From: Xylanibacter ruminicola 23
Lineage (GTDB): Bacteria; Bacteroidota; Bacteroidia; Bacteroidales; Bacteroidaceae
Direction: 5' to 3'
Length of the DNA: 32,000 bases
Assembly: GCF_000025925.1 (NCBI RefSeq)
Contig: NC_014033.1
Location: 2,310,001 to 2,342,000, forward strand
Shown here: in pieces, positions 1 through 32,000 of the stretch
Layout: the number at the start of each line of letters is the position of its first letter
Numbering within the stretch: position 1 is the stretch's first letter
Translations under genes and position numbers: made by a program
The notes under the pieces: model-generated
Databases searched by the model: none
What the model was told of the DNA's origin: nothing
Seen by the model: the letters and a program-made list of their open reading frames with translations, nothing else

Positions 1-1
1 G

Positions 2-883
2 CCTAATCCTGAAAAGGAGCAAGCATATCAGAAGGCTGCCAGCATACTGACGGCCGACGAAAGTTTCTTCCCCATCATCGATGAGGAACTATATTATTTT
101 ACCAATCAGACCCTCGACTCTATCACACCCGTTTACATCAACGAGCAGGATGCAGTTAAGAAGCTGATGAAACAGGAAACATGGTTGGCATTCACCACAC
201 GCGACTTTACAAAGAAAGAGCGCCAGGACCTGATTGCCCAGAAGTTCCTGCCAAGAGCCATCCCCATCGCTTACGACGGACTGGCCATTATCGTAAACAA
301 CTCAAACCCCGACTCGTGCATTACCATCAAGGATTTTGCACGTATCCTGAAGGGCGAGATTACCAAGTGGGACGAGATTTACCCACAGAACAAGCTGGGA
401 GTCATCGACGTGGTATTCGACAATCCACTCTCGAGCACCGTTCGCTGGTGTGTTGACTCTATCCTTGGTGGCAAACAGTTTAAGGCTCCAAACATTGGAG
501 CTGCCAAAACAAGTGCTGCCGTTATCGACTATGTTGAGAACCACCCCAACTCACTGGGTATCATCGGTTCGAACTGGCTGAACGACAAGCGCGACACCAC
601 CAACGTTACCTTTAAGAAGAATATAACAGTGATGGGCGTTTCAAAGCTCGACTCAGCAACGAAGCATAACAGCTGGAAGCCCTATCAGTACTATTTATAT
701 AATGGCAACTATCCCCTGCGCCGCACTATCTACGCCCTGCTGAACGATACCCGCAACGGTGTACCAAGCAGCTTTACACACTTTGTGCAGCTACCCAAGG
801 GACAAAAGATTATTCTTCGCTACGGATTACTGCCACGCATAGCCAATATGAACATTAGAGATGTAATTGTAAACAATAAATAA
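2..883 (+). CDS. PstS-family (phosphate-binding-like) periplasmic substrate-binding protein; 5' end lies upstream of the window
   Basis: The frame of the listed 167..883 ORF stays open back to base 2, so the gene is cut by the window edge. The sequence looks like a type-2 periplasmic-binding fold (AIPIAYDGLAIIVNNSNP, SLGIIGSNWL, YPLRRTIYALL), recognised by eye. Confidence 0.65.
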   Translation, partial: PNPEKEQAYQKAASILTADESFFPIIDEELYYFTNQTLDSITPVYINEQDAVKKLMKQETWLAFTTRDFTKKERQDLIAQKFLPRAIPIAYDGLAIIVNNSNPDSCITIKDFARILKGEITKWDEIYPQNKLGVIDVVFDNPLSSTVRWCVDSILGGKQFKAPNIGAAKTSAAVIDYVENHPNSLGIIGSNWLNDKRDTTNVTFKKNITVMGVSKLDSATKHNSWKPYQYYLYNGNYPLRRTIYALLNDTRNGVPSSFTHFVQLPKGQKIILRYGLLPRIANMNIRDVIVNNK

Positions 884-958
884 TTTAAACCAAATTCTAA
901 TCAAAACGTCATAAAAGAGAGAACAATAAACAGAATGTAGAACTTAAAAACAGAAATT

Positions 959-2383
959 ATGAAAGCAATTAAATATCTAGTTATGGGTGCGTTGCTGACA
1001 GGTTTCAGCGCCACCGCTAATGCACAGGAAGCAGAGCTCAATGCAGCTCTCGACGGTATTAAGTCAAAGGCTCCCAATGTAGCCGAGTTAGCAAAAGCTG
1101 CCTACAAGAAGAACAAGAAGGACGCTGCTGCGCTGATTAAGATTGGTCAGGCCTTCTATGCTCAGAAGGACACAGCAAATGCCCGCTTGTTTGCCAACTA
1201 CGCTAACGAAGCTGGTAAGCCTAAGTATCAGTTTGCTCCTGCCTATCTGCTGTTAGGCGACATCGAGTCGGCTTACGGAACAGATGGTGGTAAGGCTGCA
1301 GGTTACTACAACCAGGCTATCACTTTTGACCCAAAGAATCCTGAGGGTTACAAGAAGTGGGCTATGGTATATCGTAAGATCAGCCCAAGTCAGGCTGCCA
1401 AGAAGCTGCAGGAAATGAAGGCTCAGTGTCCCAACGAGGATGTTGACGCTATCACAGCTCACATCTACATGCTGGCTGGTGATGAGAAGCAGGCTTACGA
1501 GAACTATGCCAAGGCTAACATCGGCAAGCTGGATAAGCTGGGACTGAACGAGTTTGTACGCGCCAGCTACTTCACTGGTCACTTCCAGGATGCACTCCGT
1601 GCTGCCGAGGCTGGAATCAAGCTCGAGCCACGTAACCCAACATTCAACCGTTTGGCTATGTTCTCAAACTACGAGCTGAAGAACTACGAGGCTGCTAAGG
1701 CTTACATCCACAAGTACTTCTTCGAGACCGACAGTGCCAAGGTATCTGAGTACGACCACTTCTACACAGCTCTGATTTATCAGGCTCTGGAGGATAAGGC
1801 TAACATGTACACGCACTATGACAAGGCTCTTGAGCTGGTTAACGATCAGTCAATGATCAAGCGCTGGGCTATTCTGAAGAGCGTATCAGACTCTTATCTG
1901 AAGGACAAGGAGTTCGACAATGCCATCAAATACTACGATCAGTATCTGGCATGTAAGCCCGATGTTAACTCTGACGATATGGAAGGTGTAGCAAAGATCT
2001 ACTCTAAGTACGCTGACGAGGACGAGGCTCGCAAGGCTGAGTTCATCAAGAAAGCTATCGAAGCTTATCGCGCTATGGCCGAGAAGTTCCCTGTACAGAG
2101 CACATACGCTGCTTACCAGTGCGCTACAATGAACAACAAGCTGGATAAGAACGGTGAGAAGGGTCTTGCTAAGCCCGACTACCAGAAGGTTGTAGAGCTG
2201 CTCGAGTCTAAGGCTGATCGCACTAAGGGCGAGGATATCATGCTGAAGTACAGCTTACACTACCTGATGTCGAACGCTTTCCTGTATGGTAAGAATAAGG
2301 CTTTGGCTAAGGAGTATGCTAACAAGATCCTGGCTATCGACCCAGAGTATCCTGCAGCTAAGCAGATTCGTGATCTGAAGTAA
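959..2383 (+). CDS. Secreted tetratricopeptide-repeat (TPR) protein
   Basis: 474-aa ORF with signal peptide MKAIKYLVMGALLTGFSATANAQ. It has repeated A/Y/K-rich helical pairs typical of TPR and is followed by an intrinsic terminator. Confidence 0.7.
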   Translation: MKAIKYLVMGALLTGFSATANAQEAELNAALDGIKSKAPNVAELAKAAYKKNKKDAAALIKIGQAFYAQKDTANARLFANYANEAGKPKYQFAPAYLLLGDIESAYGTDGGKAAGYYNQAITFDPKNPEGYKKWAMVYRKISPSQAAKKLQEMKAQCPNEDVDAITAHIYMLAGDEKQAYENYAKANIGKLDKLGLNEFVRASYFTGHFQDALRAAEAGIKLEPRNPTFNRLAMFSNYELKNYEAAKAYIHKYFFETDSAKVSEYDHFYTALIYQALEDKANMYTHYDKALELVNDQSMIKRWAILKSVSDSYLKDKEFDNAIKYYDQYLACKPDVNSDDMEGVAKIYSKYADEDEARKAEFIKKAIEAYRAMAEKFPVQSTYAAYQCATMNNKLDKNGEKGLAKPDYQKVVELLESKADRTKGEDIMLKYSLHYLMSNAFLYGKNKALAKEYANKILAIDPEYPAAKQIRDLK

Positions 2384-2406
2384 TTCAAGCATTACAATAC
2401 AAAGAA

Positions 2407-2438
2407 AGAGGTGTTCAGCAAAGAACATCTCTTTTTTT
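2407..2438 (+). terminator. Rho-independent terminator of the TPR gene
   Basis: A 10-bp stem pairs agaggtgttc (2407-2416) with gaacatctct (2423-2432), including one G-U pair. It has a 6-nt loop and is followed by a T7 run. Confidence 0.65.
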
Positions 2439-2496
2439 GTGATTATTTTCCAAGTTAGAAAATGGTGTTTTCTAAGTTAGAAAACATCGGTTTCCA

Positions 2497-2533
2497 ATAA
2501 AGAAAACAGGTGTTTCCTTATTGGAAACACCTG
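2497..2533 (-). terminator. Rho-independent terminator of the ferredoxin gene
   Basis: A perfect 11-bp stem pairs caggtgtttcc (2507-2517) with ggaaacacctg (2523-2533) around a 5-nt loop. On the minus strand it is followed by ttttctttatt. Confidence 0.6.
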
Positions 2534-2559
2534 CTATACTTTCAATATGTCCTATCTTA

Positions 2560-2727
2560 TTAGGGAAGGCTGATAGCCTCAGAGGGACAAACAGAAGCAC
2601 AAGTACCACACTCTGTGCAGAGATCGGGGTTGATAGAATACTTCTCACCCTCAGAAATAGCCTCTACTGGGCACTCACCCTGACATGTACCGCAAGCGAT
2701 GCAGTCGTCACCAATTACATATGCCAT
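2560..2727 (-). CDS. 2x[4Fe-4S] ferredoxin, 55 aa (absent from the ORF track because it is under 60 aa)
   Basis: My hand translation of the minus strand gives MAYVIGDDCIACGTCQGECPVEAISEGEKYSINPDLCTECGTCASVCPSEAISLP*. It contains two canonical CxxCxxCxxxCP cluster motifs. It has its own -7 box upstream and a terminator downstream. Confidence 0.85.
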   Translation of the reverse strand: MAYVIGDDCIACGTCQGECPVEAISEGEKYSINPDLCTECGTCASVCPSEAISLP

Positions 2728-2779
2728 AATTCTTAATCAATTAAATTGTTAATACTGTTAATACTCACTTTTAATGATG

Positions 2780-2787
2780 CAAAGGTA
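2780..2787 (-). promoter_or_regulatory. Bacteroidetes -7 promoter box (TAccTTTG) for the ferredoxin gene
   Basis: The plus strand reads caaaggta, which is tacctttg on the minus strand, about 50 nt upstream of the ferredoxin ATG. Confidence 0.55.
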
Positions 2788-2898
2788 CGATAAAATTTTG
2801 TTCATACCAAACTTTAGGTAGAAAATTTAAGTAATTTATACAATGTCGAAATAAGATTTTATATAATAAGATGACCATTTTTGCGTTATTATATATGT

Positions 2899-3606
2899 AT
2901 GAGACTTAGAATTCTATCCATCATAGCAGCACTCTGCATCGCCACAAGCTGTGTAGCCCAACGACGATACGTGATACAGCACAAGCCATATATCGACTTG
3001 CGCCCTATGCACTTTGGTATTGCAGTAGGCATGAACCTGCAAGATATTGAGTTTGAAACCGAAGCTCCAATCGTGTGCGATGCCGACCGCTGGAATACCG
3101 GATTCTCGGTAGGTGTACTGGCCGACATGCGCCTATCCAACAATCTGAACCTGCGCATCGTACCCACCATGCACTTTGGTGCCAAGCACCTAACCTTGCA
3201 CAAGTTGGACGAGACAGACACGCATGGCAACCCAAGAACTGAGACACAGGACCTGAAGAATACCTATCTTTCGGTACCCGTCGACCTGAAGTTCTCGGCC
3301 CAGCGATGGAACAATATCCGCCCTTACATGCTGGCAGGTGTTAACGGCATGGTGAATCTTACCAACAAGAGTCAGGAGATAGTGCAACTGCAGCGTACCG
3401 ACCTGATGCTGGAAGTTGGCTTGGGATGCGATCTGTATCTACCCTTCTTCAAACTGGCACCCGAATTGAAGTTCTGCTATGGATTAGGCAACAGGATCGA
3501 CAAAAGTCACGTAGCCGATATCAAGGACGACTATAAAAAAACGTATGCCAACTCGATTAAGAGCGGGCATACGAAGATGATTGTATTAACGTTCTACTTT
3601 GAATAA
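2899..3606 (+). CDS. Outer-membrane beta-barrel protein, PorT/SprT-like (type IX secretion associated)
   Basis: The ORF track starts at TTG 2881. ATG 2899 gives MRLRILSIIAALCIATSCVAQ, a signal peptide. The length is about 235 aa, with alternating beta-strand pattern, a C-terminal aromatic residue (TFYFE) and a PorT-like N-terminal motif KPYIDLRPMHFGIAVGMNLQDIEF. Confidence 0.55.
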   Translation: MRLRILSIIAALCIATSCVAQRRYVIQHKPYIDLRPMHFGIAVGMNLQDIEFETEAPIVCDADRWNTGFSVGVLADMRLSNNLNLRIVPTMHFGAKHLTLHKLDETDTHGNPRTETQDLKNTYLSVPVDLKFSAQRWNNIRPYMLAGVNGMVNLTNKSQEIVQLQRTDLMLEVGLGCDLYLPFFKLAPELKFCYGLGNRIDKSHVADIKDDYKKTYANSIKSGHTKMIVLTFYFE

Positions 3607-3608
3607 AC

Positions 3609-4451
3609 TTACTTCTCGAACGTAAGCACCATTTTGCCGATAAACACGCCGTGCTTACCGTTCTGGTCGTCAGGAATCTGCTTGCCAGTCTTATCAGGTG
3701 CGTACTCCAGTGTGGGCATGTAAGTGTGGGTATGTCCACCCAGCACCAAGTCGAGTCCCTGCACCTCGCTCATAAACTTATGATCGGGATACTCAGAAAT
3801 CGCCCAACCTAAGTGTGAGAGACAGATAACCACATCGCACTTCTCGCGACGGCGCAGGATATCGATATACTTCTTCGATGTCTCAATAGGATCGAGGAAC
3901 TTGACGCCTTCGCAGTTCTTATTAGCCACAAGTCCCTTCATAGGAGCACCCAGAGCATAAACACCAATCTTCAAGCCATTACGCTTCAGGATGACATAAT
4001 CCTTTACCAGACCTTCGCAAGGTGTACCTGTAAAGTCATAGTTCGAACAAACTACAGGGAAATTAGCCATACGGAACAGCTTGGCCATATTCTCCAATCC
4101 AAAATCAAACTCATGATTACCGATGGTAACAGCATCGTAGCCCATCTGATTCATCAAGCCAATCTCAACCTCACCCTTGAAGAGGGTATAGAAACCAGAG
4201 CCCTGCGAGAAATCGCCTGAGTCGAAGAACAACAGATCAGGATTCTGACGGCGCTCTTCCTTAATCATATTAATACGGCGTATAAAGCCACCGCGACCTG
4301 CCAGATCCTTATTATCAAGATTCTCGTTAAGCGGCATAATGCACGAGTGGGTATCGTTGGTGTGCAGCACTACAAGCTGCTTCTTGGTTTTAGCGCTGGC
4401 AGAAACAAAAGCCAGGAGCGCAACCATTATAATAAGATGAAATTTACGCAT
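3609..4451 (-). CDS. Metallophosphoesterase corresponding to the N-terminal catalytic half of UshA-type 5'-nucleotidases
   Basis: It carries the calcineurin-like motifs HTNDTHS, GDFSQGS and GNHEFDFG. ATG 4451 (MRKFHLIIMVALLAFVSASA) gives a signal peptide; the track start 4481 would overlap the upstream gene. Confidence 0.8.
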   Translation of the reverse strand: MRKFHLIIMVALLAFVSASAKTKKQLVVLHTNDTHSCIMPLNENLDNKDLAGRGGFIRRINMIKEERRQNPDLLFFDSGDFSQGSGFYTLFKGEVEIGLMNQMGYDAVTIGNHEFDFGLENMAKLFRMANFPVVCSNYDFTGTPCEGLVKDYVILKRNGLKIGVYALGAPMKGLVANKNCEGVKFLDPIETSKKYIDILRRREKCDVVICLSHLGWAISEYPDHKFMSEVQGLDLVLGGHTHTYMPTLEYAPDKTGKQIPDDQNGKHGVFIGKMVLTFEK

Positions 4452-4455
4452 AGCT

Positions 4456-5220
4456 TTACTGGATTTTAATACGTCCTTCAACTTTAGAATCTACTTCAAC
4501 ACCACGAGCCTGATGATCCTTGAAATAGTTCATAATCAGGAATCGGGTGTTATTGCTCTTTGCATCGGGGGCGATAATATCCCTACCCTCTTTAAGAACA
4601 GGCATACCATCGTTACCCTCAATCAGGTAATTGATAGTAGCAATACGATAATCGGCCTTAGGGTCGATTTCCTTACCATGCAGCTTACCCGACAGCAGTT
4701 TGCCATCCTCAGTGGCCACAATCTCCACGCCATGACTTACACCCTCGCCACCACGATGAGCAATCTGGGCATACAGCGTAAGAACCTGCTCGCCTGTAAG
4801 TGTAATAAAGCAAATCTTGTTCTCGAAAGGTGCCACATCAAGCACATCGCCATAGGTTACCTTACCCTTTGTCAGGTCGGCACGTATTCCACCCATATTG
4901 TAAATACCCAATACAGGATCCTCGCCATAATCCTTACCCGACCATACCAGAATATCGGCCAGGAGATTAGAGAGATTACTCTCAGGACGTGTGGCATGCA
5001 TGTTACGTGCCACGGTACCAACAATGGGCCCCATAATACTGTCGTTTACATGCTTGTAAGGCTCAAGAAACTTCACAGCAGCCTCATCAGGATTCTGATC
5101 GTAACGACTGTCTACAATCACGCGAGTGCGCTCAATACCAGTTAGTTGGAATTGTTTGGGTGCACACGAAACCAATAATAAAGAGGCTAATGAAGCATAA
5201 AAAACATGTCTTTTATCCAT
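4456..5220 (-). CDS. 5'-nucleotidase C-terminal (substrate-binding) domain lipoprotein
   Basis: The 254-aa ORF has a lipoprotein signal with lipobox (LLLVSC). The sequence is typical of the 5'-nucleotidase C-terminal domain (NMGGIRADL, VTYGDVLDVAPFENK, ATINYLIEGNDG). Confidence 0.8.
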   Translation of the reverse strand: MDKRHVFYASLASLLLVSCAPKQFQLTGIERTRVIVDSRYDQNPDEAAVKFLEPYKHVNDSIMGPIVGTVARNMHATRPESNLSNLLADILVWSGKDYGEDPVLGIYNMGGIRADLTKGKVTYGDVLDVAPFENKICFITLTGEQVLTLYAQIAHRGGEGVSHGVEIVATEDGKLLSGKLHGKEIDPKADYRIATINYLIEGNDGMPVLKEGRDIIAPDAKSNNTRFLIMNYFKDHQARGVEVDSKVEGRIKIQ

Positions 5221-5240
5221 CTCAACTTAATTTAATGGTG

Positions 5241-5248
5241 CAAAAATA
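5241..5248 (-). promoter_or_regulatory. -7 promoter box (TAttTTTG) for the split nucleotidase operon
   Basis: The plus strand reads caaaaata, which is tatttttg on the minus strand, about 20 nt upstream of ATG 5220. Confidence 0.5.
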
Positions 5249-5290
5249 CAAAAAATATCCGAAATATTTCTTTGATTCCAAAAAAAGTTG

Positions 5291-5298
5291 TACCTTTG
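5291..5298 (+). promoter_or_regulatory. -7 promoter box (TAccTTTG) for rplS
   Basis: The context is ttgtacctttgcac, about 97 nt upstream of the rplS ATG. Confidence 0.6.
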
Positions 5299-5394
5299 CA
5301 CCCGCTTTTCGGCGTAATCGCTGGCAGGAAGTTTCGTGAGGCCTGTTATGTTGCGTTGGAACGATACAACAATTTAATTACATATTAAAGTACA

Positions 5395-5754
5395 ATGGAT
5401 TTAATTAAGATTGCTGAAGAAGCATTTGCAACCGGCAAGAAGTTCCCAGAGTTCAAGGCTGGTGACACAATCACTGTCGCTTACAAAATTATCGAGGGTT
5501 CAAAGGAGCGTATCCAGCTCTATCGTGGTGTAGTAATTAAGATTGCTGGTCACGGTGACAAGAAGCGCTTCACTGTACGTAAGATGTCAGGCACCGTTGG
5601 TGTAGAGCGTATCTTCCCAATCGAGTCTCCCAACATTGAGAGCATCGAGGTTAACAAGGTAGGTAAGGTTCGCCGCGCTAAGCTTTACTATCTGCGCAAG
5701 CTCACTGGTAAGGCTGCTCGTATTAAGGAGAAGCGCCACAACGTTGGTGAATAA
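5395..5754 (+). CDS. rplS: 50S ribosomal protein L19
   Basis: The 119-aa ORF has the characteristic L19 sequence ([47 protein letters not shown]). Confidence 0.97.
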
Positions 5755-5763
5755 AAAAGAAAA

Positions 5764-5798
5764 AGAGGCTGCACCTAAGTGTGCGAGCCTCTTTTTTT
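5764..5798. terminator. Bidirectional intrinsic terminator shared by rplS and the convergent 50-aa ORF
   Basis: An 11-bp stem with one bulge pairs agaggctgcac with gtgc(g)agcctct. It is flanked by an A-run on the left and a T7 run on the right, so it can terminate both strands. Confidence 0.7.
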
Positions 5799-5949
5799 AT
5801 TCCCCATGCAGGGCGTGCTGAAAATCATCCCAACTCTGAAATCCTGCCAACAGCGCCAAACGGTCGAGTGTTTTCTTATCAGGTTTCTTCAGAATCTCCT
5901 TCTCTACTGCCTCCAGCAGCTTTCGAAGCGCCAATCGTTTCTTCTCCAT
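5797..5949 (-). CDS. Small hypothetical protein, 50 aa (not in the ORF track)
   Basis: My hand translation gives MEKKRLALRKLLEAVEKEILKKPDKKTLDRLALLAGFQSWDDFQHALHGE*. It has its own -7 box (TAatTTTG, 5971-5978) and ends in the bidirectional terminator. I assign no family. Confidence 0.45.
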   Translation of the reverse strand: MEKKRLALRKLLEAVEKEILKKPDKKTLDRLALLAGFQSWDDFQHALHGE

Positions 5950-5970
5950 GTTAATAATTTAAGTTTGGTG

Positions 5971-5978
5971 CAAAATTA
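5971..5978 (-). promoter_or_regulatory. -7 promoter box (TAatTTTG) for the 50-aa ORF
   Basis: The plus strand reads caaaatta, which is taattttg on the minus strand, 22 nt upstream of ATG 5949. It is back-to-back with the purH promoter. Confidence 0.5.
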
Positions 5979-5991
5979 CAAAATTATTTTG

Positions 5992-5999
5992 TACCTTTG
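5992..5999 (+). promoter_or_regulatory. -7 promoter box (TAccTTTG) for the purH-like gene
   Basis: The context is ttgtacctttgcac, 30 nt upstream of ATG 6029. Confidence 0.6.
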
Positions 6000-6028
6000 C
6001 ACACAGAAATAAAAAAAATATCGCAAAA

Positions 6029-7213
6029 ATGAAAGAATTAGCACTCAAGTACGGATGTAATCCCAATCAGAAGCCCTCGCGCATTTTCATGACCGAGGGT
6101 GAGCTACCTATCGAAGTCATCAACGGTCGTCCTGGATATATCAATTTCCTCGATGCTTTCAATGCCTGGCAGCTTGTTAAGGAGCTGAAGGCTGCTACCG
6201 GTCTGCCTGCAGCAGCTTCGTTCAAGCACGTTAGCCCTGCCGGTGCTGCAGTTGGTCTGCCTCTGAGCGACACACTGAAGAAGATCTACTTTGTAGATGA
6301 CGTGAAGGACCTTGATGAGAGCCCCATCGCTTGTGCTTATGCACGTGCCCGTGGTGCCGACCGCATGTCGAGCTATGGCGACTTTGTAGCTCTGAGCGAC
6401 ACCTGCGATGCTACCACCGCCAAACTGCTGAAGCGTGAGGTGAGCGATGGCGTGATTGCGCCTGATTTTACACCTGAGGCTATCGAGATACTGAAAGATA
6501 AGCGTAAGGGTACCTACAACGTGATTAAGATTGATCCTAACTACGTACCCGAGCCTATCGAGCGTAAGCAGGTATTCGGCATCACCTTCGAGCAGGGTCG
6601 TAACGAGATTAAGCTCGACGACGATGCACTCTTCGAGAACATGCCTACACAGAATAAGACCTTTACTGCCGAGGCTAAGCGCGACCTGATTATCGCACTT
6701 ATCACCCTGAAATATACTCAGTCTAATTCAGTTTGCTATGTAAAGGATGGTCAGGCCATTGGTATCGGAGCTGGTCAGCAGAGCCGTATCCACTGCACAC
6801 GCCTGGCTGGTAACAAGGCTGATATCTGGTGGCTGCGCCAGCATCCAAAAGTGATGAATCTGCCTTTCATCGACAATATCCGCCGTGCTGATCGCGATAA
6901 CACCATCGACGTATATATCTCAGAGGACCACGATGATGTACTGCGTGATGGCACCTGGCAGCAGTTCTTTAAGGAGAAGCCCGAGGTGCTGACGATGGAA
7001 GAAAAGAAGGCATGGATAGCTCAGAACACCAAGGTGGCTCTGGGTAGCGACGCTTTCTTCCCCTTTGGCGACAATATCGAGCGTGCTCATAAGAGCGGCG
7101 TAGAGTTCATTGCTCAGGCTGGTGGCTCAGTTCGCGACGACAATGTAATTGAGACTTGCGATAAGTATGGTATCGCAATGGCGTTTACTGGTGTACGTCT
7201 GTTCCATCATTAA
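6029..7213 (+). CDS. purH: AICAR transformylase (PurH C-terminal domain only; no MGS-like IMP cyclohydrolase domain)
   Basis: The 394-aa ORF begins at the AICARFT domain motif LKYGCNPNQ (compare LRYGENPHQ in PurH). It also has FKHVSPAGAAVG and SDAFFPF motifs and ends in FHH like PurH. Confidence 0.85.
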   Translation: MKELALKYGCNPNQKPSRIFMTEGELPIEVINGRPGYINFLDAFNAWQLVKELKAATGLPAAASFKHVSPAGAAVGLPLSDTLKKIYFVDDVKDLDESPIACAYARARGADRMSSYGDFVALSDTCDATTAKLLKREVSDGVIAPDFTPEAIEILKDKRKGTYNVIKIDPNYVPEPIERKQVFGITFEQGRNEIKLDDDALFENMPTQNKTFTAEAKRDLIIALITLKYTQSNSVCYVKDGQAIGIGAGQQSRIHCTRLAGNKADIWWLRQHPKVMNLPFIDNIRRADRDNTIDVYISEDHDDVLRDGTWQQFFKEKPEVLTMEEKKAWIAQNTKVALGSDAFFPFGDNIERAHKSGVEFIAQAGGSVRDDNVIETCDKYGIAMAFTGVRLFHH

Positions 7214-7239
7214 ACATTAAACATTAAACATTAAACATT
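7208..7239. repeat. Tandem heptanucleotide repeat (cattaaa) x4 plus a partial unit
   Basis: Perfect units lie at 7208-7214, 7215-7221, 7222-7228 and 7229-7235, followed by catt. The repeat overlaps the purH stop codon (7211-7213) and ends 3 nt before ATG 7243. Confidence 0.95.
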
Positions 7240-7242
7240 TTA

Positions 7243-7431
7243 ATGGACGATTTTCAGAACATTCTTGAGAACGGCATCAACTTCGGACGTGGAGGTGACA
7301 AGCCGAAAGACGATGGCAAGGTAAAAACCAAGGCCAAAAAGAAAAAGTATATCACTGGTGCTCATGGTAGTGGCTCTGCAAGGCAGAAAGCCAAATACCG
7401 TGAGCAACGGGCAAACAGACATAAGAAATAA
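7243..7431 (+). CDS. Small Lys/Arg-rich hypothetical protein (62 aa)
   Basis: The ORF is packed between the purH-like gene (29-nt gap) and the GH53 gene (21-nt gap) on the same strand. It is highly basic (KVKTKAKKKKY, RQKAKYREQRANRHKK). I recognise no family. Confidence 0.35.
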   Translation: MDDFQNILENGINFGRGGDKPKDDGKVKTKAKKKKYITGAHGSGSARQKAKYREQRANRHKK

Positions 7432-7452
7432 CACTCTTATAAAAAGGAACTA

Positions 7453-8706
7453 ATGAAACTACTAAAACTACTATTCTCAGCTACCCTACCACTTCTGAGC
7501 ACGAGCAATACTTTTGCTCAGAAGTACGTAGGTGGCGATATCTCCATGCTACCCAAATACGAAGAGGCTGGCGTGGCATATAAGGATCAAGCAGGTAATA
7601 CAGTAACTGATGTACTGGCATTCTTTAAGCAAGAAGGCCTGAATGCTATGCGTGTGCGCTTGTTTGTCGACCCGAGCAAGGACAACGACAAGGCCGTATG
7701 TCAGGATCTGGAGTATGTAAAAACCTTAGGCAAGCGCATTAAGAACGCGGGCTTAAAACTAATACTCGACTTTCATTATAGCGACACCTGGGCCGATCCT
7801 GGCAAACAGTGGACACCCGATGCGTGGAAATCGCTTACTGACGAGCAACTGAACACCAAGATTTACGAGTACACCAAAGATTGCTTGGAGCAGTTGACAG
7901 CCGCAGGGTCAACACCCGACTTTATCCAAACAGGCAATGAGATTTCGTTCGGCATGCTATGGGGCACCAAAGCAGTAGCTGATGGCAATAACACCAATCG
8001 CTGTTATACCAACTCGCCCGCAGCCAACTGGACGCGCTTTATCAGCCTATTGAAACAGGCAGGCAAGGCTTGTCGCGAGGTGTGTCCTGAGGCCAGAATC
8101 ATTATCCATAGTGAACGTACCCCAGATACCGATGTGCTTGCAGATTTCTTCGACCGTATGAAGACAGCCTCGCTCGATTTCGATATCATCGGTCTGAGCT
8201 ACTACCCTGCCTATCATGGCGATCTGAACCAACTCGAAGCGGCCATCACAACCTTGGAGAACAAGAATTATGGCAAGGACATCATGGTGGTAGAAACTGG
8301 CTACAGCTATGCATGGGCATTAAGCGAGACCACATTCGATTATAGAGCCACCTACCCTTACAGCGAAGAGGGCCAGCGACAGTTTACCGCCGACCTTGTG
8401 ACGATGCTGAACAAGCACGAATCAGTAAAGGGCCTGTTCTGGTGGTGGATGGAAGATAACGGAGAAAAAGGTGTTACTGATGGTTGGTGGAACGCAGCCT
8501 TATACAATCACAAAACAGGGCAACCCTACGCAGCCTTCTACGAGCTGAAGAACTTTGCCAACAGCAGTACCGGCATACAAGGTGTTAAGAATGGTAGATG
8601 CGAGGATTGTGCATGGTACTCGATGGATGGGAGGCGATTAGCCAGCACGCCATCCAAAAACGGCATATACATCAAGAACAAACAAAAAGTAGCTTTTCGC
8701 AAATAG
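7453..8706 (+). CDS. Arabinogalactan endo-beta-1,4-galactanase, glycoside hydrolase family 53, with a short T9SS-CTD-like tail
   Basis: It has a signal peptide and GH53 hallmarks: GGDISMLP, NAMRVRLFVDP, DFHYSDTWADPGKQ, QTGNEISFGMLW and MVVETGYSY. Confidence 0.85.
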   Translation: MKLLKLLFSATLPLLSTSNTFAQKYVGGDISMLPKYEEAGVAYKDQAGNTVTDVLAFFKQEGLNAMRVRLFVDPSKDNDKAVCQDLEYVKTLGKRIKNAGLKLILDFHYSDTWADPGKQWTPDAWKSLTDEQLNTKIYEYTKDCLEQLTAAGSTPDFIQTGNEISFGMLWGTKAVADGNNTNRCYTNSPAANWTRFISLLKQAGKACREVCPEARIIIHSERTPDTDVLADFFDRMKTASLDFDIIGLSYYPAYHGDLNQLEAAITTLENKNYGKDIMVVETGYSYAWALSETTFDYRATYPYSEEGQRQFTADLVTMLNKHESVKGLFWWWMEDNGEKGVTDGWWNAALYNHKTGQPYAAFYELKNFANSSTGIQGVKNGRCEDCAWYSMDGRRLASTPSKNGIYIKNKQKVAFRK

Positions 8707-8726
8707 AAAAGCTACTTTCTGTTTTT
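8688..8726. terminator. Bidirectional intrinsic terminator between the GH53 gene and the convergent TolC-like gene
   Basis: A perfect 11-bp stem pairs agtagcttttc (8688-8698) with gaaaagctact (8706-8716). It has T-rich tracts on both strands and overlaps the GH53 stop codon. Confidence 0.7.
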
Positions 8727-8731
8727 ATGCA

Positions 8732-10063
8732 TTAGAAGTTCAAATCCTTACCTCGGTAGAACTCTAACAGGGCCTGCTGGTAGAGATTCTCGTATCGGGC
8801 CTGAACCAGATCCGACTCTGATTTCATATAATTATTCTTAGCCTCGTTAAACTCCGTGATAGTAGCTTTACCATTCTCGTACTTAGCCTGTACCAGATCG
8901 AAGGCATCCTTCGAACTCTTAACAGCCTCAGCAGAGCTCTGAGTCTTGGTCTGCGCATTCAGGGCATTATAGTACACCTGCTGAATCTCCTTATACAGGG
9001 TTTTCTTGGTGTTGTCGAGCTGCAGCTGCTGATTAGCCTGATCTACACGTGCACTACGAATGCGATTCCGGGTAGAGAAACGGTTAAAGATAGGCACACT
9101 CAGATTTAAGCCGATATACTGACTGAAGTTGTTCTCCAACTGCTTACCCAAACCATCTGACTTGAGACCTGAAGTGGTGTAGTAGTTAGTACCCAAACCG
9201 CCACTGAGCGAGAGTGTAGGATAGTAACCTGCCTGAGCAATCTTAATGCTATGAGCAGCACCCTTCAGTTTTAACTGCTGTGAGAGAATCTCTGGTTTGA
9301 TACCAAGCGCCTCTGCATAAACCTGATCAGGAGTAACAATATTAACCAGATTGGCAATCATATCCAAATCTTCTTTGGTTGGGCGATTAATTGCGAATCC
9401 CTCAGGTGTATCAAGTTCCAGCAGTTGGGTTAGCGTCAGGACGGCCAGACGCATATTGTTATCTGCCTGAGTAGCAGTCAGCTTACTGTTGGCCAGAGTA
9501 GCTTTCTGCTGTGAGAGTTCAACACCACTGGCCTTACCATTATCAACAAAAGCCTGAAGTCGAGCCACCTGAGCAGAGTCGATTTCAATCTGGCGATGAG
9601 CCACATCAGCCATCTCCATATCGTACAGAATCTGCACATAAGCCTGAGCCACCTGCATGCGGATATCGTTCTTAGCCTTCTCCAGATCAGCAGTAGCTGC
9701 TTCGAGATTCAGCTGATTCAGTTTAATCTGGTTGGGGATCTCGAAACCTGTGAACAAAGGTACACTTGCGCCCAACTGCAGCGATGTGCTACTGGTATTC
9801 TTATTGGTATAGGTATTATCCATTGTCAAACCACGTCCGAACGAGAAGTTCTGACTTACACTACCGCTCAAATCTGGCAAACGCGAGTTCTTGGCAGTAG
9901 AGAGTTGTATCTCCTGCTGGCGGCACTGGTTCTGCTGCTGCTTAATGCCGATATTATGCTCCACTGCATATTCACAGCATTCACGCAAGCCCCATGCCTT
10001 CTGGGCACTAGCAGTACCAAGGCCCAGCGAACCAATCATCAATGCAAAAACATATCTTTTCAT
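8732..10063 (-). CDS. TolC-family outer-membrane efflux protein
   Basis: The 443-aa ORF has a signal peptide and two repeated halves of coiled Q/A/L-rich helices plus beta segments, typical of OEP/TolC. It is the last gene of the efflux operon. Confidence 0.85.
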   Translation of the reverse strand: MKRYVFALMIGSLGLGTASAQKAWGLRECCEYAVEHNIGIKQQQNQCRQQEIQLSTAKNSRLPDLSGSVSQNFSFGRGLTMDNTYTNKNTSSTSLQLGASVPLFTGFEIPNQIKLNQLNLEAATADLEKAKNDIRMQVAQAYVQILYDMEMADVAHRQIEIDSAQVARLQAFVDNGKASGVELSQQKATLANSKLTATQADNNMRLAVLTLTQLLELDTPEGFAINRPTKEDLDMIANLVNIVTPDQVYAEALGIKPEILSQQLKLKGAAHSIKIAQAGYYPTLSLSGGLGTNYYTTSGLKSDGLGKQLENNFSQYIGLNLSVPIFNRFSTRNRIRSARVDQANQQLQLDNTKKTLYKEIQQVYYNALNAQTKTQSSAEAVKSSKDAFDLVQAKYENGKATITEFNEAKNNYMKSESDLVQARYENLYQQALLEFYRGKDLNF

Positions 10064-10069
10064 AATCGC

Positions 10070-11182
10070 TTATTTTTCATTATCGTCTGTAACAATCTCT
10101 GGGCCACGTACCTTATCCTTGGCAGTTATACCCTTCTTAATCTCAATGTTCACACCGTCAGAGAGACCTGTTTCAACAAAAGTGCGATCGTAGGTTTTAT
10201 TTTTGCCTTTACCTTTGATCACGTAAACAAAGGTGCTGTCGCCACTAAACTCGATGGCGCTTTCTGGGATGCAGAGCACCTTGTTGGCCTTGTCCAACAC
10301 GATTTCGGCATTAGCACTGTAGCCAGAACGGATTTTTCCACCCTCTACAAGTTTTACAGCTGCCTTAATCTCAAACTGGTTGGTTCCGTTGCTCTCGATA
10401 GCCTTTGGCGAGATGTATTCCAATGCAGCATCAAACTTCAGGTCCTGCAGGGCACCAATCGTAATTTTCATATTCATGCCGTTAACCAACTGTCCTACCT
10501 CAGTCTCATCGATATTACCACGGAAAATCAAATCCTTCATATTAGCCACTGTGGCAATCGTGGTACCATCGTTAAAGGTATTCGACAGGATAACCGAATT
10601 ACCCACCTTAACAGGGATATCGAGAATAACACCGCTAATGGTAGAACGGATGAGAGTTGAAGAAGCTTTAGCATTCGACTTCGACACACCATCGCGCACC
10701 ACTTCGAGAGCATCCTGTGCAGCCAGCTTTTCGTGCTTGGCCTGATTCAGGCTAATCTTAACCTTATCAAACTCATCAGCACTCACCAGTTTCTGGTTAA
10801 AGAGGTTCTGCTCACGCTCGAAATCAGTCTGAGCCTGCTTCAGGTTGATCTCAGCCAGACGTACACGCATCTCAGCACTCGACAGCTGGGCCATATCAGG
10901 AATCACCTTAACCTTAGCTATCACATCGCCAGCGTTCACATAGTCGCCAGGCTCTTTCAACAATTCTGAGATGATACCAGAGATCTGGGGTTTGATATTC
11001 ACCTCGTTACGGGGCTCAATCTTACCTGTAATAATGGTGGTTTTCTGGATGCTGTCGAGCTTTGGAGTAAACTCGTTGTAAACAACTTCCTTGGGCTGGC
11101 TCTTCTGCCACAGGAACACGAATGTTCCGATGAAAATCAACGCGATAATAGCGGCGATAATCAGTTTGCTGTACTTTTTCAT
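10070..11182 (-). CDS. Periplasmic adaptor (membrane fusion protein, MacA/HlyD family)
   Basis: The 370-aa ORF has an N-terminal TM anchor, a lipoyl-like motif (GDYVNAGDVIAKV), a coiled-coil hairpin and beta-barrel domains. Confidence 0.85.
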   Translation of the reverse strand: MKKYSKLIIAAIIALIFIGTFVFLWQKSQPKEVVYNEFTPKLDSIQKTTIITGKIEPRNEVNIKPQISGIISELLKEPGDYVNAGDVIAKVKVIPDMAQLSSAEMRVRLAEINLKQAQTDFEREQNLFNQKLVSADEFDKVKISLNQAKHEKLAAQDALEVVRDGVSKSNAKASSTLIRSTISGVILDIPVKVGNSVILSNTFNDGTTIATVANMKDLIFRGNIDETEVGQLVNGMNMKITIGALQDLKFDAALEYISPKAIESNGTNQFEIKAAVKLVEGGKIRSGYSANAEIVLDKANKVLCIPESAIEFSGDSTFVYVIKGKGKNKTYDRTFVETGLSDGVNIEIKKGITAKDKVRGPEIVTDDNEK

Positions 11183-11226
11183 ACTTCTTATAGTTTTTAT
11201 TATTATATTCTATATTTTTGCTAATT

Positions 11227-12471
11227 TTACTCGTCTCTCATTGCGTCTACCGGTTTAATGCTCATGGCTCGAGCGGCAGGGGCTAATCCAGCTAACAAGC
11301 CAAGCGAGCTTACGATAAAGGCGCAGAATATAGCCGTCCAGAAGGTCACCTGGAAGTGAATACTCACGATGCCATCTTCTGTATTGGCCATTTCGAGCAT
11401 CTGCAGTATCATGACGGCAAACAGGATGCCGCTCATACCCGCCACAAGCGTTAGCACAATGCTCTCGCTGATAATCTGCGATAGGATCATCTTAGGGGTA
11501 GCACCGATGGCACGACGGATACCGATCTCTGTGGTACGTTCCTTAACCGTTACCATCATGATGTTCGACACGCCTATGGCACCAGCCAAAAGAGTTCCAA
11601 GACCAACCAACCAGATGAGGATATTCACACCCTTAAACAGATTATTAATCAACTGGAACATCAGTTCGGTATTAAATACAAACACCCCTTGCTCGTCAGT
11701 AGGATCCACATAGTGCGCTCTGGCCACCGTCTCACGGATACGTGGTGTGATTTTACTCATCAGCACACCTGGGCGACCAATAGCAGCAATGACGTCAACG
11801 GCGTTACCACGATTAAAGGCTGCCTTCATCATCGTGATGGGAATGGTGACTCTTTCTTCTGATCGACCACCAATAGAAATACCGCCTGCACTATAATCGA
11901 CACCCACCACCTCGTAATAGGTGGAATCCACACGTATTTTCTTTCCGCAAGGGTCGCCACCTTCCTTAAACAGGTCCTTGTAGATTTTTTTACCAATCAC
12001 GCACACCTTGCGTTGTTCCTGTATGTCCATCTCGTTGATGAAACGACCGTAGTACATCTTTGGTGCGATGATTTTCACCATCTCAGGCACGGCACCCTGC
12101 ATATTAGGTGTGGTCTTCTGGTCGCCATAGTAGGCCGTCGAGCCACGTCCCATCAGGATAGGAGCTACAGCTTCCAGTTCAGGAATCTGCTGTTTCAGGC
12201 GTTCCACATCCTTATAATCCATATACCAGCTACGCCCTTTACGGAACCCTTTATAGGGTTTCGAGGTCTGCTCGGCACCAACAATCACTGTATTCTGCGC
12301 AAAGCCTTCGAAATTGCTATACAACTTCTCCTTCACGCCCTTTCCGCCTCCCATCAGGGCAACAAGCATAAACACGCCCCAGAACACACCGAAACCGGTG
12401 AGGAACGAACGCGACTTGTTTCGCGTCAGCGTGTCGATGATTTCTCTGTATGAATCTATATCCAGTCTCAT
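11227..12471 (-). CDS. MacB/FtsX-family ABC transporter permease
   Basis: The 414-aa ORF has TM1, a large periplasmic domain and a C-terminal FtsX 3-TM bundle (VKERTTEIGIRRAIGA). Confidence 0.85.
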   Translation of the reverse strand: MRLDIDSYREIIDTLTRNKSRSFLTGFGVFWGVFMLVALMGGGKGVKEKLYSNFEGFAQNTVIVGAEQTSKPYKGFRKGRSWYMDYKDVERLKQQIPELEAVAPILMGRGSTAYYGDQKTTPNMQGAVPEMVKIIAPKMYYGRFINEMDIQEQRKVCVIGKKIYKDLFKEGGDPCGKKIRVDSTYYEVVGVDYSAGGISIGGRSEERVTIPITMMKAAFNRGNAVDVIAAIGRPGVLMSKITPRIRETVARAHYVDPTDEQGVFVFNTELMFQLINNLFKGVNILIWLVGLGTLLAGAIGVSNIMMVTVKERTTEIGIRRAIGATPKMILSQIISESIVLTLVAGMSGILFAVMILQMLEMANTEDGIVSIHFQVTFWTAIFCAFIVSSLGLLAGLAPAARAMSIKPVDAMRDE

Positions 12472-12502
12472 TTGACTATTTCACTATTTACGATTTTACA
12501 AT

Positions 12503-13759
12503 TTAATCTGCGCGAAGTGCCTCAATGGGGCGGATTCTACTTGCTTTATAGGCTGGAATAAGTCCTGCGATAGTACCTGCAATCACCATCACCAGTGTGG
12601 CCTCGATACAAACATCCAGTCCCACGGTAGGGTTAACAAACAGTGTAAGCTTCTCAACTCCCAGGTCGGTAACCTCATGCCCCAGCGTTGCGTCCATATA
12701 CTCATTAGCAAACACACCACACAGCATACCTACGTAGCCAAACAGGGTGGTGATAATAACACTCTCGACAATAATCAGTCGCAGGATGCTCCAAGGCTTT
12801 GCACCAATAGCCTTACGGATACCAAACTCGTGGGTGCGCTCCTTAACGGTGATGAGCATGATATTACTTACGCCCACGATACCAGAGAGCAGTGTGAAGA
12901 GTCCGATGACCCAAAGGAAAGTATGGATGATATCTATTCCTTTCTCCATCTGCTGGCTTTGAGCATAGTTATTCCATATCCAGATGCCGCGATCATCCTC
13001 AGGGTGAATCTGGTGCATACCATTCAGTCGGCGACGATAGTCCTTCTCAAAGGCCTCGTTGGCATCCTCAGAGGTCAATCCCTTAAACGTAAACTCGATG
13101 CTGCCCAGACTAGGTGTATCGGCGCCATAAATACTCTTGATCGCAGTGTAAGAAGAATAGGCTCTGCCATTACCTTCGCCACGGCTCTTGTAGATGCCAA
13201 CAACCTTGAACGAGATATCGCCCACCTTGATATACTTGCCCAACAACGTTTTATAGTCCTTAGGTTCCAACTCCTTAGCCTGGTTATCACCGAGCACAAT
13301 CACCTTACGGCGATCCTTCAGGTCGATATCATTAATGAATCGGCCACACAGCATGTGCTCTTTGACAATCTTGGTATGAATAGGATGCACACCTGCGATG
13401 CGGATATTCATGTAGTTCTCGCCATAGCTGGCAGTGCCACTGGTAAAATAGTTGGCTCCCACCTCGTCAATATTCTCAGTAAACTCTGTCCGAGTGGCTT
13501 CCAGGTCCTTCACGTTCAACTGTATATCGCGCCCTTCCTTCAAGCCTTTATAGGGCATCGAAGTCCAACCGCCATCAACCTCCATCGAGTTGGTCAGGAA
13601 GTCGCCGTTCATCTTCATCGTGGCATTGATGAGACCGTTTCCGGCTCCCAACAGCACGATGATCATAAAGATGCCCCACGCCACAGCAAATCCCGTGAGC
13701 GTAGTACGAAGTTTATTCCTTCGCGCTGTCTGCCATATTTCAGTTATTATATCGTGCAT
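12503..13759 (-). CDS. MacB/FtsX-family ABC transporter permease (paralog)
   Basis: The 418-aa ORF has the same architecture and motif (VKERTHEFGIRKAIGA). Confidence 0.85.
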   Translation of the reverse strand: MHDIITEIWQTARRNKLRTTLTGFAVAWGIFMIIVLLGAGNGLINATMKMNGDFLTNSMEVDGGWTSMPYKGLKEGRDIQLNVKDLEATRTEFTENIDEVGANYFTSGTASYGENYMNIRIAGVHPIHTKIVKEHMLCGRFINDIDLKDRRKVIVLGDNQAKELEPKDYKTLLGKYIKVGDISFKVVGIYKSRGEGNGRAYSSYTAIKSIYGADTPSLGSIEFTFKGLTSEDANEAFEKDYRRRLNGMHQIHPEDDRGIWIWNNYAQSQQMEKGIDIIHTFLWVIGLFTLLSGIVGVSNIMLITVKERTHEFGIRKAIGAKPWSILRLIIVESVIITTLFGYVGMLCGVFANEYMDATLGHEVTDLGVEKLTLFVNPTVGLDVCIEATLVMVIAGTIAGLIPAYKASRIRPIEALRAD

Positions 13760-13769
13760 AATCTTTATT

Positions 13770-13840
13770 CTTTTGCAACGGACTACAGGACTTTACGATT
13801 TTTCCTTAGTCATTAAGTCGTGTTGTCCGTTGCTAAAAAT
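13770..13840. repeat. REP-like imperfect palindromic element inside the efflux operon
   Basis: The inverted arms gcaacggac (13775-13783) and gtccgttgc (13825-13833) extend to a stem of about 21 positions with 3 mismatches. One arm matches 30555-30585 at 24 of 26 positions. Confidence 0.75.
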
Positions 13841-13841
13841 A

Positions 13842-14561
13842 CTACTTCATTAAACCTCCGCTGCCAAAAGGACTAGCATTATGATCGAGATTCTCTTCTA
13901 TCTGACCTATGACACCATCCTTGATATGTACAATCTTGTTGGTTTCATTAGCCACACCGCTCTCATGAGTTACCACTACGATGGTCATGCCATCCTCTTG
14001 GTTCAGCTTCTTCAGCAGCTGCATCACCTCCACAGATGTCTTCGAGTCGAGTGCACCTGTAGGCTCATCGGCCAGGATAATCTGTGGACGGGTGATGAGT
14101 GCTCTGGCTATTGCCACACGCTGTTTCTGTCCTCCCGACAGTTCGTTGGGGTAATGTTCGGCCCAATCGGCCAAGCCCAGCTTATCCAGATATTCCATCG
14201 CCATCTGGTGACGCTTCTTTCTGGATACCCCTTGGTAGAATAATGGCAACTCAACGTTTTCCACGGCGGTCTTGAAAGAGATGAGATTAAAGCTCTGGAA
14301 AATAAAACCTATCATCTTGTTGCGATACTCGGCAGCCTTACGCTCTGAGAGGTTCCAGATGGGAGTTCCGGCGAGCTCGTAGCTCCCTGAGTCGTAGTTA
14401 TCCAGAATACCTAAGATATTAAGCAGCGTGCTCTTACCCGAGCCCGAAGCACCCATGATGCTGACGAACTCACCCTTTGCGATGTCGAGCGAGATACCCT
14501 TCAGCACATGCAGTGGCTGGGCACCCTGATAGGTCTTGTTGATGTCTTTTAAATGTATCAT
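13842..14561 (-). CDS. ABC transporter ATP-binding protein (MacB/LolD-type)
   Basis: It has Walker A GASGSGKST, signature LSGGQKQR and Walker B ILADEPTGALD. Confidence 0.9.
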   Translation of the reverse strand: MIHLKDINKTYQGAQPLHVLKGISLDIAKGEFVSIMGASGSGKSTLLNILGILDNYDSGSYELAGTPIWNLSERKAAEYRNKMIGFIFQSFNLISFKTAVENVELPLFYQGVSRKKRHQMAMEYLDKLGLADWAEHYPNELSGGQKQRVAIARALITRPQIILADEPTGALDSKTSVEVMQLLKKLNQEDGMTIVVVTHESGVANETNKIVHIKDGVIGQIEENLDHNASPFGSGGLMK

Positions 14562-14602
14562 TGTTATTTATAACTTAGTTTATTTGTATGTTTTGACGTA
14601 GC

Positions 14603-14965
14603 TTACTCGCCAAAAGTTGCATTATATGCATTTTTAACATCTTCTAACGTGATGCCTAACAGCTGCATCTGGCGGAATAATTCTGGCAGTCGCTCTTTCA
14701 CGAACTCCTGCTTGCGCGCCTTCAGAATCTGCTGTTTGGCACCTGGAGTAACAAAGTATCCCAGTCCACGCTTGTTGTAGATGATTTCCTCGCGTGCCAA
14801 CTGTTCATAGGCTTTTACAGCGGTATTAGTATTCACCTCGAGCAGCACGGCATACTCACGTACGCTGGGGATGCGATCATCGTCTTTATATACACCCGAG
14901 AGGATCTCCTCGCACAGCCTGTCGGCCATCTGGATGTAAATCGGTTTATCATTTGTAAAAGTCAT
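14603..14965 (-). CDS. GntR-family transcriptional regulator, YtrA-like short subfamily
   Basis: The 120-aa ORF has a winged HTH (IPSVREYAVLLEVNTNTAVKAYEQLAREEIIYNKRGLGYFV) followed by only a short helical tail. Confidence 0.85.
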   Translation of the reverse strand: MTFTNDKPIYIQMADRLCEEILSGVYKDDDRIPSVREYAVLLEVNTNTAVKAYEQLAREEIIYNKRGLGYFVTPGAKQQILKARKQEFVKERLPELFRQMQLLGITLEDVKNAYNATFGE

Positions 14966-15794
14966 AATTCAACCACTTATTAGTTATTAATTCAAATCCT
15001 TTGAAGATACGGAACGATAACCAGTAATTTACAACAGAGAAGACAGCGAAGAATGCTGTAAGTACATAGGTCATGGCACCAACCCCCTCTTCCATCACAT
15101 CAGCTGTATAGTAAGTATAAAACATGCTTCCGCCATGATGACGCTTAAACCATACAAATGCTGTAATGCCTGCCACAAGTACAATGCTACTGATTACGAA
15201 TGCATACTTGCGGAACAGCGTGCCACCAAGGGTATAGAAAGAATGCAACCATACGAGTCCACTCACCAGAAATGCCAGAGACATCAGGCGATAACCCAAT
15301 GAATGATATGAACTTATACCATCAAATGTCATCATCTTAACCACTTCCGGAAAAACAAACGAATTCCACGAATCACCATAGAACAGAGCACGGAACACTA
15401 CACGCAGCGTATCGCCTACGATAAACGACAGGTGCATCGTCAGGAATCCACATACAGTAGAGAATATGGTGGCTGCCAGAAACTTCTCTAAGTTGGTAGC
15501 AGGCAGCATCAGGAATGCCTGGCGATTTGGTTTCTTATCCAGCTCGACAAACAGGTTACAAATACCTGCCACTACACCAATAATGATGAAAACCACAAAG
15601 AATCCAGCCAGGCCACCAGTATGGGTTCCTACAGGTTCTGTAGAACGGAATATGCCCAACACCATCATCTCCCCCAAGAAAACACCCAGTATGAGTGTCA
15701 AGGCCCACATCAGCTTCGAGTGCATGTTTACACTGATCATCCAGCGCAAAGCCTTTCCAAATCTATTAATATCGAAACTATTCATAACTTTCAA
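14949..15794 (-). CDS. Six-TM membrane protein of unknown family, putative permease partner of the ABC ATPase
   Basis: The 281-aa ORF has about 6 hydrophobic segments. It is a paralog of the upstream gene, sharing motifs INRFGKALRW, LMLPATNLEKFL and VNYWLSFRIF. Confidence 0.7.
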   Translation of the reverse strand: MKVMNSFDINRFGKALRWMISVNMHSKLMWALTLILGVFLGEMMVLGIFRSTEPVGTHTGGLAGFFVVFIIIGVVAGICNLFVELDKKPNRQAFLMLPATNLEKFLAATIFSTVCGFLTMHLSFIVGDTLRVVFRALFYGDSWNSFVFPEVVKMMTFDGISSYHSLGYRLMSLAFLVSGLVWLHSFYTLGGTLFRKYAFVISSIVLVAGITAFVWFKRHHGGSMFYTYYTADVMEEGVGAMTYVLTAFFAVFSVVNYWLSFRIFKGFELITNKWLNYDFYK

Positions 15795-16591
15795 ATGTTT
15801 ACAAATTTACCAATGTTCTGAGTGCGGCAGAAAATCCTGTACGACAACCAGTAGTTAACGATGGCCCAAATGCCGTAAACGGCATCAGAGATATGAAGCA
15901 GCGTAATAGCATCACCGTGAATCATATCAAACTGATTTTCGTAAGAAATAGGGAACAACCATGTTTGTACCATCGACAAGAAGATGAGCACCAATAAGGT
16001 GAAAATCCACGAGTACTTGTGCGAACGGAAGAAGGTGGCACCAAGGGCGAAACACGACTGAAGCCAAAGAAACAAAATAATCAGGGCATTAATAACCGTA
16101 ACCTTCTTTGAGCCAATGGCTTCCCAATTAACAGTGAAAGGATTTAAGCGACCGAACAGAGCGCCTGTTACAGACTGCGGATTGTTACCTATCAGCCAGT
16201 TAAAAACATACTGCACCAAGTCGGCTCCAAAATAAGCTACAACTATAATACCTATTACAAAAATCCAAGTGGCATAGCGCATCAGGTATTTCTCGAAATT
16301 CGAGGCTGGCAACAACAACAGAGCCTGCATATCGTGTTTCCCTTTCATGCTGTTAAACATCATCGCTGGGCCTAAGGCTACTTGAATAAAAAACATCATC
16401 ACCACAACCACGCAACAAGGTTTATAACCTGTATCAGCACCTTTCAGCCAATAAAAGCTGGTAGTAAAAAACAGGAACACCAGCGTAAGAAACACAAACA
16501 TCTGGAGCAGCGAGCGCATGTAGTAGCTCTTGTCGTTAGTGAGCGACCAACGAGCCACCTTTGCAAACCTATGTATATTAAACTGTATCAT
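15791..16591 (-). CDS. Six-TM membrane protein of unknown family (paralog)
   Basis: The 266-aa ORF has about 6 hydrophobic segments and motifs IHRFAKVARW, LLLPASNFEKYL and VNYWLSYRIF. It overlaps the next gene by 4 nt (ATGA). Confidence 0.7.
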   Translation of the reverse strand: MIQFNIHRFAKVARWSLTNDKSYYMRSLLQMFVFLTLVFLFFTTSFYWLKGADTGYKPCCVVVVMMFFIQVALGPAMMFNSMKGKHDMQALLLLPASNFEKYLMRYATWIFVIGIIVVAYFGADLVQYVFNWLIGNNPQSVTGALFGRLNPFTVNWEAIGSKKVTVINALIILFLWLQSCFALGATFFRSHKYSWIFTLLVLIFLSMVQTWLFPISYENQFDMIHGDAITLLHISDAVYGIWAIVNYWLSYRIFCRTQNIGKFVNI

Positions 16592-16610
16592 AAGATTTAA
16601 TGTTTAATCT

Positions 16611-17426
16611 CTAAATTTTACCCTCGTTTACAGCATTAAACAGCAACTCCAAATTAACCTGAGTTTCAGCACTATCCTCCTTGCGTGGTGCAATCACAGC
16701 ATTACCCTGAAGCGAAGGCTCGGCATAAAGCACATCGTCCATCTCGGCAGGTGTGCGATACTCAAAAGTAAACTTCTCCTGGATATCAGCCACACTGGCA
16801 TTCAGCAACAGCTTCTGTGGACTCAAGATAAGGATATGATCCAACAGCGATTCCACATCGTGCACCTGATGGGTTGAGATTATCAGCGTGCGATCGCCAG
16901 TCATATACTGGGTAACCACCTTACGGAACTGACTCTTCGAAGGGATATCCAGTCCGTTGGTAGGCTCGTCCATCAGTAGCACACGGGTGTTGGTAGCCAA
17001 GGCAAAGGCCATAAACACCTTTTTCTTCTGTCCCATCGAGAGGGCATTCAGTTTCAGGTCGGTGGTCAGTTCAAAATCCTTCAGACAGCCCTCCAGAACG
17101 GTTGTGCTGAACAAGGGATAGAAGGGGCGGTTGATCTTTACATACTCATCGAGCGACATAGCGGGCAGGTCGAACTCCTCAGGAACGATAAAGATATCCT
17201 GCAGTGTTTCAGGGCGGCGCAGTTTGGTCTCGATACCATCAAAGCTTACAGTACCCTTCTTGGGGCGCAGCAGTCCAGCAATCAGGTAAAGCAGTGTACT
17301 CTTACCTGTACCGTTCTTACCCAGCAGACCATAAATATTATCCTGCTTCAGTTCCAGACTGAAATCATCGAATACCAGGTTCTTACCACCTGCGTACTTA
17401 AAACTGATGTTGTTTACCTCGATCAT
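16611..17426 (-). CDS. ABC transporter ATP-binding protein (YtrB-like) with a C-terminal extension of about 60 aa
   Basis: It has Walker A GKNGTGKST, a degenerate signature LSMGQKKK, Walker B LLMDEPTNGLD and an H-loop STHQ. Confidence 0.9.
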   Translation of the reverse strand: MIEVNNISFKYAGGKNLVFDDFSLELKQDNIYGLLGKNGTGKSTLLYLIAGLLRPKKGTVSFDGIETKLRRPETLQDIFIVPEEFDLPAMSLDEYVKINRPFYPLFSTTVLEGCLKDFELTTDLKLNALSMGQKKKVFMAFALATNTRVLLMDEPTNGLDIPSKSQFRKVVTQYMTGDRTLIISTHQVHDVESLLDHILILSPQKLLLNASVADIQEKFTFEYRTPAEMDDVLYAEPSLQGNAVIAPRKEDSAETQVNLELLFNAVNEGKI

Positions 17427-17464
17427 AATTCTATTTAATTTTAATGTTCAATGTTACGTGTTAT

Positions 17465-17488
17465 AGTGTACCACTTTAATAGTACACT
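17465..17488. promoter_or_regulatory. Candidate GntR/YtrA operator: inverted repeat AGTGTAC-N10-GTACACT
   Basis: The 7-bp perfect arms are 17465-17471 and 17482-17488. The site lies immediately downstream of the minus-strand -7 box and 39 nt upstream of the ATG of the ABC operon that encodes the GntR regulator. The GT..AC half-sites fit the GntR family. Confidence 0.5.
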
Positions 17489-17489
17489 G

Positions 17490-17497
17490 CAAAAGTA
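17490..17497 (-). promoter_or_regulatory. -7 promoter box (TActTTTG) for the ABC/GntR operon
   Basis: The plus strand reads caaaagta, which is tacttttg on the minus strand, 64 nt upstream of ATG 17426. Confidence 0.5.
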
Positions 17498-17598
17498 GAA
17501 TAAAAACAAATACGCTCCAAGCTTTTATGCAAAAATCTGCAATCTATTAACACTATTTAGCACTTCAACCCTCACGCGTACATAACTAATAAACAGGG

Positions 17599-17661
17599 AG
17601 ATAGTACGGCACTATCTATGAGATACTCGTAACTTATCTGGTAGATATCCGGCACTTATCT
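17599..17661. repeat. Three tandem 19-bp palindromic sites AGATA-N9-TATCT at an exact 22-bp period
   Basis: The sites are 17599-17617, 17621-17639 and 17643-17661. All six half-sites are perfect and every spacer is exactly 9 nt. Confidence 0.9.
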
Positions 17662-17678
17662 GCCCACGAAGTTACGGT

Positions 17679-17737
17679 TACTATTAATGGTAGCGATTGC
17701 TACATTTAATGGTAGCAAAAATTCCCATTAATGGGAA
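17679..17737. repeat. Three ATTAAT-centred palindromic sites at an exact 22-bp period
   Basis: The sites are tactattaatggta (17679-17692), ctacatttaatggtag (17700-17715) and the perfect 16-bp palindrome ttcccattaatgggaa (17722-17737). Their centres are at 17685.5, 17707.5 and 17729.5. Confidence 0.85.
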
Positions 17738-17750
17738 CAATGGCAGCACA

Positions 17751-17936
17751 GTGTAACACTGTAACATACGACAGGAGAGAGAAAAAATATGGTCAAGATA
17801 GAACAAGTAATAGCTTATAAGATTATTTATATATTATAATATATAAATAATTAATATATAATATTATTATAATAATAGATATTATACAACCATGACCAAA
17901 CTTTTTTTCGTTCCTGTCGTAAAATTAACGTTACAC
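17751..17936. repeat. 186-bp imperfect inverted repeat enclosing an extremely AT-rich palindromic core
   Basis: Arm pairs are gtgtaac (17751-17757)/gttacac (17930-17936), a perfect 10-mer tacgacagga (17767-17776)/tcctgtcgta (17912-17921), and tggtca (17790-17795)/tgacca (17893-17898). The core 17815-17886 has 70 of 72 positions A/T, with a perfect 30-bp palindrome (17822-17851) and a 16-bp palindrome (17862-17877). Confidence 0.9.
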
Positions 17937-17961
17937 TCTTGGTAGATTGAAATATTTTTTG

Positions 17962-17969
17962 TACCTTTG
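17962..17969 (+). promoter_or_regulatory. -7 promoter box (TAccTTTG) for the 470-aa P-loop gene
   Basis: The context is ttgtacctttgcag, 26 nt upstream of ATG 17995. Confidence 0.6.
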
Positions 17970-17994
17970 CAGTGTAATCTTAAAAGACTGAATA

Positions 17995-19407
17995 ATGACA
18001 AAAGAGACTAACTTAAATGACCGTTCAATCATCGAACGACAGATGCTATTCGCAGGTAAAGAAATCGAGAAGCTGATGGATGTATATCCCTGCTTACGCG
18101 AGGTGTGCAAGGGCCTTAAAACCGAGGCCTACCCTGCTGCTATGTTTGCATCGTCGGCCTTCCTGGGTACGCTGATGACACGTTGTACCTATCGTTTTTA
18201 CCATCGCCCTCAGGAGTTGCGTCGCCTCAACTATAGCGTGTTCATCATTGGCGACCCTGGTTCAGGAAAATCGTTTGTAACCAATCTCTACGAACTTTTA
18301 GCCGGTCCTATCCGCAAAGTATCTAAGGAGGGGCAGAATGCCGAGAATCGCTATCGTCGCAAATACAAGGAGTGGCTGGACAACGGACAGAAAGGCGATG
18401 GCCCCAAGAAGCCCCAGGTAATTATCCGTACCCACCCTGCCCGTACATCCAACAAGGTGTTTATCGAAGACATGAAGCATGCCGTTGAGATGGTGGATGG
18501 CCAGGAGATGCACCTGCACATGCTCTCGTTCGACACAGAGCTCGACAATGCCATCAATCAGCAGGGCGAGGCATGGAGCAACAAGACCTATCTGGAATTG
18601 AAGGCTTTCCACAACGAGGAGGATGGACAGTTCTTCTCGAACTACGACTCAGAGCTTTGCGACTTCAATGTGTTTTGGAACTTTGTTTATACAGGCACAC
18701 CCCGCGCTCTGAAAAACAAGGTGAATGCCAACAACGTAGGCAATGGATTCTCAACCCGACTGGCAGCTATTCCCATGCCCTCAACCCACTTCGAGATGCT
18801 GAAACGTGAGGAGTTGGAAGATGCGAACGTAGAGCCTGAGGAGCACAAAACCCTGCGCATGTGGGCCGAGCGATTAGACTCTACCCATGGCGAACTGCCC
18901 ATTGGCAAACTGGTAGAAAGCACCTACGAATGGGCCAAGGAGCACATGGAAGAAGCCGAGGAGGACCAGTCGAAAACCGACGAACTGTTGCTTAAGCGTG
19001 TACCCTACTATGGCATCGCCGTAAGCGTACCTTTCATTATGATGCGCCATTGGGATGAGTGGCAGCAGCACCACACCCTCACTCTCGACGACACCGACCT
19101 GTACTTGTGCCGTTTGGCCATGAACATCCAGTTCGCATGCCAGCGCCATTTCTTTGGCAAATACTGGGATTACTACTTTATGCAGCAGGCTAACTGCATT
19201 AGCTATCCCACCCGCAAGCGCCACACCAAACTGATGCGTTCGCGTTACAGTGTTCTACCTGATGAATTCAGCGTGCCTTCCATGCAGATATTCCTAGGCG
19301 TGTCCCAGCGTACCGCCGAAAAGATGATAGAGCGCTGGCTCAACGATGGCTACATCAAGCGCATAGAACCCGGCAGGTACCAGAAATTATATCTCGAGCT
19401 AACATAA
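17995..19407 (+). CDS. Orphan P-loop NTPase with a C-terminal winged-helix-like domain (family uncertain; possibly DUF3987/SF3-helicase-like)
   Basis: This 470-aa ORF has its own promoter. It has Walker A GDPGSGKS (aa 86-93), a candidate Walker B LHMLSFDTE (aa 174-182), and a C-terminal HTH-like segment FLGVSQRTAEKMIERWLNDGYIKRIEPGRYQK. The ORF call is solid; the functional assignment is tentative. Confidence 0.75.
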   Translation: MTKETNLNDRSIIERQMLFAGKEIEKLMDVYPCLREVCKGLKTEAYPAAMFASSAFLGTLMTRCTYRFYHRPQELRRLNYSVFIIGDPGSGKSFVTNLYELLAGPIRKVSKEGQNAENRYRRKYKEWLDNGQKGDGPKKPQVIIRTHPARTSNKVFIEDMKHAVEMVDGQEMHLHMLSFDTELDNAINQQGEAWSNKTYLELKAFHNEEDGQFFSNYDSELCDFNVFWNFVYTGTPRALKNKVNANNVGNGFSTRLAAIPMPSTHFEMLKREELEDANVEPEEHKTLRMWAERLDSTHGELPIGKLVESTYEWAKEHMEEAEEDQSKTDELLLKRVPYYGIAVSVPFIMMRHWDEWQQHHTLTLDDTDLYLCRLAMNIQFACQRHFFGKYWDYYFMQQANCISYPTRKRHTKLMRSRYSVLPDEFSVPSMQIFLGVSQRTAEKMIERWLNDGYIKRIEPGRYQKLYLELT

Positions 19408-19498
19408 TTGCTTATTGCAATTAAACTTTCTACCACTTACAACATCTAAGATTTACAGCATTATCTAACAATTACAACTATATCAAACAAACAGTGAA

Positions 19499-22108
19499 AT
19501 GAAAAGGCTTTTAACTTTAACCATCGCGGCGATGATGGGGGCAAGTGTGTTTGCCCAGGTTAAGTATCCGTATCTGGATACAAAGTTATCAAACAAAGAG
19601 CGCGTTGAGAACTTGCTGAGTCTGCTCACACCCGAGGAGAAGGTGGGACTGATGATGAACAAGTCGATCTCGATCGACCGTCTGGGCATCCCTAGCTACA
19701 ACTGGTGGAGCGAGGCTTGTCATGGTGTGCGTCAGGATGGCTATACGGTTTATCCACAACCCATCGGCATGGCAGCAGCCTTTAATGCACAGCTGTTCTA
19801 CGATGTATTCTCGCAGGTGTCCGACGAAGCCCGTGCCAACTGGAACCGTACCGACCACAACGATCCTAAGCTGTTTAACGTGCCCATGGGCGTTACCTAT
19901 TATCCTGGCAACCCTGAGCTTACGTTCTGGTGTCCGAATGTAAATATCTTCCGTGACCCTCGCTGGGGACGCGGACAGGAAACCTGCGGCGAGGACCCTT
20001 ATCTGAATGCCGTATTAGGCGTACAGACCGTATTGGGTATGCAGGGTAACAACGACAAATACTTTAAAACCCACGCCTGCGCCAAGCACTATGCCGTGCA
20101 TAGCGGTCCAGAGCCCTTGCGCCACTCTATGAACGTAGAGCCAACCAACCGCGACCTGTGGGAAACTTACCTGCCAGCCTTTAAGGCACTGGTAAAGAAA
20201 GGTAACGTGCGCGAGGTGATGTGCGCCTACCAGCGTTTCGAGGGTAAGCCCTGCTGCACCAGCGACCGTTTGTTGATTGATATCCTGCGTAACAAGTGGG
20301 GCTACGACGCCATCGTACTGACCGACTGCGACGCTATCAACAACTTCTTTAATCGTGGACAGCACGAAACCCATAAGGATGGCTTGTCGGCCTCGGTTGA
20401 TGCTGTGTTGAACGGTACCGACCTGGAGTGCGGTAAGGTATTCATGTCGCTGGTTGAGGGACTGAAGAAAGGCCTCATCAAGGAGAGCGACCTTGACAAT
20501 CATCTGCGTAAGACCCTGATGGGCCGCTTTGAGTTGGGTATGTTCGATCCTGCCGATATGCTACCTTGGGCCAAACTGGGTGCCGATGTGATTAGTAGCG
20601 AGAAGAACGATGCGATGGCTGTTCAGGCTGCACGCGAGAGTATGGTACTGCTGGAGAACAAGGCTGGTATCCTGCCACTCTCAAAGAGCATCAAAACACT
20701 GGCAGTGCTTGGTCCTAATGCCGACGATGTGAACATGCTGAATGGTAACTATGGTGGCACACCTACTGCCGCCCACCAGCACTCACTGCTCTCAGGTATC
20801 AAGGCTGCAGTACCTGGTGCCAAAATCATCTATAACAAAGCTTGCGAACTGAACGACGAATATACCACCATCCACCATCTGCAGGACTTTAACGATGGCA
20901 AGGGTGTGAAGGCAGAGTTTTATAATAATAAGGAATTAGCAGGCGAACCTGCCAAGACTGATTACTACAACGAGTTGAACTTCTCGACCTTTGGTGCCTG
21001 GGGATTTGCTCAGGGCGTGAATCGCGATACCCTCAGTGTTCGCATCAGCGGTAAGTACACCTCAACTTTTACTGGCGAAATGAAGTACACCCTGACTACT
21101 GACAACGGCTACGTGCTGAAGGTAAATGGCGAGGTAGTAGAAGAGGCTCAGGCAGGTGGCCGTCGTGGTTTCTTCGGATTTGGTCGCAAGCCCCAGTACA
21201 AGTCGTTCCCTGTTGAGGCAGGTAAGACCTACGACGTAGTCATCGAGTACAAGCATGGTAACGGACAGTTTGCTATGCTGCGTGGCGATATCTGCGAGCG
21301 CAACCTGGTTGACTTTACCGACCTGGCCAACCAGGTGAAGGAGGCCGATGCTATCGTGATCATCGGTGGCATCTCAGCCCAGATGGAAGGCGAAGGTGGC
21401 GACAAACAGGACATTGAGCTGCCAAAAGTTCAGCAGATGTTGGTAAAAGCTATGCACAAGACTGGCAAGCCTGTTATCTTTGTAAACTGCTCAGGTTCGG
21501 CCATTGCCTTTGGTAGTGTCGAGGGCGAGTACGATGCTCTGTTGCAGGCCTGGTATGCTGGTCAGGGTGGTGCTAAGGCTTTGGCCGAGGTGCTGTTTGG
21601 CGATTACAACCCTGGTGGAAAACTGCCCGTAACCTTCTATCGCTCTAACAACGACCTGCCCGATTTCCTCGACTACTCGATGAAGAACCGCACCTATCGT
21701 TACTTTACAGGTGTGCCTCAGTATGCATTCGGCTATGGTTTGAGCTACACCACCTTTGCGCTCGGCGATGCCAAGATTTCAGCCAAACAGATGAAAAAGA
21801 ATGGTAAGGTAACCCTGACCGTACCTGTAACCAACACTGGCAAGCGCGAGGGAACCGAGACCGTTCAGGTATATGTAAAGCGTCTCGATGATGCAGGCGC
21901 ACCTATCAAGGCCCTGAAGGGTTTCCAGAAGCTGAATCTGAAAGCAGGTGAGACACAGAAGGCCACCATAACACTGGATGGCGAGGCATTCGAGTATTAC
22001 GATGAGATGATCGACGAACTGGCCACAAAGGCAGGTCGCTATCAGATTCTTTACGGTACCTCATCAATGGATAAGGACCTGAAAACCATCGATTTTGTTG
22101 TTAAGTAA
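19499..22108 (+). CDS. Glycoside hydrolase family 3 beta-glucosidase/beta-xylosidase with an inserted PA14 domain
   Basis: The 869-aa ORF has a signal peptide and GH3 motifs (NIFRDPRWGRGQETCGEDP, KHYAVHSG, VLTDCDAI). A PA14-like segment (GVKAEFYNN...GKTYDVVIEYKH) and a C-terminal Fn3-like domain are also present. Confidence 0.9.
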   Translation: MKRLLTLTIAAMMGASVFAQVKYPYLDTKLSNKERVENLLSLLTPEEKVGLMMNKSISIDRLGIPSYNWWSEACHGVRQDGYTVYPQPIGMAAAFNAQLFYDVFSQVSDEARANWNRTDHNDPKLFNVPMGVTYYPGNPELTFWCPNVNIFRDPRWGRGQETCGEDPYLNAVLGVQTVLGMQGNNDKYFKTHACAKHYAVHSGPEPLRHSMNVEPTNRDLWETYLPAFKALVKKGNVREVMCAYQRFEGKPCCTSDRLLIDILRNKWGYDAIVLTDCDAINNFFNRGQHETHKDGLSASVDAVLNGTDLECGKVFMSLVEGLKKGLIKESDLDNHLRKTLMGRFELGMFDPADMLPWAKLGADVISSEKNDAMAVQAARESMVLLENKAGILPLSKSIKTLAVLGPNADDVNMLNGNYGGTPTAAHQHSLLSGIKAAVPGAKIIYNKACELNDEYTTIHHLQDFNDGKGVKAEFYNNKELAGEPAKTDYYNELNFSTFGAWGFAQGVNRDTLSVRISGKYTSTFTGEMKYTLTTDNGYVLKVNGEVVEEAQAGGRRGFFGFGRKPQYKSFPVEAGKTYDVVIEYKHGNGQFAMLRGDICERNLVDFTDLANQVKEADAIVIIGGISAQMEGEGGDKQDIELPKVQQMLVKAMHKTGKPVIFVNCSGSAIAFGSVEGEYDALLQAWYAGQGGAKALAEVLFGDYNPGGKLPVTFYRSNNDLPDFLDYSMKNRTYRYFTGVPQYAFGYGLSYTTFALGDAKISAKQMKKNGKVTLTVPVTNTGKREGTETVQVYVKRLDDAGAPIKALKGFQKLNLKAGETQKATITLDGEAFEYYDEMIDELATKAGRYQILYGTSSMDKDLKTIDFVVK

Positions 22109-22993
22109 TCAGCGTGTATCAGCACCCCACATCATTTTTTCACGAAGGGTGTTGAAATAACGATGATCAGAACGCTTAACAACCTTGATATCATATGGGG
22201 CACGACGGAGCACAATCCTCGTGCCCTCTTTGCATTTCTCCGATCGACCGTCGATAGCCACCAGGAAGTTATGCGAGCGGCTCTCTACATCGAGCTCAAT
22301 CACCGACGAATCGGCCAACACTATGGGGCGCACATTCAACGAATGGGGCGCAACTGCCGTCATCGAGAACACCTTGGTGCCAGGCACAATGATTGGGCCG
22401 CCATTTGAGAGCGAGTAAGCCGTTGAACCCGTAGGAGTAGAAATCACCAGTCCGTCAGCCTGATACGTATTCAGATACTGTCCGTTCACACTGGCACGTA
22501 TCGAAATCATCGATGCTGTATCGCGTTTCAGGATGGCCACATCATTCAGTGCACAACTGCACTCTCCCAATGGTGCACCATCAGCCTCCACCTGTATCAG
22601 CGCACGACTCTCTACCGCATAGTCGTCGTTATAGAGTGCACGCATACAATGTTCGATATCATCGGGACTGATATCAGCCAGGAAACCCAGTCGGCCCATA
22701 TTTACGCCTAAGATGGGGATATTCTTCTTGCCCACACGGCAAGCCGCCTTCAGGAATGTACCATCACCACCCATCGAAATCACAAAGTCGGCATCAAAAT
22801 CATTGTCCGAGAAAACCTTAGTAGCCTTCACGTCCAGTCGCTGATTATCCTTCAGGAAGTAATAATACTCCATGTCAACATAGAGCTCCGCGCCATAGTT
22901 GGCGATCGTTGAGAGCACCTTCTGGATACTGGCCGATTTGCGGGCCTGATAAATATTGCCCAACAGGGCAAACCTGAGTTTACGATGTTCCAT
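22109..22993 (-). CDS. nadK: NAD(+) kinase
   Basis: It has the motifs GGDGTFL, NMGRLGFLA, NDVAI and ADGLVISTPTGSTAYSLSNGGPI. ATG 22993 (MEHRKLRF) is preferred over the track start 23053, which would run through the gene's own -7 box. Confidence 0.9.
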   Translation of the reverse strand: MEHRKLRFALLGNIYQARKSASIQKVLSTIANYGAELYVDMEYYYFLKDNQRLDVKATKVFSDNDFDADFVISMGGDGTFLKAACRVGKKNIPILGVNMGRLGFLADISPDDIEHCMRALYNDDYAVESRALIQVEADGAPLGECSCALNDVAILKRDTASMISIRASVNGQYLNTYQADGLVISTPTGSTAYSLSNGGPIIVPGTKVFSMTAVAPHSLNVRPIVLADSSVIELDVESRSHNFLVAIDGRSEKCKEGTRIVLRRAPYDIKVVKRSDHRYFNTLREKMMWGADTR

Positions 22994-23011
22994 TCTTGTA
23001 TCTTTTGGGTG

Positions 23012-23019
23012 CAAAGATA
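23012..23019 (-). promoter_or_regulatory. -7 promoter box (TAtcTTTG) for nadK
   Basis: The plus strand reads caaagata, which is tatctttg on the minus strand, 19 nt upstream of ATG 22993. Confidence 0.55.
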
Positions 23020-23023
23020 TAAA

Positions 23024-23050
23024 AATTCGTGCAATTCGTGTAATTCGTGC
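23024..23050. repeat. Tandem 9-bp repeat aattcgtg(c/t) x3 between divergent promoters
   Basis: The units are 23024-23032, 23033-23041 and 23042-23050. They sit exactly between the nadK and DJ-1 -7 boxes. Confidence 0.95.
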
Positions 23051-23061
23051 CAAAAAATTTG

Positions 23062-23069
23062 TATCTTTG
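23062..23069 (+). promoter_or_regulatory. -7 promoter box (TAtcTTTG) for the DJ-1/ispD/recG unit
   Basis: The context is ttgtatctttgcc, 31 nt upstream of ATG 23100. Confidence 0.55.
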
Positions 23070-23099
23070 CCGTCAGAATAACAAATTATCGAGAATATT

Positions 23100-23672
23100 A
23101 TGGCAAAAGTTTATGTTTTCCTAGCAGAAGGTTTCGAGGATGTAGAGGCCTTGATTCCTATAGATGTATTACGTCGTGGAGGTGTTGATGTAACCACCGT
23201 TAGCATCTCTGAATTTCCTTTGGTAACGTCGGCCCACGGCGTGAATATCGAAGCTGATATTCTGTTTGAGCAGGGCGAGTTCGATAATGCCGACCTGCTG
23301 ATGCTGCCAGGTGGTATGCCAGGCGCCAGCAACCTGTTCAACCATTCTGGTTTGTGCGAAGCCCTGAAGGCTCAGTACCAGGCAGGCAAGAAGATATCTG
23401 CCATCTGTGCTGCTCCAGGCGTAGTACTCGCCCCACTGGGTATTCTGGAGGGCAAGCAGGCTACTTGCTATCCAGGCTTTGAGAAAGCATTAGCCGAGAA
23501 TGGTGCCCGCTATACAGGCGATTTGGTAACCGTAGATAGTAACATCACCACTGCCGAGGGTCCTGCAGCAGCTTTCCCCTACGCCTACGAACTGCTCGGA
23601 CAGTTGGTTGACAAGCAAACTGCCGACCAGATTGCCGAGGGTATGCGCTTTAAACATTTAATGCAGAAATAA
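23100..23672 (+). CDS. DJ-1/PfpI (ThiJ/YajL-like) family protein
   Basis: The 190-aa ORF has the nucleophile elbow AICAAP and the motifs [19 protein letters not shown] and LPGGMPGA. Confidence 0.85.
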
Positions 23673-24334
23673 TGGATTATATTATCATAGTAGCAGGCGG
23701 TAAGGGCTTGCGCATGGGGTCGGACATCCCCAAGCAGTTTCTGCCCATTGGTGGCAAGCCCGTACTGATGCGCACACTGGAGCGATTCCGCGAGTACTCT
23801 AAGGACATCCAGATTATTCTGGTATTACCCGAAGCCCAGCAGGCCTATTGGCATCAGCTGTGCCAGGAGTACCATTTTGATGTGGAGTACACCTTAGCCA
23901 ATGGCGGACAAACACGCTTCCACTCAGTACAGAACGGACTGGCCAAGGTACCCGATGATGCTATCGGCGTGGTAGGTGTACACGATGGTGTGCGCCCCTT
24001 CCCCAGTATCGAGGTAATTCGTAACTGCTATACGACAGCAAGAGAAAAAAAGGCCGTCATTCCAGTCATCCCCGTTGTTGAGACCGTACGCCATCTGGAA
24101 GGCGACCAATCCAAAACAGTGCCTCGCGATGCCTATCGACTGGTGCAGACACCCCAGACCTTCGACATCCAACTGCTGAAGGCAGCCAATCGTCAGCCCT
24201 ACAACGACGGTTTTACTGATGACGCCTCGGTAGTTGAAGCATTCGGCTACAACATTACCTTGGTAGAAGGCAACCGCGAAAACATCAAGATTACCACTCC
24301 CTACGATTTAAAAATCGCAGAGGTTCTTATATAA
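23672..24334 (+). CDS. ispD: 2-C-methyl-D-erythritol 4-phosphate cytidylyltransferase
   Basis: It has the N-terminal motif [28 protein letters not shown] and also VHDGVRPF and TPQTF. Its start overlaps the upstream stop by 1 nt. Confidence 0.9.
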
Positions 24335-26427
24335 TGGACATACTCAATCAGGATATCAAATACTTACCCGGCGTGGGACCTAACCGTAAGAAGATGCTGA
24401 GCAACGAGCTTGGCATTGAGAGTTACGGCGACCTGCTGGAGTACTACCCCTACAAATACGTCGACCGCTCGAAGGTGTACACCATCCACGAGCTTACGGG
24501 CGACATGCCGTTTGTACAGGTGGTAGGACATATCCTGAGTTTCGAGACCTTTCCGATGGGCCCGCGTAAGGAGCGCGTAGTGGCACACTTTACAGATGGC
24601 ACCGGCATCTGTGACCTTACCTGGTTTAATGGTGGCAAATACGCCAAACAGAATTATAAGATAGGTACCGAGTATCTGGTGTTTGGCAAACCCACTGTGT
24701 TTAACAACCGCATCAACTTCACCCATCCCGACCTGGATGATGCTTCTAAGGTTGATCTCACAGCGATGGGACTTCAGCCCTATTACAACACCACCGAGAA
24801 GATGAAGAAGAGCGGATTGAACTCGCGTGCCATCGAACGACTCACCAAGACGCTCATCGAGAAACTTCCGCCACAACCCGAAACCATCCCCGATTTTATC
24901 TACCAGCCCTTGCATCTGGTAGGTCGTGACTTCGCCCTGCGCACGGTACACTATCCACAGAACGCCAAGGACCTGGAGCGTGCCCGATTGCGTTTGAAGT
25001 TCGAGGAACTGTTTTTTATACAACTTAATATATTAAGGTACGCGAGCGATCAGCGTCGCAAGTTCCGTGGGTATGTATTCTCTACGGTAGGCGATGTATT
25101 CAACACTTTCTATAGTCAGTATCTGCCCTTCCCACTCACAGGTGCCCAGAAGCGTGTGATTAAGGAGATTCGCAAGGATATGGGTTCTGGCCGCCAGATG
25201 AACCGATTGTTGCAAGGTGATGTGGGTAGCGGTAAAACACTTGTGGCACTGATGTCAATGCTGATTGCCATCGATAACGGCTATCAGGCCTGTATCATGG
25301 CCCCAACCGAAATCCTGGCCGAACAGCATCTGCAAACCATCATGGGATTCCTCAAGGATATGAACCTGCGCGTAGCCCTGCTTACCGGTATGGTAAAGGG
25401 GAAACGTCGCGAAGAGGTGCTCGAAGGTCTGTTGGATGGTACCATCAACATTCTGGTGGGCACCCACGCTGTCATCGAGGATACTGTGCAGTTTGCCCGA
25501 TTAGGCTTTGTGGTGGTCGATGAGCAGCACCGCTTTGGTGTGGCCCAGCGCGCCAAGCTTTGGAGTAAGAGCACTAACCCACCCCACGTATTAGTGATGA
25601 CTGCCACGCCTATCCCACGCACCTTAGCCATGACTCTGTATGGCGATCTCGACGTGAGCATTATCGACGAGTTGCCTCCAGGCCGTAAGCCCGTACAAAC
25701 CACACATGTGTTTGATTCGCGTATGACGTCGCTCTACGATGGCATCCGTCGGCAGATTAACGAGGGCCGACAGGTTTACATCGTGTTCCCCCTGATCGAA
25801 GAGAGTGCCAAGAGCGACCTAAAGAACCTTGAAGATGGCTTTGAGGTACTGCGCGAAGCCTTCCCCGAGTTCCGGTTGAGTAAGGTACACGGACGTATGA
25901 AACCTAAGGACAAAGAGGAGGAGATGCAACGCTTTGTACGTGGTGAGACACAGATACTTGTGGCAACAACGGTGATCGAGGTAGGTGTGAATGTTCCTAA
26001 CGCCTCAGTCATGGTTATTCTCGAGGCCCAACGCTTCGGACTGGCCCAGTTGCACCAGCTCCGAGGTCGTGTAGGTCGAGGTGCCGACCAGTCGTATTGC
26101 ATTCTCGTCACTCCCTTCAAACTGAGCGAGGACACCCGCAAGCGTATCGACATTATGTGCGATACCAACGACGGTTTCCGTATAGCCGAGGCCGACCTGA
26201 AACTCCGTGGTCCTGGCGACCTGGAAGGCACCCAGCAGAGTGGTATGGCTTTCGATTTAAAGATTGCTGACATAGCCCGCGATGGACAGATTGTGCAGAT
26301 GGCCCGCGACGAGGCACAAAAGATTATTGACGAGGACCCAGAATGTAACTCTGAGAAATTCAGCATGTTATGGAACCGACTGCGCCAATTACGTAAAACA
26401 AATATTAATTGGGCGGCTATATCCTAA
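24334..26427 (+). CDS. recG: ATP-dependent DNA helicase RecG
   Basis: The 697-aa ORF has a wedge/OB N-terminal region and SF2 motifs: GDVGSGKT, DEQHRFGV, TATPIPRT and QLHQLRGRVGRG. Its start overlaps the ispD stop by 1 nt. Confidence 0.95.
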   Translation: MDILNQDIKYLPGVGPNRKKMLSNELGIESYGDLLEYYPYKYVDRSKVYTIHELTGDMPFVQVVGHILSFETFPMGPRKERVVAHFTDGTGICDLTWFNGGKYAKQNYKIGTEYLVFGKPTVFNNRINFTHPDLDDASKVDLTAMGLQPYYNTTEKMKKSGLNSRAIERLTKTLIEKLPPQPETIPDFIYQPLHLVGRDFALRTVHYPQNAKDLERARLRLKFEELFFIQLNILRYASDQRRKFRGYVFSTVGDVFNTFYSQYLPFPLTGAQKRVIKEIRKDMGSGRQMNRLLQGDVGSGKTLVALMSMLIAIDNGYQACIMAPTEILAEQHLQTIMGFLKDMNLRVALLTGMVKGKRREEVLEGLLDGTINILVGTHAVIEDTVQFARLGFVVVDEQHRFGVAQRAKLWSKSTNPPHVLVMTATPIPRTLAMTLYGDLDVSIIDELPPGRKPVQTTHVFDSRMTSLYDGIRRQINEGRQVYIVFPLIEESAKSDLKNLEDGFEVLREAFPEFRLSKVHGRMKPKDKEEEMQRFVRGETQILVATTVIEVGVNVPNASVMVILEAQRFGLAQLHQLRGRVGRGADQSYCILVTPFKLSEDTRKRIDIMCDTNDGFRIAEADLKLRGPGDLEGTQQSGMAFDLKIADIARDGQIVQMARDEAQKIIDEDPECNSEKFSMLWNRLRQLRKTNINWAAIS

Positions 26428-26477
26428 AACTATGTTAACTTGTGCTGTTATCGCGCACGTAGTTTAAAAAAAATTAC

Positions 26478-26485
26478 TACCTTTG
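26478..26485 (+). promoter_or_regulatory. -7 promoter box (TAccTTTG) for the NlpC/P60 gene
   Basis: The context is tactacctttgcag, 32 nt upstream of ATG 26517. Confidence 0.55.
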
Positions 26486-26516
26486 CAGCAGAAATCTTTT
26501 TCTATTGCAAACCATT

Positions 26517-27065
26517 ATGAAGAAATTGTTTATATTTGCCCTGATGTTGATGCTTTCTATGAGCGACCTCGCTCTTGGAAAGGTTAACCCTGACCAGGCT
26601 CCAGACGAGGAGGAGATTGGCAACTTCGACTTCATTTATGGAACACAAGACGATTTGAACGAGGCATTCGAGAAGACCGAGATGATTATGAGCGAGGCTT
26701 TCTCACACATGGGTGCCCGCTACCGCTCAGGTGGTAAAGGTCCAAGCGCTTTCGACTGCTCTGGCTTTACCAGCTATGTTTACAAGCAGCAAACCGATTT
26801 GTTTATCGGTGCTTCATCAAGAGATCAGTATGCACGCAATATCCCCATCACCCGCGATGAGTTGCAGAGTGGCGACCTGGTATTCTTTACCAGTCCACGT
26901 TCTGGTCGAGGTGTTGGCCATGTAGGTATCGTGGTTGATGTAGATCCCATCAACAATACATTTACCTTCATTCACGCCAGTACCAATAACGGTATTACTA
27001 TCAACAGTTCTACCGACTCGGGTTACGCCCGTCGTTACATCGGTGCACGTAGAGTGCAGCAGTAA
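26517..27065 (+). CDS. NlpC/P60 (C40) family cell-wall peptidase
   Basis: It has a signal peptide from ATG 26517 (MKKLFIFALMLMLSMS). The catalytic Cys motif FDCSGFTSYVY, the His motif GHVGIVV and FIHAS are present. Confidence 0.85.
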   Translation: MKKLFIFALMLMLSMSDLALGKVNPDQAPDEEEIGNFDFIYGTQDDLNEAFEKTEMIMSEAFSHMGARYRSGGKGPSAFDCSGFTSYVYKQQTDLFIGASSRDQYARNIPITRDELQSGDLVFFTSPRSGRGVGHVGIVVDVDPINNTFTFIHASTNNGITINSSTDSGYARRYIGARRVQQ

Positions 27066-27178
27066 ACGGAAATCGACACATTTAGCCATATTAACCTGAA
27101 AAAACAACAAAATATCGGCGAAAGTGTTAAAAGTGAACAAAAAACACCAATATATTTCCGTTTTTCATGCAATATTAG

Positions 27179-27186
27179 TACCTTTG
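27179..27186 (+). promoter_or_regulatory. -7 promoter box (TAccTTTG) for the M23 peptidase gene
   Basis: The context is agtacctttgcacc, 40 nt upstream of ATG 27226. Confidence 0.55.
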
Positions 27187-27225
27187 CACCGGATTTTTTA
27201 ATTTGATATTAACTCAACTAAGTAT

Positions 27226-28161
27226 ATGAACATTAAAAGCTTTAAGAAAATAGCTGTTTTGGCATTCTCAGTTTTTGTTGCAGCCCCCGCGTCTGCACAG
27301 GATCTGTTGGCTAAGCAGGCACCAGTCGATCGCAAGATGAAGGCAGTCGACTCGATGGTTCTCAAGCGAATCATTGAGCAGGAGGAGAAGTACAACCCCT
27401 CAGCCGACCTCTACGAAGACTGGAATAATGTATATGCCCACCGCGAAACAGTACTCCCCGACTCATTCCGTATCGACCTGAGAGGTTTCCACATGCCTAC
27501 CGATAGCCGTGTGCTCACCTCAAACTTCGGCGCACGTTGGGGACGTCAGCACAAGGGCCTCGACATCAAAGTATATATTGGTGATACCATCCGCGCCGCC
27601 TTCAGCGGTAAGATCCGTATCGTAAAATATGAGCCTAAGGGTTATGGTAAGTACGTAGTTATCCGCCACCACAATGGTCTGGAGACTATCTATGGTCACA
27701 TGTCAAAGCACCTGGTAGTTGAGAATCAGGAGGTTAAGGCTGGTGATCCTATCGGATTGGGTGGTAACACTGGTCGTAGTACTGGTTCACACCTGCACTT
27801 CGAGACACGTCTTTGCGGTGTAGCCCTGAACCCAGCTCTGCTGTTCGACTTCCGCAATCAGGATGTTGTAGGCGATTTCTACATGTTCCGTCGCAGCAAG
27901 TACGCTGCTGAGTCGGCTATGGCCACTCGTCTGCGTGGTGTTGGTGGTGTAACCGCTGGCGATAACGATCAGGACGACGAGCTCGAGATTGCAACAGCCC
28001 CACGTACATCATCTAATGTACACTTCCACAAGGTTAAGAAGGGCGATACCCTGCAGGCCATTGCCCGCAAGCATCACACCACGATTGCTAAGCTCTGCGA
28101 GCTGAACCACATCGGCAAGAACATACGCTTGCGCCCAGGACAAATTTTGAAATACAACTAA
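27226..28161 (+). CDS. M23 family metallopeptidase with a C-terminal LysM domain
   Basis: It has a signal peptide and the M23 motifs HKGLDI and [14 protein letters not shown]. The LysM segment is [29 protein letters not shown]. Confidence 0.85.
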
Positions 28162-28173
28162 AAAAATATCAGG

Positions 28174-28202
28174 AATCCCGTCAAGTTGACGGGATTTTTT
28201 TT
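28174..28202 (+). terminator. Rho-independent terminator of the M23 gene
   Basis: A perfect 9-bp GC-rich stem pairs aatcccgtc (28174-28182) with gacgggatt (28188-28196) around a 5-nt loop, followed by a T8 run. Confidence 0.8.
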
Positions 28203-28223
28203 GGTATATTGCTCACTTATTTG

Positions 28224-28231
28224 TATATTTG
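28224..28231 (+). promoter_or_regulatory. -7 promoter box (TAtaTTTG) for the DUF853 gene
   Basis: The context is ttgtatatttgcg, 26 nt upstream of ATG 28257. It lies inside the N-terminal extension of the track ORF, which argues for the 28257 start. Confidence 0.55.
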
Positions 28232-28256
28232 CGCCATAAACTTAAAACAAAAGCGT

Positions 28257-29831
28257 ATGTACGACAAGGAAAGAGGGCTTTACATAGCCCACTGCTCTAA
28301 CGGAGCACTGAGTATTACAGGTAAGATGGCCAACCGTCATGGTTTGATTGCTGGTGCCACAGGTACAGGTAAAACCGTTACCCTGCAGGTGATGGCCGAG
28401 ACCTTCTGCCAGGCAGGTGTACCCTGCTTCATGGCCGATATGAAGGGCGACCTCTCGGGTATCTCGCAGACTGGTAAGCTGAGCGGCTTTATCGAGAAGC
28501 GCATGCCCGAATTTGGCATCGAGAATCCTGAGTTCCAGAGTTGTCCTGTACGCTTCTTCGATGTATTTGGCGAACAAGGACATCCCATGCGTGCCACCAT
28601 CTCACAGATGGGTCCACAGTTGCTCAGTCGTCTGCTCGACCTGAACGAGACACAGGATGGCGTACTGAACATCGTGTTCCGCATTGCCGACGAGCGCGGA
28701 CTGCTGATTCTCGACCTGAAAGACCTGCGCGCCATGCTCGACTATGTATCGCAGCATGCCAAGGAGTACACCACTAAATATGGTAATATCTCAACTGCTT
28801 CGGTAGGCGCCATCCAGCGCGCCCTGTTGCAGTTGGAGAACCAAGGCGCCAACCAGTTCTTTGGCGAGCCCTCGTTCGACATCTTCGACCTGATGCAGAC
28901 CGAAGGTGGCAAGGGTATCATGAATGTGCTGGCTGCCGATAAGTTGATGATGCAGCCCAAGTTGTACTCTACATTCCTGTTGTGGCTTTTGAGCGAGCTC
29001 TACTCTACCCTCCCCGAGGTAGGCGACATGCCGCTGCCTAAGTTGGTATTCTTCTTCGACGAGGCACACATGCTGTTCGACGGCACATCAAAGGCATTGC
29101 TCGATAAGATTGAGCAGGTTATCCGTTTGATTCGTTCAAAGGGCGTGGGTATCTACTTTATTACCCAGAGTCCTACCGATATCCCCGAAAACATCCTCGG
29201 ACAGTTAGGCAACCGTGTGCAGCATGCCCTGCGTGCTTACACACCAAAGGATCAGAAGGCTGTTAAGACCGCTGCCGACACGTTCCGTCCTAACCCAGCA
29301 TTTAAAACCGACGAGGCCATCATGAACCTGGAGACAGGCGAGGCGCTTGTTAGTTTCCTCGACGAGAAGGGTGCACCCACCATTGTTGAGCGCGCCAAGA
29401 TTCTGTTCCCGCTCTCGCAGATTGGTGCCATCACCGAGGGGCAGCGTCTCGATATCATCAAGCAGAGTCGCATCTATGGTAAGTACGACACACCAGTGGA
29501 TCGCGAGAGTGCCTTCGAGGTACTGATGGCCGAAGCCGATCGCGCCCTGCAGGAACAGGAGCAGACCGAAGTTGAGGTTCCACAGCCTGAAGCTAAGGCC
29601 GAGAAAAAGAAGTCGGGTATACTGGCAAAGGTAGGAAAGGCCATTCTGACTGCCATCACCTCTACCCTGGCAGCTATGTTAGGCACCTACGTAAGCGATA
29701 AGGTAACGGGTAAGAAAACCAAGAGTCGCACCTCGGCAAAAGGTCGCGTAGTGAAAAACGCCACCAGTGCCGCTACCCGAACCATTACCAAGGAACTTAC
29801 AAGAGACATCCTTGGTAACCTGATTAAGTAA
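28257..29831 (+). CDS. DUF853/YjgR-like HerA-FtsK-type P-loop ATPase
   Basis: It has Walker A GATGTGKT near the N-terminus, Walker [13 protein letters not shown] and [28 protein letters not shown]-terminal basic/hydrophobic tail follows. Confidence 0.8.
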
Positions 29832-30392
29832 TTAAAGATATTCACAAACAGTATAAATATACCGCTGTCGCTCGACGGTGGTATATTTATATTTGGTGGA
29901 GTTGATCAGGGATTTCACATCGTGAGTGATGCCAGTGCCGACAAGCTTGGCAGTGGCCTCTTTCATCGTCCAAAAGCGGATGAAAGTGGCTTCGGGATTA
30001 TCTGACCTTGACATTTCAGCTTTCTCCTCATCGTTCATGGTGTAGTTTACCAGGCTATCCTTGAATTCGCGGATACACTCCACATCTACGCCAACGGGCT
30101 TATCGCTGATGACACAGATGGCAGCCTCCTTGCAATGACTCAGATTAAAATATATCTTCGGATGGCCCACAATGCTGGGTTTGCCGTGCTCGTTATAGTC
30201 GAAGATGGGATTATCGGTGATGCCATACTCCTGGCGTAAGCCCTCCTTCAACAGCTGGTAGGCCAGCACGCACAAACGCTGCCCCTGTTCGTGTTTAAAC
30301 TTCAGGGCCTGCTCGCGGCGCTGCTCCGAAATCTCAGCCAATGCCGCTTGCAAGTCAAAATCCCATATCTTCTCGCTTATATATACTCCCAT
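29832..30392 (-). CDS. 4'-phosphopantetheinyl transferase, Sfp-type
   Basis: It has the motifs GKPSI, FNLSHCKEAAICVIS, VGVDVE and FWTMKEATAK. ATG 30392 (MGVYISEK) is preferred over the TTG at 30410. Confidence 0.8.
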   Translation of the reverse strand: MGVYISEKIWDFDLQAALAEISEQRREQALKFKHEQGQRLCVLAYQLLKEGLRQEYGITDNPIFDYNEHGKPSIVGHPKIYFNLSHCKEAAICVISDKPVGVDVECIREFKDSLVNYTMNDEEKAEMSRSDNPEATFIRFWTMKEATAKLVGTGITHDVKSLINSTKYKYTTVERQRYIYTVCEYL

Positions 30393-30403
30393 TTTCTTTT
30401 TTT

Positions 30404-30553
30404 TTAGCAATGTCTTTCATACGAAACACCCAATTCGTCAAGTTCTATACATAGAGCATTTTCATATACAGACTCTAAGAAACCTGTCCCTAAAGTACTT
30501 AAGACTGTAAAATATGCCTTTAGTATCTTCCCTGATAGTTCTTCGTATAACAT
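30404..30553 (-). pseudogene. Truncated GxxExxY-family (PD-(D/E)XK-like) gene remnant; only about 49 N-terminal codons
   Basis: From ATG 30553 the translation is MLYEELSGKILKAYFTVLSTLGTGFLESVYENALCIELDELGVSYERHC*. It contains the signature G-F-L-E-S-V-Y, but full-length family members are about 120-130 aa. The longer track ORF (to 30643) overlaps the rmuC 3' end. Confidence 0.55.
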
Positions 30554-30554
30554 A

Positions 30555-30585
30555 AATCCTAAAATCCTGTAGTCCGTTGCTAAAA
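30555..30585. repeat. Second copy of the REP-like repeat (single arm)
   Basis: The sequence aatcctaaaatcctgtagtccgttgctaaaa matches the reverse complement of 13771-13800 at 24 of 26 core positions. It lies between the rmuC stop (30588) and the GxxExxY remnant ATG (30553). Confidence 0.8.
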
Positions 30586-30587
30586 AA

Positions 30588-31889
30588 TCATTCAATACCA
30601 ATCTCAGGTGTGGGGATTTTACGGTTTGGATTCTCCTTGGCACCTAGGGTGATTAGTTCTTGGGCTTTTTGGGTGACGCTTTGACGACCAGTTATCAACT
30701 TGTTATTGGTGTTGTCGTAAGCCTTCTGCACAGCCTCAATCTTACTACCCAGGTCGTTATAGCGCTGCACAAAGTCGCCTAAGCGATCCAACAACTGCTC
30801 AGCCAAGCCAAATACTTTCTCCTGATTCTCGGCCTGCTGGTTCTGCACCCAGGCAATGTGTATCATGTGCAGAATGCCCAACAGGTTCTGCTCGCCCGTT
30901 ACAAACACCTTCTTTTCGAAAGCCTCGCGCCACAACGTAGGATCATTGGCCAATGCCAACTGCAGCGATGACTCGAAGGGTACGAACATAATCACGAAAT
31001 CAATCACATCGCGACCATTCTTCACATACTTCGAGTAGTCCTTACGTGCCAACTCGTTTACATGCTGACGCACACTCTTGATGTGGTCCTGCAGGTAACG
31101 CTCCTTATCCTCGGGTGTCTCGGCATTCACGTATTTCTCGTAGGCTACCAACGATACCTTCGAATCGATGATAGCATCCTGCCCCTGTGGGTAATGCAGA
31201 ATCACGTCGGGCTGCATCTCGCGACCGGTCTCATCGTGTTTCATGGGACGTCCGAGTTCATCGCGCAAACGGGCCTGCACCTCGTAGTGGATGCCCTCCG
31301 TCAGACCCTGACTATTCAGCAGGTCGCCCAGAATAATCTCGCCCATGTTACCACTCACCTTGTTATCGCGTCGCAGCACATTCGTCAAGTTTTCAGCCTT
31401 CTCACCCAGTTGCTGCGTTTGTTGCATCATCAGCAGCATCTGCTCACGAAACGAAGCCGAATGGGCTGCGCTCTCCTTTTGGTTTTCACTGATAGCCTTC
31501 TGCATGTTGGCGATAGCATCCTTCAATGGTTGCGTGATGCCAGATATTGTTTCGGTATTCGACTGCTTCAGTTTCTGGGCACTCTGCTCCAGCAGTTGCT
31601 GAGCCATATTCTTAAAGCGCTCCTCATGGCGCTGCGACTCTTCAGCCATCTGCTGATGCAGCAACTGCAACTCTCGCATCTGAGCTTCGGCACGTGCATG
31701 CAACTCACGGTTCTCACCCTCCAAGTGGCGCACTCTGCTGGTGCTCTCTGCCAACTGCTCATTCTTCAGTTTCAGCTCCATGCCAGTTTTGCCACCCTCT
31801 ATACGGAGGTGATCCATTTTGCGATCCATCAGCAGGTAAAGCGCTACAGCACCCACTGCGATACCTATTATAATATAAAGTACAATCAT
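30588..31889 (-). CDS. rmuC: DNA recombination protein RmuC
   Basis: The 433-aa ORF has an N-terminal TM helix, a long Q/E/L-rich coiled coil and an RmuC C-terminal domain (DVILHYPQGQDAIIDSKVSL, FVIMFVP). Confidence 0.9.
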   Translation of the reverse strand: MIVLYIIIGIAVGAVALYLLMDRKMDHLRIEGGKTGMELKLKNEQLAESTSRVRHLEGENRELHARAEAQMRELQLLHQQMAEESQRHEERFKNMAQQLLEQSAQKLKQSNTETISGITQPLKDAIANMQKAISENQKESAAHSASFREQMLLMMQQTQQLGEKAENLTNVLRRDNKVSGNMGEIILGDLLNSQGLTEGIHYEVQARLRDELGRPMKHDETGREMQPDVILHYPQGQDAIIDSKVSLVAYEKYVNAETPEDKERYLQDHIKSVRQHVNELARKDYSKYVKNGRDVIDFVIMFVPFESSLQLALANDPTLWREAFEKKVFVTGEQNLLGILHMIHIAWVQNQQAENQEKVFGLAEQLLDRLGDFVQRYNDLGSKIEAVQKAYDNTNNKLITGRQSVTQKAQELITLGAKENPNRKIPTPEIGIE

Positions 31890-31914
31890 AAGTCGTATTG
31901 TTTTTATTTTGCTG

Positions 31915-31922
31915 CAAAATTA
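31915..31922 (-). promoter_or_regulatory. -7 promoter box (TAatTTTG) for rmuC
   Basis: The plus strand reads caaaatta, which is taattttg on the minus strand, 26 nt upstream of ATG 31889. Confidence 0.55.
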
Positions 31923-31957
31923 AGCAATTTCTTCGTAATAAGGACCAAATGAACCTA

Positions 31958-31965
31958 TAATTTTG
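31958..31965 (+). promoter_or_regulatory. -7 promoter box (TAatTTTG) for a plus-strand gene starting at the window edge
   Basis: The context is tataattttgcac. An ATG at 31976 opens a frame that runs off the window and is too short to call. Confidence 0.4.
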
Positions 31966-32000
31966 CACAAAAAAAATGTGCATTCATTCGTTTTTCGAAA

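Follow-up and report, generated by a model that had tools for sequence, protein, structure and literature searches.

Gene arrangement at the locus

The window, a 32,000-nucleotide stretch of the Xylanibacter ruminicola 23 genome (contig NC_014033.1, positions 2,310,001 to 2,342,000), contains an intergenic region of 568 bp (17427-17994) with 69.5% A+T, compared with 52.4% for the window as a whole. This region is the longest gap between long ORFs in the window and separates nine minus-strand ORFs (8732-17426) from two plus-strand ORFs (17995-22108), the first of which encodes a 470-aa DUF3987-type AAA+ helicase and putative initiator (17995-19407, plus strand). The original prediction placed a replication-origin or partition-like module here, and all of the features it listed, including the divergent gene orientation, were found at their coordinates when recomputed from the sequence. 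In the X. ruminicola lineage, the cassette formed by the 470-aa gene and its upstream DNA is flanked by an ABC-exporter operon and a GH3 glycosidase gene. The upstream DNA is non-coding, with no conserved small ORF upstream of the gene.

Bacteroides promoters follow the consensus TTTG / TAnnTTTG. A probable promoter of the leftward ABC operon, which belongs to the neighbouring genes and lies outside the cassette, was identified at 17475-17504 (minus strand) and includes a Bacteroidetes-type -7 box TAnnTTTG (TACTTTTG, 17490-17497). On the basis of the same consensus, we take TACCTTTG (17962-17969) to be the -7 box of the helicase gene promoter (17940-17976, plus strand), which contains a TTTTTTGTACCTTTGCA string kept in almost all orthologous loci. 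The stretch 17475-17504 is 83% complementary to 17955-17984 in the helicase promoter.

As originally noted, integrase, transposase and relaxase domains are absent among the 27 window proteins scanned, and no tRNA is present in the whole window, which also yielded no Rfam matches. Near the cassette there is furthermore no primase gene, excisionase or packaging gene, which argues against reading it as an origin module.

A DUF3987-type helicase with a predicted winged helix

The 470-aa protein contains the Walker A P-loop that had been claimed for it (GDPGSGKS, residues 86-93, nt 18250-18273) and a Walker B motif (LSFDTE, residues 177-182, nt 18523-18540), with G86, P88, G91, K92, S93, D180 and E182 invariant in 22 sequences. 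Its match to Pfam DUF3987 (PF13148; residues 65-293, model positions 20-264 of 364; E = 2e-4) scores 21.1 bits, below the gathering score of 27, and DUF3987 matches were obtained for 16 of 22 family members (E <= 0.01, best 1e-5). In a Foldseek search of the PDB with the AlphaFold model (pLDDT 76, pTM 0.72), all 11 matches with E <= 0.001 were MCM subunits (MCM2-7 and archaeal MCM; E 3.6e-5 to 6e-4, probability 0.99-1.0), but with low TM-scores of 0.29-0.37. The winged-helix-like C-terminus of the original prediction likewise holds as a predicted winged helix (wHTH) at residues ~405-470 (nt 19207-19404), modelled as an H-H-H-beta-beta unit (residues 412-464, pLDDT 83-94) and weakly matched by AbiEi-type wHTH HMMs. 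Judged from its sequence and predicted structure, the protein is a DUF3987-type AAA+ helicase with an MCM-like (SF6) fold, a C-terminal winged helix and predicted helicase activity. The NTPase claim can thus be made more specific: the protein is a DUF3987/MCM-like helicase whose homologs include the helicase portion of primase-helicases.

Homologs of ~800 aa share 47-53% identity with the window protein over residues ~13-466, which align behind an N-terminal primase domain. This domain was BT4734-like_N in all six long forms scanned and is absent from the 470-aa protein (PF08800). Walker A, Walker B and about 90 further positions are invariant across the solo and long forms. By this alignment, the 470-aa protein corresponds to the helicase half of the ~800-aa BT4734-primase/helicase fusions of Bacteroidales islands.

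The gene is under strong purifying selection, with a dN/dS of 0.05-0.11 overall and 0.06-0.08 among close syntenic orthologs, and low values hold even between strains with a dS of 0.09-0.29. The winged-helix segment evolves fastest, with a dN two to three times that of the ATPase, as is expected of a specificity domain.

An AT-rich palindrome between inverted arms

The DNA upstream of the gene is organized as a long inverted repeat around an AT core (17815-17886), a putative DNA-unwinding element that is the best 72-bp window at 97.2% A+T and contains a perfect 30-bp palindrome (17822-17851), both as claimed. The left arm (17767-17806, plus strand) consists of an outer site TACGACAGGA (17767-17776), an A-tract and an inner site TGGTCA (17790-17795), and is mirrored by the right arm (17882-17921, minus strand) with an inner TGACCA (17893-17898), a T-tract and an outer TCCTGTCGTA (17912-17921). 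The outer and inner site pairs are both symmetric about 17844, and the arms are 75% complementary over 40 nt, which bears out the long inverted repeat that had been described. Its outer pairing spans 17750 to 17937 and includes, as its outermost part, the previously reported 15-bp palindrome ACAGTGTAACACTGT (17748-17762), which pairs with 17930-17937. Folded as ssDNA, 17746-17940 reaches -29.1 kcal/mol, compared with -11.1 +/- 2.5 for shuffled sequences (z = -7.3; 0 of 200 as good).

The core is the sole stretch of at least 94% A+T over 50 bp in the window. An AT core was located 100-190 bp upstream of the gene in 23 of the 25 solo-clade loci, where it is the only stretch of at least 94% A+T in ~20 kb, except for one repeat-type stretch in L023. 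Cores across loci comprise 40-58 bp with 98-100% A+T and perfect palindromes of up to 52 bp, and in solo-clade loci they are always bordered by inverted arms.

A bipartite arm with a locus-specific sequence was identified in 20 loci. Left arms score a mean of 23.9 against their own right arm and 14.2 against the arms of other loci, and the own right arm ranks 0-4 of 19, i.e. it is the best or nearly the best match. The two arms of a locus thus change together between loci, with outer sites that differ by lineage (TACGACAGGA, TTGGACAAAAA, TACGACAAAA and TGCGACAAAA) and are each mirrored across their own core. The solo-clade arm comprises two unlike short sites and no clear array of identical iterons, a feature that counts against an origin. 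In ten long-form loci, a palindromic AT core lies between inverted arrays of three to five element-specific iterons of 7-9 bp (e.g. CGCACCA, five and four copies in L055). Such a long-form palindrome with its iterons is located 2.7-9 kb from the helicase gene, and other genes lie in between.

Lineage-specific 22-bp arrays

Two further arrays are located to the left of the inverted repeat. The AGATA-N9-TATCT array (17599-17661) consists of three tandem 22-bp units with perfect sites starting at 17599, 17621 and 17643, and thus has the exact 22-bp period originally claimed. Allowing one mismatch, the motif occurs six times in the whole window compared with 0.94 expected, a number reached in none of 100 shuffles. 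The ATTAAT-centred array (17678-17738; consensus GCTAnCATTAATGnTAGC) likewise contains the three palindromes described, 22 bp apart at 17683, 17705 and 17727, of which the second reads TTTAAT with one mismatch and only the third unit (TTCCCATTAATGGGAA) is perfectly palindromic.

The proposal that these arrays are the partner sites of the gene did not hold across relatives, where they are found only in the ruminicola group and in a small number of other lineages, have two to five copies and shift in position relative to the origin. AGATA units number two to five in L008, L009, L010, L027 and L001, are degenerate in L011 and are absent from most other cassette lineages. In L001, an ATTAAT-like array precedes the AGATA array; such arrays are also located upstream in L015 and L016 and, in L012, downstream of the gene. 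Both arrays (17599-17738) are therefore lineage-specific accessory sites, iteron-like and, for AGATA, variable in copy number.

Iteron plasmids such as pSC101, F, RK2 and P1 likewise have an AT-rich region next to tandem 22-bp repeats whose copy number varies. Unlike these plasmids, the locus has no RepA-type winged-helix initiator, DnaA box or partition genes, its arrays do not accompany the gene from lineage to lineage, and each unit is a palindrome in itself and thus better suited to a dimeric regulator than to a monomeric Rep. An iteron-plasmid origin was thus rejected, as repeats and an AT-rich region are present but a RepA-type protein, a DnaA box and a PLSDB homolog are absent.

Genomic contexts of the cassette

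In at least 14 different genomic settings the gene is accompanied by the inverted repeat and AT core, and cassettes in unrelated contexts share sequence from about -250, where DNA similarity starts at the 15-bp palindrome upstream of the ATG, to the stop codon or terminator. The element kept with the gene is therefore the AT palindromic core with its inverted arms, and not the 22-bp arrays. The cassettes of L012 and L013 are 94.6% identical with unalignable flanks; the DNA they share ends ~12 nt beyond the left arm on one side and at the terminator on the other. A third copy of the locus-specific arm (14-41 bp), in direct orientation, is located 1-75 bp past the stop codon in L018-L022 and L024, so that the gene is bracketed by direct repeats; the window's lineage has no such copy.

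The locus is syntenic in six species-level genomes of the window's lineage, while among rumen Prevotella species only some possess the cassette, and its locus differs between them. The statement that the module does not look recently inserted is therefore correct for the window's lineage but not for the cassette family, which is found in unrelated contexts and, in L012 and L013, between unrelated flanks. Neither the window nor 14 other contexts contained an integrase, repressor, packaging genes or a DUF927 match, and the cassette junctions showed neither a target-site duplication nor a terminal inverted repeat. Homologs were absent from 72,556 plasmid (PLSDB) and 50,697 phage records, only two matches were obtained in 2.9 million viral contigs, and no extrachromosomal or circular contig was found; thus, nothing shows episomal replication.

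Comparison with known replication systems

In the alpha protein of phage P4, a single polypeptide contains both the helicase and a C-terminal domain for binding the origin, which recognizes short repeats located at ori and in a distant crr cluster. The window protein shares this architecture, with a predicted C-terminal origin-binding domain, and the crr cluster is reminiscent of the third arm copy that follows the gene in L018-L024. In contrast to the cassette, P4 alpha is a primase with an SF3/D5-type helicase, its sites are direct octamer repeats without a long pure-AT palindrome, and P4 is a complete satellite phage. Cch, a helicase encoded inside a chromosomally integrated staphylococcal element (SCCmec), and archaeal and eukaryotic MCM proteins resemble the window protein, in which an MCM-like AAA+ core likewise precedes a C-terminal winged helix. 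However, sequence similarity to these proteins is undetectable, the TM-score is ~0.37 and the MCM N-terminal OB/zinc domain is not evident; we know of no cognate origin for Cch.

The closest parallel in layout is found in the SaPI islands, whose Rep is a self-loading initiator-helicase with a C-terminal winged helix that reads at least two iterons in opposite directions on each side of an AT-rich centre (PMC9371898). The cassette likewise pairs an AAA+-type helicase carrying a C-terminal winged helix with an adjoining putative origin of short, opposed and element-specific sites about an AT-rich centre; SaPI Rep is hexameric and an initiator, a role that the window protein may share. Sites 17767 and 17790 are mirrored at 17912 and 17893 in the SaPI manner, but the two sites within an arm are not repeats of one another: the solo-clade arm has two unlike sites parted by an A-tract, and the SaPI arm three to six identical iterons. 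The SaPI primase is either fused (PriRep5) or separate, which mirrors the long and solo forms described here. Differences include the ATPase family (DUF927 in SaPIs, DUF3987 in the cassette), the position of the origin (downstream of rep, but upstream of the cassette gene) and the AT centre, which only in the cassette is itself a long perfect palindrome. SaPIs also carry integrase, regulators and packaging genes and are phage-induced, whereas the cassette is without these.

DUF3987 proteins were predicted earlier to be replicative helicases of mobile elements (PMC5862659). AgaPH, the DUF3987 protein of an integrated element of Seonamhaeicola, was shown experimentally to be a Walker A/B-dependent helicase and is partnered by the BT4734-like primase-polymerase AgaPP (PMC11724360); it is the only family member for which unwinding is shown. 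This system and the family described here share the DUF3987 helicase, the phylum and, in long-form relatives, the partnership with a BT4734-like primase. AgaPH differs in having an N-terminal PriCT domain and a separate primase gene, both of which are lacking for the window protein, and the AgaPP/AgaPH element contains an integrase, a tRNA attachment site and pAgo cargo. No origin is described in the passages of that paper considered here.

A putative compact replication module

Taken together, 17746-19407 probably represents an initiator-helicase with its cognate origin, i.e. a compact replication module. The cassette (1.7-2 kb) looks like the pared-down replication module of a mobile element, alone among ordinary genes. 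The module was probably derived, with loss of the primase, from BT4734-like-primase/DUF3987-helicase genes of Bacteroidales genomic islands. What stands of the original prediction is an AT-rich unwinding-type element beside an NTPase/DNA-binding protein, of the mobile-element (P4-like) kind; the arrays, a chromosomal origin and a centromere do not.

If the protein works as SaPI Rep does, each protomer would read the arm sites through its winged helix, so that a hexamer could assemble on each arm and the two would face each other across the core. The AT palindrome would then melt or extrude, and the two helicases would travel outward while host primase and polymerase carry out synthesis. Protein bound to the right arm, which is ~40 bp away from the -7 box, would autoregulate the helicase gene as well.

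Alternative explanations

A chromosome-level element, be it oriC, a second-chromosome or megaplasmid origin, or a centromere paired with an ATPase, would fit the locally divergent transcription, the long intergenic region, the phased repeats and a raw GC skew that is more negative left of the cassette than right. However, the raw difference in the window is explained by gene orientation, with an orientation-corrected side coefficient of +0.003, and GC3 skew keeps its sign across the locus, at -0.10 to the left and -0.13 to the right, so that the skew switch sought as a mark of an origin is absent from the window. No DnaA box (TTATCCACA, one mismatch allowed) occurs in 17427-17994, and the 11 boxes window-wide do not exceed the 7.5 expected by chance, the nearest perfect one being located in the GH3 gene at 19750. 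The protein is not DnaA, RctB, RepA, ParA or ParB; a ParABS locus was rejected as there is no ParA, CbiA or ParB match and the ATPase is MCM-like, and the suggested centromere or partition function falls with it. The L010 ortholog is located among housekeeping genes on a 699-kb chromosomal scaffold, and only some rumen Prevotella species carry the cassette, at differing loci. The chromosome-level reading, including a secondary-chromosome origin, is thus largely refuted and extremely improbable.

It is rather unlikely, in our view, that the locus is regulatory only, with the arms as operator of an autorepressor, the AT palindrome as a promoter-upstream, bending or insulator element, and the helicase serving e.g. 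repair, fork rescue or anti-phage defence instead of origin firing. The nearness of the right arm to the conserved -7 box suits such a role equally well, the C-terminal domain is weakly similar to the AbiEi wHTH of an autorepressing antitoxin, toxin-antitoxin pairs or large helicases adjoin some cassettes elsewhere, and the gene, which has no primase and no sign of episomal life, is vertically kept under purifying selection like a host gene. In contrast, the palindrome and inverted iterons of the long forms, at a distance and with genes in between, cannot be the operator of that helicase gene, pure A+T perfect palindromes of 30-52 bp with mirrored sites are a hallmark of unwinding elements and not of ordinary operators, and PADLOC returned no match to the ATPase part. 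Recombination offers another role for the arms and palindrome, as ends or recombination sites of a recombinase-less cassette with a helicase for transfer or integration, in keeping with the sharp ends of the near-identical L012 and L013 cassettes and the third arm copy; given junctions without target-site duplication or terminal inverted repeat, the lack of that copy in the window's lineage, the missing circular form and the long-term stability across six syntenic genomes, we consider this quite improbable. Still less probable is an inert relic, the last piece of a decayed integrated element, as might be suggested by the solitary gene without partner genes, the ~50-nt deletion and frameshift in the L027 ortholog, and a tRNA 3' fragment just downstream in L001 and a tRNA-Met 60 nt downstream in L025, which could mark old element ends. 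The low dN/dS even at small dS, the invariant ATPase motifs, the arms and core retained and co-varying in 20 loci and the 1.7-kb cassette intact in at least 14 contexts make lack of function very unlikely.

A further, unlikely reading is that of a minimal recombinase-less unit of origin and helicase that is active in situ in the chromosome, unwinding or locally replicating a few kb outward and spreading by itself between chromosomal sites. Self-spreading is suggested by the near-identical cassettes with unrelated flanks and by the third arm copy. Repeated loading and unwinding in situ would leave a GC3-skew step within +/-3 kb, and in 13-14 of the 14 independent contexts a local, orientation-independent step at third codon positions was identified no more than 3 kb to either side of the cassette. 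The GC3 skew of the helicase gene itself (-0.075) is contrary to the polarity expected right of an active origin and speaks against an origin.

Implications for Bacteroidales

In the portions of the literature available to our search, no origin was described for the DUF3987 family. The loci described here provide a candidate design, in which element-specific inverted sites surround a pure-AT palindrome, and which would apply to the large and almost unstudied primase-helicase islands of Prevotella and Bacteroidales, dominant gut and rumen bacteria with few genetic tools. If active, the 1.7-kb origin and initiator would be a ready replicon for Prevotella vectors, and the variation in site sequence points to origin/initiator pairs that are orthogonal to one another. 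Should closed genomes confirm the local skew step, it would be a rare footprint, left in the genome, of unwinding or replication outside oriC. A unit active in situ, if real, would represent a new type of secondary origin, selfish or domesticated, in the chromosomes of Bacteroidota. The solitary, vertically kept and selected cassette also raises an evolutionary question, namely what benefit a chromosome derives from having a helicase-origin pair of its own.

Upstream element and helicase gene in X. ruminicola

In X. ruminicola 23, the intergenic gap at 17427-17994 is 568 bp long and has an A+T content of 69.5%, compared with 52.4% in the window. It contains three perfect AGATA-N9-TATCT sites starting at 17599, 17621 and 17643, and none of 100 shuffles attains the number of such sites counted in the whole window. 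Three palindromes centred on ATTAAT follow at 17683, 17705 and 17727, of which the middle one reads TTTAAT and only the third is perfect. Nearer to the gene lie a 15-bp palindrome (17748-17762), an inverted repeat, long but imperfect, whose arms occupy 17767-17806 and 17882-17921, and a 97.2% A+T core (17815-17886) with a perfect 30-bp palindrome at 17822-17851. The outer and inner arm pairs share one centre of symmetry, position 17844, and the single-stranded DNA fold of 17746-17940 is 7.3 standard deviations better than that of shuffles. In the protein encoded by the downstream ORF (17995-19407), Walker A occupies residues 86-93 and the C-terminus is predicted to form a winged helix. All of these features (gap, both 22-bp-period arrays, 15-bp palindrome, inverted repeat, A+T core with 30-bp palindrome, Walker A ORF and winged helix) had been listed in the original prediction and were recovered. 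No credible small ORF was identified in 17427-17994, and a sigma-70-type promoter scan was uninformative in this Bacteroidetes host. The prediction's statement that no integrase, transposase, relaxase or tRNA is nearby also holds, as these domains are absent from the 27 window proteins scanned and tRNA and Rfam scans of the whole window gave no match.

The leftward gene run at 8732-17426 resembles two export systems, one consisting of an ABC ATPase, two membrane proteins without Pfam match and a small YtrA-type GntR regulator, the other of a MacB-type ATPase, two FtsX/MacB permeases, an HlyD adaptor and a TolC-like OEP. Furthermore, a 540-aa HerA-like ATPase (FtsK/HerA clade) is encoded 9 kb downstream of the cassette, at 28209-29831.

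The helicase protein

The Pfam match of the window protein is DUF3987, below threshold (21.1 vs 27 bits), and this model is also matched by 16 of 22 relatives. A search of 5.8 billion proteins yielded two groups of homologs, a clade of ~470 aa with 54-98% identity to the window protein and proteins of ~800 aa, from ~59% identity downward, which carry an N-terminal BT4734-like primase domain. As the latter align over all 470 aa, sequence comparison indicates that the window protein is a free-standing version of the helicase half of such a primase-helicase. The AlphaFold model of the window protein (pLDDT 76) has 11 PDB matches at E ≤ 0.001, every one an MCM subunit (probability 0.99-1.0, TM ~0.37), which accords with the assignment of DUF3987 to helicase superfamily 6 in the literature (PMC11724360; PMC5862659). 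A helicase role had been predicted earlier for DUF3987 (PMC5862659), and helicase activity has been shown experimentally for the DUF3987 protein AgaPH, which in a mobile element of Bacteroidota is partnered with a BT4734-like primase-polymerase (PMC11724360). The final ~65 residues form the predicted winged helix and give weak AbiEi-type HMM matches; in PADLOC the AbiEi likeness is confined to the wHTH, and no defence system matched the ATPase part. NCBIfam and PHROGs searches with the window protein gave nothing useful, and a PDB sequence-profile search found no relative. The ATPase motifs are invariant in the homolog alignment and dN/dS of the gene is 0.05-0.11 overall (0.06-0.08 among close syntenic orthologs), with a non-synonymous rate two to three times higher in the winged-helix segment than in the ATPase, as expected of a specificity domain.

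A mirrored AT-palindrome element upstream of solo helicases

Among the helicases without primase (solo clade), 23 of 25 loci contain an AT core 100-190 bp upstream of the gene, which in these loci is the sole stretch of at least 94% A+T in ~20 kb, save one repeat-type stretch in L023. The cores are 40-58 bp long and 98-100% A+T, in most cases with a perfect palindrome of 30-52 bp, and are always enclosed by inverted arms of one plan, consisting of an outer site, an A-tract and an inner site. Between arms and ATG, TTTTTTGTACCTTTGCA, which we take to be a Bacteroidetes-type promoter, is conserved across solo-clade loci. The arm sequence itself depends on lineage (TACGACAGGA...GGTCA, TTGGACAAAAA...ACGTCA, TACGACAAAA...ACGTCA or TGCGACAAAA) and is mirrored in each lineage across its own core. 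The window has the TACGACAGGA form, with TGGTCA as inner site, and L012 the TTGGACAAAAA form. Mean arm alignment scores are 23.9 for own and 14.2 for foreign arms; for any comparison of recognition helices with sites, protein phylogeny and site class are confounded. Six loci (L018, L019, L020, L021, L022 and L024) contain a third, direct copy of their own left arm, 14-41 bp long and 1-75 bp past the helicase stop (ACTTGCGACAAAATCTCAAAAAAAGTATGTCAT in L020), so that direct arm repeats lie on either side of the gene. The window's lineage lacks this third copy and has just a degenerate CACTTACAACATC at about 19436.

The original prediction had stressed the two 22-bp-period arrays, which proved not to be the conserved partner of the gene, as they vary in copy number and position. 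Close relatives have two to five AGATA units, L011 has degenerate ones and most lineages have none. In L001 the ATTAAT units are upstream of the AGATA array, in L015 and L016 they are also upstream, and in L012 they come after the gene. An operator function of the AGATA array for the neighbouring GntR/ABC operon was rejected, since L001 contains array and cassette without the operon, and the syntenic loci L011 and L026 contain the operon with degenerate or no arrays. The arrays thus go with the helicase cassette and are its accessories.

Related elements in primase-helicase islands

The same palindromic AT core is found 2.7-9 kb upstream of the helicase domain in ten loci encoding the ~800-aa long forms, flanked by inverted arrays of three to five direct iterons of 7-9 bp that differ in every element. 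These cores with iterons are located in L055 (7243-7319, iteron CGCACCA), L058 (5397-5473, TGTACCA), L054 (798-876, GTTACGC), L083 (170-265, CGTACCA), L084 (782-850), L076 (1330-1415), L064 (5100-5178, adjoined by an AAA_14 ATPase), L036 (1696-1774), L030 (6861-6925) and L070 (1401-1466). The islands are small and lack an integrase; in L055 the order is origin, HIRAN-domain protein and primase-helicase, with an AIR-synthase-like gene on one side and a gene for a peptide-chain release factor (PCRF/RF-1) on the other. A different iteron-rich region occurs in other long-form loci, L096 (370-500) and L067 (7261-7450), with three copies of ACGGATT, three of TACGAATT and two of CACAGATT followed by inverted copies, past a conserved small ORF ending in ...RDWSDFH and ~600 bp before the primase-helicase. 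The closest long-form relative, P0056 (L095), has no AT core in the 550 bp upstream, and the transition from long to solo form is not traceable.

The long-form elements share their design, inverted iterons around an AT-rich centre, with SaPI origins (PMC9371898). In the latter, half of the iterons lie on each side of the centre, at least two per side and in opposite directions, and it is the winged helix of Rep, a self-loading helicase with a fused or separate primase, that recognizes them (PMC9371898).

Distribution and genomic context

Within the Xylanibacter/Prevotella ruminicola group, identity to the window protein reaches 99% for strain D31d and 96% for Ga6B6, and the order ABC operon, cassette, GH3 gene is syntenic across six species-level genomes (L008, L009, L010, L011, L026 and L027). 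In this lineage the cassette is evidently old and vertically inherited, judging from genome comparison. In L026 (8939-9995), which is syntenic yet divergent (56% protein identity), an insertion of ~0.9 kb carrying a minus-strand RhuM-family gene (9068-9862) comes between the helicase gene and the origin, whose AT core (8939-9017) includes a perfect palindrome of 52 bp. The L027 ortholog (MAG RUG765) has a ~50-nt deletion at about 10110-10160 that shifts the frame after residue ~37, reflecting either a pseudogene or an assembly error.

Elsewhere, members of the clade occupy unrelated sites among ordinary chromosomal genes, without recombinases (e.g. L001, L004, L005, L012-L025, L090, L091 and L093), and the cassette is found in a minority of rumen Prevotella species. 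Between cassettes of differing contexts, the shared DNA starts at about -250, just beyond the left arm, and ends at the stop codon or terminator; across exactly this interval L012 and L013 are 94.6% identical, and their flanks are unalignable. No matches were obtained by tblastn against PLSDB plasmids and INPHARED phages, IMG/VR contains just two loci, both long forms, and short contigs lack terminal overlaps indicative of circularity. Many gene-bearing metagenome contigs are 1.5-2.2 kb long or begin ~200 bp upstream (L090 1-217; contigs of the homologs P0005, P0009, P0013 and others). Assemblies probably break at the pure-AT palindrome, and such origins may therefore be under-represented in them.

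The L001 cassette is flanked by toxin-antitoxin pairs (HigB/HTH and HepT/MNT), and its terminator is followed at 7480-7540 by a fragment resembling a tRNA 3' half (GGTTCGAGTCC...), in which ARAGORN calls no tRNA and which is preceded by GCTTCCTGTCGGTA, similar to the right-arm site. In L025, a tRNA-Met gene (4183-4257) is located 60 nt downstream. Both might represent old element boundaries.

Local GC3-skew step

GC3 skew of flanking ORFs within 3 kb right and left of the cassette was compared in 14 independent contexts oriented on the cassette (window 17745-19407, L001, L004, L005, L012, L014, L017-L020, L022, L024, L091 and L093). The right-minus-left difference averaged +0.17 and was positive in 13-14 of the 14; at 96 control gene boundaries of the same loci it was -0.02 ± 0.13, and the observed mean was reached in none of 20,000 resamples. 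No such step occurs at first or second codon positions. The orientation of the flanking genes has no influence on the GC3 step, and past 3 kb it is lost. Unwinding or replication that proceeds outward from the cassette would give a step of this polarity. The T-A step that goes with it is opposite in sign to the strand signature usual in these genomes, and the helicase gene departs from the GC3 trend. By eye, six of eight long-form origins, the displaced L026 origin included, step in the same direction. We regard the GC3 step as a lead and not as evidence of firing.

Proposed function and alternative explanations

We consider it probable that the cassette encodes an initiator-helicase together with its cognate origin. 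The winged helix would read the arm sites, two hexamers would assemble head to head and the AT palindrome would be melted or extruded, after which the helicases would travel outward and synthesis would be completed by host primase and polymerase. Occupancy of the right arm might also repress the adjacent promoter.

Such repression could be the sole function of arms lying beside a promoter, but a purely regulatory operator is unlikely, mainly because long-form islands have the same element at a distance of kilobases from the gene. Mobility without a recombinase, a reading favoured by the unrelated sites and sharply bounded shared DNA of the cassettes and opposed by their synteny in the ruminicola group, is improbable, and the notion of an inert relic, with which a degraded copy such as L027 might be compatible, is still harder to credit given the selection on the gene. 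A chromosome-level role had been put forward in the original prediction, as a secondary-chromosome origin or as a centromere with its ATPase. There are no DnaA boxes in 17427-17994, and the window protein is not of the DnaA, RctB or RepA initiator kinds and is neither ParA nor ParB, the last point telling against a centromere. A raw GC-skew difference exists across the locus and was rejected as a replication signal at chromosome scale, since within the window it vanishes once gene orientation is modelled (side coefficient +0.003); GC3 skew is negative on both flanks. Together with the presence of the cassette in a minority of rumen Prevotella species, these results do not support an oriC, a second-chromosome origin or a centromere, and a role of this kind is highly implausible.

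The initiator-helicase reading accords with a helicase under selection and with a DNA-binding tail that is coupled, physically and evolutionarily, to an AT palindrome between mirrored sites, a kind of element that serves the helicase's nearest functional analogues as origin. In the PMC and bioRxiv literature, we found no origin described for DUF3987 helicases and no account of cassettes like these from Prevotella or Bacteroidales. SaPIs provide the precedent for a self-loading initiator-helicase that has an inverted-site origin; the novelty lies in the family and phylum, in the palindrome of pure A+T, in the bipartite arms and in an occurrence that is solitary and recombinase-less.

Follow-up and report, generated by a model that had tools for sequence, protein, structure and literature searches.

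The window analysed here, the whole 32,000-nucleotide stretch of Xylanibacter ruminicola 23 DNA, contains a 568-bp intergenic region (17427-17994) that separates two divergent units and is the most AT-rich stretch of the window. The minus-strand unit is an ABC-transporter operon with a short GntR (YtrA-like) regulator, and its gene nearest the array described below ends at 17426. The plus-strand unit comprises a 470-aa gene and, downstream of it, a GH3 xylosidase. In the region there are just two Bacteroidetes-type -7 boxes (TAnnTTTG), one for each divergent unit. The box of the ABC/GntR unit is accompanied by a palindrome, AGTGTAC-N10-GTACACT, which is likely the operator of the GntR regulator. 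The small open reading frames of the intergenic region were unconvincing, and Rfam and tRNA scans of the window gave no match.

The array consists of three AGATA-N9-TATCT palindromes (type A). It is the distal module of a cassette of about 400 bp that accompanies a predicted solitary helicase gene of the DUF3987 type (Table 1). The cassette is laid out as 22-bp-phased palindrome arrays, a mirror-symmetric core, the promoter and the gene. Within the core the order is Box1, 22 bp, Box2, a 56-bp pure-AT palindrome, Box2', 22 bp and Box1'.

Table 1. Positions in the window of the cassette features and of the neighbouring ABC/GntR promoter
Feature	Positions	Strand	Details
ABC/GntR promoter elements, outside the cassette	17465-17497	-	palindrome AGTGTAC-N10-GTACACT 17465-17488; -7 box 17490-17497
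Type-A array	17599-17661	.	three 19-bp dyad-symmetric units, 22-bp period; gAGATAgtacggcacTATCTat 17599-17617, gAGATActcgtaactTATCTgg 17621-17639, tAGATAtccggcactTATCTgc 17643-17661
Single type-C unit	17665-17677	.	CCACGAAGTTACGG (read directly)
Type-B array	17678-17744	.	three ATTAAT-centred palindromes; TTAATGG at 17684, 17706, 17728
Box0 words	17752-17765	+	TGTAAC twice, just outside the left arm
Left arm	17766-17795	+	Box1 ATACGACAGG (CGACA 17769-17773); Box2 TGGTCA (GGTCA 17791-17795)
Pure-AT core	17822-17877	.	56 nt; candidate DNA-unwinding or cruciform element
Right arm	17893-17922	-	mirror of left arm; Box2' TGACC 17893-17897; Box1' TGTCG 17915-17919
Helicase-gene promoter	17939-17969	+	-33-like TTGG 17939-17942; -7 box TACCTTTG 17962-17969
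Solitary DUF3987-type P-loop helicase-like protein	17995-19407	+	470 aa; Walker A GDPGSGKS, residues 86-93

The phased palindrome array

The type-A array proved to be highly regular. All six pentamers are perfect, every spacer is 9 nt and every gap 3 nt, giving a period of exactly 22 bp, and TRF likewise returned a 22-bp period. The sequence thus bore out the arrangement described in the first-pass annotation. AGATA-N9-TATCT occurs four times in the 32-kb window against an expectation of 0.04, and none of 100 shuffles reached four. The fourth match, at 24659, is isolated and lies within an open reading frame. The relaxed motif AGATW-N9-WATCT was found 17 times in related Prevotellaceae loci that total 615 kb, and 13 of these matches lay in orthologous arrays. 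The array is far above chance. Unit 1 matches its own reverse complement at eight of nine dyad positions across the full 19 bp, and a unit in the related locus L015, AGATTGAACGGTTCAATCT, is a perfect 19-bp palindrome. The true unit is thus a 9+1+9 palindrome that comprises more than the 5-bp half-sites. The array folded only weakly as single-stranded DNA (z = -1.9), and a hairpin reading was dropped for this reason.

In close relatives the intergenic region aligned well, and the number of type-A units varied from two to four. Three units were found in the window, in strain Ga6B6 and in one metagenomic contig; four were found in RUG765 and L090. D31d and SIG140 carry two, which compared with the window amounts to a clean 22-bp deletion. 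Both half-sites are altered in KHT3 and L015, where the unit reads AGATT...AATCT. The first units of L090 are the exact reverse complement of unit 1 of the window, so the orientation of the unit is free, as would be expected of a symmetric dimer site. The order and orientation of the array relative to the helicase gene are also free. Over 26 units from nine lineages, the outer pentamers carried about 0.9-1.4 bits per position versus about 0.3-0.6 for the inner nine, whose sequences fell into two versions, GTACGGCAC and nCCGTAACn. Alignment of orthologous intergenic regions, which the first-pass annotation had proposed, thus revealed conserved half-sites and phasing with variable spacers. The array was also kept at the same position of the cassette in three lineages whose helicases are 60-61% identical to that of the window.

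The 22-bp period extends beyond the type-A units. The distal repeats of about 22 bp are lineage-specific, and many of their units are palindromic, such as AATAAGGAcTCCTTATT and GCGATAcTATCGC, each present three times. In the window itself, the type-B array has an exact 22-bp period, and its third unit, TTCCCATTAATGGGAA, is a perfect palindrome; arrays of this type were also found in L007-L010, L013, L090, L137 and L158. Type-C units, of which the window has one, were read directly as two or three copies at 22-bp spacing in L015, L090 and L093. The window also carries one CGAAGTTACG unit besides its arrays. Of 15 non-redundant cassette lineages, 13 had their top autocorrelation lag at 21-23 or 44 bp, 12 of these 13 with z values of 3.8-8.5, and the mean z peaked sharply at lag 22. 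Among control windows upstream of primase-fused paralogues, 2 of 80 reached the same standard (z >= 3.8).

These observations support the view that the type-A array behaves as a set of phased, dyad-symmetric candidate protein-binding sites. Judged by its sequence, the AGATA array is a real, selected and modular set of predicted sites of this kind. Palindromes spaced two turns apart are a common feature of cooperative operators. The array has a divergent promoter on either side, and the neighbouring operon encodes a GntR (YtrA-like) regulator. A repressor or activator bound to the three palindromes might thus control the helicase gene, the ABC/GntR operon or both, with no role in replication. 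We consider this unlikely. The array neither overlaps nor abuts a promoter: about 100 bp separate it from the -7 box of the ABC unit, and about 300 bp, including the entire AT core, from that of the helicase gene. The freedom of array order and orientation relative to the gene also argues against an operator, as does the presence of arrays between convergent genes or at 3' ends (L115, L111). Furthermore, the array occurs in lineages with no adjoining ABC/GntR operon, so the GntR regulator, which the first-pass annotation had named as a binding control, is not an obligatory reader. A likelier operator for GntR is the other palindrome, which overlaps the ABC promoter.

An additional half-site, ggtagatt at 17941-17948, had been taken as a hint of autoregulation. 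The word is indeed present, but the role proposed for it was not supported. It overlaps the conserved -33 TTGG; both boxes of the helicase promoter were conserved in all orthologues and the AGAT word was not. Nor do the -33 and iteron sequences change together in relatives. The iterons of L004 are of the AGATT form, yet GGTGGTTT occupies the -33 position, and nothing comparable was found there in L012 and L015.

The helicase gene and the symmetric core

The 470-aa protein matched a single Pfam family, DUF3987 (PF13148), and the match was weak (21.1 bits versus a gathering threshold of 27). DUF3987 was matched by 20 of 23 orthologues. The Walker A and B residues G86, P88, G91, K92, S93 and L174-D180-E182 are invariant in 23 aligned proteins. 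The closest genomic match, from strain D31d, is 99% identical. Relatives of about 50% identity are proteins of about 800 aa with an N-terminal BT4734-like primase domain. The 470-aa form has no primase domain and thus represents a subfamily that lacks it. A DUF3987 protein from a Flavobacteriia mobile element has been shown experimentally to be a 5'-3' helicase (PMC11724360), and the family is predicted to supply the replicative helicases of mobile elements (PMC5862659).

The AlphaFold model of the protein had a mean pLDDT of 67, and its ATPase core was poorly modelled, with low confidence. Residues 412-464 were modelled as helix-helix-helix-strand-strand with pLDDT 83-94, which corresponds to a C-terminal winged helix. 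Local fold matches of this unit included MarR, CRP, TubR and IdeR, with weak HTH matches in Pfam and PADLOC. A fold search of the PDB gave just weak local winged-helix matches, and a sequence search of the PDB with the family profile gave none. The top full-length fold matches in BFVD, a set of viral proteins, were DUF3987 and primase-polymerase proteins (E = 3e-5). The defence-system library yielded a local AbiEi-type HTH match only. No homologue of the protein was found in 72,556 plasmid (PLSDB) or 50,697 phage records.

The orthologues at L005-L018 lie in unrelated chromosomal contexts, beside genes for SecDF, OMP, RNase G, LptF/G, GpsA and glycosidases. Upstream of the gene they nevertheless share a single layout. 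Genes for integrases, primases, mobilisation, packaging or other mobile-element functions were found neither in the window nor in 13 orthologue contexts. In 14 of 16 loci there were no att-like flanking direct repeats of at least 10 nt. Mirrored arrays at the far end of the module, as at transposon ends, were looked for and not found.

The core upstream of the gene is built around a pure-AT tract, which in the window includes a perfect 30-bp palindrome (17822-17851). In other cassettes this run is likewise pure-AT and largely palindromic, with a length of 50-60 nt. Of the 21 orthologue loci L001-L021, 18 have a run of at least 35 nt in their cassette. At 17 of these the run lies about 120-180 bp upstream of the gene; the other is L019, where an inserted RhuM-family gene separates core and promoter and the run lies about 1 kb upstream. 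The arrangement in L019 indicates that the core need not adjoin the promoter. No such run was found upstream of the gene at the loci of the ~800-aa paralogues (L022-L080); at L048 an AT run lies about 2.7 kb from the match. The region from 17755 to 17930 folded strongly as single-stranded DNA (z = -6.0), giving it hairpin or cruciform potential.

The two arms on either side of the AT tract are mirrored and change in concert between lineages. Box1 is TTACGACA or TTGGACA, and Box2 is ACGTCA, TGGTCA or TACCA. In 15 lineages the Box1-to-Box2 offset was exactly 22 bp in 25 of 30 arms and 23 bp in three more. The other two arms had no Box2 call, and one of them, the L arm of L004, has a GGTCG variant at the 22-bp position. 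Most lineages have a (C/T)GTAAC word outside Box1, at a distance of 8-10 bp. The cassette accounted for 30 of 31 matches to the full arm motif in 694 kb searched, so the motif is specific to it. A Bacteroidales invertible promoter was considered for this symmetric structure and rejected. No TAnnTTTG box lies between the arms on either strand, and since the centre is an AT-only palindrome, its inversion would change nothing.

Candidate readers of the boxes and the array

The predicted recognition helix of the winged-helix unit, (Q/K)R(N/T)AEKM(I/V)ERW, is nearly invariant across lineages that carry unrelated arrays. Its position 2 changed from Arg to Ser twice on the tree, each time together with a change of Box1, at one and the same position in every arm copy, from TTACGACA to TTTGGACA in one clade and to TTGCGACA in L013. 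This co-variation makes Box1 the likely target of the winged helix. It suggests that the helicase, through this putative domain, reads Box1 and not the AGATA sites.

The first-pass annotation had favoured the adjacent P-loop product as the protein that binds the array. As classical iterons, the AGATA units would be bound by the 470-aa helicase-initiator itself, which would initiate replication and regulate its own gene. The array and the gene are tightly linked across contexts, the array period equals the Box1-to-Box2 spacing, and the adjacent protein has a winged helix according to the model. The inner cores of the units (GTACGGCAC; reverse complement GTTACGAG) also resemble Box0 and Box1 (TTACGACA, CCGTAACTT). 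However, the recognition helix, RNAEKMIERW, stays nearly invariant despite unrelated arrays, and no protein column tracked the presence of type-A units above controls (12 columns versus 4-20 in control groupings). The inner cores of type-A units keep TACGG in lineages where Box1 has become TTGGACA. Related arrays were also seen on long contigs with no such gene within several kilobases, and the half-site at -33 was not conserved. We regard this reading as decidedly unlikely. The near-invariant helix, the absence of a co-varying column and the arrays distant from any such gene indicate that the adjacent protein is probably not the array reader.

Arrays apart from the helicase gene came from a metagenome scan for two adjacent type-A units, which returned at least 120 stretches. 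Among the matches listed, at least 37 were clearly related arrays, mostly from rumen-type samples, and five had the helicase on the same stretch. Many of the arrays among these matches were close to the end of a contig, as would be expected if assemblies break at the AT palindrome; two short contigs described below show such a break directly. At least 12 of the arrays listed lay in mid-contig, with the helicase gene and the cassette arms absent nearby and with unrelated flanking genes. These mid-contig arrays are mixed with other palindromes at 22-bp spacing, of the TTCCCTCGTGAGGGAA, CCACGTGTGG and ATTAAT types, in shuffled order and orientation. No neighbouring gene was common to the non-cassette loci, and most neighbours matched nothing in Pfam or PHROG. 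The viral contigs in which the double pattern occurred carried unrelated arrays, near-perfect direct repeats of 22 or 11 bp, and were set aside as analogues only.

The non-cassette loci carry their own symmetric cores, whose arms are different and include GTTGCAACG repeats, TGACAAATGACAnCGTCA, GGAAACnTGGAAAC and ACAGGTAC. A strict core detector, which misses imperfect cores, that of the window included, picked up ten cores in 177 kb among the matches listed, all of them no more than 700 bp away from an array. Downstream of one array-flanked core is an operon whose last gene encodes a primase-DUF3987 paralogue. At least four further classes of symmetric AT-rich core had related arrays beside them. 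By this comparison of loci, the type-A array is a shared module that accompanies several classes of such core, which points to a reader other than the helicase of the window. The array reader is probably a separate dimeric trans-acting factor, as yet putative.

The occurrence of related arrays beside unrelated genes in many rumen metagenome contigs, in mosaic combinations with other palindrome arrays and in either orientation, also recalls a dispersed intergenic repeat of the REP/BIME type. Such a family would be selfish or structural, and its presence in the cassette incidental. This appears quite improbable given the low copy number: arrays outside the cassette were absent from about 450 kb of paralogue loci and from the remainder of the 32-kb window, and the 615 kb of related loci likewise gave no copy outside a cassette. 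Detectable symmetric AT-rich cores always adjoined an array (ten near and none far, among the matches listed). Against an incidental repeat there is also the retention of the same cassette position across helicases of about 60% identity, and the units fold poorly as single strands.

An origin-like composite region

The reading that we prefer, with a probability of roughly 0.45, is that the type-A array is an accessory module of dimer sites within an origin-like composite region served by the solitary DUF3987-type helicase. The helicase would recognise Box1 and Box2 through its winged helix and load itself on both sides of the AT core, in the manner of the SaPI Rep protein. A different trans-acting factor would occupy the array, and its bound dimers, two helical turns apart, would line up along one face of the DNA. 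That factor might organise, license or silence the opening of the core, comparable to the iterons of the lambda O-some or to host-factor sites in plasmids. From the outset the array had been offered as iteron, centromere or operator. The iteron-like description fared best of the three, with an origin-like anatomy beside a helicase-type gene; the centromere and the simple operator were not supported. The array has three tandem units at helical-phase spacing, in line with the three or more repeats of about 17-22 bp that are usual for iterons, and the AT-rich element that should neighbour them lies 160 bp away.

Phased repeat arrays are also typical of centromeres, and the intergenic region, from which genes diverge, has the highest AT content in the window. 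Nevertheless, a plasmid-type centromere (parS/parC-like) or a chromosomal oriC seems barely credible. Genes of the ParA, ParB, ParR or TubR type are absent nearby, the neighbours being the ABC transporter/GntR operon and the GH3 xylosidase, and the Walker A motif GDPGSGKS is classical rather than the ParA-type variant. DnaA boxes do not cluster here: with at most one mismatch, TTATCCACA had no match in 17427-17994, and its 11 matches in the window were not above chance. The GC-skew profile lacked a clean switch, and the cassette occupies different chromosomal positions in different species.

The preferred reading, that of an origin-like composite region, can be compared with several known systems. 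The origins of SaPI elements use a self-loading helicase with a C-terminal winged helix and flank an AT region with two or more iterons per side, oppositely oriented (PMC9371898). The window likewise has a helicase-type protein with a modelled C-terminal winged helix, mirrored penta- or hexanucleotide boxes around an AT centre, and an origin-like site that adjoins the helicase gene. Box1 and Box2 together give two short iteron-like words per side, in opposite orientation. However, the SaPI Rep family moves 3'-5', and the characterised DUF3987 member 5'-3' (PMC11724360). The SaPI origin lies downstream of the helicase gene, whereas the origin-like site here lies upstream. The protein falls outside the SaPI Rep family, DUF3987 being its only Pfam family, and the locus is not an integrase-bearing phage-inducible island; it has no integrase, primase, regulator or packaging gene. 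The phased palindrome arrays have no counterpart in SaPI.

The iterons of lambda are 19-bp imperfect inverted repeats that are bound by dimers beside an AT-rich tract, four in lambda and six in Stx phages (PMC7466680). The array of the window and its relatives share the tandem 19-bp dyads, the spacing of about two turns, a variable copy number (2-4 here) and the AT-rich tract alongside. In contrast, the lambda iterons are internal to the gene of the initiator that reads them. The array here is upstream, other arrays and an arm precede the AT core, and the adjacent protein is probably not the reader. This protein is helicase-like rather than an O-type initiator, and there is no sequence similarity. 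The likeness to the SaPI and lambda origins is by analogy a resemblance of putative mechanism, not of family membership.

Plasmid iterons, such as those of pPS10, RK2, F and R6K, are direct repeats read by Rep monomers. Host-factor sites shared among plasmid origins include DnaA boxes and IHF sites. The cassette resembles these origins in having repeats of about 22 bp beside an AT-rich unwinding element, here a candidate one, and a rep-type gene. It differs in its palindromic units and its chromosomal location, and relatives of the protein are absent from the plasmids of PLSDB. Iteron plasmid origins are modular, combining initiator sites with sites for shared factors (PMC4980987).

The AgaPP/AgaPH proteins form a primase-helicase module of Flavobacteriia mobile elements (PMC11724360). 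AgaPH, from the same phylum as the window, shares with the 470-aa protein a DUF3987 domain with conserved Walker A and B motifs and a small C-terminal domain (PMC11724360). It differs in its N-terminal PriCT domain, its partner primase-polymerase, and an integrase and tRNA integration site; the protein of the window lacks all of these partners. AgaPH has no described origin. No description of the present cassette was found in the literature.

Several observations count against the origin reading. The module has no mobile-element genes and is surrounded by housekeeping genes, among which an active origin would be a hazard to the chromosome. No recognisable replication gene was found near several of the loci that combine an array with a core. 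In a broader scheme, which we regard as a long shot, rumen Prevotellaceae would possess chromosomally fixed, integrase-less origin-like modules, with initiator-specific AT cores and a common licensing factor for the arrays. The helicase of the window would fire in situ under stress or phage attack, and the result would be local over-replication of neighbouring transport, defence or toxin-antitoxin genes, not replication of a mobile element.

No origin has been described for any DUF3987 helicase, and the cassette offers a concrete candidate with defined boxes. The Arg/Ser switch in the recognition helix, set against Box1, provides a directly testable lead on co-variation. The distribution of the cassette indicates that a helicase of replication type, together with its cis-site, is able to survive in many Prevotella species as an isolated chromosomal module of 2 kb. 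Shared phased arrays beside different AT-rich cores point to a common DNA-binding factor in this agriculturally important and poorly studied group.

A circular episome of about 2 kb was considered for three short metagenomic contigs and rejected, as they had no terminal overlap and all continued into chromosomal genes. Two of the three begin inside the AT palindrome, where the assembly broke. Such breaks imply that modules of this kind are systematically fragmented in MAGs.

Divergent promoters and the operator candidate

The divergent promoters of the ABC/GntR operon and the helicase gene resembled each other when one was inverted, with 83% complementarity over 30 nt (17465-17504 versus 17955-17984). 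Both carried TTTGCAGTGTA after the -7 box, a word missing from the compared relatives KHT3 and RUG765. The palindrome AGTGTAC-N10-GTACACT next to the operon promoter is likely the YtrA/GntR operator, as a prediction, and we also noted a similar 13-bp palindrome, CAGTGTAACACTG, in the window.

Arms, breaks and neighbours of the helicase module

Additional copies of the Box1-Box2 arm, which flanks the pure-AT palindrome of the cassette core, were found at other loci. Such arms directly followed the stop codon of the helicase gene; some lineages also had copies 2-3.5 kb away that bracketed other genes. Direct repeats formed by the left arm and the arm behind the gene enclose the AT core, the right arm, the promoter and the gene. 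In L005, L008 and L009, 22-bp arrays took the place of the extra arms 3' of the gene. The tandem repeat that follows the helicase gene in the window included ATCTAAGAT and TTATCTAAC, together with a degenerate Box1-like word, CTTACAACA.

The AT palindrome breaks assemblies: two of the three short metagenomic contigs bearing the helicase start inside it. The modules are therefore fragmented in MAGs.

Neighbouring genes hint that the surroundings of the module are variable or resemble defence islands. This hint comes from an inserted RhuM-family gene that separates the origin-like core from the helicase promoter in L019, the toxin-antitoxin genes HigB/HTH_3 and HepT/MNT in L090, Sel1-caspase proteins in L004 and L020, and a Schlafen/AlbA_2 protein in L013.

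Coordinates of repeats, palindromes and related features (window positions unless a contig is named)
Feature	Position	Setting
AGTGTAC-N10-GTACACT palindrome	17465-17488	abuts -7 box of ABC operon
13-bp palindrome	17749-17761	
19-bp tandem repeat, 2.7 copies	19439-19490	between helicase stop codon and GH3 start
Additional Box1-Box2 arms	L011 5422, 7402; L012 5399; L013 182, 5480; L015 5414; L007 1792	
Contig starts inside AT palindrome	L086 1-60; L088 1-60	
RhuM-family insertion	L019 3068-3862	
Other-class inverted repeats	L137 3640-3860; L115 830-1010; L111 5681-5836; L190 1691-1852	each adjoins type-A arrays
Viral 22-bp units	L085 7423-7560; L082 1164-1257	intergenic
Fourth AGATA-N9-TATCT match	24659-24677	within ORF 24334-26427
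Further 22-bp tandem repeat, 3.2 copies	2447-2517	intergenic (two flanking genes)

Arrays resembling the AGATA array

Among the matches listed, a frequent family in rumen metagenomes carried three near-perfect 19-bp palindromes at a 22-bp period (AGATAAGTGCCACTTATCT; L096, L112, L113, L123, L163, L168, L199 and at least about 15 others). The right half of these palindromes matched units 2 and 3 of the AGATA (type-A) array in the window (CACTTATCT). Further classes of long inverted repeats were arranged about AT-rich centres, with GTTGCAACG-repeat arms, TGACAAATGACA arms or GGAAACnTGGAAAC arms, and most genes beside the tabulated examples had no Pfam or PHROG match.

Two viral contigs held seven near-identical 22-bp units (ACAGATACAACCCCTGTATCTC), whose AGATAC...GTATCT ends are shared with the AGATA array by coincidence. 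We rejected this array as a relative and regard it as an unrelated phage iteron-like array.

The fourth exact AGATA-N9-TATCT match in the window (AGATAGGTACCGAGTATCT) was isolated, with no further copy nearby in a pattern search of the window, and so is probably due to chance. The window also contained another 22-bp tandem repeat (TTTCCAAGTTAGAAAA..., 73% match), which adjoined the hairpin CAGGTGTTTCCttattGGAAACACCTG and whose sequence is unrelated to that of the AGATA array.

Follow-up and report, generated by a model that had tools for sequence, protein, structure and literature searches.

Genes and elements of the divergent intergenic region

The window analysed here, a stretch of 32,000 nucleotides whose positions are used throughout, is chromosomal DNA of Xylanibacter (Prevotella) ruminicola. 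Strain D31d matched it at 99% protein identity, nucleotide identity in the X. ruminicola comparison was 94% across 9.5 kb, and the context of the locus was chromosomal and syntenic in four X. ruminicola genomes. A 568-bp divergent gap (17427-17994) separates an ABC-transporter/GntR (YtrA-like) operon on the minus strand (14603-17426) from a plus-strand gene (17995-19407) whose 470-aa product, presumed to be the initiator, is a DUF3987/MCM-like AAA+ helicase-like protein with a winged helix at its C-terminus. Every other gene tested in the window was a housekeeping gene, and the 32 kb held no integrase, transposase, tRNA, Rfam RNA or par gene; a known RNA or tRNA at the locus was accordingly rejected, as none matched. 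A search of 17427-17994 for the DnaA box TTATCCACA with up to one mismatch found no copy. A chromosomal oriC was dismissed, given this lack of DnaA boxes and a context that varied between Prevotella lineages. Since no primase domain, integrase, att sites or DnaA box was found at the locus, an active replicon amid these housekeeping genes would be unusual.

From left to right, the gap holds the −7 box of the ABC operon with a GntR-type repeat, an iteron array, one plus-strand copy of the motif CCACGAAGTTACGG (17664-17677), the ATTAAT triplet, a 15-bp palindrome, a left inverted arm, an all-A/T core, a right inverted arm and the −7 box of the helicase-like gene. At the left end, the inverted repeat AGTGTAC-N10-GTACACT (17465-17488) adjoins a minus-strand Bacteroidota −7 box, TACTTTTG (17490-17497); the two probably serve the ABC-transporter/GntR operon as autoregulatory operator and as promoter, and they are unrelated to the ATTAAT sites. 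The Bacteroidota −7 promoter consensus is TAnnTTTG, and at the right end the helicase-like gene has its own box of this type, TACCTTTG (17962-17969, plus strand); GTACCTTTGCA was invariant in the alignment of relatives (A2).

The first of the two triplets in the original prediction, of GATA type, is real. It consists of three 17-bp GATA-N9-TATC iterons on the plus strand (17600-17660) with a 22-bp period, namely GATAGTACGGCACTATC at 17600-17616, GATACTCGTAACTTATC at 17622-17638 and GATATCCGGCACTTATC at 17644-17660, and the proposed offset of 33.5 bp holds between the last of their centres (17652) and that of ATTAAT site 1. The GATA and ATTAAT families both comprise three sites at a 22-bp period, with the A/T core 70 bp and the gene 260 bp downstream of the phased repeats. 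The motif CCACGAAGTTACGG, single in the window, occurred in 2-3 copies, 22-23 bp apart, in the related loci L001, L021 and L012 (by-eye count). The hexamer TGGTAG was considered as a link between the ATTAAT sites and the iteron spacers and rejected as non-specific, being enriched across the whole 32 kb (29 occurrences against 14.4 expected, matched in 0 of 100 shuffles; mainly on the plus strand).

Beyond the ATTAAT triplet, the further palindrome that had been predicted, ACAGTGTAACACTGT, was found at 17748-17762 and is self-complementary at 14 of 15 positions. It overlaps the outer extension of a long inverted repeat, in which TGTAAC pairs with GTTACA near 17928-17933. The repeat is formed by a 40-nt left arm (TACGACAGGAGAGAGAAAAAATATGGTCA..., 17767-17806, plus strand) and a complementary right arm (...TGACCAAACTTTTTTTCGTTCCTGTCGTA, 17882-17921, minus strand), which enclose an A/T core (17807-17881), a candidate DNA-unwinding element. 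The all-A/T run at 17822-17886 was the only such run in the window, and the segment 17745-17935, taken as single-stranded DNA, folded into one long hairpin (-29 kcal/mol, z = -6.8). An invertible promoter between the arms was rejected on inspection, as a pure A/T core cannot contain the G-bearing TAnnTTTG box. By eye, each arm seemed to hold two G(A/T)CA heptamers 22 nt apart (TACGACA ... ATGGTCA), as did the arms of locus L011 (TACGACA ... TACGTCA; by-eye count); on this heptamer spacing, a two-turn period may run through the whole region.

Sites, conservation and movement of the ATTAAT module

The ATTAAT triplet proved to be exactly as described in the original prediction in its coordinates, symmetry centres (17685.5, 17707.5 and 17729.5) and period. 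The exact heptamer TTAATGG recurs at 17684, 17706 and 17728, a period of exactly 22 bp. Site 1 (GTTACTATTAATGGTAGC, 17677-17694) is an 18-bp imperfect palindrome whose inner part, TACTATTAATGGTA (17679-17692), is self-complementary at 12 of 14 positions. Site 2 (GCTACATTTAATGGTAGC, 17699-17716), with inner part CTACATTTAATGGTAG (17700-17715; 12/16), is the most conserved of the units, and its asymmetry is itself conserved, reading CATTTAATGG and not CCATTAATGG. Sites 1 and 2 can be extended to 18-mers of the form G(T/C)TAC...GGTAGC. Site 3 (17721-17738) contains the perfect 16-bp palindrome TTCCCATTAATGGGAA (17722-17737; 16/16), with an A5 tract ahead of it. When the 568-bp intergenic region was shuffled with dinucleotides preserved, only 1 of 5000 shuffles contained any equally spaced exact 7-mer triple (periods 10-40), and the TTAATGG triple was the sole such triple in the 32-kb window. 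The site 3 form TTCCC-N6-GGGAA would be expected 0.01 times per window. A chance origin of the triplet was ruled out by these shuffles together with the conservation of the sites.

Conservation was examined in the upstream regions of about 25 Prevotellaceae loci encoding 470-aa relatives (labelled L), many of them from metagenome contigs. The module was present with unchanged 22-bp spacing in the clade of the window (L005, L006, L007, L018 and L036) and also in L019 and L020, whose proteins are 85% identical to that of the window. Site 1 occupied the same position in all seven of these loci with an identity of 15-18 of 18, and site 2 was identical at 18 of 18 positions in L005, L006, L007, L036, L019 and L020, with near-copies in L001 and L011. 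Between the window and L020, the 62-bp module was identical at 54 of 62 positions, making it the best-conserved noncoding segment against 55-72% for the others; synonymous sites of the gene were saturated against L019/L020 (dS about 1.7-2.3). The form TTCCC-N6-GGGAA recurred only at the equivalent place in relatives, including L011 and L024 (64% protein identity), and in about 0.6 Mb of Prevotellaceae DNA searched it and TTAATGGTAGC were confined to these upstream regions. Judged from these alignments, the module is conserved under selection, and the lack of conservation in relatives that the original prediction had named as counting against it does not apply. Part of the identity across lineages could reflect recent exchange rather than long-term constraint. 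A phage origin of the sites was rejected, as none of 13 viral contig matches to GCTACATTTAATGGTAGC lay near a homologue of the 470-aa protein; by eye they appear to fall within coding sequence, and they were taken as unrelated chance matches.

The conserved unit also varied between lineages in place, orientation and presence. In L001 and L023, the module stood at the far, distal end of the iteron array, and in L011 and L024 it was inverted relative to the gene, keeping its backbone, TTGCTAC...TAGCAAAAATTCCC-N6-GGGAA, and its 22-bp spacing. About half of the relatives lacked it, and whatever the core does can therefore proceed without it. In L013 it was gone by a clean indel, and in L008 it was absent. 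The helicase gene of L013 (RUG765 MAG, 6001-7360) was also frameshifted, showing an ORF of 63 aa and a match shortened by 50 nt, through either decay of this copy or faulty assembly.

The same comparison bears on whether a dimeric transcription factor acting on the ABC operon, the helicase-like gene or both uses the sites as ordinary operators. Palindromes of 16-18 bp are shaped like operators of HTH dimers, these ones lie in a divergent intergenic region, and the ABC operon encodes a GntR-family regulator. However, the module followed the helicase gene and not the flanking genes: it was present in L001 and L023, where the ABC operon is absent and the upstream neighbour is HigB/HigA, and missing in L013 and L008, which keep the ABC operon. 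This pattern does not support control of both divergent genes, for which the original prediction had allowed, and an operator of the neighbouring GntR/ABC operon was rejected since module and operon do not co-occur in relatives. The sites also lie far from both promoters, at 225-310 bp from the helicase start codon, beyond the AT-rich element, and about 190-250 bp from the ABC −7 box; the GntR-type operator is the other inverted repeat, at 17465-17488; and the module tolerates inversion and relocation. The locus therefore failed as a transcription-factor operator array, and we regard this explanation as quite improbable.

It is hardly credible that the sites act as RNA or DNA hairpins, such as an intrinsic terminator on the minus strand protecting the ABC operon. 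On the minus strand, site 3 is followed by TTTTT and was flagged as terminator-like, but its stem is only 7 bp with three G-C pairs, sites 1 and 2 have no T-run, and Rfam gave no match. The palindrome of site 3 was moreover broken, to the degenerate form ATTAAGGGTA, in L005, L019 and L020 while the module was retained, and an intrinsic terminator at site 3 was rejected because its hairpin is not conserved.

The helicase-like gene and its origin-like upstream regions

The 470-aa protein gave only a sub-threshold DUF3987 match in Pfam. Its homologues number thousands in Prevotellaceae, some of about 470 aa and others of about 800 aa, the latter with an additional N-terminal BT4734-like (PF08800) primase domain that the 470-aa protein lacks. 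An AlphaFold (AF2) model built from 42 homologues had a mean pLDDT of 86. Its best fold matches in the PDB were MCM2-7 and archaeal MCM (E = 3.5e-5, TM about 0.35-0.40), and its best viral matches were phage DUF3987 primase-helicases (E = 7.7e-13, TM 0.56). The last 45 residues were winged-helix-like, with an H-H-H-E-E unit at 427-464 and a weak match to the AbiEi wHTH. A Walker A motif (G86-S93), a D180/E182 pair and R255 were invariant, and dN/dS against relatives was 0.04-0.08. According to the model, the protein is an AAA+ helicase with a C-terminal winged helix, its helicase function being predicted. DUF3987 domains were earlier predicted to be helicases of mobile-element replication (PMC5862659). 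Searches with the 470-aa protein by tblastn against 72,556 plasmids and against a phage collection returned no match, nor did those of PHROGs and NCBIfam; a sequence search of the PDB found nothing, with no detectable similarity to solved Rep or Cch structures.

Upstream of these genes, all loci that reached far enough showed an all-A/T run between inverted arms of 35-45 nt. The run measured 53-68 nt in nearly all complete upstream regions; the exception, L023, measured 36 nt when the same rule was applied. The arms had lineage-specific sequences in which both sides were altered in concert (for example TACGACAGGAAG...TGGTCA, CGTAACTTTGGACAAAAA...ACGTCA and TTACGACAAA...TACGTCA), and arms and iterons co-varied with the protein lineage. 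The iterons appeared in the forms GATA/TATC, GATT/AATC and GAGA/TCTC, in 2-5 copies, and their variants, including GATTG..AATC in L012, GAGAAACGGCCTCTC in L025 and GATTCTACGG in L008, all kept the 22-bp period. The same plan was found upstream of the 800-aa primase-helicase relatives, with other short arm repeats (GCACCA, GTGCACCAGTG and CTACAT). Between near-identical strains, GATA iterons varied by exact 22-bp units: the window, L005 and L018 had three, L006 and L007 (5630-5680 in both) as well as L036 had two, and L013 and L001 had four to five. The metagenome contigs of L056, L061, L021 and L022 began within or just past the all-A/T palindromic run, which suggests that this run breaks short-read assemblies.

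From one Prevotella lineage to another, the helicase unit lay in unrelated or different contexts of housekeeping genes. Homology between the window and L001 stopped at the stop codon, and no target-site duplications or terminal repeats were seen in this comparison. One identical 471-aa protein (P0037) had two left neighbourhoods (L058 2710 and L060 184) that diverged about 290 bp upstream of the gene; the point of divergence coincides with the edge of the origin-like region and may mark a breakpoint of rearrangement or mobility. The comparison of junctions at the L001 end and left of P0037 is thus suggestive of mobility and not decisive. The unit also stood amid toxin-antitoxin or defence-type genes in L001 (4824-5489 and 7518-8160), L040 (13311-14730) and L037 (663-5421), these neighbours being HigB/HigA, HepT/MNT, YafQ, Gp49/HTH, Fic/RhuM and a DUF1016 nuclease, and in L008 a 3-kb insertion lay between the helicase unit and a GH3 gene. 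The surroundings of the unit in other lineages look like an integration hotspot.

Resolvase res sites comprise three sub-sites and plasmid centromeres are repeat arrays, and three phased dimer sites resemble both. A res-like recombination site or a centromere-like site, served by a recombinase or partition protein encoded elsewhere and perhaps moving or segregating the 1.8-kb unit, would accord with the different chromosomal contexts of the unit and with the two left junctions of one identical protein. We nevertheless consider this very improbable, as no recombinase, ParA or ParB gene was found in the window or adjoining the unit of any relative, the shared unit in the window is not bounded by the module, the GATA iterons lying farther out, and neither target-site duplications nor terminal repeats were seen.

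The layout was compared with known helicase-linked origins. The origin of SaPI, the Staphylococcus aureus pathogenicity island, has an AAA+ helicase-initiator with a C-terminal WHD, and oppositely directed iterons flank its AT-rich region (PMC9371898); the helicase of the SaPI Rep/SCCmec Cch class is SF3 or MCM-like SF6, with the primase fused or separate (PMC9371898, PMC5862659). Like these systems, the present locus places an origin-like region next to a gene whose product has a predicted MCM/DUF3987-like fold with a C-terminal wHTH, and its arms are in opposite orientation around the A/T core. Unlike them, it has the origin-like region upstream of the gene and not downstream, it carries two to three extra families of 22-bp-phased sites, and its solitary gene sits among housekeeping genes of a Bacteroidota host with no integrase, packaging or regulatory module. 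The ATTAAT triplet is one-sided, outside the SaPI-like arms and A/T core, and has no counterpart in the SaPI model. Membership of an excisable island was not borne out, as there was no integrase, transposase or tRNA in the 32 kb, and no att sites or terminal repeats.

Iteron theta plasmids such as R6K, F, RK2, pPS10 and pSC101 carry direct repeats of about 17-22 bp at 22-bp spacing by an AT-rich region and rep, and added inverted repeats and auxiliary host-factor sites are common at their origins. The locus shares with them helically phased direct repeats beside an AT-rich region and a rep-like gene. It differs from them in its initiator candidate, a helicase-type AAA+ protein and not a WH-WH Rep monomer, in its chromosomal location without a DnaA box, and in the lack of a match among the 72,556 plasmids. 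Archaeal origins have inverted ORB elements around a DUE beside orc1/cdc6, which encodes an AAA+ protein with a winged helix; here the likeness is in layout only, as the protein is helicase-like (MCM/DUF3987) and not Orc1/Cdc6, and the host is bacterial. By analogy, the region resembles a self-loading-helicase origin of SaPI/SCCmec type combined with an iteron array, and replication from it is predicted.

A proposed second DNA-binding specificity at an origin-like region

We propose that the ATTAAT module is an optional cis-element, independent of position and orientation, which provides three putative dimer sites in an origin-like region for a binder that is not lineage-specific; we put the probability of this reading at roughly one half. 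The origin-like control region would be inherited with the downstream DUF3987/MCM-like helicase gene, and the module would belong to that region. The all-A/T run, as the likely unwinding element, would form its core, the flanking inverted arms could allow two helicase-initiator assemblies to load in opposite orientation, and the lineage-specific 22-bp iterons would stand beside the core. Within about 62 bp, the three dimer-type sites have their centres two helical turns apart, which would place all of them on one face of the DNA. We infer that the binder of the module is most likely a dimeric DNA-binding protein, which could be a host factor or be encoded elsewhere, and its role would lie in bending or organising the origin or in gating initiation; no candidate gene for such a binder adjoins the module. 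Because the sequence of the module does not track the protein lineage, as the iterons and arms do, a second DNA-binding specificity is the simplest explanation.

The original prediction had read the two triplets as two specificities assembling on one scaffold. The two families do behave as separate modules, the iterons being bound to the lineage and the ATTAAT sites gained, lost, moved and inverted independently. As to the proteins, its pairing of an initiator with another factor is favoured by the origin-like scaffold and the helicase-like gene, and its alternative, a partition protein with a regulator, is disfavoured by a window that has no par gene.

The main rival explanation, which we hold to be unlikely, is that the palindromes are bound by the dimeric or oligomeric DUF3987/MCM-like protein itself through its winged helix. 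In that case they would serve the initiator as secondary sites in autoregulation, in the control of copy number or in handcuffing, like the inverted repeats bound by Rep dimers in iteron plasmids. The protein has a detected C-terminal wHTH, whose recognition-helix region (QRxAEKMIERW), like the ATTAAT module, hardly varies between lineages; the module also shares the 22-bp phasing of the iterons, and in L019 and L020 the two arrays continue in phase, 22.5 bp apart (by eye). However, about half of the lineages have the same conserved helix and no module, neither the GATA iterons nor the arms clearly resemble the half-sites in sequence, and the sites lie more than 220 bp from the promoter, past the AT-rich core, which makes direct repression unlikely.

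A bolder extension of the proposed second specificity, unlikely in our estimate, is that the unit of about 1.8 kb, made up of the origin-like region and the primase-less DUF3987 helicase gene, is no decayed island but a self-contained, selected chromosomal replication module, widespread in Prevotellaceae, that could fire locally on a trans signal. Such firing might over-replicate the region, provide a conditional second origin, or interfere with an invading phage or element. The signal would then be received at the ATTAAT module, as no other part of the unit is at once independent of lineage, portable and optional.

Among the uncharacterised replication-like genes of gut and rumen Bacteroidota, those for DUF3987 and BT4734-type primase-helicases rank with the commonest. 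No description of their origins or regulation was found in the searchable literature, and the literature on DUF3987, BT4734 and Prevotella with MCM-like or VirE proteins did not describe the present system; for a solitary, primase-less, strongly constrained helicase-like gene with its own origin-like region, the searchable literature likewise offered no description. The locus combines four kinds of element in a compact layout, namely arms with an all-A/T core, lineage-specific iterons, a separable accessory module and a helicase-like gene. If this layout is a functional origin, it would constitute a minimal Prevotella replicon, a useful genetic tool in a poorly tractable genus, and it would provide a handle on how chromosomal helicase-origin units are controlled.

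Follow-up and report, generated by a model that had tools for sequence, protein, structure and literature searches.

An inverted repeat around an A+T-only core, kept beside a stand-alone MCM-like helicase gene in rumen Prevotella: a candidate helicase loading and melting site

Background

SaPI Rep helicases use a C-terminal winged helix to bind iterons, and these iterons are opposed around an AT-rich region at which two hexamers are thought to load themselves (PMC9371898). In Bacteroidota, a PriCT-DUF3987 protein was shown to be an oligomeric 5'-3' helicase (PMC11724360), and in primase fusions from mobile elements DUF3987 takes the place of MCM, DnaB or RepA (PMC5862659).

In this work, we focused on a 186-bp inverted repeat (17751-17936) in a 32,000-nucleotide stretch of the Xylanibacter ruminicola 23 chromosome (hereafter the window, to which all positions refer) and on the gene downstream of it, which encodes a 470-aa helicase-like protein. 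The preliminary description of the repeat had missed its tie to this gene.

In archaeal Orc1/Cdc6 origins, ORB elements are inverted around an A/T-rich DUE, beside the initiator gene. The present locus likewise encodes an AAA+ protein with a C-terminal winged helix beside inverted boxes and an A/T-rich element; in contrast, Orc1/Cdc6 is a loader and not a helicase, serves cellular chromosomal origins and has no sequence relationship to the 470-aa protein. At the origins of the viral initiator-helicases, i.e. SV40 large T antigen, papillomavirus E1 and HSV-1 UL9 (oriS/oriL), inverted sites flank an A+T-rich palindromic centre, on which a double hexamer or dimer assembles and which it melts; the helicases there are SF3 or SF2 enzymes of eukaryotic viruses, and the likeness is an analogy only. 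Lactococcal theta origins of the pCI305 type lie upstream of rep and combine an AT-rich stretch, 22-bp direct repeats and an inverted repeat at the rep promoter. The upstream site, the 22-bp repeats, the AT-rich stretch and the promoter-touching inverted repeat (there for autoregulation) all have counterparts here, but those Reps are not helicases and depend on DnaA and DnaB, and no homolog of the 470-aa protein was found in 72,556 plasmids.

Anatomy of the repeat

On re-checking, all coordinates and sequences of the preliminary description proved exact, including the three pairs of inverted motifs and the two perfect palindromes. The left arm (17751-17795, plus strand) begins with the outer GTGTAAC (17751-17757) and comprises three heptamers (TGTAACA at 17752-17758 and 17760-17766, TACGACA at 17767-17773), the third of which belongs to box A (TACGACAGGA, 17767-17776), followed by an A-tract (17782-17787) and box B (TGGTCA, 17790-17795). 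The right arm (17893-17936, minus strand) is its mirror, with box B (TGACCA, 17893-17898), a T-tract (17902-17908), box A (TCCTGTCGTA, 17912-17921) and the outer GTTACAC (17930-17936). The inner arms form a single 29-nt bipartite unit (17767-17795 versus 17893-17921) matching at 24/29 positions, and a repeat search extended the inverted repeat to 40 nt at 75 % match. Between the arms lies a core of 97 nt (17796-17892, no strand, 11 % GC), which contains the A+T-only block 17815-17886 and both perfect palindromes, of 30 bp (17822-17851) and 16 bp (17862-17877).

The repeat and its A+T core are far beyond chance. With 2 G/C in 72 nt (GC 0.028), 17815-17886 is the lowest 72-mer of the window (mean 0.476, sd 0.079); the preliminary description had set this block against a genome of roughly 50 % GC, and the window mean is about 48 %. 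The least stable 61-mer of the 32 kb by nearest-neighbour energy is 17826-17886 (z 6.05; runner-up 3.9), and the three longest perfect palindromes of the window all lie in the intergenic region holding the repeat. The 30-bp palindrome was reached by 0/5000 shuffles of the 97-nt core. The fold predicted for the 186 nt as a DNA single strand has -27.6 kcal/mol, versus -11.0 +/- 2.5 for shuffles (z -6.6). The core, with its perfect palindromes in the least stable, A+T-rich context, is proposed as a candidate DNA unwinding element able to extrude a cruciform.

Two further groups of motifs precede the repeat. Three tandem iteron-like repeats of 20-22 bp (17598-17661, plus strand; GAGATAGTACGGCACTATCT, ATGAGATACTCGTAACTTATCT and GGTAGATATCCGGCACTTATCT; period 22 by TRF) have cores that resemble box A (TACGGCA, TCGTAAC and CCGGCAC). 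Palindromic TTAATGG and GCTAC..GTAGC motifs follow (17683-17738, no strand), including a 16-bp perfect palindrome, TTCCCATTAATGGGAA (17722-17737), and a terminator scan placed its single terminator-like hairpin upstream of the repeat at 17721-17738 (minus strand). These palindromic motifs possibly stand outside the core unit. They are present in the window and in loci L001-L003 and absent in L004 and L009, and TTTAATGGTAGCAAA from this region recurs upstream in L007. No known RNA was recognised, as the window gave no Rfam match at gathering scores and no tRNA.

Promoter and helicase gene

The putative promoter of the gene (17937-17969, plus strand) consists of TCTTGGT, which abuts the right arm and holds a -33-like TTG (17939-17941), and of a -7 box, TACCTTTG (17962-17969); we take them to be -33 and -7 elements from the Bacteroides promoter consensus. 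It lies outside the inverted repeat, as had already been noted for the -7 box. TCTTGGT and TACCTTTGCA are invariant among the X. ruminicola strains compared, and a T-rich stretch with GTA[CAT]CTTTGCA lies upstream of every 470-aa-type gene. In a sigma-70 scan, which does not cover Bacteroidota promoters, promoter-like sites were no commoner than in shuffles.

The element sits 73 nt upstream of the 470-aa gene (17995-19407, plus strand), whose product we annotate as a putative stand-alone AAA+ helicase of the DUF3987 type (superfamily 6, MCM-like) with a C-terminal winged helix-turn-helix (wHTH). The Pfam DUF3987 match is weak (E 2e-4). The AF2 model (pLDDT 77, pTM 0.76) matched phage DUF3987 primase-helicases (E 2e-12) and MCM subunits (E 5e-5) in Foldseek, and MCM subunits only were found among the 50 matches listed in a PDB fold search. 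The wHTH (residues 423-468, three helices and a beta-hairpin), a confident prediction, is AbiEi-like; PADLOC gave this weak domain-level match only, and a defence system was rejected. The Walker A (G86-S93) and Walker B (D180/E182) motifs show no variation, and dN/dS is 0.02-0.09, which points to strong purifying selection on the gene.

The helicase domain is ~50 % identical to that of ~800-aa Prevotella fusion proteins, whose BT4734-like primase domain is missing here. The 470-aa type has lost the primase domain; in a neighbour-joining tree, it groups by itself, save for a single 813-aa protein nested within the clade. The protein was rejected as a plasmid or phage Rep: PHROGs and NCBIfam gave 0 matches, PDB sequences nothing significant, and tblastn against PLSDB (72,556 plasmids) and INPHARED phages no relative. 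In IMG/VR, the 470-aa type was absent and two ~800-aa relatives only were found. A metagenome scan with the protein alignment returned almost solely ~800-aa relatives, which served as negative control. The 32-kb window holds housekeeping genes only, with no integrase, primase or other mobile-element gene.

Conservation across loci

The comparison set comprised 11 independent full-length loci of the 470-aa type (53-99 % protein identity). Ten of them, in unrelated housekeeping contexts, share the same layout, i.e. two facing bipartite arms (T[AT][CG]GACA box, A-tract, [GT]NTCA box), an A+T-only core between them and the promoter after them. In these ten, the A+T-only block lies ~160-240 bp upstream of the start codon. 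The cores span 46-70 nt and contain a perfect palindrome of 14-52 nt, which keeps its position while its sequence differs; the relatives' palindromes measure 28-52 nt except in L009 (14 nt), and lengths of at least 28 nt were reached by 0-1 of 5000 shuffles of their cores. The core palindrome lies 4-23 nt away from the point about which the arms are symmetric, and the core varies by indels even among close strains. The eleventh locus, L021, has kept the arms and misses the A+T core, and L018 has an intact gene with the right arm only, the A+T palindrome being apparently missing; loss of the palindrome in these two may reflect assembly error, which is conceivable at such palindromes.

In all loci, the two arms are complementary at 83-95 %, and the match is close to perfect, spacers included, in L009 (41/43), L004, L006 and L008. 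Their sequences differ between lineages, and both arms of one locus change together. Over 12 loci and 48 positions, the arms paired in 76.4 % of cells, versus 63.3 % when shuffled (0/500) and 36-44 % when slid, with a covariation score of 0.392 versus 0.189. In boxes A and B, the variable positions compensate each other almost completely, and the spacers match less well, so that two protein sites fit better than one continuous stem. Among X. ruminicola strains with saturated synonymous sites (dS about 1.9), CATACGACAGGA and TTGGTC of the left arm, GTGACCAAACTTTTT and TTCCTGTCGTA of the right arm, and TACGGCAC and ATCT..AGAT of the iteron region are invariant, whereas variation is seen in the core and flanks. 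Comparable 21-22-bp arrays precede the left arm in L004, L009 and L008 and follow the gene in L005, L014 and L015.

A helix of the wHTH reads [QK]R[TN]AEK wherever the boxes are TACGACA (8/8 loci) and [QP]S[TN]A[ED]K wherever they are TTGGACA (3/3 loci). This R/S change, which tracks the type of box A, possibly reflects a joint change of protein and DNA, although the correlation may represent one or two evolutionary events only.

In ~690 kb of Prevotella loci, A+T-only blocks with long perfect palindromes were found only at genes of the 470-aa type, L010 excepted. There, inverted CTACATTA iterons surround an AT palindrome of 38 nt near a full-length primase-helicase of the same family, 1.5 kb from the gene and not at its promoter. 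Between the close relatives L005 and L006, homology begins precisely with the outermost position of the left arm. Recent mobility, considered for an identical protein (P0037) in L015 and L017, was rejected: both lie at the same chromosomal site and differ by an indel of a neighbouring HAD gene. The two-part cassette of helicase gene and repeat is kept in many rumen Prevotella chromosomes, where it lacks the primase, integrase and other genes usually found with such modules, and the comparison with relatives shows that selection, not chance, lies behind the element.

Comparison with SaPI and BT4734-like systems

Judged from sequence and model, the locus resembles SaPI Rep/PriRep systems in combining an AAA+ helicase-initiator with a C-terminal winged helix, an ori-like site beside its gene and opposed repeats around an AT-rich centre. 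Both the adjacent AAA+ helicase with a winged-helix DNA-binding domain and the opposed short repeats around an AT-rich region (2.8 % GC, the outer heptamers mirrored too), as expected of a SaPI/PICI-type origin, are present. An excisable island or replicon was not found: the 32 kb are housekeeping DNA and the other loci are singletons in housekeeping contexts, and integrase, primase, repressor and packaging genes are all missing here. The systems also differ in the helicase family (DUF3987/MCM-like here), in the position of the element (upstream of the gene, whereas the SaPI ori lies downstream), in the arms (bipartite units of 29-45 nt, versus runs of penta- or hexamers) and in the core, which is here a perfect A+T-only palindrome.

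The BT4734-like primase-DUF3987 modules of Bacteroidota mobile elements (e.g. AgaPP/AgaPH of Seonamhaeicola) have homologous helicase domains, and iteron arrays also occur near the genes in L104 and L010. In contrast, the 470-aa clade lacks the primase domain and lies outside any recognisable mobile element, and the extreme A+T palindrome is missing upstream of the ~800-aa genes, L010 being the sole exception in about 85 examined.

A helicase loading and melting site and its alternatives

In our reading, to which we give a probability of about 0.55, the 186-bp repeat would be a DNA unwinding element set between inverted initiator sites, much as at SaPI Rep origins, and would probably also autoregulate the promoter. 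The repeat is proposed as the cis half of a cassette whose other half is the adjacent gene for the MCM-like (DUF3987) helicase. Each arm would be a bipartite recognition site, with box A (T[AT][CG]GACA), the A-tract and box B some two helical turns off, and the C-terminal winged helix of the helicase would read these boxes. As the arms face each other, the self-loading protein assemblies would be placed head-to-head on both sides of the A+T-only core. The core, as the easiest-melting DNA of the region or by extruding a cruciform, would serve as the unwinding element. Since the right arm ends directly at the -33 region, occupancy of the arms probably also autoregulates the helicase gene. The analysis shows the anatomy of the element, its conservation and the concerted change of its arms, as well as the protein fold, the intact ATPase motifs and the purifying selection; binding of the boxes by the helicase, melting of the core and a start of replication, or of any DNA transaction, in the present chromosome are inferred.

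The arms could instead be nothing but autoregulatory sites, bound by the helicase's winged helix or by a host regulator, with the core as a flexible or curved spacer for looping or silencing and with neither unwinding nor replication start. The right arm abutting the invariant TCTTGGT, arms whose concerted change would suit any dimeric or symmetric DNA-binding protein, a wHTH similar to that of the AbiEi autorepressor, the lack of primase or replicon partners and the seeming gene-only variants L018 and L021 all agree with such an operator. It leaves unexplained, however, why A+T-only cores of 46-70 nt keep perfect palindromes of up to 52 nt despite sequence turnover, and does not account for the extra 22-bp iteron arrays or the invariant ATPase motifs; moreover, the left arm lies ~190 bp from the promoter, and in L010 the inverted iterons and AT palindrome lie 1.5 kb from the primase-helicase, away from its promoter. 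We therefore hold an operator alone to be unlikely, if worth keeping in mind. A purely structural origin appears more doubtful still, i.e. the whole 186 nt acting as one hairpin or cruciform (a signal for single-strand initiation, a site of recombination or resolution, or a frozen hairpin-ended or MITE-like remnant) whose arms are kept alike by palindrome-perfecting template switching and not by protein recognition. The strong single-strand fold (z -6.6), the arm complementarity in all loci, the start of L005/L006 homology at the outer end of the left arm and the MITE-like size and terminal repeats speak for it, and the near-perfect arms (e.g. L009) could stem from hairpin-templated homogenisation instead of protein constraint. 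Against it, complementarity is focused on the two boxes and declines in the spacers, and the core palindrome is off-centre with respect to the arms. No dispersed or orphan copy was found either: the exact box A 10-mer occurs in the 32-kb window in the two arms only, an nhmmer arm profile retrieved gene-linked pairs only at E<0.01 from ~720 kb of related Prevotella DNA, and the inverted-repeat pattern had 0 matches in IMG/VR. Inverted termini are present, but by eye no target-site duplication was seen in the window, L008 or L009, where the true ends are uncertain. A protelomerase, hairpin telomere, HUH or transposon end was rejected, the matching enzyme (transposase, HUH nuclease, protelomerase or recombinase) being nowhere in the 32-kb window. 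The repeat keeps a fixed distance to one gene and co-diverges with it across 53-99 % protein identity, and the earlier suggestion of a MITE finds no support in the DNA covered.

The preliminary description had also proposed an inverton, i.e. flipping of 17777-17911 by a site-specific invertase at the 10-bp repeats to give phase variation. Bacteroidales genomes are rich in invertons, and a short segment flanked by inverted 10-mers has the expected form. The promoter, however, lies outside the segment, which is nearly symmetric, so that inversion would alter little; the 32 kb encode no invertase or other recombinase, and a single orientation was found in four assemblies of the X. ruminicola group and in three other sets of near-identical loci. 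The boxes are conserved as such rather than as a crossover site, and the layout is tied to a helicase gene, not to a phase-variable surface locus. We give hardly any credence to this reading, and no more to a chromosomal origin (oriC) or other host replication landmark. For the latter, genes diverge from the intergenic region (8732-17426 minus strand; 17995 onward plus strand) and GC skew is more negative on the left side. An oriC was nevertheless rejected on missing DnaA boxes and an unconserved neighbourhood: 17427-17994 has no DnaA box (TTATCCACA) with at most one mismatch, the 11 in the window are not enriched over the 7.5 expected, no dnaA or dnaN is nearby, and elsewhere the cassette lies between co-directional or convergent genes in unrelated neighbourhoods. 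Of the roles first listed for the repeat, the DNA unwinding element and the cruciform fit the evidence, with the least stable DNA of the window and the palindromic A+T character in 10/11 loci, and the inverton and the MITE are not supported.

Some points also weigh against the loading and melting site: with no mobile-element partners within 32 kb and no relatives found in sequenced plasmids or phages, there is no obvious active replicon, and an origin firing inside the chromosome would be unusual and possibly harmful. As a more speculative extension, to which we assign a small chance only, the cassette might be a domesticated or free-riding minimal replication-initiation module, made up of a single helicase and the palindromic site on which it loads, kept by selection in Prevotella chromosomes and acting in trans or in situ. 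If so, it might drive DnaA-independent local replication that amplifies neighbouring variable genes, behave as a minimal satellite that relies on the primase of a primase-helicase element, resident or invading, or disturb, as a defence, the replication of these elements. The 22-bp iterons, which are permuted between a place ahead of the arms and one behind the gene, would on this view recall a ~2-kb circular ancestor that had been opened at more than one position.

Conclusions

DUF3987 helicases are among the commonest replication proteins of Bacteroidota mobile elements, and to our knowledge none has a mapped origin or a known loading mode. With a single protein and a single ~190-bp site, the cassette is a small system that lends itself to testing. 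As natural box variants are already at hand, together with a winged-helix residue that is a candidate for specificity, the recognition and opening of DNA by an MCM-like bacterial helicase could feasibly be studied here. The A+T palindrome breaks short-read assemblies, and such elements are therefore likely under-counted in metagenomes. In many rumen Prevotella species, the module stays intact under strong purifying selection despite the absence of primase, integrase and partner genes.

Composition and folding of the palindromic element

The stretch 17815-17886 (72 nt) contained 2 G/C and, with a GC content of 0.028 against a window mean of 0.476 (sd 0.079), was the lowest-GC 72-mer in the window. 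It is indeed the extreme local anomaly announced in the preliminary description, whose coordinates for the repeats, palindromes and A+T block proved exact throughout when rechecked on the sequence. By nearest-neighbour energy, 17826-17886 was the least stable 61-mer (z 6.05; the runner-up in 32 kb reached 3.9). This same intergenic region also contains the window's three longest perfect palindromes (30, 16 and 16 bp), and the 30-bp palindrome was matched by 0/5000 shuffles of the core. Folded as single-stranded DNA, the 186 nt of the inverted repeat (17751-17936) scored z = -6.6. Its inner repeats form a single bipartite 29-nt unit (17767-17795 vs 17893-17921, 24/29 positions matching).

Surroundings in the window

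The window is chromosomal DNA, in which the element occupies part of a 568-bp gap flanked by divergent genes. On the minus strand an ABC ATPase gene heads a GntR/ABC/MacB/HlyD/TolC-type cluster; on the plus strand a 470-aa ORF (17995-19407) precedes genes for a GH3 glycosidase, NAD kinase, DJ-1, IspD and RecG. No DnaA box was found within this gap, and the 32-kb window contained neither integrase, transposase, invertase, phage or conjugation genes nor tRNA or Rfam matches. A repeat finder also returned a 30-nt inverted match (17475-17504 vs 17955-17984, 83%), which consists of two divergent Bacteroidota-type promoters outside the palindromic element, TACTTTTGCAGTGTA for the ABC operon (minus strand) and TACCTTTGCAGTGTA for the helicase gene (plus strand). 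Within the GntR/ABC operon, two Pfam-less ORFs of 281 and 266 aa (14949-16591, minus strand) shared 35-49% identity with their counterparts in two related loci, L004 (KHT3) and L009 (RUG765), all neighbouring genes being at 85-97%; they look like a hypervariable pair, perhaps replaced through recombination.

The helicase gene and its family

Labelled 'hypothetical' or 'DUF3987 domain-containing' in public databases, the 470-aa protein gave only a weak DUF3987 match in Pfam (E 2e-4). An AlphaFold model built from 26 homologs (pLDDT 77, pTM 0.76) resembled phage DUF3987 primase-helicases (E 2e-12, TM up to 0.58). Among solved structures, all matches listed were MCM subunits (E 5e-5, probability 1.0) at low TM-scores (0.34-0.40), and 'MCM-like' would here mean AAA+ superfamily 6-type, not orthology. 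The final 60 residues, modelled as three helices and a beta-hairpin, matched AbiEi-type winged helix models. Walker A (G86-S93) and Walker B (D180, E182) were invariant among relatives, and dN/dS was 0.02-0.09 in unsaturated comparisons, so that the gene is functional and no relic. Earlier work predicted a helicase role for DUF3987 in the primase-helicase fusions of mobile elements (PMC5862659). A study of one PriCT-DUF3987 protein from Bacteroidota demonstrated an oligomeric helicase of 5'-3' polarity and placed it in superfamily 6 (PMC11724360).

Strain D31d encodes a protein 99% identical to that of the window, and the nearest relatives (53-98% identity) are likewise 468-472 aa long. More distant members, at ~50% identity, are ~800 aa long and carry a BT4734-like primase domain at the N-terminus. 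Neighbour joining placed the 470-aa proteins in a separate clade, inside which a single 813-aa fusion protein was nested. This protein (P0056, locus L103), whose helicase half is 59% identical to the window protein and whose gene has no palindrome upstream, may be a recombinant of a chromosomal cassette (element plus gene) and a mobile-element gene. No relatives were found among 72,556 plasmids and 50,697 phage genomes, and IMG/VR yielded just two, both ~800-aa.

Conservation of the cassette

Loci of the 470-aa type were sampled from genomes and metagenomes (L001-L009, L014-L021, L105-L110); near-identical sets were counted once, which left 11 independent loci whose upstream DNA was complete. 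The cassette site of X. ruminicola-group strains was syntenic with the window, and in other species the gene was a singleton amid unrelated housekeeping genes (neighbours: lysS/gpsA, secDF, bamA/SpoU, a Pif1-like helicase, a giant UvrD-like protein, a PIN toxin). The order left arm, A+T-only core, right arm, promoter and start codon was found in 10/11 independent loci. In these ten the core measures 46-70 nt and includes a perfect palindrome, 30 nt long in the window, 28, 50, 52, 50, 38, 38, 52 and 52 in eight relatives and 14 in L009, the sequence of which changes from lineage to lineage. The right arm stands 38-84 nt from the start codon, with a conserved T-rich stretch and GTA[CAT]CTTTGCA promoter between. 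L021 retained the arms around a spacer of 54 nt at 30% GC. Short-read assemblies break at the A+T palindrome, as several metagenome contigs start within or just past the core (L107, 1-130; L108, 1-150; L109, 1-70), and apparent losses are thus possibly artefacts. In L018 (1-217) the right arm alone, without core, precedes the contig end; L107 and L108 carry two right arms in tandem.

Aligned on the invariant GACA, box A reads T[AT][CG]GACA[GAC][GA]A and is followed by an A-tract spacer and, ~22 nt beyond, by box B ([GCT][GAT][TC]CA). Further out there are often 1-2 more box-A-like heptamers, as in the runs TGTAACA C TGTAACA TACGACA (window) and GGGACAA ACGACAA TACGACA (L019). Arm identity was 51-55% across lineages and averaged 70% between the two arms of a locus (maximum 42/48). 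Over 12 loci the arms paired at 76.4% of cells, vs 63.3% for shuffles (0/500) and 36-44% for slid partners, with a covariation score of 0.392 vs 0.189. Variable positions of boxes A and B were nearly all compensatory, spacer positions being less often paired. Among X. ruminicola strains saturated at synonymous sites (dS ~1.9), CATACGACAGGA, TTGGTC, GTGACCAAACTTTTT, TTCCTGTCGTA, TCTTGGT and TACCTTTGCA were invariant; the core showed substitutions and indels even among close strains. In the winged helix, the recognition-type helix read [QK]R[TN]AEK wherever the boxes were TACGACA (8/8 loci) and [QP]S[TN]A[ED]K wherever they were TTGGACA (3/3 loci), a suggestive tracking of box type by helix type that few evolutionary events may underlie.

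Tandem iterons of 21-22 bp (2-4.4 copies) accompany the cassette, 5' of the left arm in the window (17598-17661), L004, L008 and L009, and 3' of the helicase gene in L005 (7494-7547), L014 (6436-6491) and L015 (6422-6517). Copy number varies among near-identical loci (4.4 in L015 vs 3 in L017), and the permuted position could go back to an ancestral small circle that was opened at varying points. Between iterons and left arm, 17683-17738 holds the palindromic motifs ATTAATGGTAGC and GCTACATTTAATGGTAGC and the perfect 16-mer TTCCCATTAATGGGAA, which are present in the closest strains and absent from L004 and L009; TTTAATGGTAGCAAA was found again upstream in L007. The helicase gene and GH3 are 91 bp apart; an imperfect 19-nt repeat situated there (19439-19490, ACAATATCTAACAATTACA x2.7) may correspond, in degenerate form, to the iterons that other lineages have downstream of the gene.

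The cassette borders a variable islet, since in two X. ruminicola-group strains (L004, 7513-10327; L009, 7508-10592) an inserted Sel1-repeat/caspase (Peptidase_C14) gene separates the helicase gene from GH3, followed in L004 by a Kinase-PolyVal gene. Neighbours elsewhere include a WHH nuclease toxin (L008) and a PIN toxin (L105).

In the ~690 kb of Prevotella DNA that was fetched, ~85 loci with ~800-aa genes among it, A+T palindrome blocks occurred elsewhere only in L010. This locus (2820-3030) has a 38-nt A+T palindrome, ATAGATTATATATATTATATATAATATATATAATCTAT, flanked by four copies of CTACATTA on one side and three inverted TAATGTAG-type copies on the other, 1.5 kb upstream of a 956-aa BT4734_N-DUF3987 primase-helicase gene of the same family as the window protein. 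L010 is a second sequence family sharing the design of the cassette.

A candidate origin for a self-loading helicase

Mirror-image recognition boxes, a meltable, cruciform-prone centre, extra iterons and an adjacent AAA+ winged-helix helicase gene lead us to favour, with a probability of roughly 0.55, an origin anatomy for a self-loading initiator-helicase. Anatomy, conservation, concerted arm change, protein fold and selection are established by the analysis; beyond these, the two mirror-image box sets would be bound by the initiator-helicase, and the exceptionally meltable centre would open for the origin to fire. As the right arm touches the -33-like TCTTGGT, the cassette likely also autoregulates the helicase promoter. 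Analogous layouts are those of archaeal ORB/DUE origins next to orc1/cdc6 and of the palindromic origins in SV40, papillomavirus and HSV-1. Among parallels, SaPI Rep is the best documented; there the C-terminal winged helix of Rep reads iterons pointing oppositely across an AT-rich region adjoining the rep gene, at which two hexamers are thought to load (PMC9371898).

An element acting as an operator only would account for the arms; we consider this unlikely, as it leaves the A+T palindromic core, the extra iterons and the conserved motor unexplained. Still less probable is a single long hairpin, or an element of the MITE-like or recombination kind. The strong predicted fold, the nearly perfect arms of some loci and the homology of L005-L006, which sets in precisely at the left arm's outer end, would agree with it, but complementarity is concentrated in the boxes, the core palindrome lies 4-23 nt off centre and a matching enzyme is absent from the 32-kb window. 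Orphan copies, which the MITE of the preliminary description called for, were found neither in the window nor in ~720 kb of related DNA or IMG/VR. The inverton suggested there failed most of its defining tests, and so did oriC; we regard both as very improbable.

Inverted initiator sites flanking an AT-rich unwinding element are an origin type already known. What is new is the pairing of such a layout with a DUF3987 helicase, for which no mapped origin was found in the literature searched, and a strictly A+T, perfectly palindromic centre whose structure is retained while its sequence turns over. New above all is a single-gene cassette, devoid of primase and integrase, that persists in many chromosomes of rumen Prevotella and is subject to purifying selection there.

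Follow-up and report, generated by a model that had tools for sequence, protein, structure and literature searches.

The stretch of DNA analysed here (the window) comprises 32,000 nucleotides of the Xylanibacter (Prevotella) ruminicola 23 genome. At positions 17995 to 19407, a gene for a 470-aa P-loop protein lies in a housekeeping stretch with no partner gene. Among the ORFs of at least 150 aa, neither a Pfam scan nor the annotation of L001, a near-identical contig whose annotation was used for the neighbourhood, revealed integrase, primase, phage or conjugation genes. The original prediction, made from the letters of this DNA, had called the gene an orphan; this was borne out, since no partner gene was found in the 32 kb and no neighbour was conserved across 19 loci. 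The features of the gene and of the non-coding region upstream of it are as follows.

17599–17677, unstranded: distal array 1, three ~22-bp units AGATA-N9/10-TATCT (17599–17617, 17620–17639 and 17642–17661), then CCACGAAGTTACGG
17678–17744, unstranded: distal array 2, three 22-bp units with a ATTAATGG palindromic core, starting at 17678, 17700 and 17722 (family D1, spacing 22 and 22)
17767–17795, plus strand: left arm of the inverted repeat, outer box TACGACA (17767–17773) and inner box GGTCA (17791–17795), 22 bp apart
17796–17892, unstranded: A+T core, 97 nt, 89% A+T, rich in short palindromes
17893–17921, minus strand: right arm of the inverted repeat, inner box TGACC (17893–17897) and outer box TGTCGTA (17915–17921)
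17937–17969, plus strand: promoter, -7 box TACCTTTG (17962–17969) with a T-run and a -33-like region that contains TTG ahead of it
17995–19407, plus strand: ORF with an ATG start for a 470-aa protein, by profile and model a stand-alone DUF3987/SF6-type AAA+ ATPase with a C-terminal winged helix
18250–18273, plus strand: Walker A GDPGSGKS, aa 86–93 (G86, P88, G91, K92 and S93 invariant)
18514–18540, plus strand: Walker B-like LHMLSFDTE, aa 174–182 (invariant residues; strand 176–180 in the model)
19228–19386, plus strand: modelled winged-helix domain, aa 412–464 (helices 412–420, 427–434 and 438–450, hairpin 454–464)

The ORF is not a chance one, since the 470-aa protein had 4369 database homologs and the dN/dS of the gene against close relatives was 0.065–0.08. 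These substitution ratios indicate that the helicase gene is under strong purifying selection and, together with the invariance of the catalytic motifs, that it is functional; a decaying pseudogene was ruled out on the same grounds. Residues G86, P88, G91, K92, S93, L174, H175, L177, S178, F179, D180 and E182 were invariant across 30 orthologs, and within the winged helix the same was true of A441, K443, R447 and W448 on helix three. According to the AlphaFold2 model (pLDDT 88.4, pTM 0.86), HMLSF formed beta-strand 176–180 with D180 at its end, as a Walker B motif would have, and residues 412–464 formed three helices and a beta-hairpin, that is, a winged helix. The Walker A, candidate Walker B and C-terminal winged helix named in the original prediction were thus all present, and the region that it had described as a long acidic/helical middle corresponded to helices 282–398; about 60 helical residues lay N-terminal of the ATPase core in the model. 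When the winged-helix domain was modelled alone, its best matches were the winged helices of MarR, RovA, CRP, IclR and ArsR (TM 0.55–0.69), and weak profile matches to AbiEi, MntR and DIP2311_C fell on the same domain. Searches of NCBIfam, PHROGs and PADLOC gave weak matches at the helix-turn-helix end alone, with no defence model on the ATPase part, and PDB chain sequences searched with the single protein and the family profile gave nothing meaningful (no match below E = 1).

The protein had earlier been likened to DUF3987/YfjI-type or SF3 (P4-alpha/D5-like) helicase modules, with Pfam and structure searches proposed as checks. The DUF3987 profile (PF13148) matched aa 65–293 on model positions 20–264 of 364 with 21.1 bits (E = 2e-4), which is below the gathering threshold of 27 bits. 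Sub-threshold matches were obtained for 18 of 30 orthologs (best 1e-5), and two distant members of the same family scored 34.8 bits (P0260, above the threshold) and 26.9 bits (P0193). Judged by profile score, the 470-aa protein is a remote relative of DUF3987 and not a member by the Pfam cutoff. The Pfam scan at E ≤ 1 returned no D5_N, Pox_D5 or DUF5906 match. The top fold matches in BFVD were viral DUF3987 proteins and primase-helicase fusions (E = 4.8e-14 to 1e-9), with TM values up to 0.57 on the query and 0.66 on the target. In a Foldseek search against PDB, the top 50 matches were MCM2-7, archaeal MCM, ComM and ORC (E = 8.5e-6 to 1e-3, probability 1.0), with no SF3 helicase among them; TM(query) of the MCM-type matches was 0.33–0.39 at 8–12% identity. 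Pfam gave no MCM match to the 470-aa protein, and the N-terminal OB-fold/zinc-binding domain was absent from the model. DUF3987 has been assigned to superfamily 6 (PMC11724360), and Kazlauskas et al. predicted a helicase function for DUF3987 domains and a possible role of the winged-helix domains linked to them in recognising origins (PMC5862659). According to the fold comparison, the protein is a superfamily-6 (MCM-like) AAA+ helicase-type ATPase and not an SF3 one, with helicase activity predicted. The model shows a protein of remote DUF3987/superfamily-6 type that ends in a DNA-binding-type winged helix, for which binding is likewise predicted. Of the earlier likeness, therefore, the DUF3987 part was upheld by profile and fold matches and the SF3/P4-alpha/D5 part was not.

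Long-form relatives of ~800–900 aa carry an N-terminal BT4734-like primase domain (PF08800) and share 49–54% identity with the 470-aa protein over 94–99% of the query. This primase domain was absent from the 470-aa protein and from every ~470-aa ortholog (the short form), and the 568-nt upstream region contained the repeat module and no remnant of an ORF. A profile shared by both forms found mostly long forms, in which the matching module is C-terminal. The family is overwhelmingly long-form, the two length classes separate cleanly, and the short form, seen in ~20 species representatives, lies within one 50%-identity cluster. In the genomes checked, one short copy was present beside long-form paralogs. 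These alignments show the 470-aa protein to be homologous to the C-terminal part of BT4734-like primase-helicase fusions, the primase domain apparently having been lost. The suspected ancestry from a mobile-element-type replication protein agrees with these ~50%-identity relatives being ~800-aa fusions with the primase. Since a tblastn search of 50,697 phage and 72,556 plasmid records found no relative, mobile-element ancestry is presumed from the protein family alone; in IMG/VR, only two long-form loci were found, both in an island-like rather than a clearly viral context. The long-form fusions of Prevotellaceae/Bacteroidales share the ATPase motifs and the C-terminal helix-turn-helix-like end with the short form. 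Unlike the short form, they have no AT core, inverted repeat or 22-bp arrays upstream; typically, small ORFs precede them and a Peptidase_M15_3 gene follows them.

Nearly every short-form gene was preceded by the same non-coding module, and the long forms were without it. The module consists of 22-bp-phased arrays, an inverted repeat whose arms each carry a pair of ACG(A/T)CA boxes at a distance of 22 bp, an A+T core of ~100 bp between these arms, and a Bacteroidota promoter. Distal array 1 of the window was defined by sequence reading and by the inverted-repeat pairs I2 and I4. Its unit type (CGTAACYTATCT), with strict 22-bp spacing, was also found at L006, L031 and L033 and in the gene-less copies L118, L125 and L126; the array-2 unit type recurred at L006, L026, L027 and L028. 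The consensus arm over 18 loci was gtaaCtTacGACAaaAAg..gAAAaaa.tacGTCA. Folded as single-stranded DNA, positions 17740–17930 gave -29 kcal/mol (z = -7.0). Since a sigma-70 promoter/terminator scan is uninformative for Bacteroidota, the TAnnTTTG box was used instead. This -7 box (TACCTTTG) lay 26 nt upstream of the ATG and was conserved in independent loci, and TTTTTTGTAyCTTTGCA was conserved in all aligned short-form loci; the gene thus has a consensus promoter of its own, as had been proposed. Rfam and tRNA scans of the window gave no match, so that the upstream element is no known RNA and the window has no tRNA integration site. An oriC-type array of DnaA boxes was also considered and rejected: the sequences of the units vary with the lineage and are unlike the consensus DnaA box, and the GC skew of the window showed no inversion at the element. 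No GC-skew inflection was seen at the element in the window, which argues against a major origin in constitutive use.

In nearly all short-form loci, the arms flanked a core of 60–166 nt with 79–92% A+T. Out of 37 A+T cores in 747 kb of fetched DNA, 24 lay 73–174 nt upstream of a short-form ATG and a 25th (L039) 242 nt upstream; almost none lay near long forms. The top periodicity was 21–23 bp in 11 of 17 short-form as against 3 of 43 long-form upstream regions (Fisher p = 9e-6). The two arms were 73% identical within one locus versus 58–59% between loci, a value reached by 0 of 5000 permutations. The distance from element to ATG was very constant (61–87 nt), and DNA homology between different chromosomal sites set in at the upstream element and stopped precisely with the stop codon. 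No boxes were found near the long-form paralogs of the same genomes within the fetched ±4-kb flanks. A search with the strict arm motif TACGACASGAAG had confined the element to close relatives; this was overturned by a generic search for an inverted repeat plus AT core, by which the element is general and its arms are lineage-specific. The survey of homologs suggested with the original prediction thus had a favourable outcome: repeat arrays and an AT-rich region lay upstream almost throughout. A palindrome scan of metagenomes, in which strict linkage to the gene had been expected, found copies of arrays plus palindrome with no gene (L121, L118, L125, L126 and L107/L117), besides some chance matches. 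These copies suggest that the module may have a function of its own or outlive the gene, and they weaken the case for the element as solely the gene's own site. On one low-coverage contig (L002), an identical protein stood behind a different palindrome. The third helix of the winged helix was nearly invariant while the distal arrays varied between lineages, and a low-power test of C-terminal-domain identity against distal iteron type gave 0.37–0.40 for same-type and 0.38–0.41 for different-type pairs.

Two characterised systems resemble the locus most closely. AgaPH of Seonamhaeicola (Bacteroidota) is a PriCT-DUF3987 helicase and the partner of the BT4734-like primase-polymerase AgaPP (PMC11724360); experiments showed it to be an oligomeric 5'-3' helicase that requires both Walker motifs and binds a BT4734-like primase (PMC11724360). 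Like the window protein, it is a stand-alone DUF3987-type ATPase that has Walker A and B motifs and ends in a small C-terminal domain; the two come from the same phylum and from families functionally tied to BT4734-like primases. AgaPH, however, sits beside its own primase on an integrase-bearing element with a pAgo gene, and an origin-like upstream module is not described for it in PMC11724360; the window gene has no nearby primase, integrase or partner, and its product is below the Pfam DUF3987 threshold. SaPI Rep of the Staphylococcus aureus pathogenicity islands is an AAA+ helicase and initiator that loads itself and has a winged helix at its C-terminus; it binds iterons that flank an AT-rich region in opposite orientation directly beside rep, and it is either fused to a primase (PriRep5) or stand-alone (Rep1) (PMC9371898). 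The window protein resembles it, on the strength of the model, as an AAA+ helicase-type ATPase with a C-terminal winged helix; in both systems at least two repeats stand in opposite orientation on each side of an AT-rich region adjoining the gene, and primase-fused and stand-alone forms both exist. Sequence homology between the two was not detectable in the PDB chain search (E < 1), in which the chains of the published SaPI Rep structures (PMC9371898) were possibly not included. SaPI iterons are 5–6 bp long and lie downstream of rep, whereas the window boxes are upstream with 22-bp phasing and long arms, and the SaPI islands are inducible and bring integrase, primase and packaging genes with them, whereas the window unit is solitary and appears vertically inherited.

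The MCM helicases of superfamily 6 gave the best solved-structure match for the AAA+ core, helical lid and C-terminal winged helix; the window protein differs from them in having neither the N-terminal OB-fold/zinc domain nor a sequence-level MCM signature. Iteron-type plasmid replicons combine phased ~22-bp repeats, an AT-rich unwinding region and inverted repeats near the initiator promoter, with the initiator gene adjoining the origin, and some origins of archaeal chromosomes were captured from extrachromosomal elements and have a similar layout. The Rep proteins of plasmids typically consist of tandem winged helices and lack a helicase, whereas the putative initiator of the window would itself be the helicase, in a unit that resides in a bacterial chromosome.

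Based on these observations, we propose, with confidence evenly balanced, that ~17599–19407 is one unit, a chromosomally fixed origin paired with a self-loading initiator-helicase. The gene and about 400 bp upstream of it would be a replication-initiator cassette turned fixed chromosomal resident. The winged helices of the protein would bind the repeated boxes, and oligomers, probably two opposed hexamers, would form at both flanks of the A+T core, melt this core and self-load as helicase, as SaPI Rep does at iteron/AT-rich origins. Primers would have to be supplied by the host primase or by the primase domain that a long-form paralog carries. With the right arm ending some 40 bp upstream of the -7 box, such binding probably controls the gene's own promoter as well. 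Local over-replication, replication restart and interference with incoming elements that use related initiators are candidate benefits to the host. The lack of a primase in cis and the position of the right arm, which fits an operator equally well, count against this proposal, as do the lack of a GC-skew inflection, the gene-less copies, the different palindrome on L002, the missing relation between C-terminal-domain identity and distal iteron type, the nearly invariant third helix beside varying arrays, and the absence of relatives from the phage and plasmid records searched. A more specific version, which we regard as improbable, is a conditional second origin with an MCM-like self-loading initiator helicase, retained by rumen Prevotella chromosomes under purifying selection, captured from a primase-helicase mobile element, stripped of its primase and used for local over-replication or restart; by analogy, it would be the bacterial counterpart of the origin capture behind multiple origins in archaeal chromosomes.

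Other explanations were weighed against the origin-initiator pair. The least probable by far is that the protein is a remnant of an SF3 (P4-alpha/D5-like) helicase from a decayed satellite or prophage, no longer functional. Its length and layout are broadly similar to such helicases, as the original prediction pointed out, and a genuine D5_N/DUF5906 primase-helicase with an inverted iteron field does occur in L112; that protein, however, shows no similarity to the 470-aa protein, which itself matched none of D5_N, Pox_D5 and DUF5906 and has MCM, ComM and ORC as its fold neighbours. Decay is also contradicted by a dN/dS of ~0.07, invariant motifs and constant length, and no further mobile-element remnant lies within the 32 kb. 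Profile scan, fold matches and dN/dS effectively refute an SF3 remnant. It is unlikely, though less so, that the ~1.8-kb unit of cis-module and gene is a minimal mobile or hitch-hiking element, or a satellite-like replicon, which would change sites perhaps through in-situ replication and recombination or with help from long-form primase-helicase elements. Orthologs of 84% identity do occur at unrelated sites with homology ending exactly at the unit borders, neighbours are not conserved across the 19 loci, site and protein similarity do not go together (the ABC-transporter site has proteins of 99%, 81% and 56% identity, and an 84% protein lies elsewhere), and rearrangement breakpoints recur at the right arm's outer end. 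Yet neither a recombinase, terminal repeats at the unit ends nor a target-site duplication was seen, genomes with several surveyed loci showed a single short copy, and the gene is absent from the phage, plasmid and nearly all viral-contig collections. The chromosomal site is kept in part of the lineage and is stable across the X. ruminicola complex (77–94% flank identity); since Prevotella gene order is generally fluid, differing neighbours are no proof of mobility.

A more serious competitor, although we still consider it rather unlikely, is an autoregulated, non-replicative ATPase. Arrays and palindrome would then be operators for the protein or for a host regulator, and the ATPase would have been recruited to defence against phages or mobile elements, to repair or to remodelling, with no part in replication initiation. 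The place of the right arm relative to the -7 box and the constant spacing of 61–87 nt to the ATG would suit an operator, and the winged helix resembles those of the repressor-type proteins MarR, IclR and ArsR, with weak AbiEi matches. Toxin-antitoxin or defence-type neighbours are frequent (L006 has HigB/HTH and HepT/MNT, and some long forms have SIR2 and type I R-M nearby), and BT4734-like proteins have been reported with defence systems (PMC11724360). The missing cis primase and GC-skew signature point in the same direction. On the other hand, an operator would rarely need ~330 bp with a pure A+T core of ~100 bp, co-varying arms of 30–40 nt and 22-bp arrays; gene-less copies of the module persist, and PADLOC defence models do not match the ATPase part. 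At L038, moreover, a RhuM-family gene is inserted between the element and the helicase gene, and yet the 32-nt arms, the AT core and three 22-bp iterons have stayed intact at a distance of ~950 bp from the promoter, which argues that the module is more than an operator of that promoter.

Mobile elements are known to use DUF3987-type helicases and BT4734-like primases as replication modules, and more recently both have been found to accompany defence systems. In the present case, the helicase half by itself has become a conserved gene on the chromosomes of an abundant rumen group, where it stands beside origin-like DNA. If the origin-initiator pair is active, this would be a rare bacterial chromosome that keeps an extra, non-DnaA initiator/origin pair, and the ~1.8-kb unit would be a compact candidate replicon for Prevotella genetics, in which tools are scarce. 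Should the protein instead serve in regulation or defence, the locus would illustrate how an initiator of replication can acquire a new use together with its binding sites. Either way, the cis-module provides a concrete DNA target for an otherwise unannotated protein family.

Downstream of the helicase gene, a GH3 gene starts 91 nt past the stop codon, and the 91-nt spacer contains neither a TAnnTTTG box nor a terminator-like hairpin. The original prediction of a GH3 gene 91 bp downstream with no promoter of its own thus holds locally and does not extend to a conserved link. Elsewhere, a different or a convergent gene takes the downstream place, and even in strain KHT3 an insertion of 3 kb separates the helicase gene from GH3; these arrangements contradict an operon with GH3 as a conserved feature.

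The stand-alone ATPase of the window (short form, like other ~470-aa homologs) is preceded by a non-coding module of repeats, which is the most interesting part of the locus. The components were arranged as follows.

17599-17661: three ~22-bp AGATA-N9/10-TATCT units
17678, 17700 and 17722 (starts): three 22-bp ATTAATGG units
17767-17795 and 17893-17921: inverted-repeat arms, each with TACGACA as its outer box and GGTCA as its inner box, at a spacing of 22 bp
Between the arms: core of 97 nt, 89% A+T
17962-17969: Bacteroidota -7 box TACCTTTG, 26 nt before the ATG; the promoter of the ATPase gene is the last component of the module
17995-19407, plus strand: short-form ATPase ORF, 470 aa

Comparison of 30 orthologs showed no variation at the Walker A residues G86, P88, G91, K92 and S93; L174, H175, L177-D180 and E182 of the LHMLSFDTE motif were identical throughout, and the YTGT motif (232-235) and T254-R255 were likewise invariant. 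The AlphaFold2 model of the window protein, obtained with 67 input sequences, was confident (mean pLDDT 88.4, pTM 0.86). In this model, HMLSF formed a beta-strand with D180 directly after it, and residues 412-464 at the protein end formed three helices and a beta-hairpin. When the C-terminal domain was modelled alone (pLDDT 88.2), its closest folds were the winged helices of MarR, RovA/SlyA, CRP/FNR, IclR and ArsR (TM 0.55-0.69). The dN/dS of the short form in unsaturated comparisons was 0.065-0.08, indicating that it is under no decay.

The Pfam DUF3987 match of the window protein (aa 65-293) scored 21.1 bits, below the 27-bit cutoff; the match was seen in 18 of the 30 orthologs, and P0260, a remote family member, scored above the threshold (34.8 bits). 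The top matches among predicted viral structures were DUF3987 proteins and primase-helicase fusions (E 4.8e-14 and up), and those among solved structures were MCM subunits, archaeal MCM, ComM helicase and ORC, with no SF3 helicase among the best 50. DUF3987 has been predicted to be a helicase joined to archaeo-eukaryotic-type primases of mobile elements, and winged-helix domains alongside it have been proposed as origin recognisers (PMC5862659). Experiments on AgaPH, a stand-alone PriCT-DUF3987 protein of Bacteroidota, have demonstrated oligomerisation, Walker-dependent 5'-3' helicase activity and binding to a BT4734-like primase; the same study placed DUF3987 in superfamily 6 (PMC11724360). 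Since the DUF3987 and fold matches agree with this literature, the DUF3987 lead of the original prediction was right. Its alternative, an SF3 (P4 alpha/D5-like) helicase, was rejected on the solved-fold neighbours.

A large-database search with the window protein yielded 4369 homologs in two length classes: ~470-aa proteins (54-98% identity) without any Pfam domain, and ~800-aa proteins (long form; ~50% identity across 95% of the query), which carry a BT4734-like primase domain (PF08800) at the N-terminus. Exhaustive profile searching of 1.84 billion proteins gave only 735 clusters at 50% identity, the majority being long proteins with the ATPase module C-terminal, and the short form was essentially confined to one cluster. 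The split was also clean in species-representative genomes, with 21 short-form loci at 55-99% identity versus long forms at 52% or less. Within a genome, a single short form is accompanied by at least one long form, as in Ga6B6 (L020 short; L076 and L092 long) and D31d (L022 short; L082 long), the latter being a strain with 99% protein identity to the window, which is from Xylanibacter (Prevotella) ruminicola. The simplest reading of these sequences is that the primase domain was lost in one lineage, and we are highly confident that the protein assignment and this history are both right. P0056 (813 aa), from one 3.4-kb metagenome contig, resembles the long form over its N-terminal ~560 aa, and its last ~250 aa are almost the same as in the short-form protein P0029; either recombination between long and short forms or a chimeric assembly would account for it. 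A Peptidase_M15_3 gene (L017:11210-11644, L100:4272-4733) was repeatedly found 3' of long-form genes, and small hypothetical ORFs were repeatedly found 5' of them; defence-type genes (Fic/RhuM, SIR2 with ADP-ribosylglycohydrolase, type I R-M) also lay close to long forms.

As to whether homologs carry the upstream arrays, a point raised in the original prediction, an equivalent architecture was found upstream of nearly every short-form gene, with lineage-specific arm and array sequences. Within 747 kb of fetched DNA, 37 A+T cores (at least 50 nt, at least 90% A+T) were detected, 24 of which preceded the ATG of a short-form gene by 73-174 nt, and a 25th (L039) did so by 242 nt; they were almost never upstream of long forms. 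The strongest periodicity was 21-23 bp in 11 of 17 short-form versus 3 of 43 long-form upstream regions (Fisher p = 9e-6). Arm-arm identity was 73% within a locus versus 58-59% between loci (0/5000 permutations), showing that the palindromic symmetry is kept while the sequence drifts. The boxes were absent near long-form paralogs of the same genomes within the fetched ±4-kb flanks. Since a separate TAnnTTTG promoter box (TACTTTTG, 17490-17497, minus strand; region 17475-17504) serves the divergent ABC-transporter operon, the module sits between two divergent promoters. In L039 (MAG RUG765), the short-form ORF at 4131-5363 encodes only 410 aa when read from its first in-frame ATG, and the inverted repeat is ~207 nt upstream of that ATG; the cause may be a frameshift near the N-terminus or an error in the MAG sequence. 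A small ORF and a HIRAN-domain gene precede the primase-helicase gene in the long-form locus L014 (8221-12352), and in front of them, ~1.7 kb from that gene, is an A+T core; L042 and L067 have a core at a similar distance, and this may be another arrangement of a similar cis-element.

Among the window ORFs of 150 aa or longer, those covered by a Pfam scan or by the annotation of the near-identical contig L001 had ordinary chromosomal functions (including ABC/MacB transporters, GH3, GH53, NAD kinase, DJ-1, IspD, RecG, HerA-like and RmuC), and integrase, primase, phage and conjugation genes were absent among them, as originally predicted. The description of an orphan P-loop protein with a winged-helix-like C-terminus also held: no neighbour gene family occurred in more than 3 of 19 independent short-form loci, the neighbours being an ABC transporter and GH3 in the window, HigB/HTH and HepT/MNT in L006, Pif1 and radical SAM in L009, and HAD and EamA in L010. 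The 91-nt spacer between the ATPase stop codon and the GH3 gene contained neither a -7-type (TAnnTTTG) box nor a terminator-like hairpin, in line with the predicted lack of a GH3 promoter. The link to GH3 proved incidental, with ~3 kb of extra DNA inserted ahead of it in strain KHT3 and GH3 missing altogether in RUG765.

In the X. ruminicola complex, the gene stays beside the ABC transporter (flank identity 77-94%), and the downstream side is variable (window 19408-22108 versus L023:5393-8435 and L039). L038, with only 56% protein identity, adjoins the same ABC genes. The L006 ortholog (84% identity) occupies an unrelated site, and its DNA homology to the window begins at the upstream element and ends exactly at the stop codon. 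Because the site is kept in the complex but the L006 homology is bounded by the unit, inheritance appears to be mostly vertical, with a discrete ~1.8-kb unit relocating now and then. L023 and L030 have a second A+T core 73-91 nt past the stop codon.

In nine of the loci returned by a metagenome scan for the palindrome, the gene was present at its customary distance of 74-75 nt (109 nt in one); the scan also returned independent gene-less copies of arrays plus palindrome in rumen contigs (L121:2310-2720; L118:3803-4060; L125:1400-1651; L126:1040-1281; L107:2350-2700, equal to L117). L125 and L126 have the left flank and element in common (90% identity) and diverge exactly at the right arm's outer end, and in L118 the similarity is limited to the ~430-bp module. 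The module is accordingly a discrete unit with the arm end as a rearrangement breakpoint, and it may persist after loss of the gene or serve a separate function. In the low-coverage metagenome contig L002 (1300-1540), the 470-aa protein and the promoter are identical, the A+T-core palindrome upstream is another one (arms TTTGCAAACTTGAC / GTCAAGTTTGCAAA), the 22-bp arrays are missing and the neighbour differs (SBF-like transporter), which points to either genuine recombination or a chimeric assembly.

In Staphylococcus aureus pathogenicity island origins, repeats lie in opposite orientation on either side of an AT-rich region, next to the gene of a self-loading Rep initiator-helicase that occurs both primase-fused and stand-alone (PMC9371898). 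The window module similarly has a pair of boxes on each flank of an A+T-rich region, the two pairs being oppositely oriented, beside the gene for an AAA+ helicase ending in a winged helix. Based on this shared layout, a self-loading initiator-helicase is proposed. For the steps from binding onward, we infer that the winged helix would bind the boxes and the protein would assemble on both sides of the A+T core, melt it and then load itself, with priming supplied by the host or a long-form paralog. Since ~40 bp separate the right arm from the -7 box downstream of it, box binding would probably feed back on the gene's own promoter.

We give the module an even chance of being an origin-like loading site for the protein. 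C-terminal-domain identity does not track distal-iteron type, which counts against this reading, and the gene-less copies and the identical protein of L002 behind another palindrome weaken it; no GC-skew inversion was seen at the element in the 32-kb window, and thus it is not a dominant origin. The module might instead be mainly an autoregulatory operator, the ATPase having another role, which we consider rather unlikely: in L038, a RhuM-family gene (3068-3862, minus strand) is inserted between module and helicase gene, and the module, with three 22-bp iterons, near-perfect 32-nt arms and the A+T core, is intact ~950 bp from the promoter, an arrangement that an operator acting only next to the promoter would not readily explain. 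That the relocating unit is itself a minimal mobile replicon seems improbable; neither recombinase nor target duplication was seen at the relocated unit, relatives were absent from 50,697 phage and 72,556 plasmid records, and the only two in IMG/VR were long-form loci in island-like contexts (SIR2/ADP-ribosylglycohydrolase or type I restriction genes). The finding is real, and the originally suggested replication module is supported; the description that fits the unit best is that of a DUF3987/SF6-type initiator-helicase lacking a primase, fixed in the chromosome and accompanied by an origin-like site of its own. No earlier description of the short-form family or the upstream element was found in the literature searched.

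A non-rumen metagenome contig, L112, encodes a 969-aa D5_N/DUF5906 (true SF3) primase-helicase (1359-4268, minus strand) unrelated in sequence to the window protein. The 3' coding region of the L112 gene has 11 copies of TACGACAGG versus 0.43 expected, and the contig was retrieved only because the scan pattern required this box; the boxes (1709-2295), five on one strand and then six on the other, form an inverted iteron field inside the gene. Unrelated to the finding, NlpC/P60, M23/LysM peptidase and HerA-like ATPase (HerA_C, 707 bits) genes lie in a row 3' of recG at 26505-29831 of the window.
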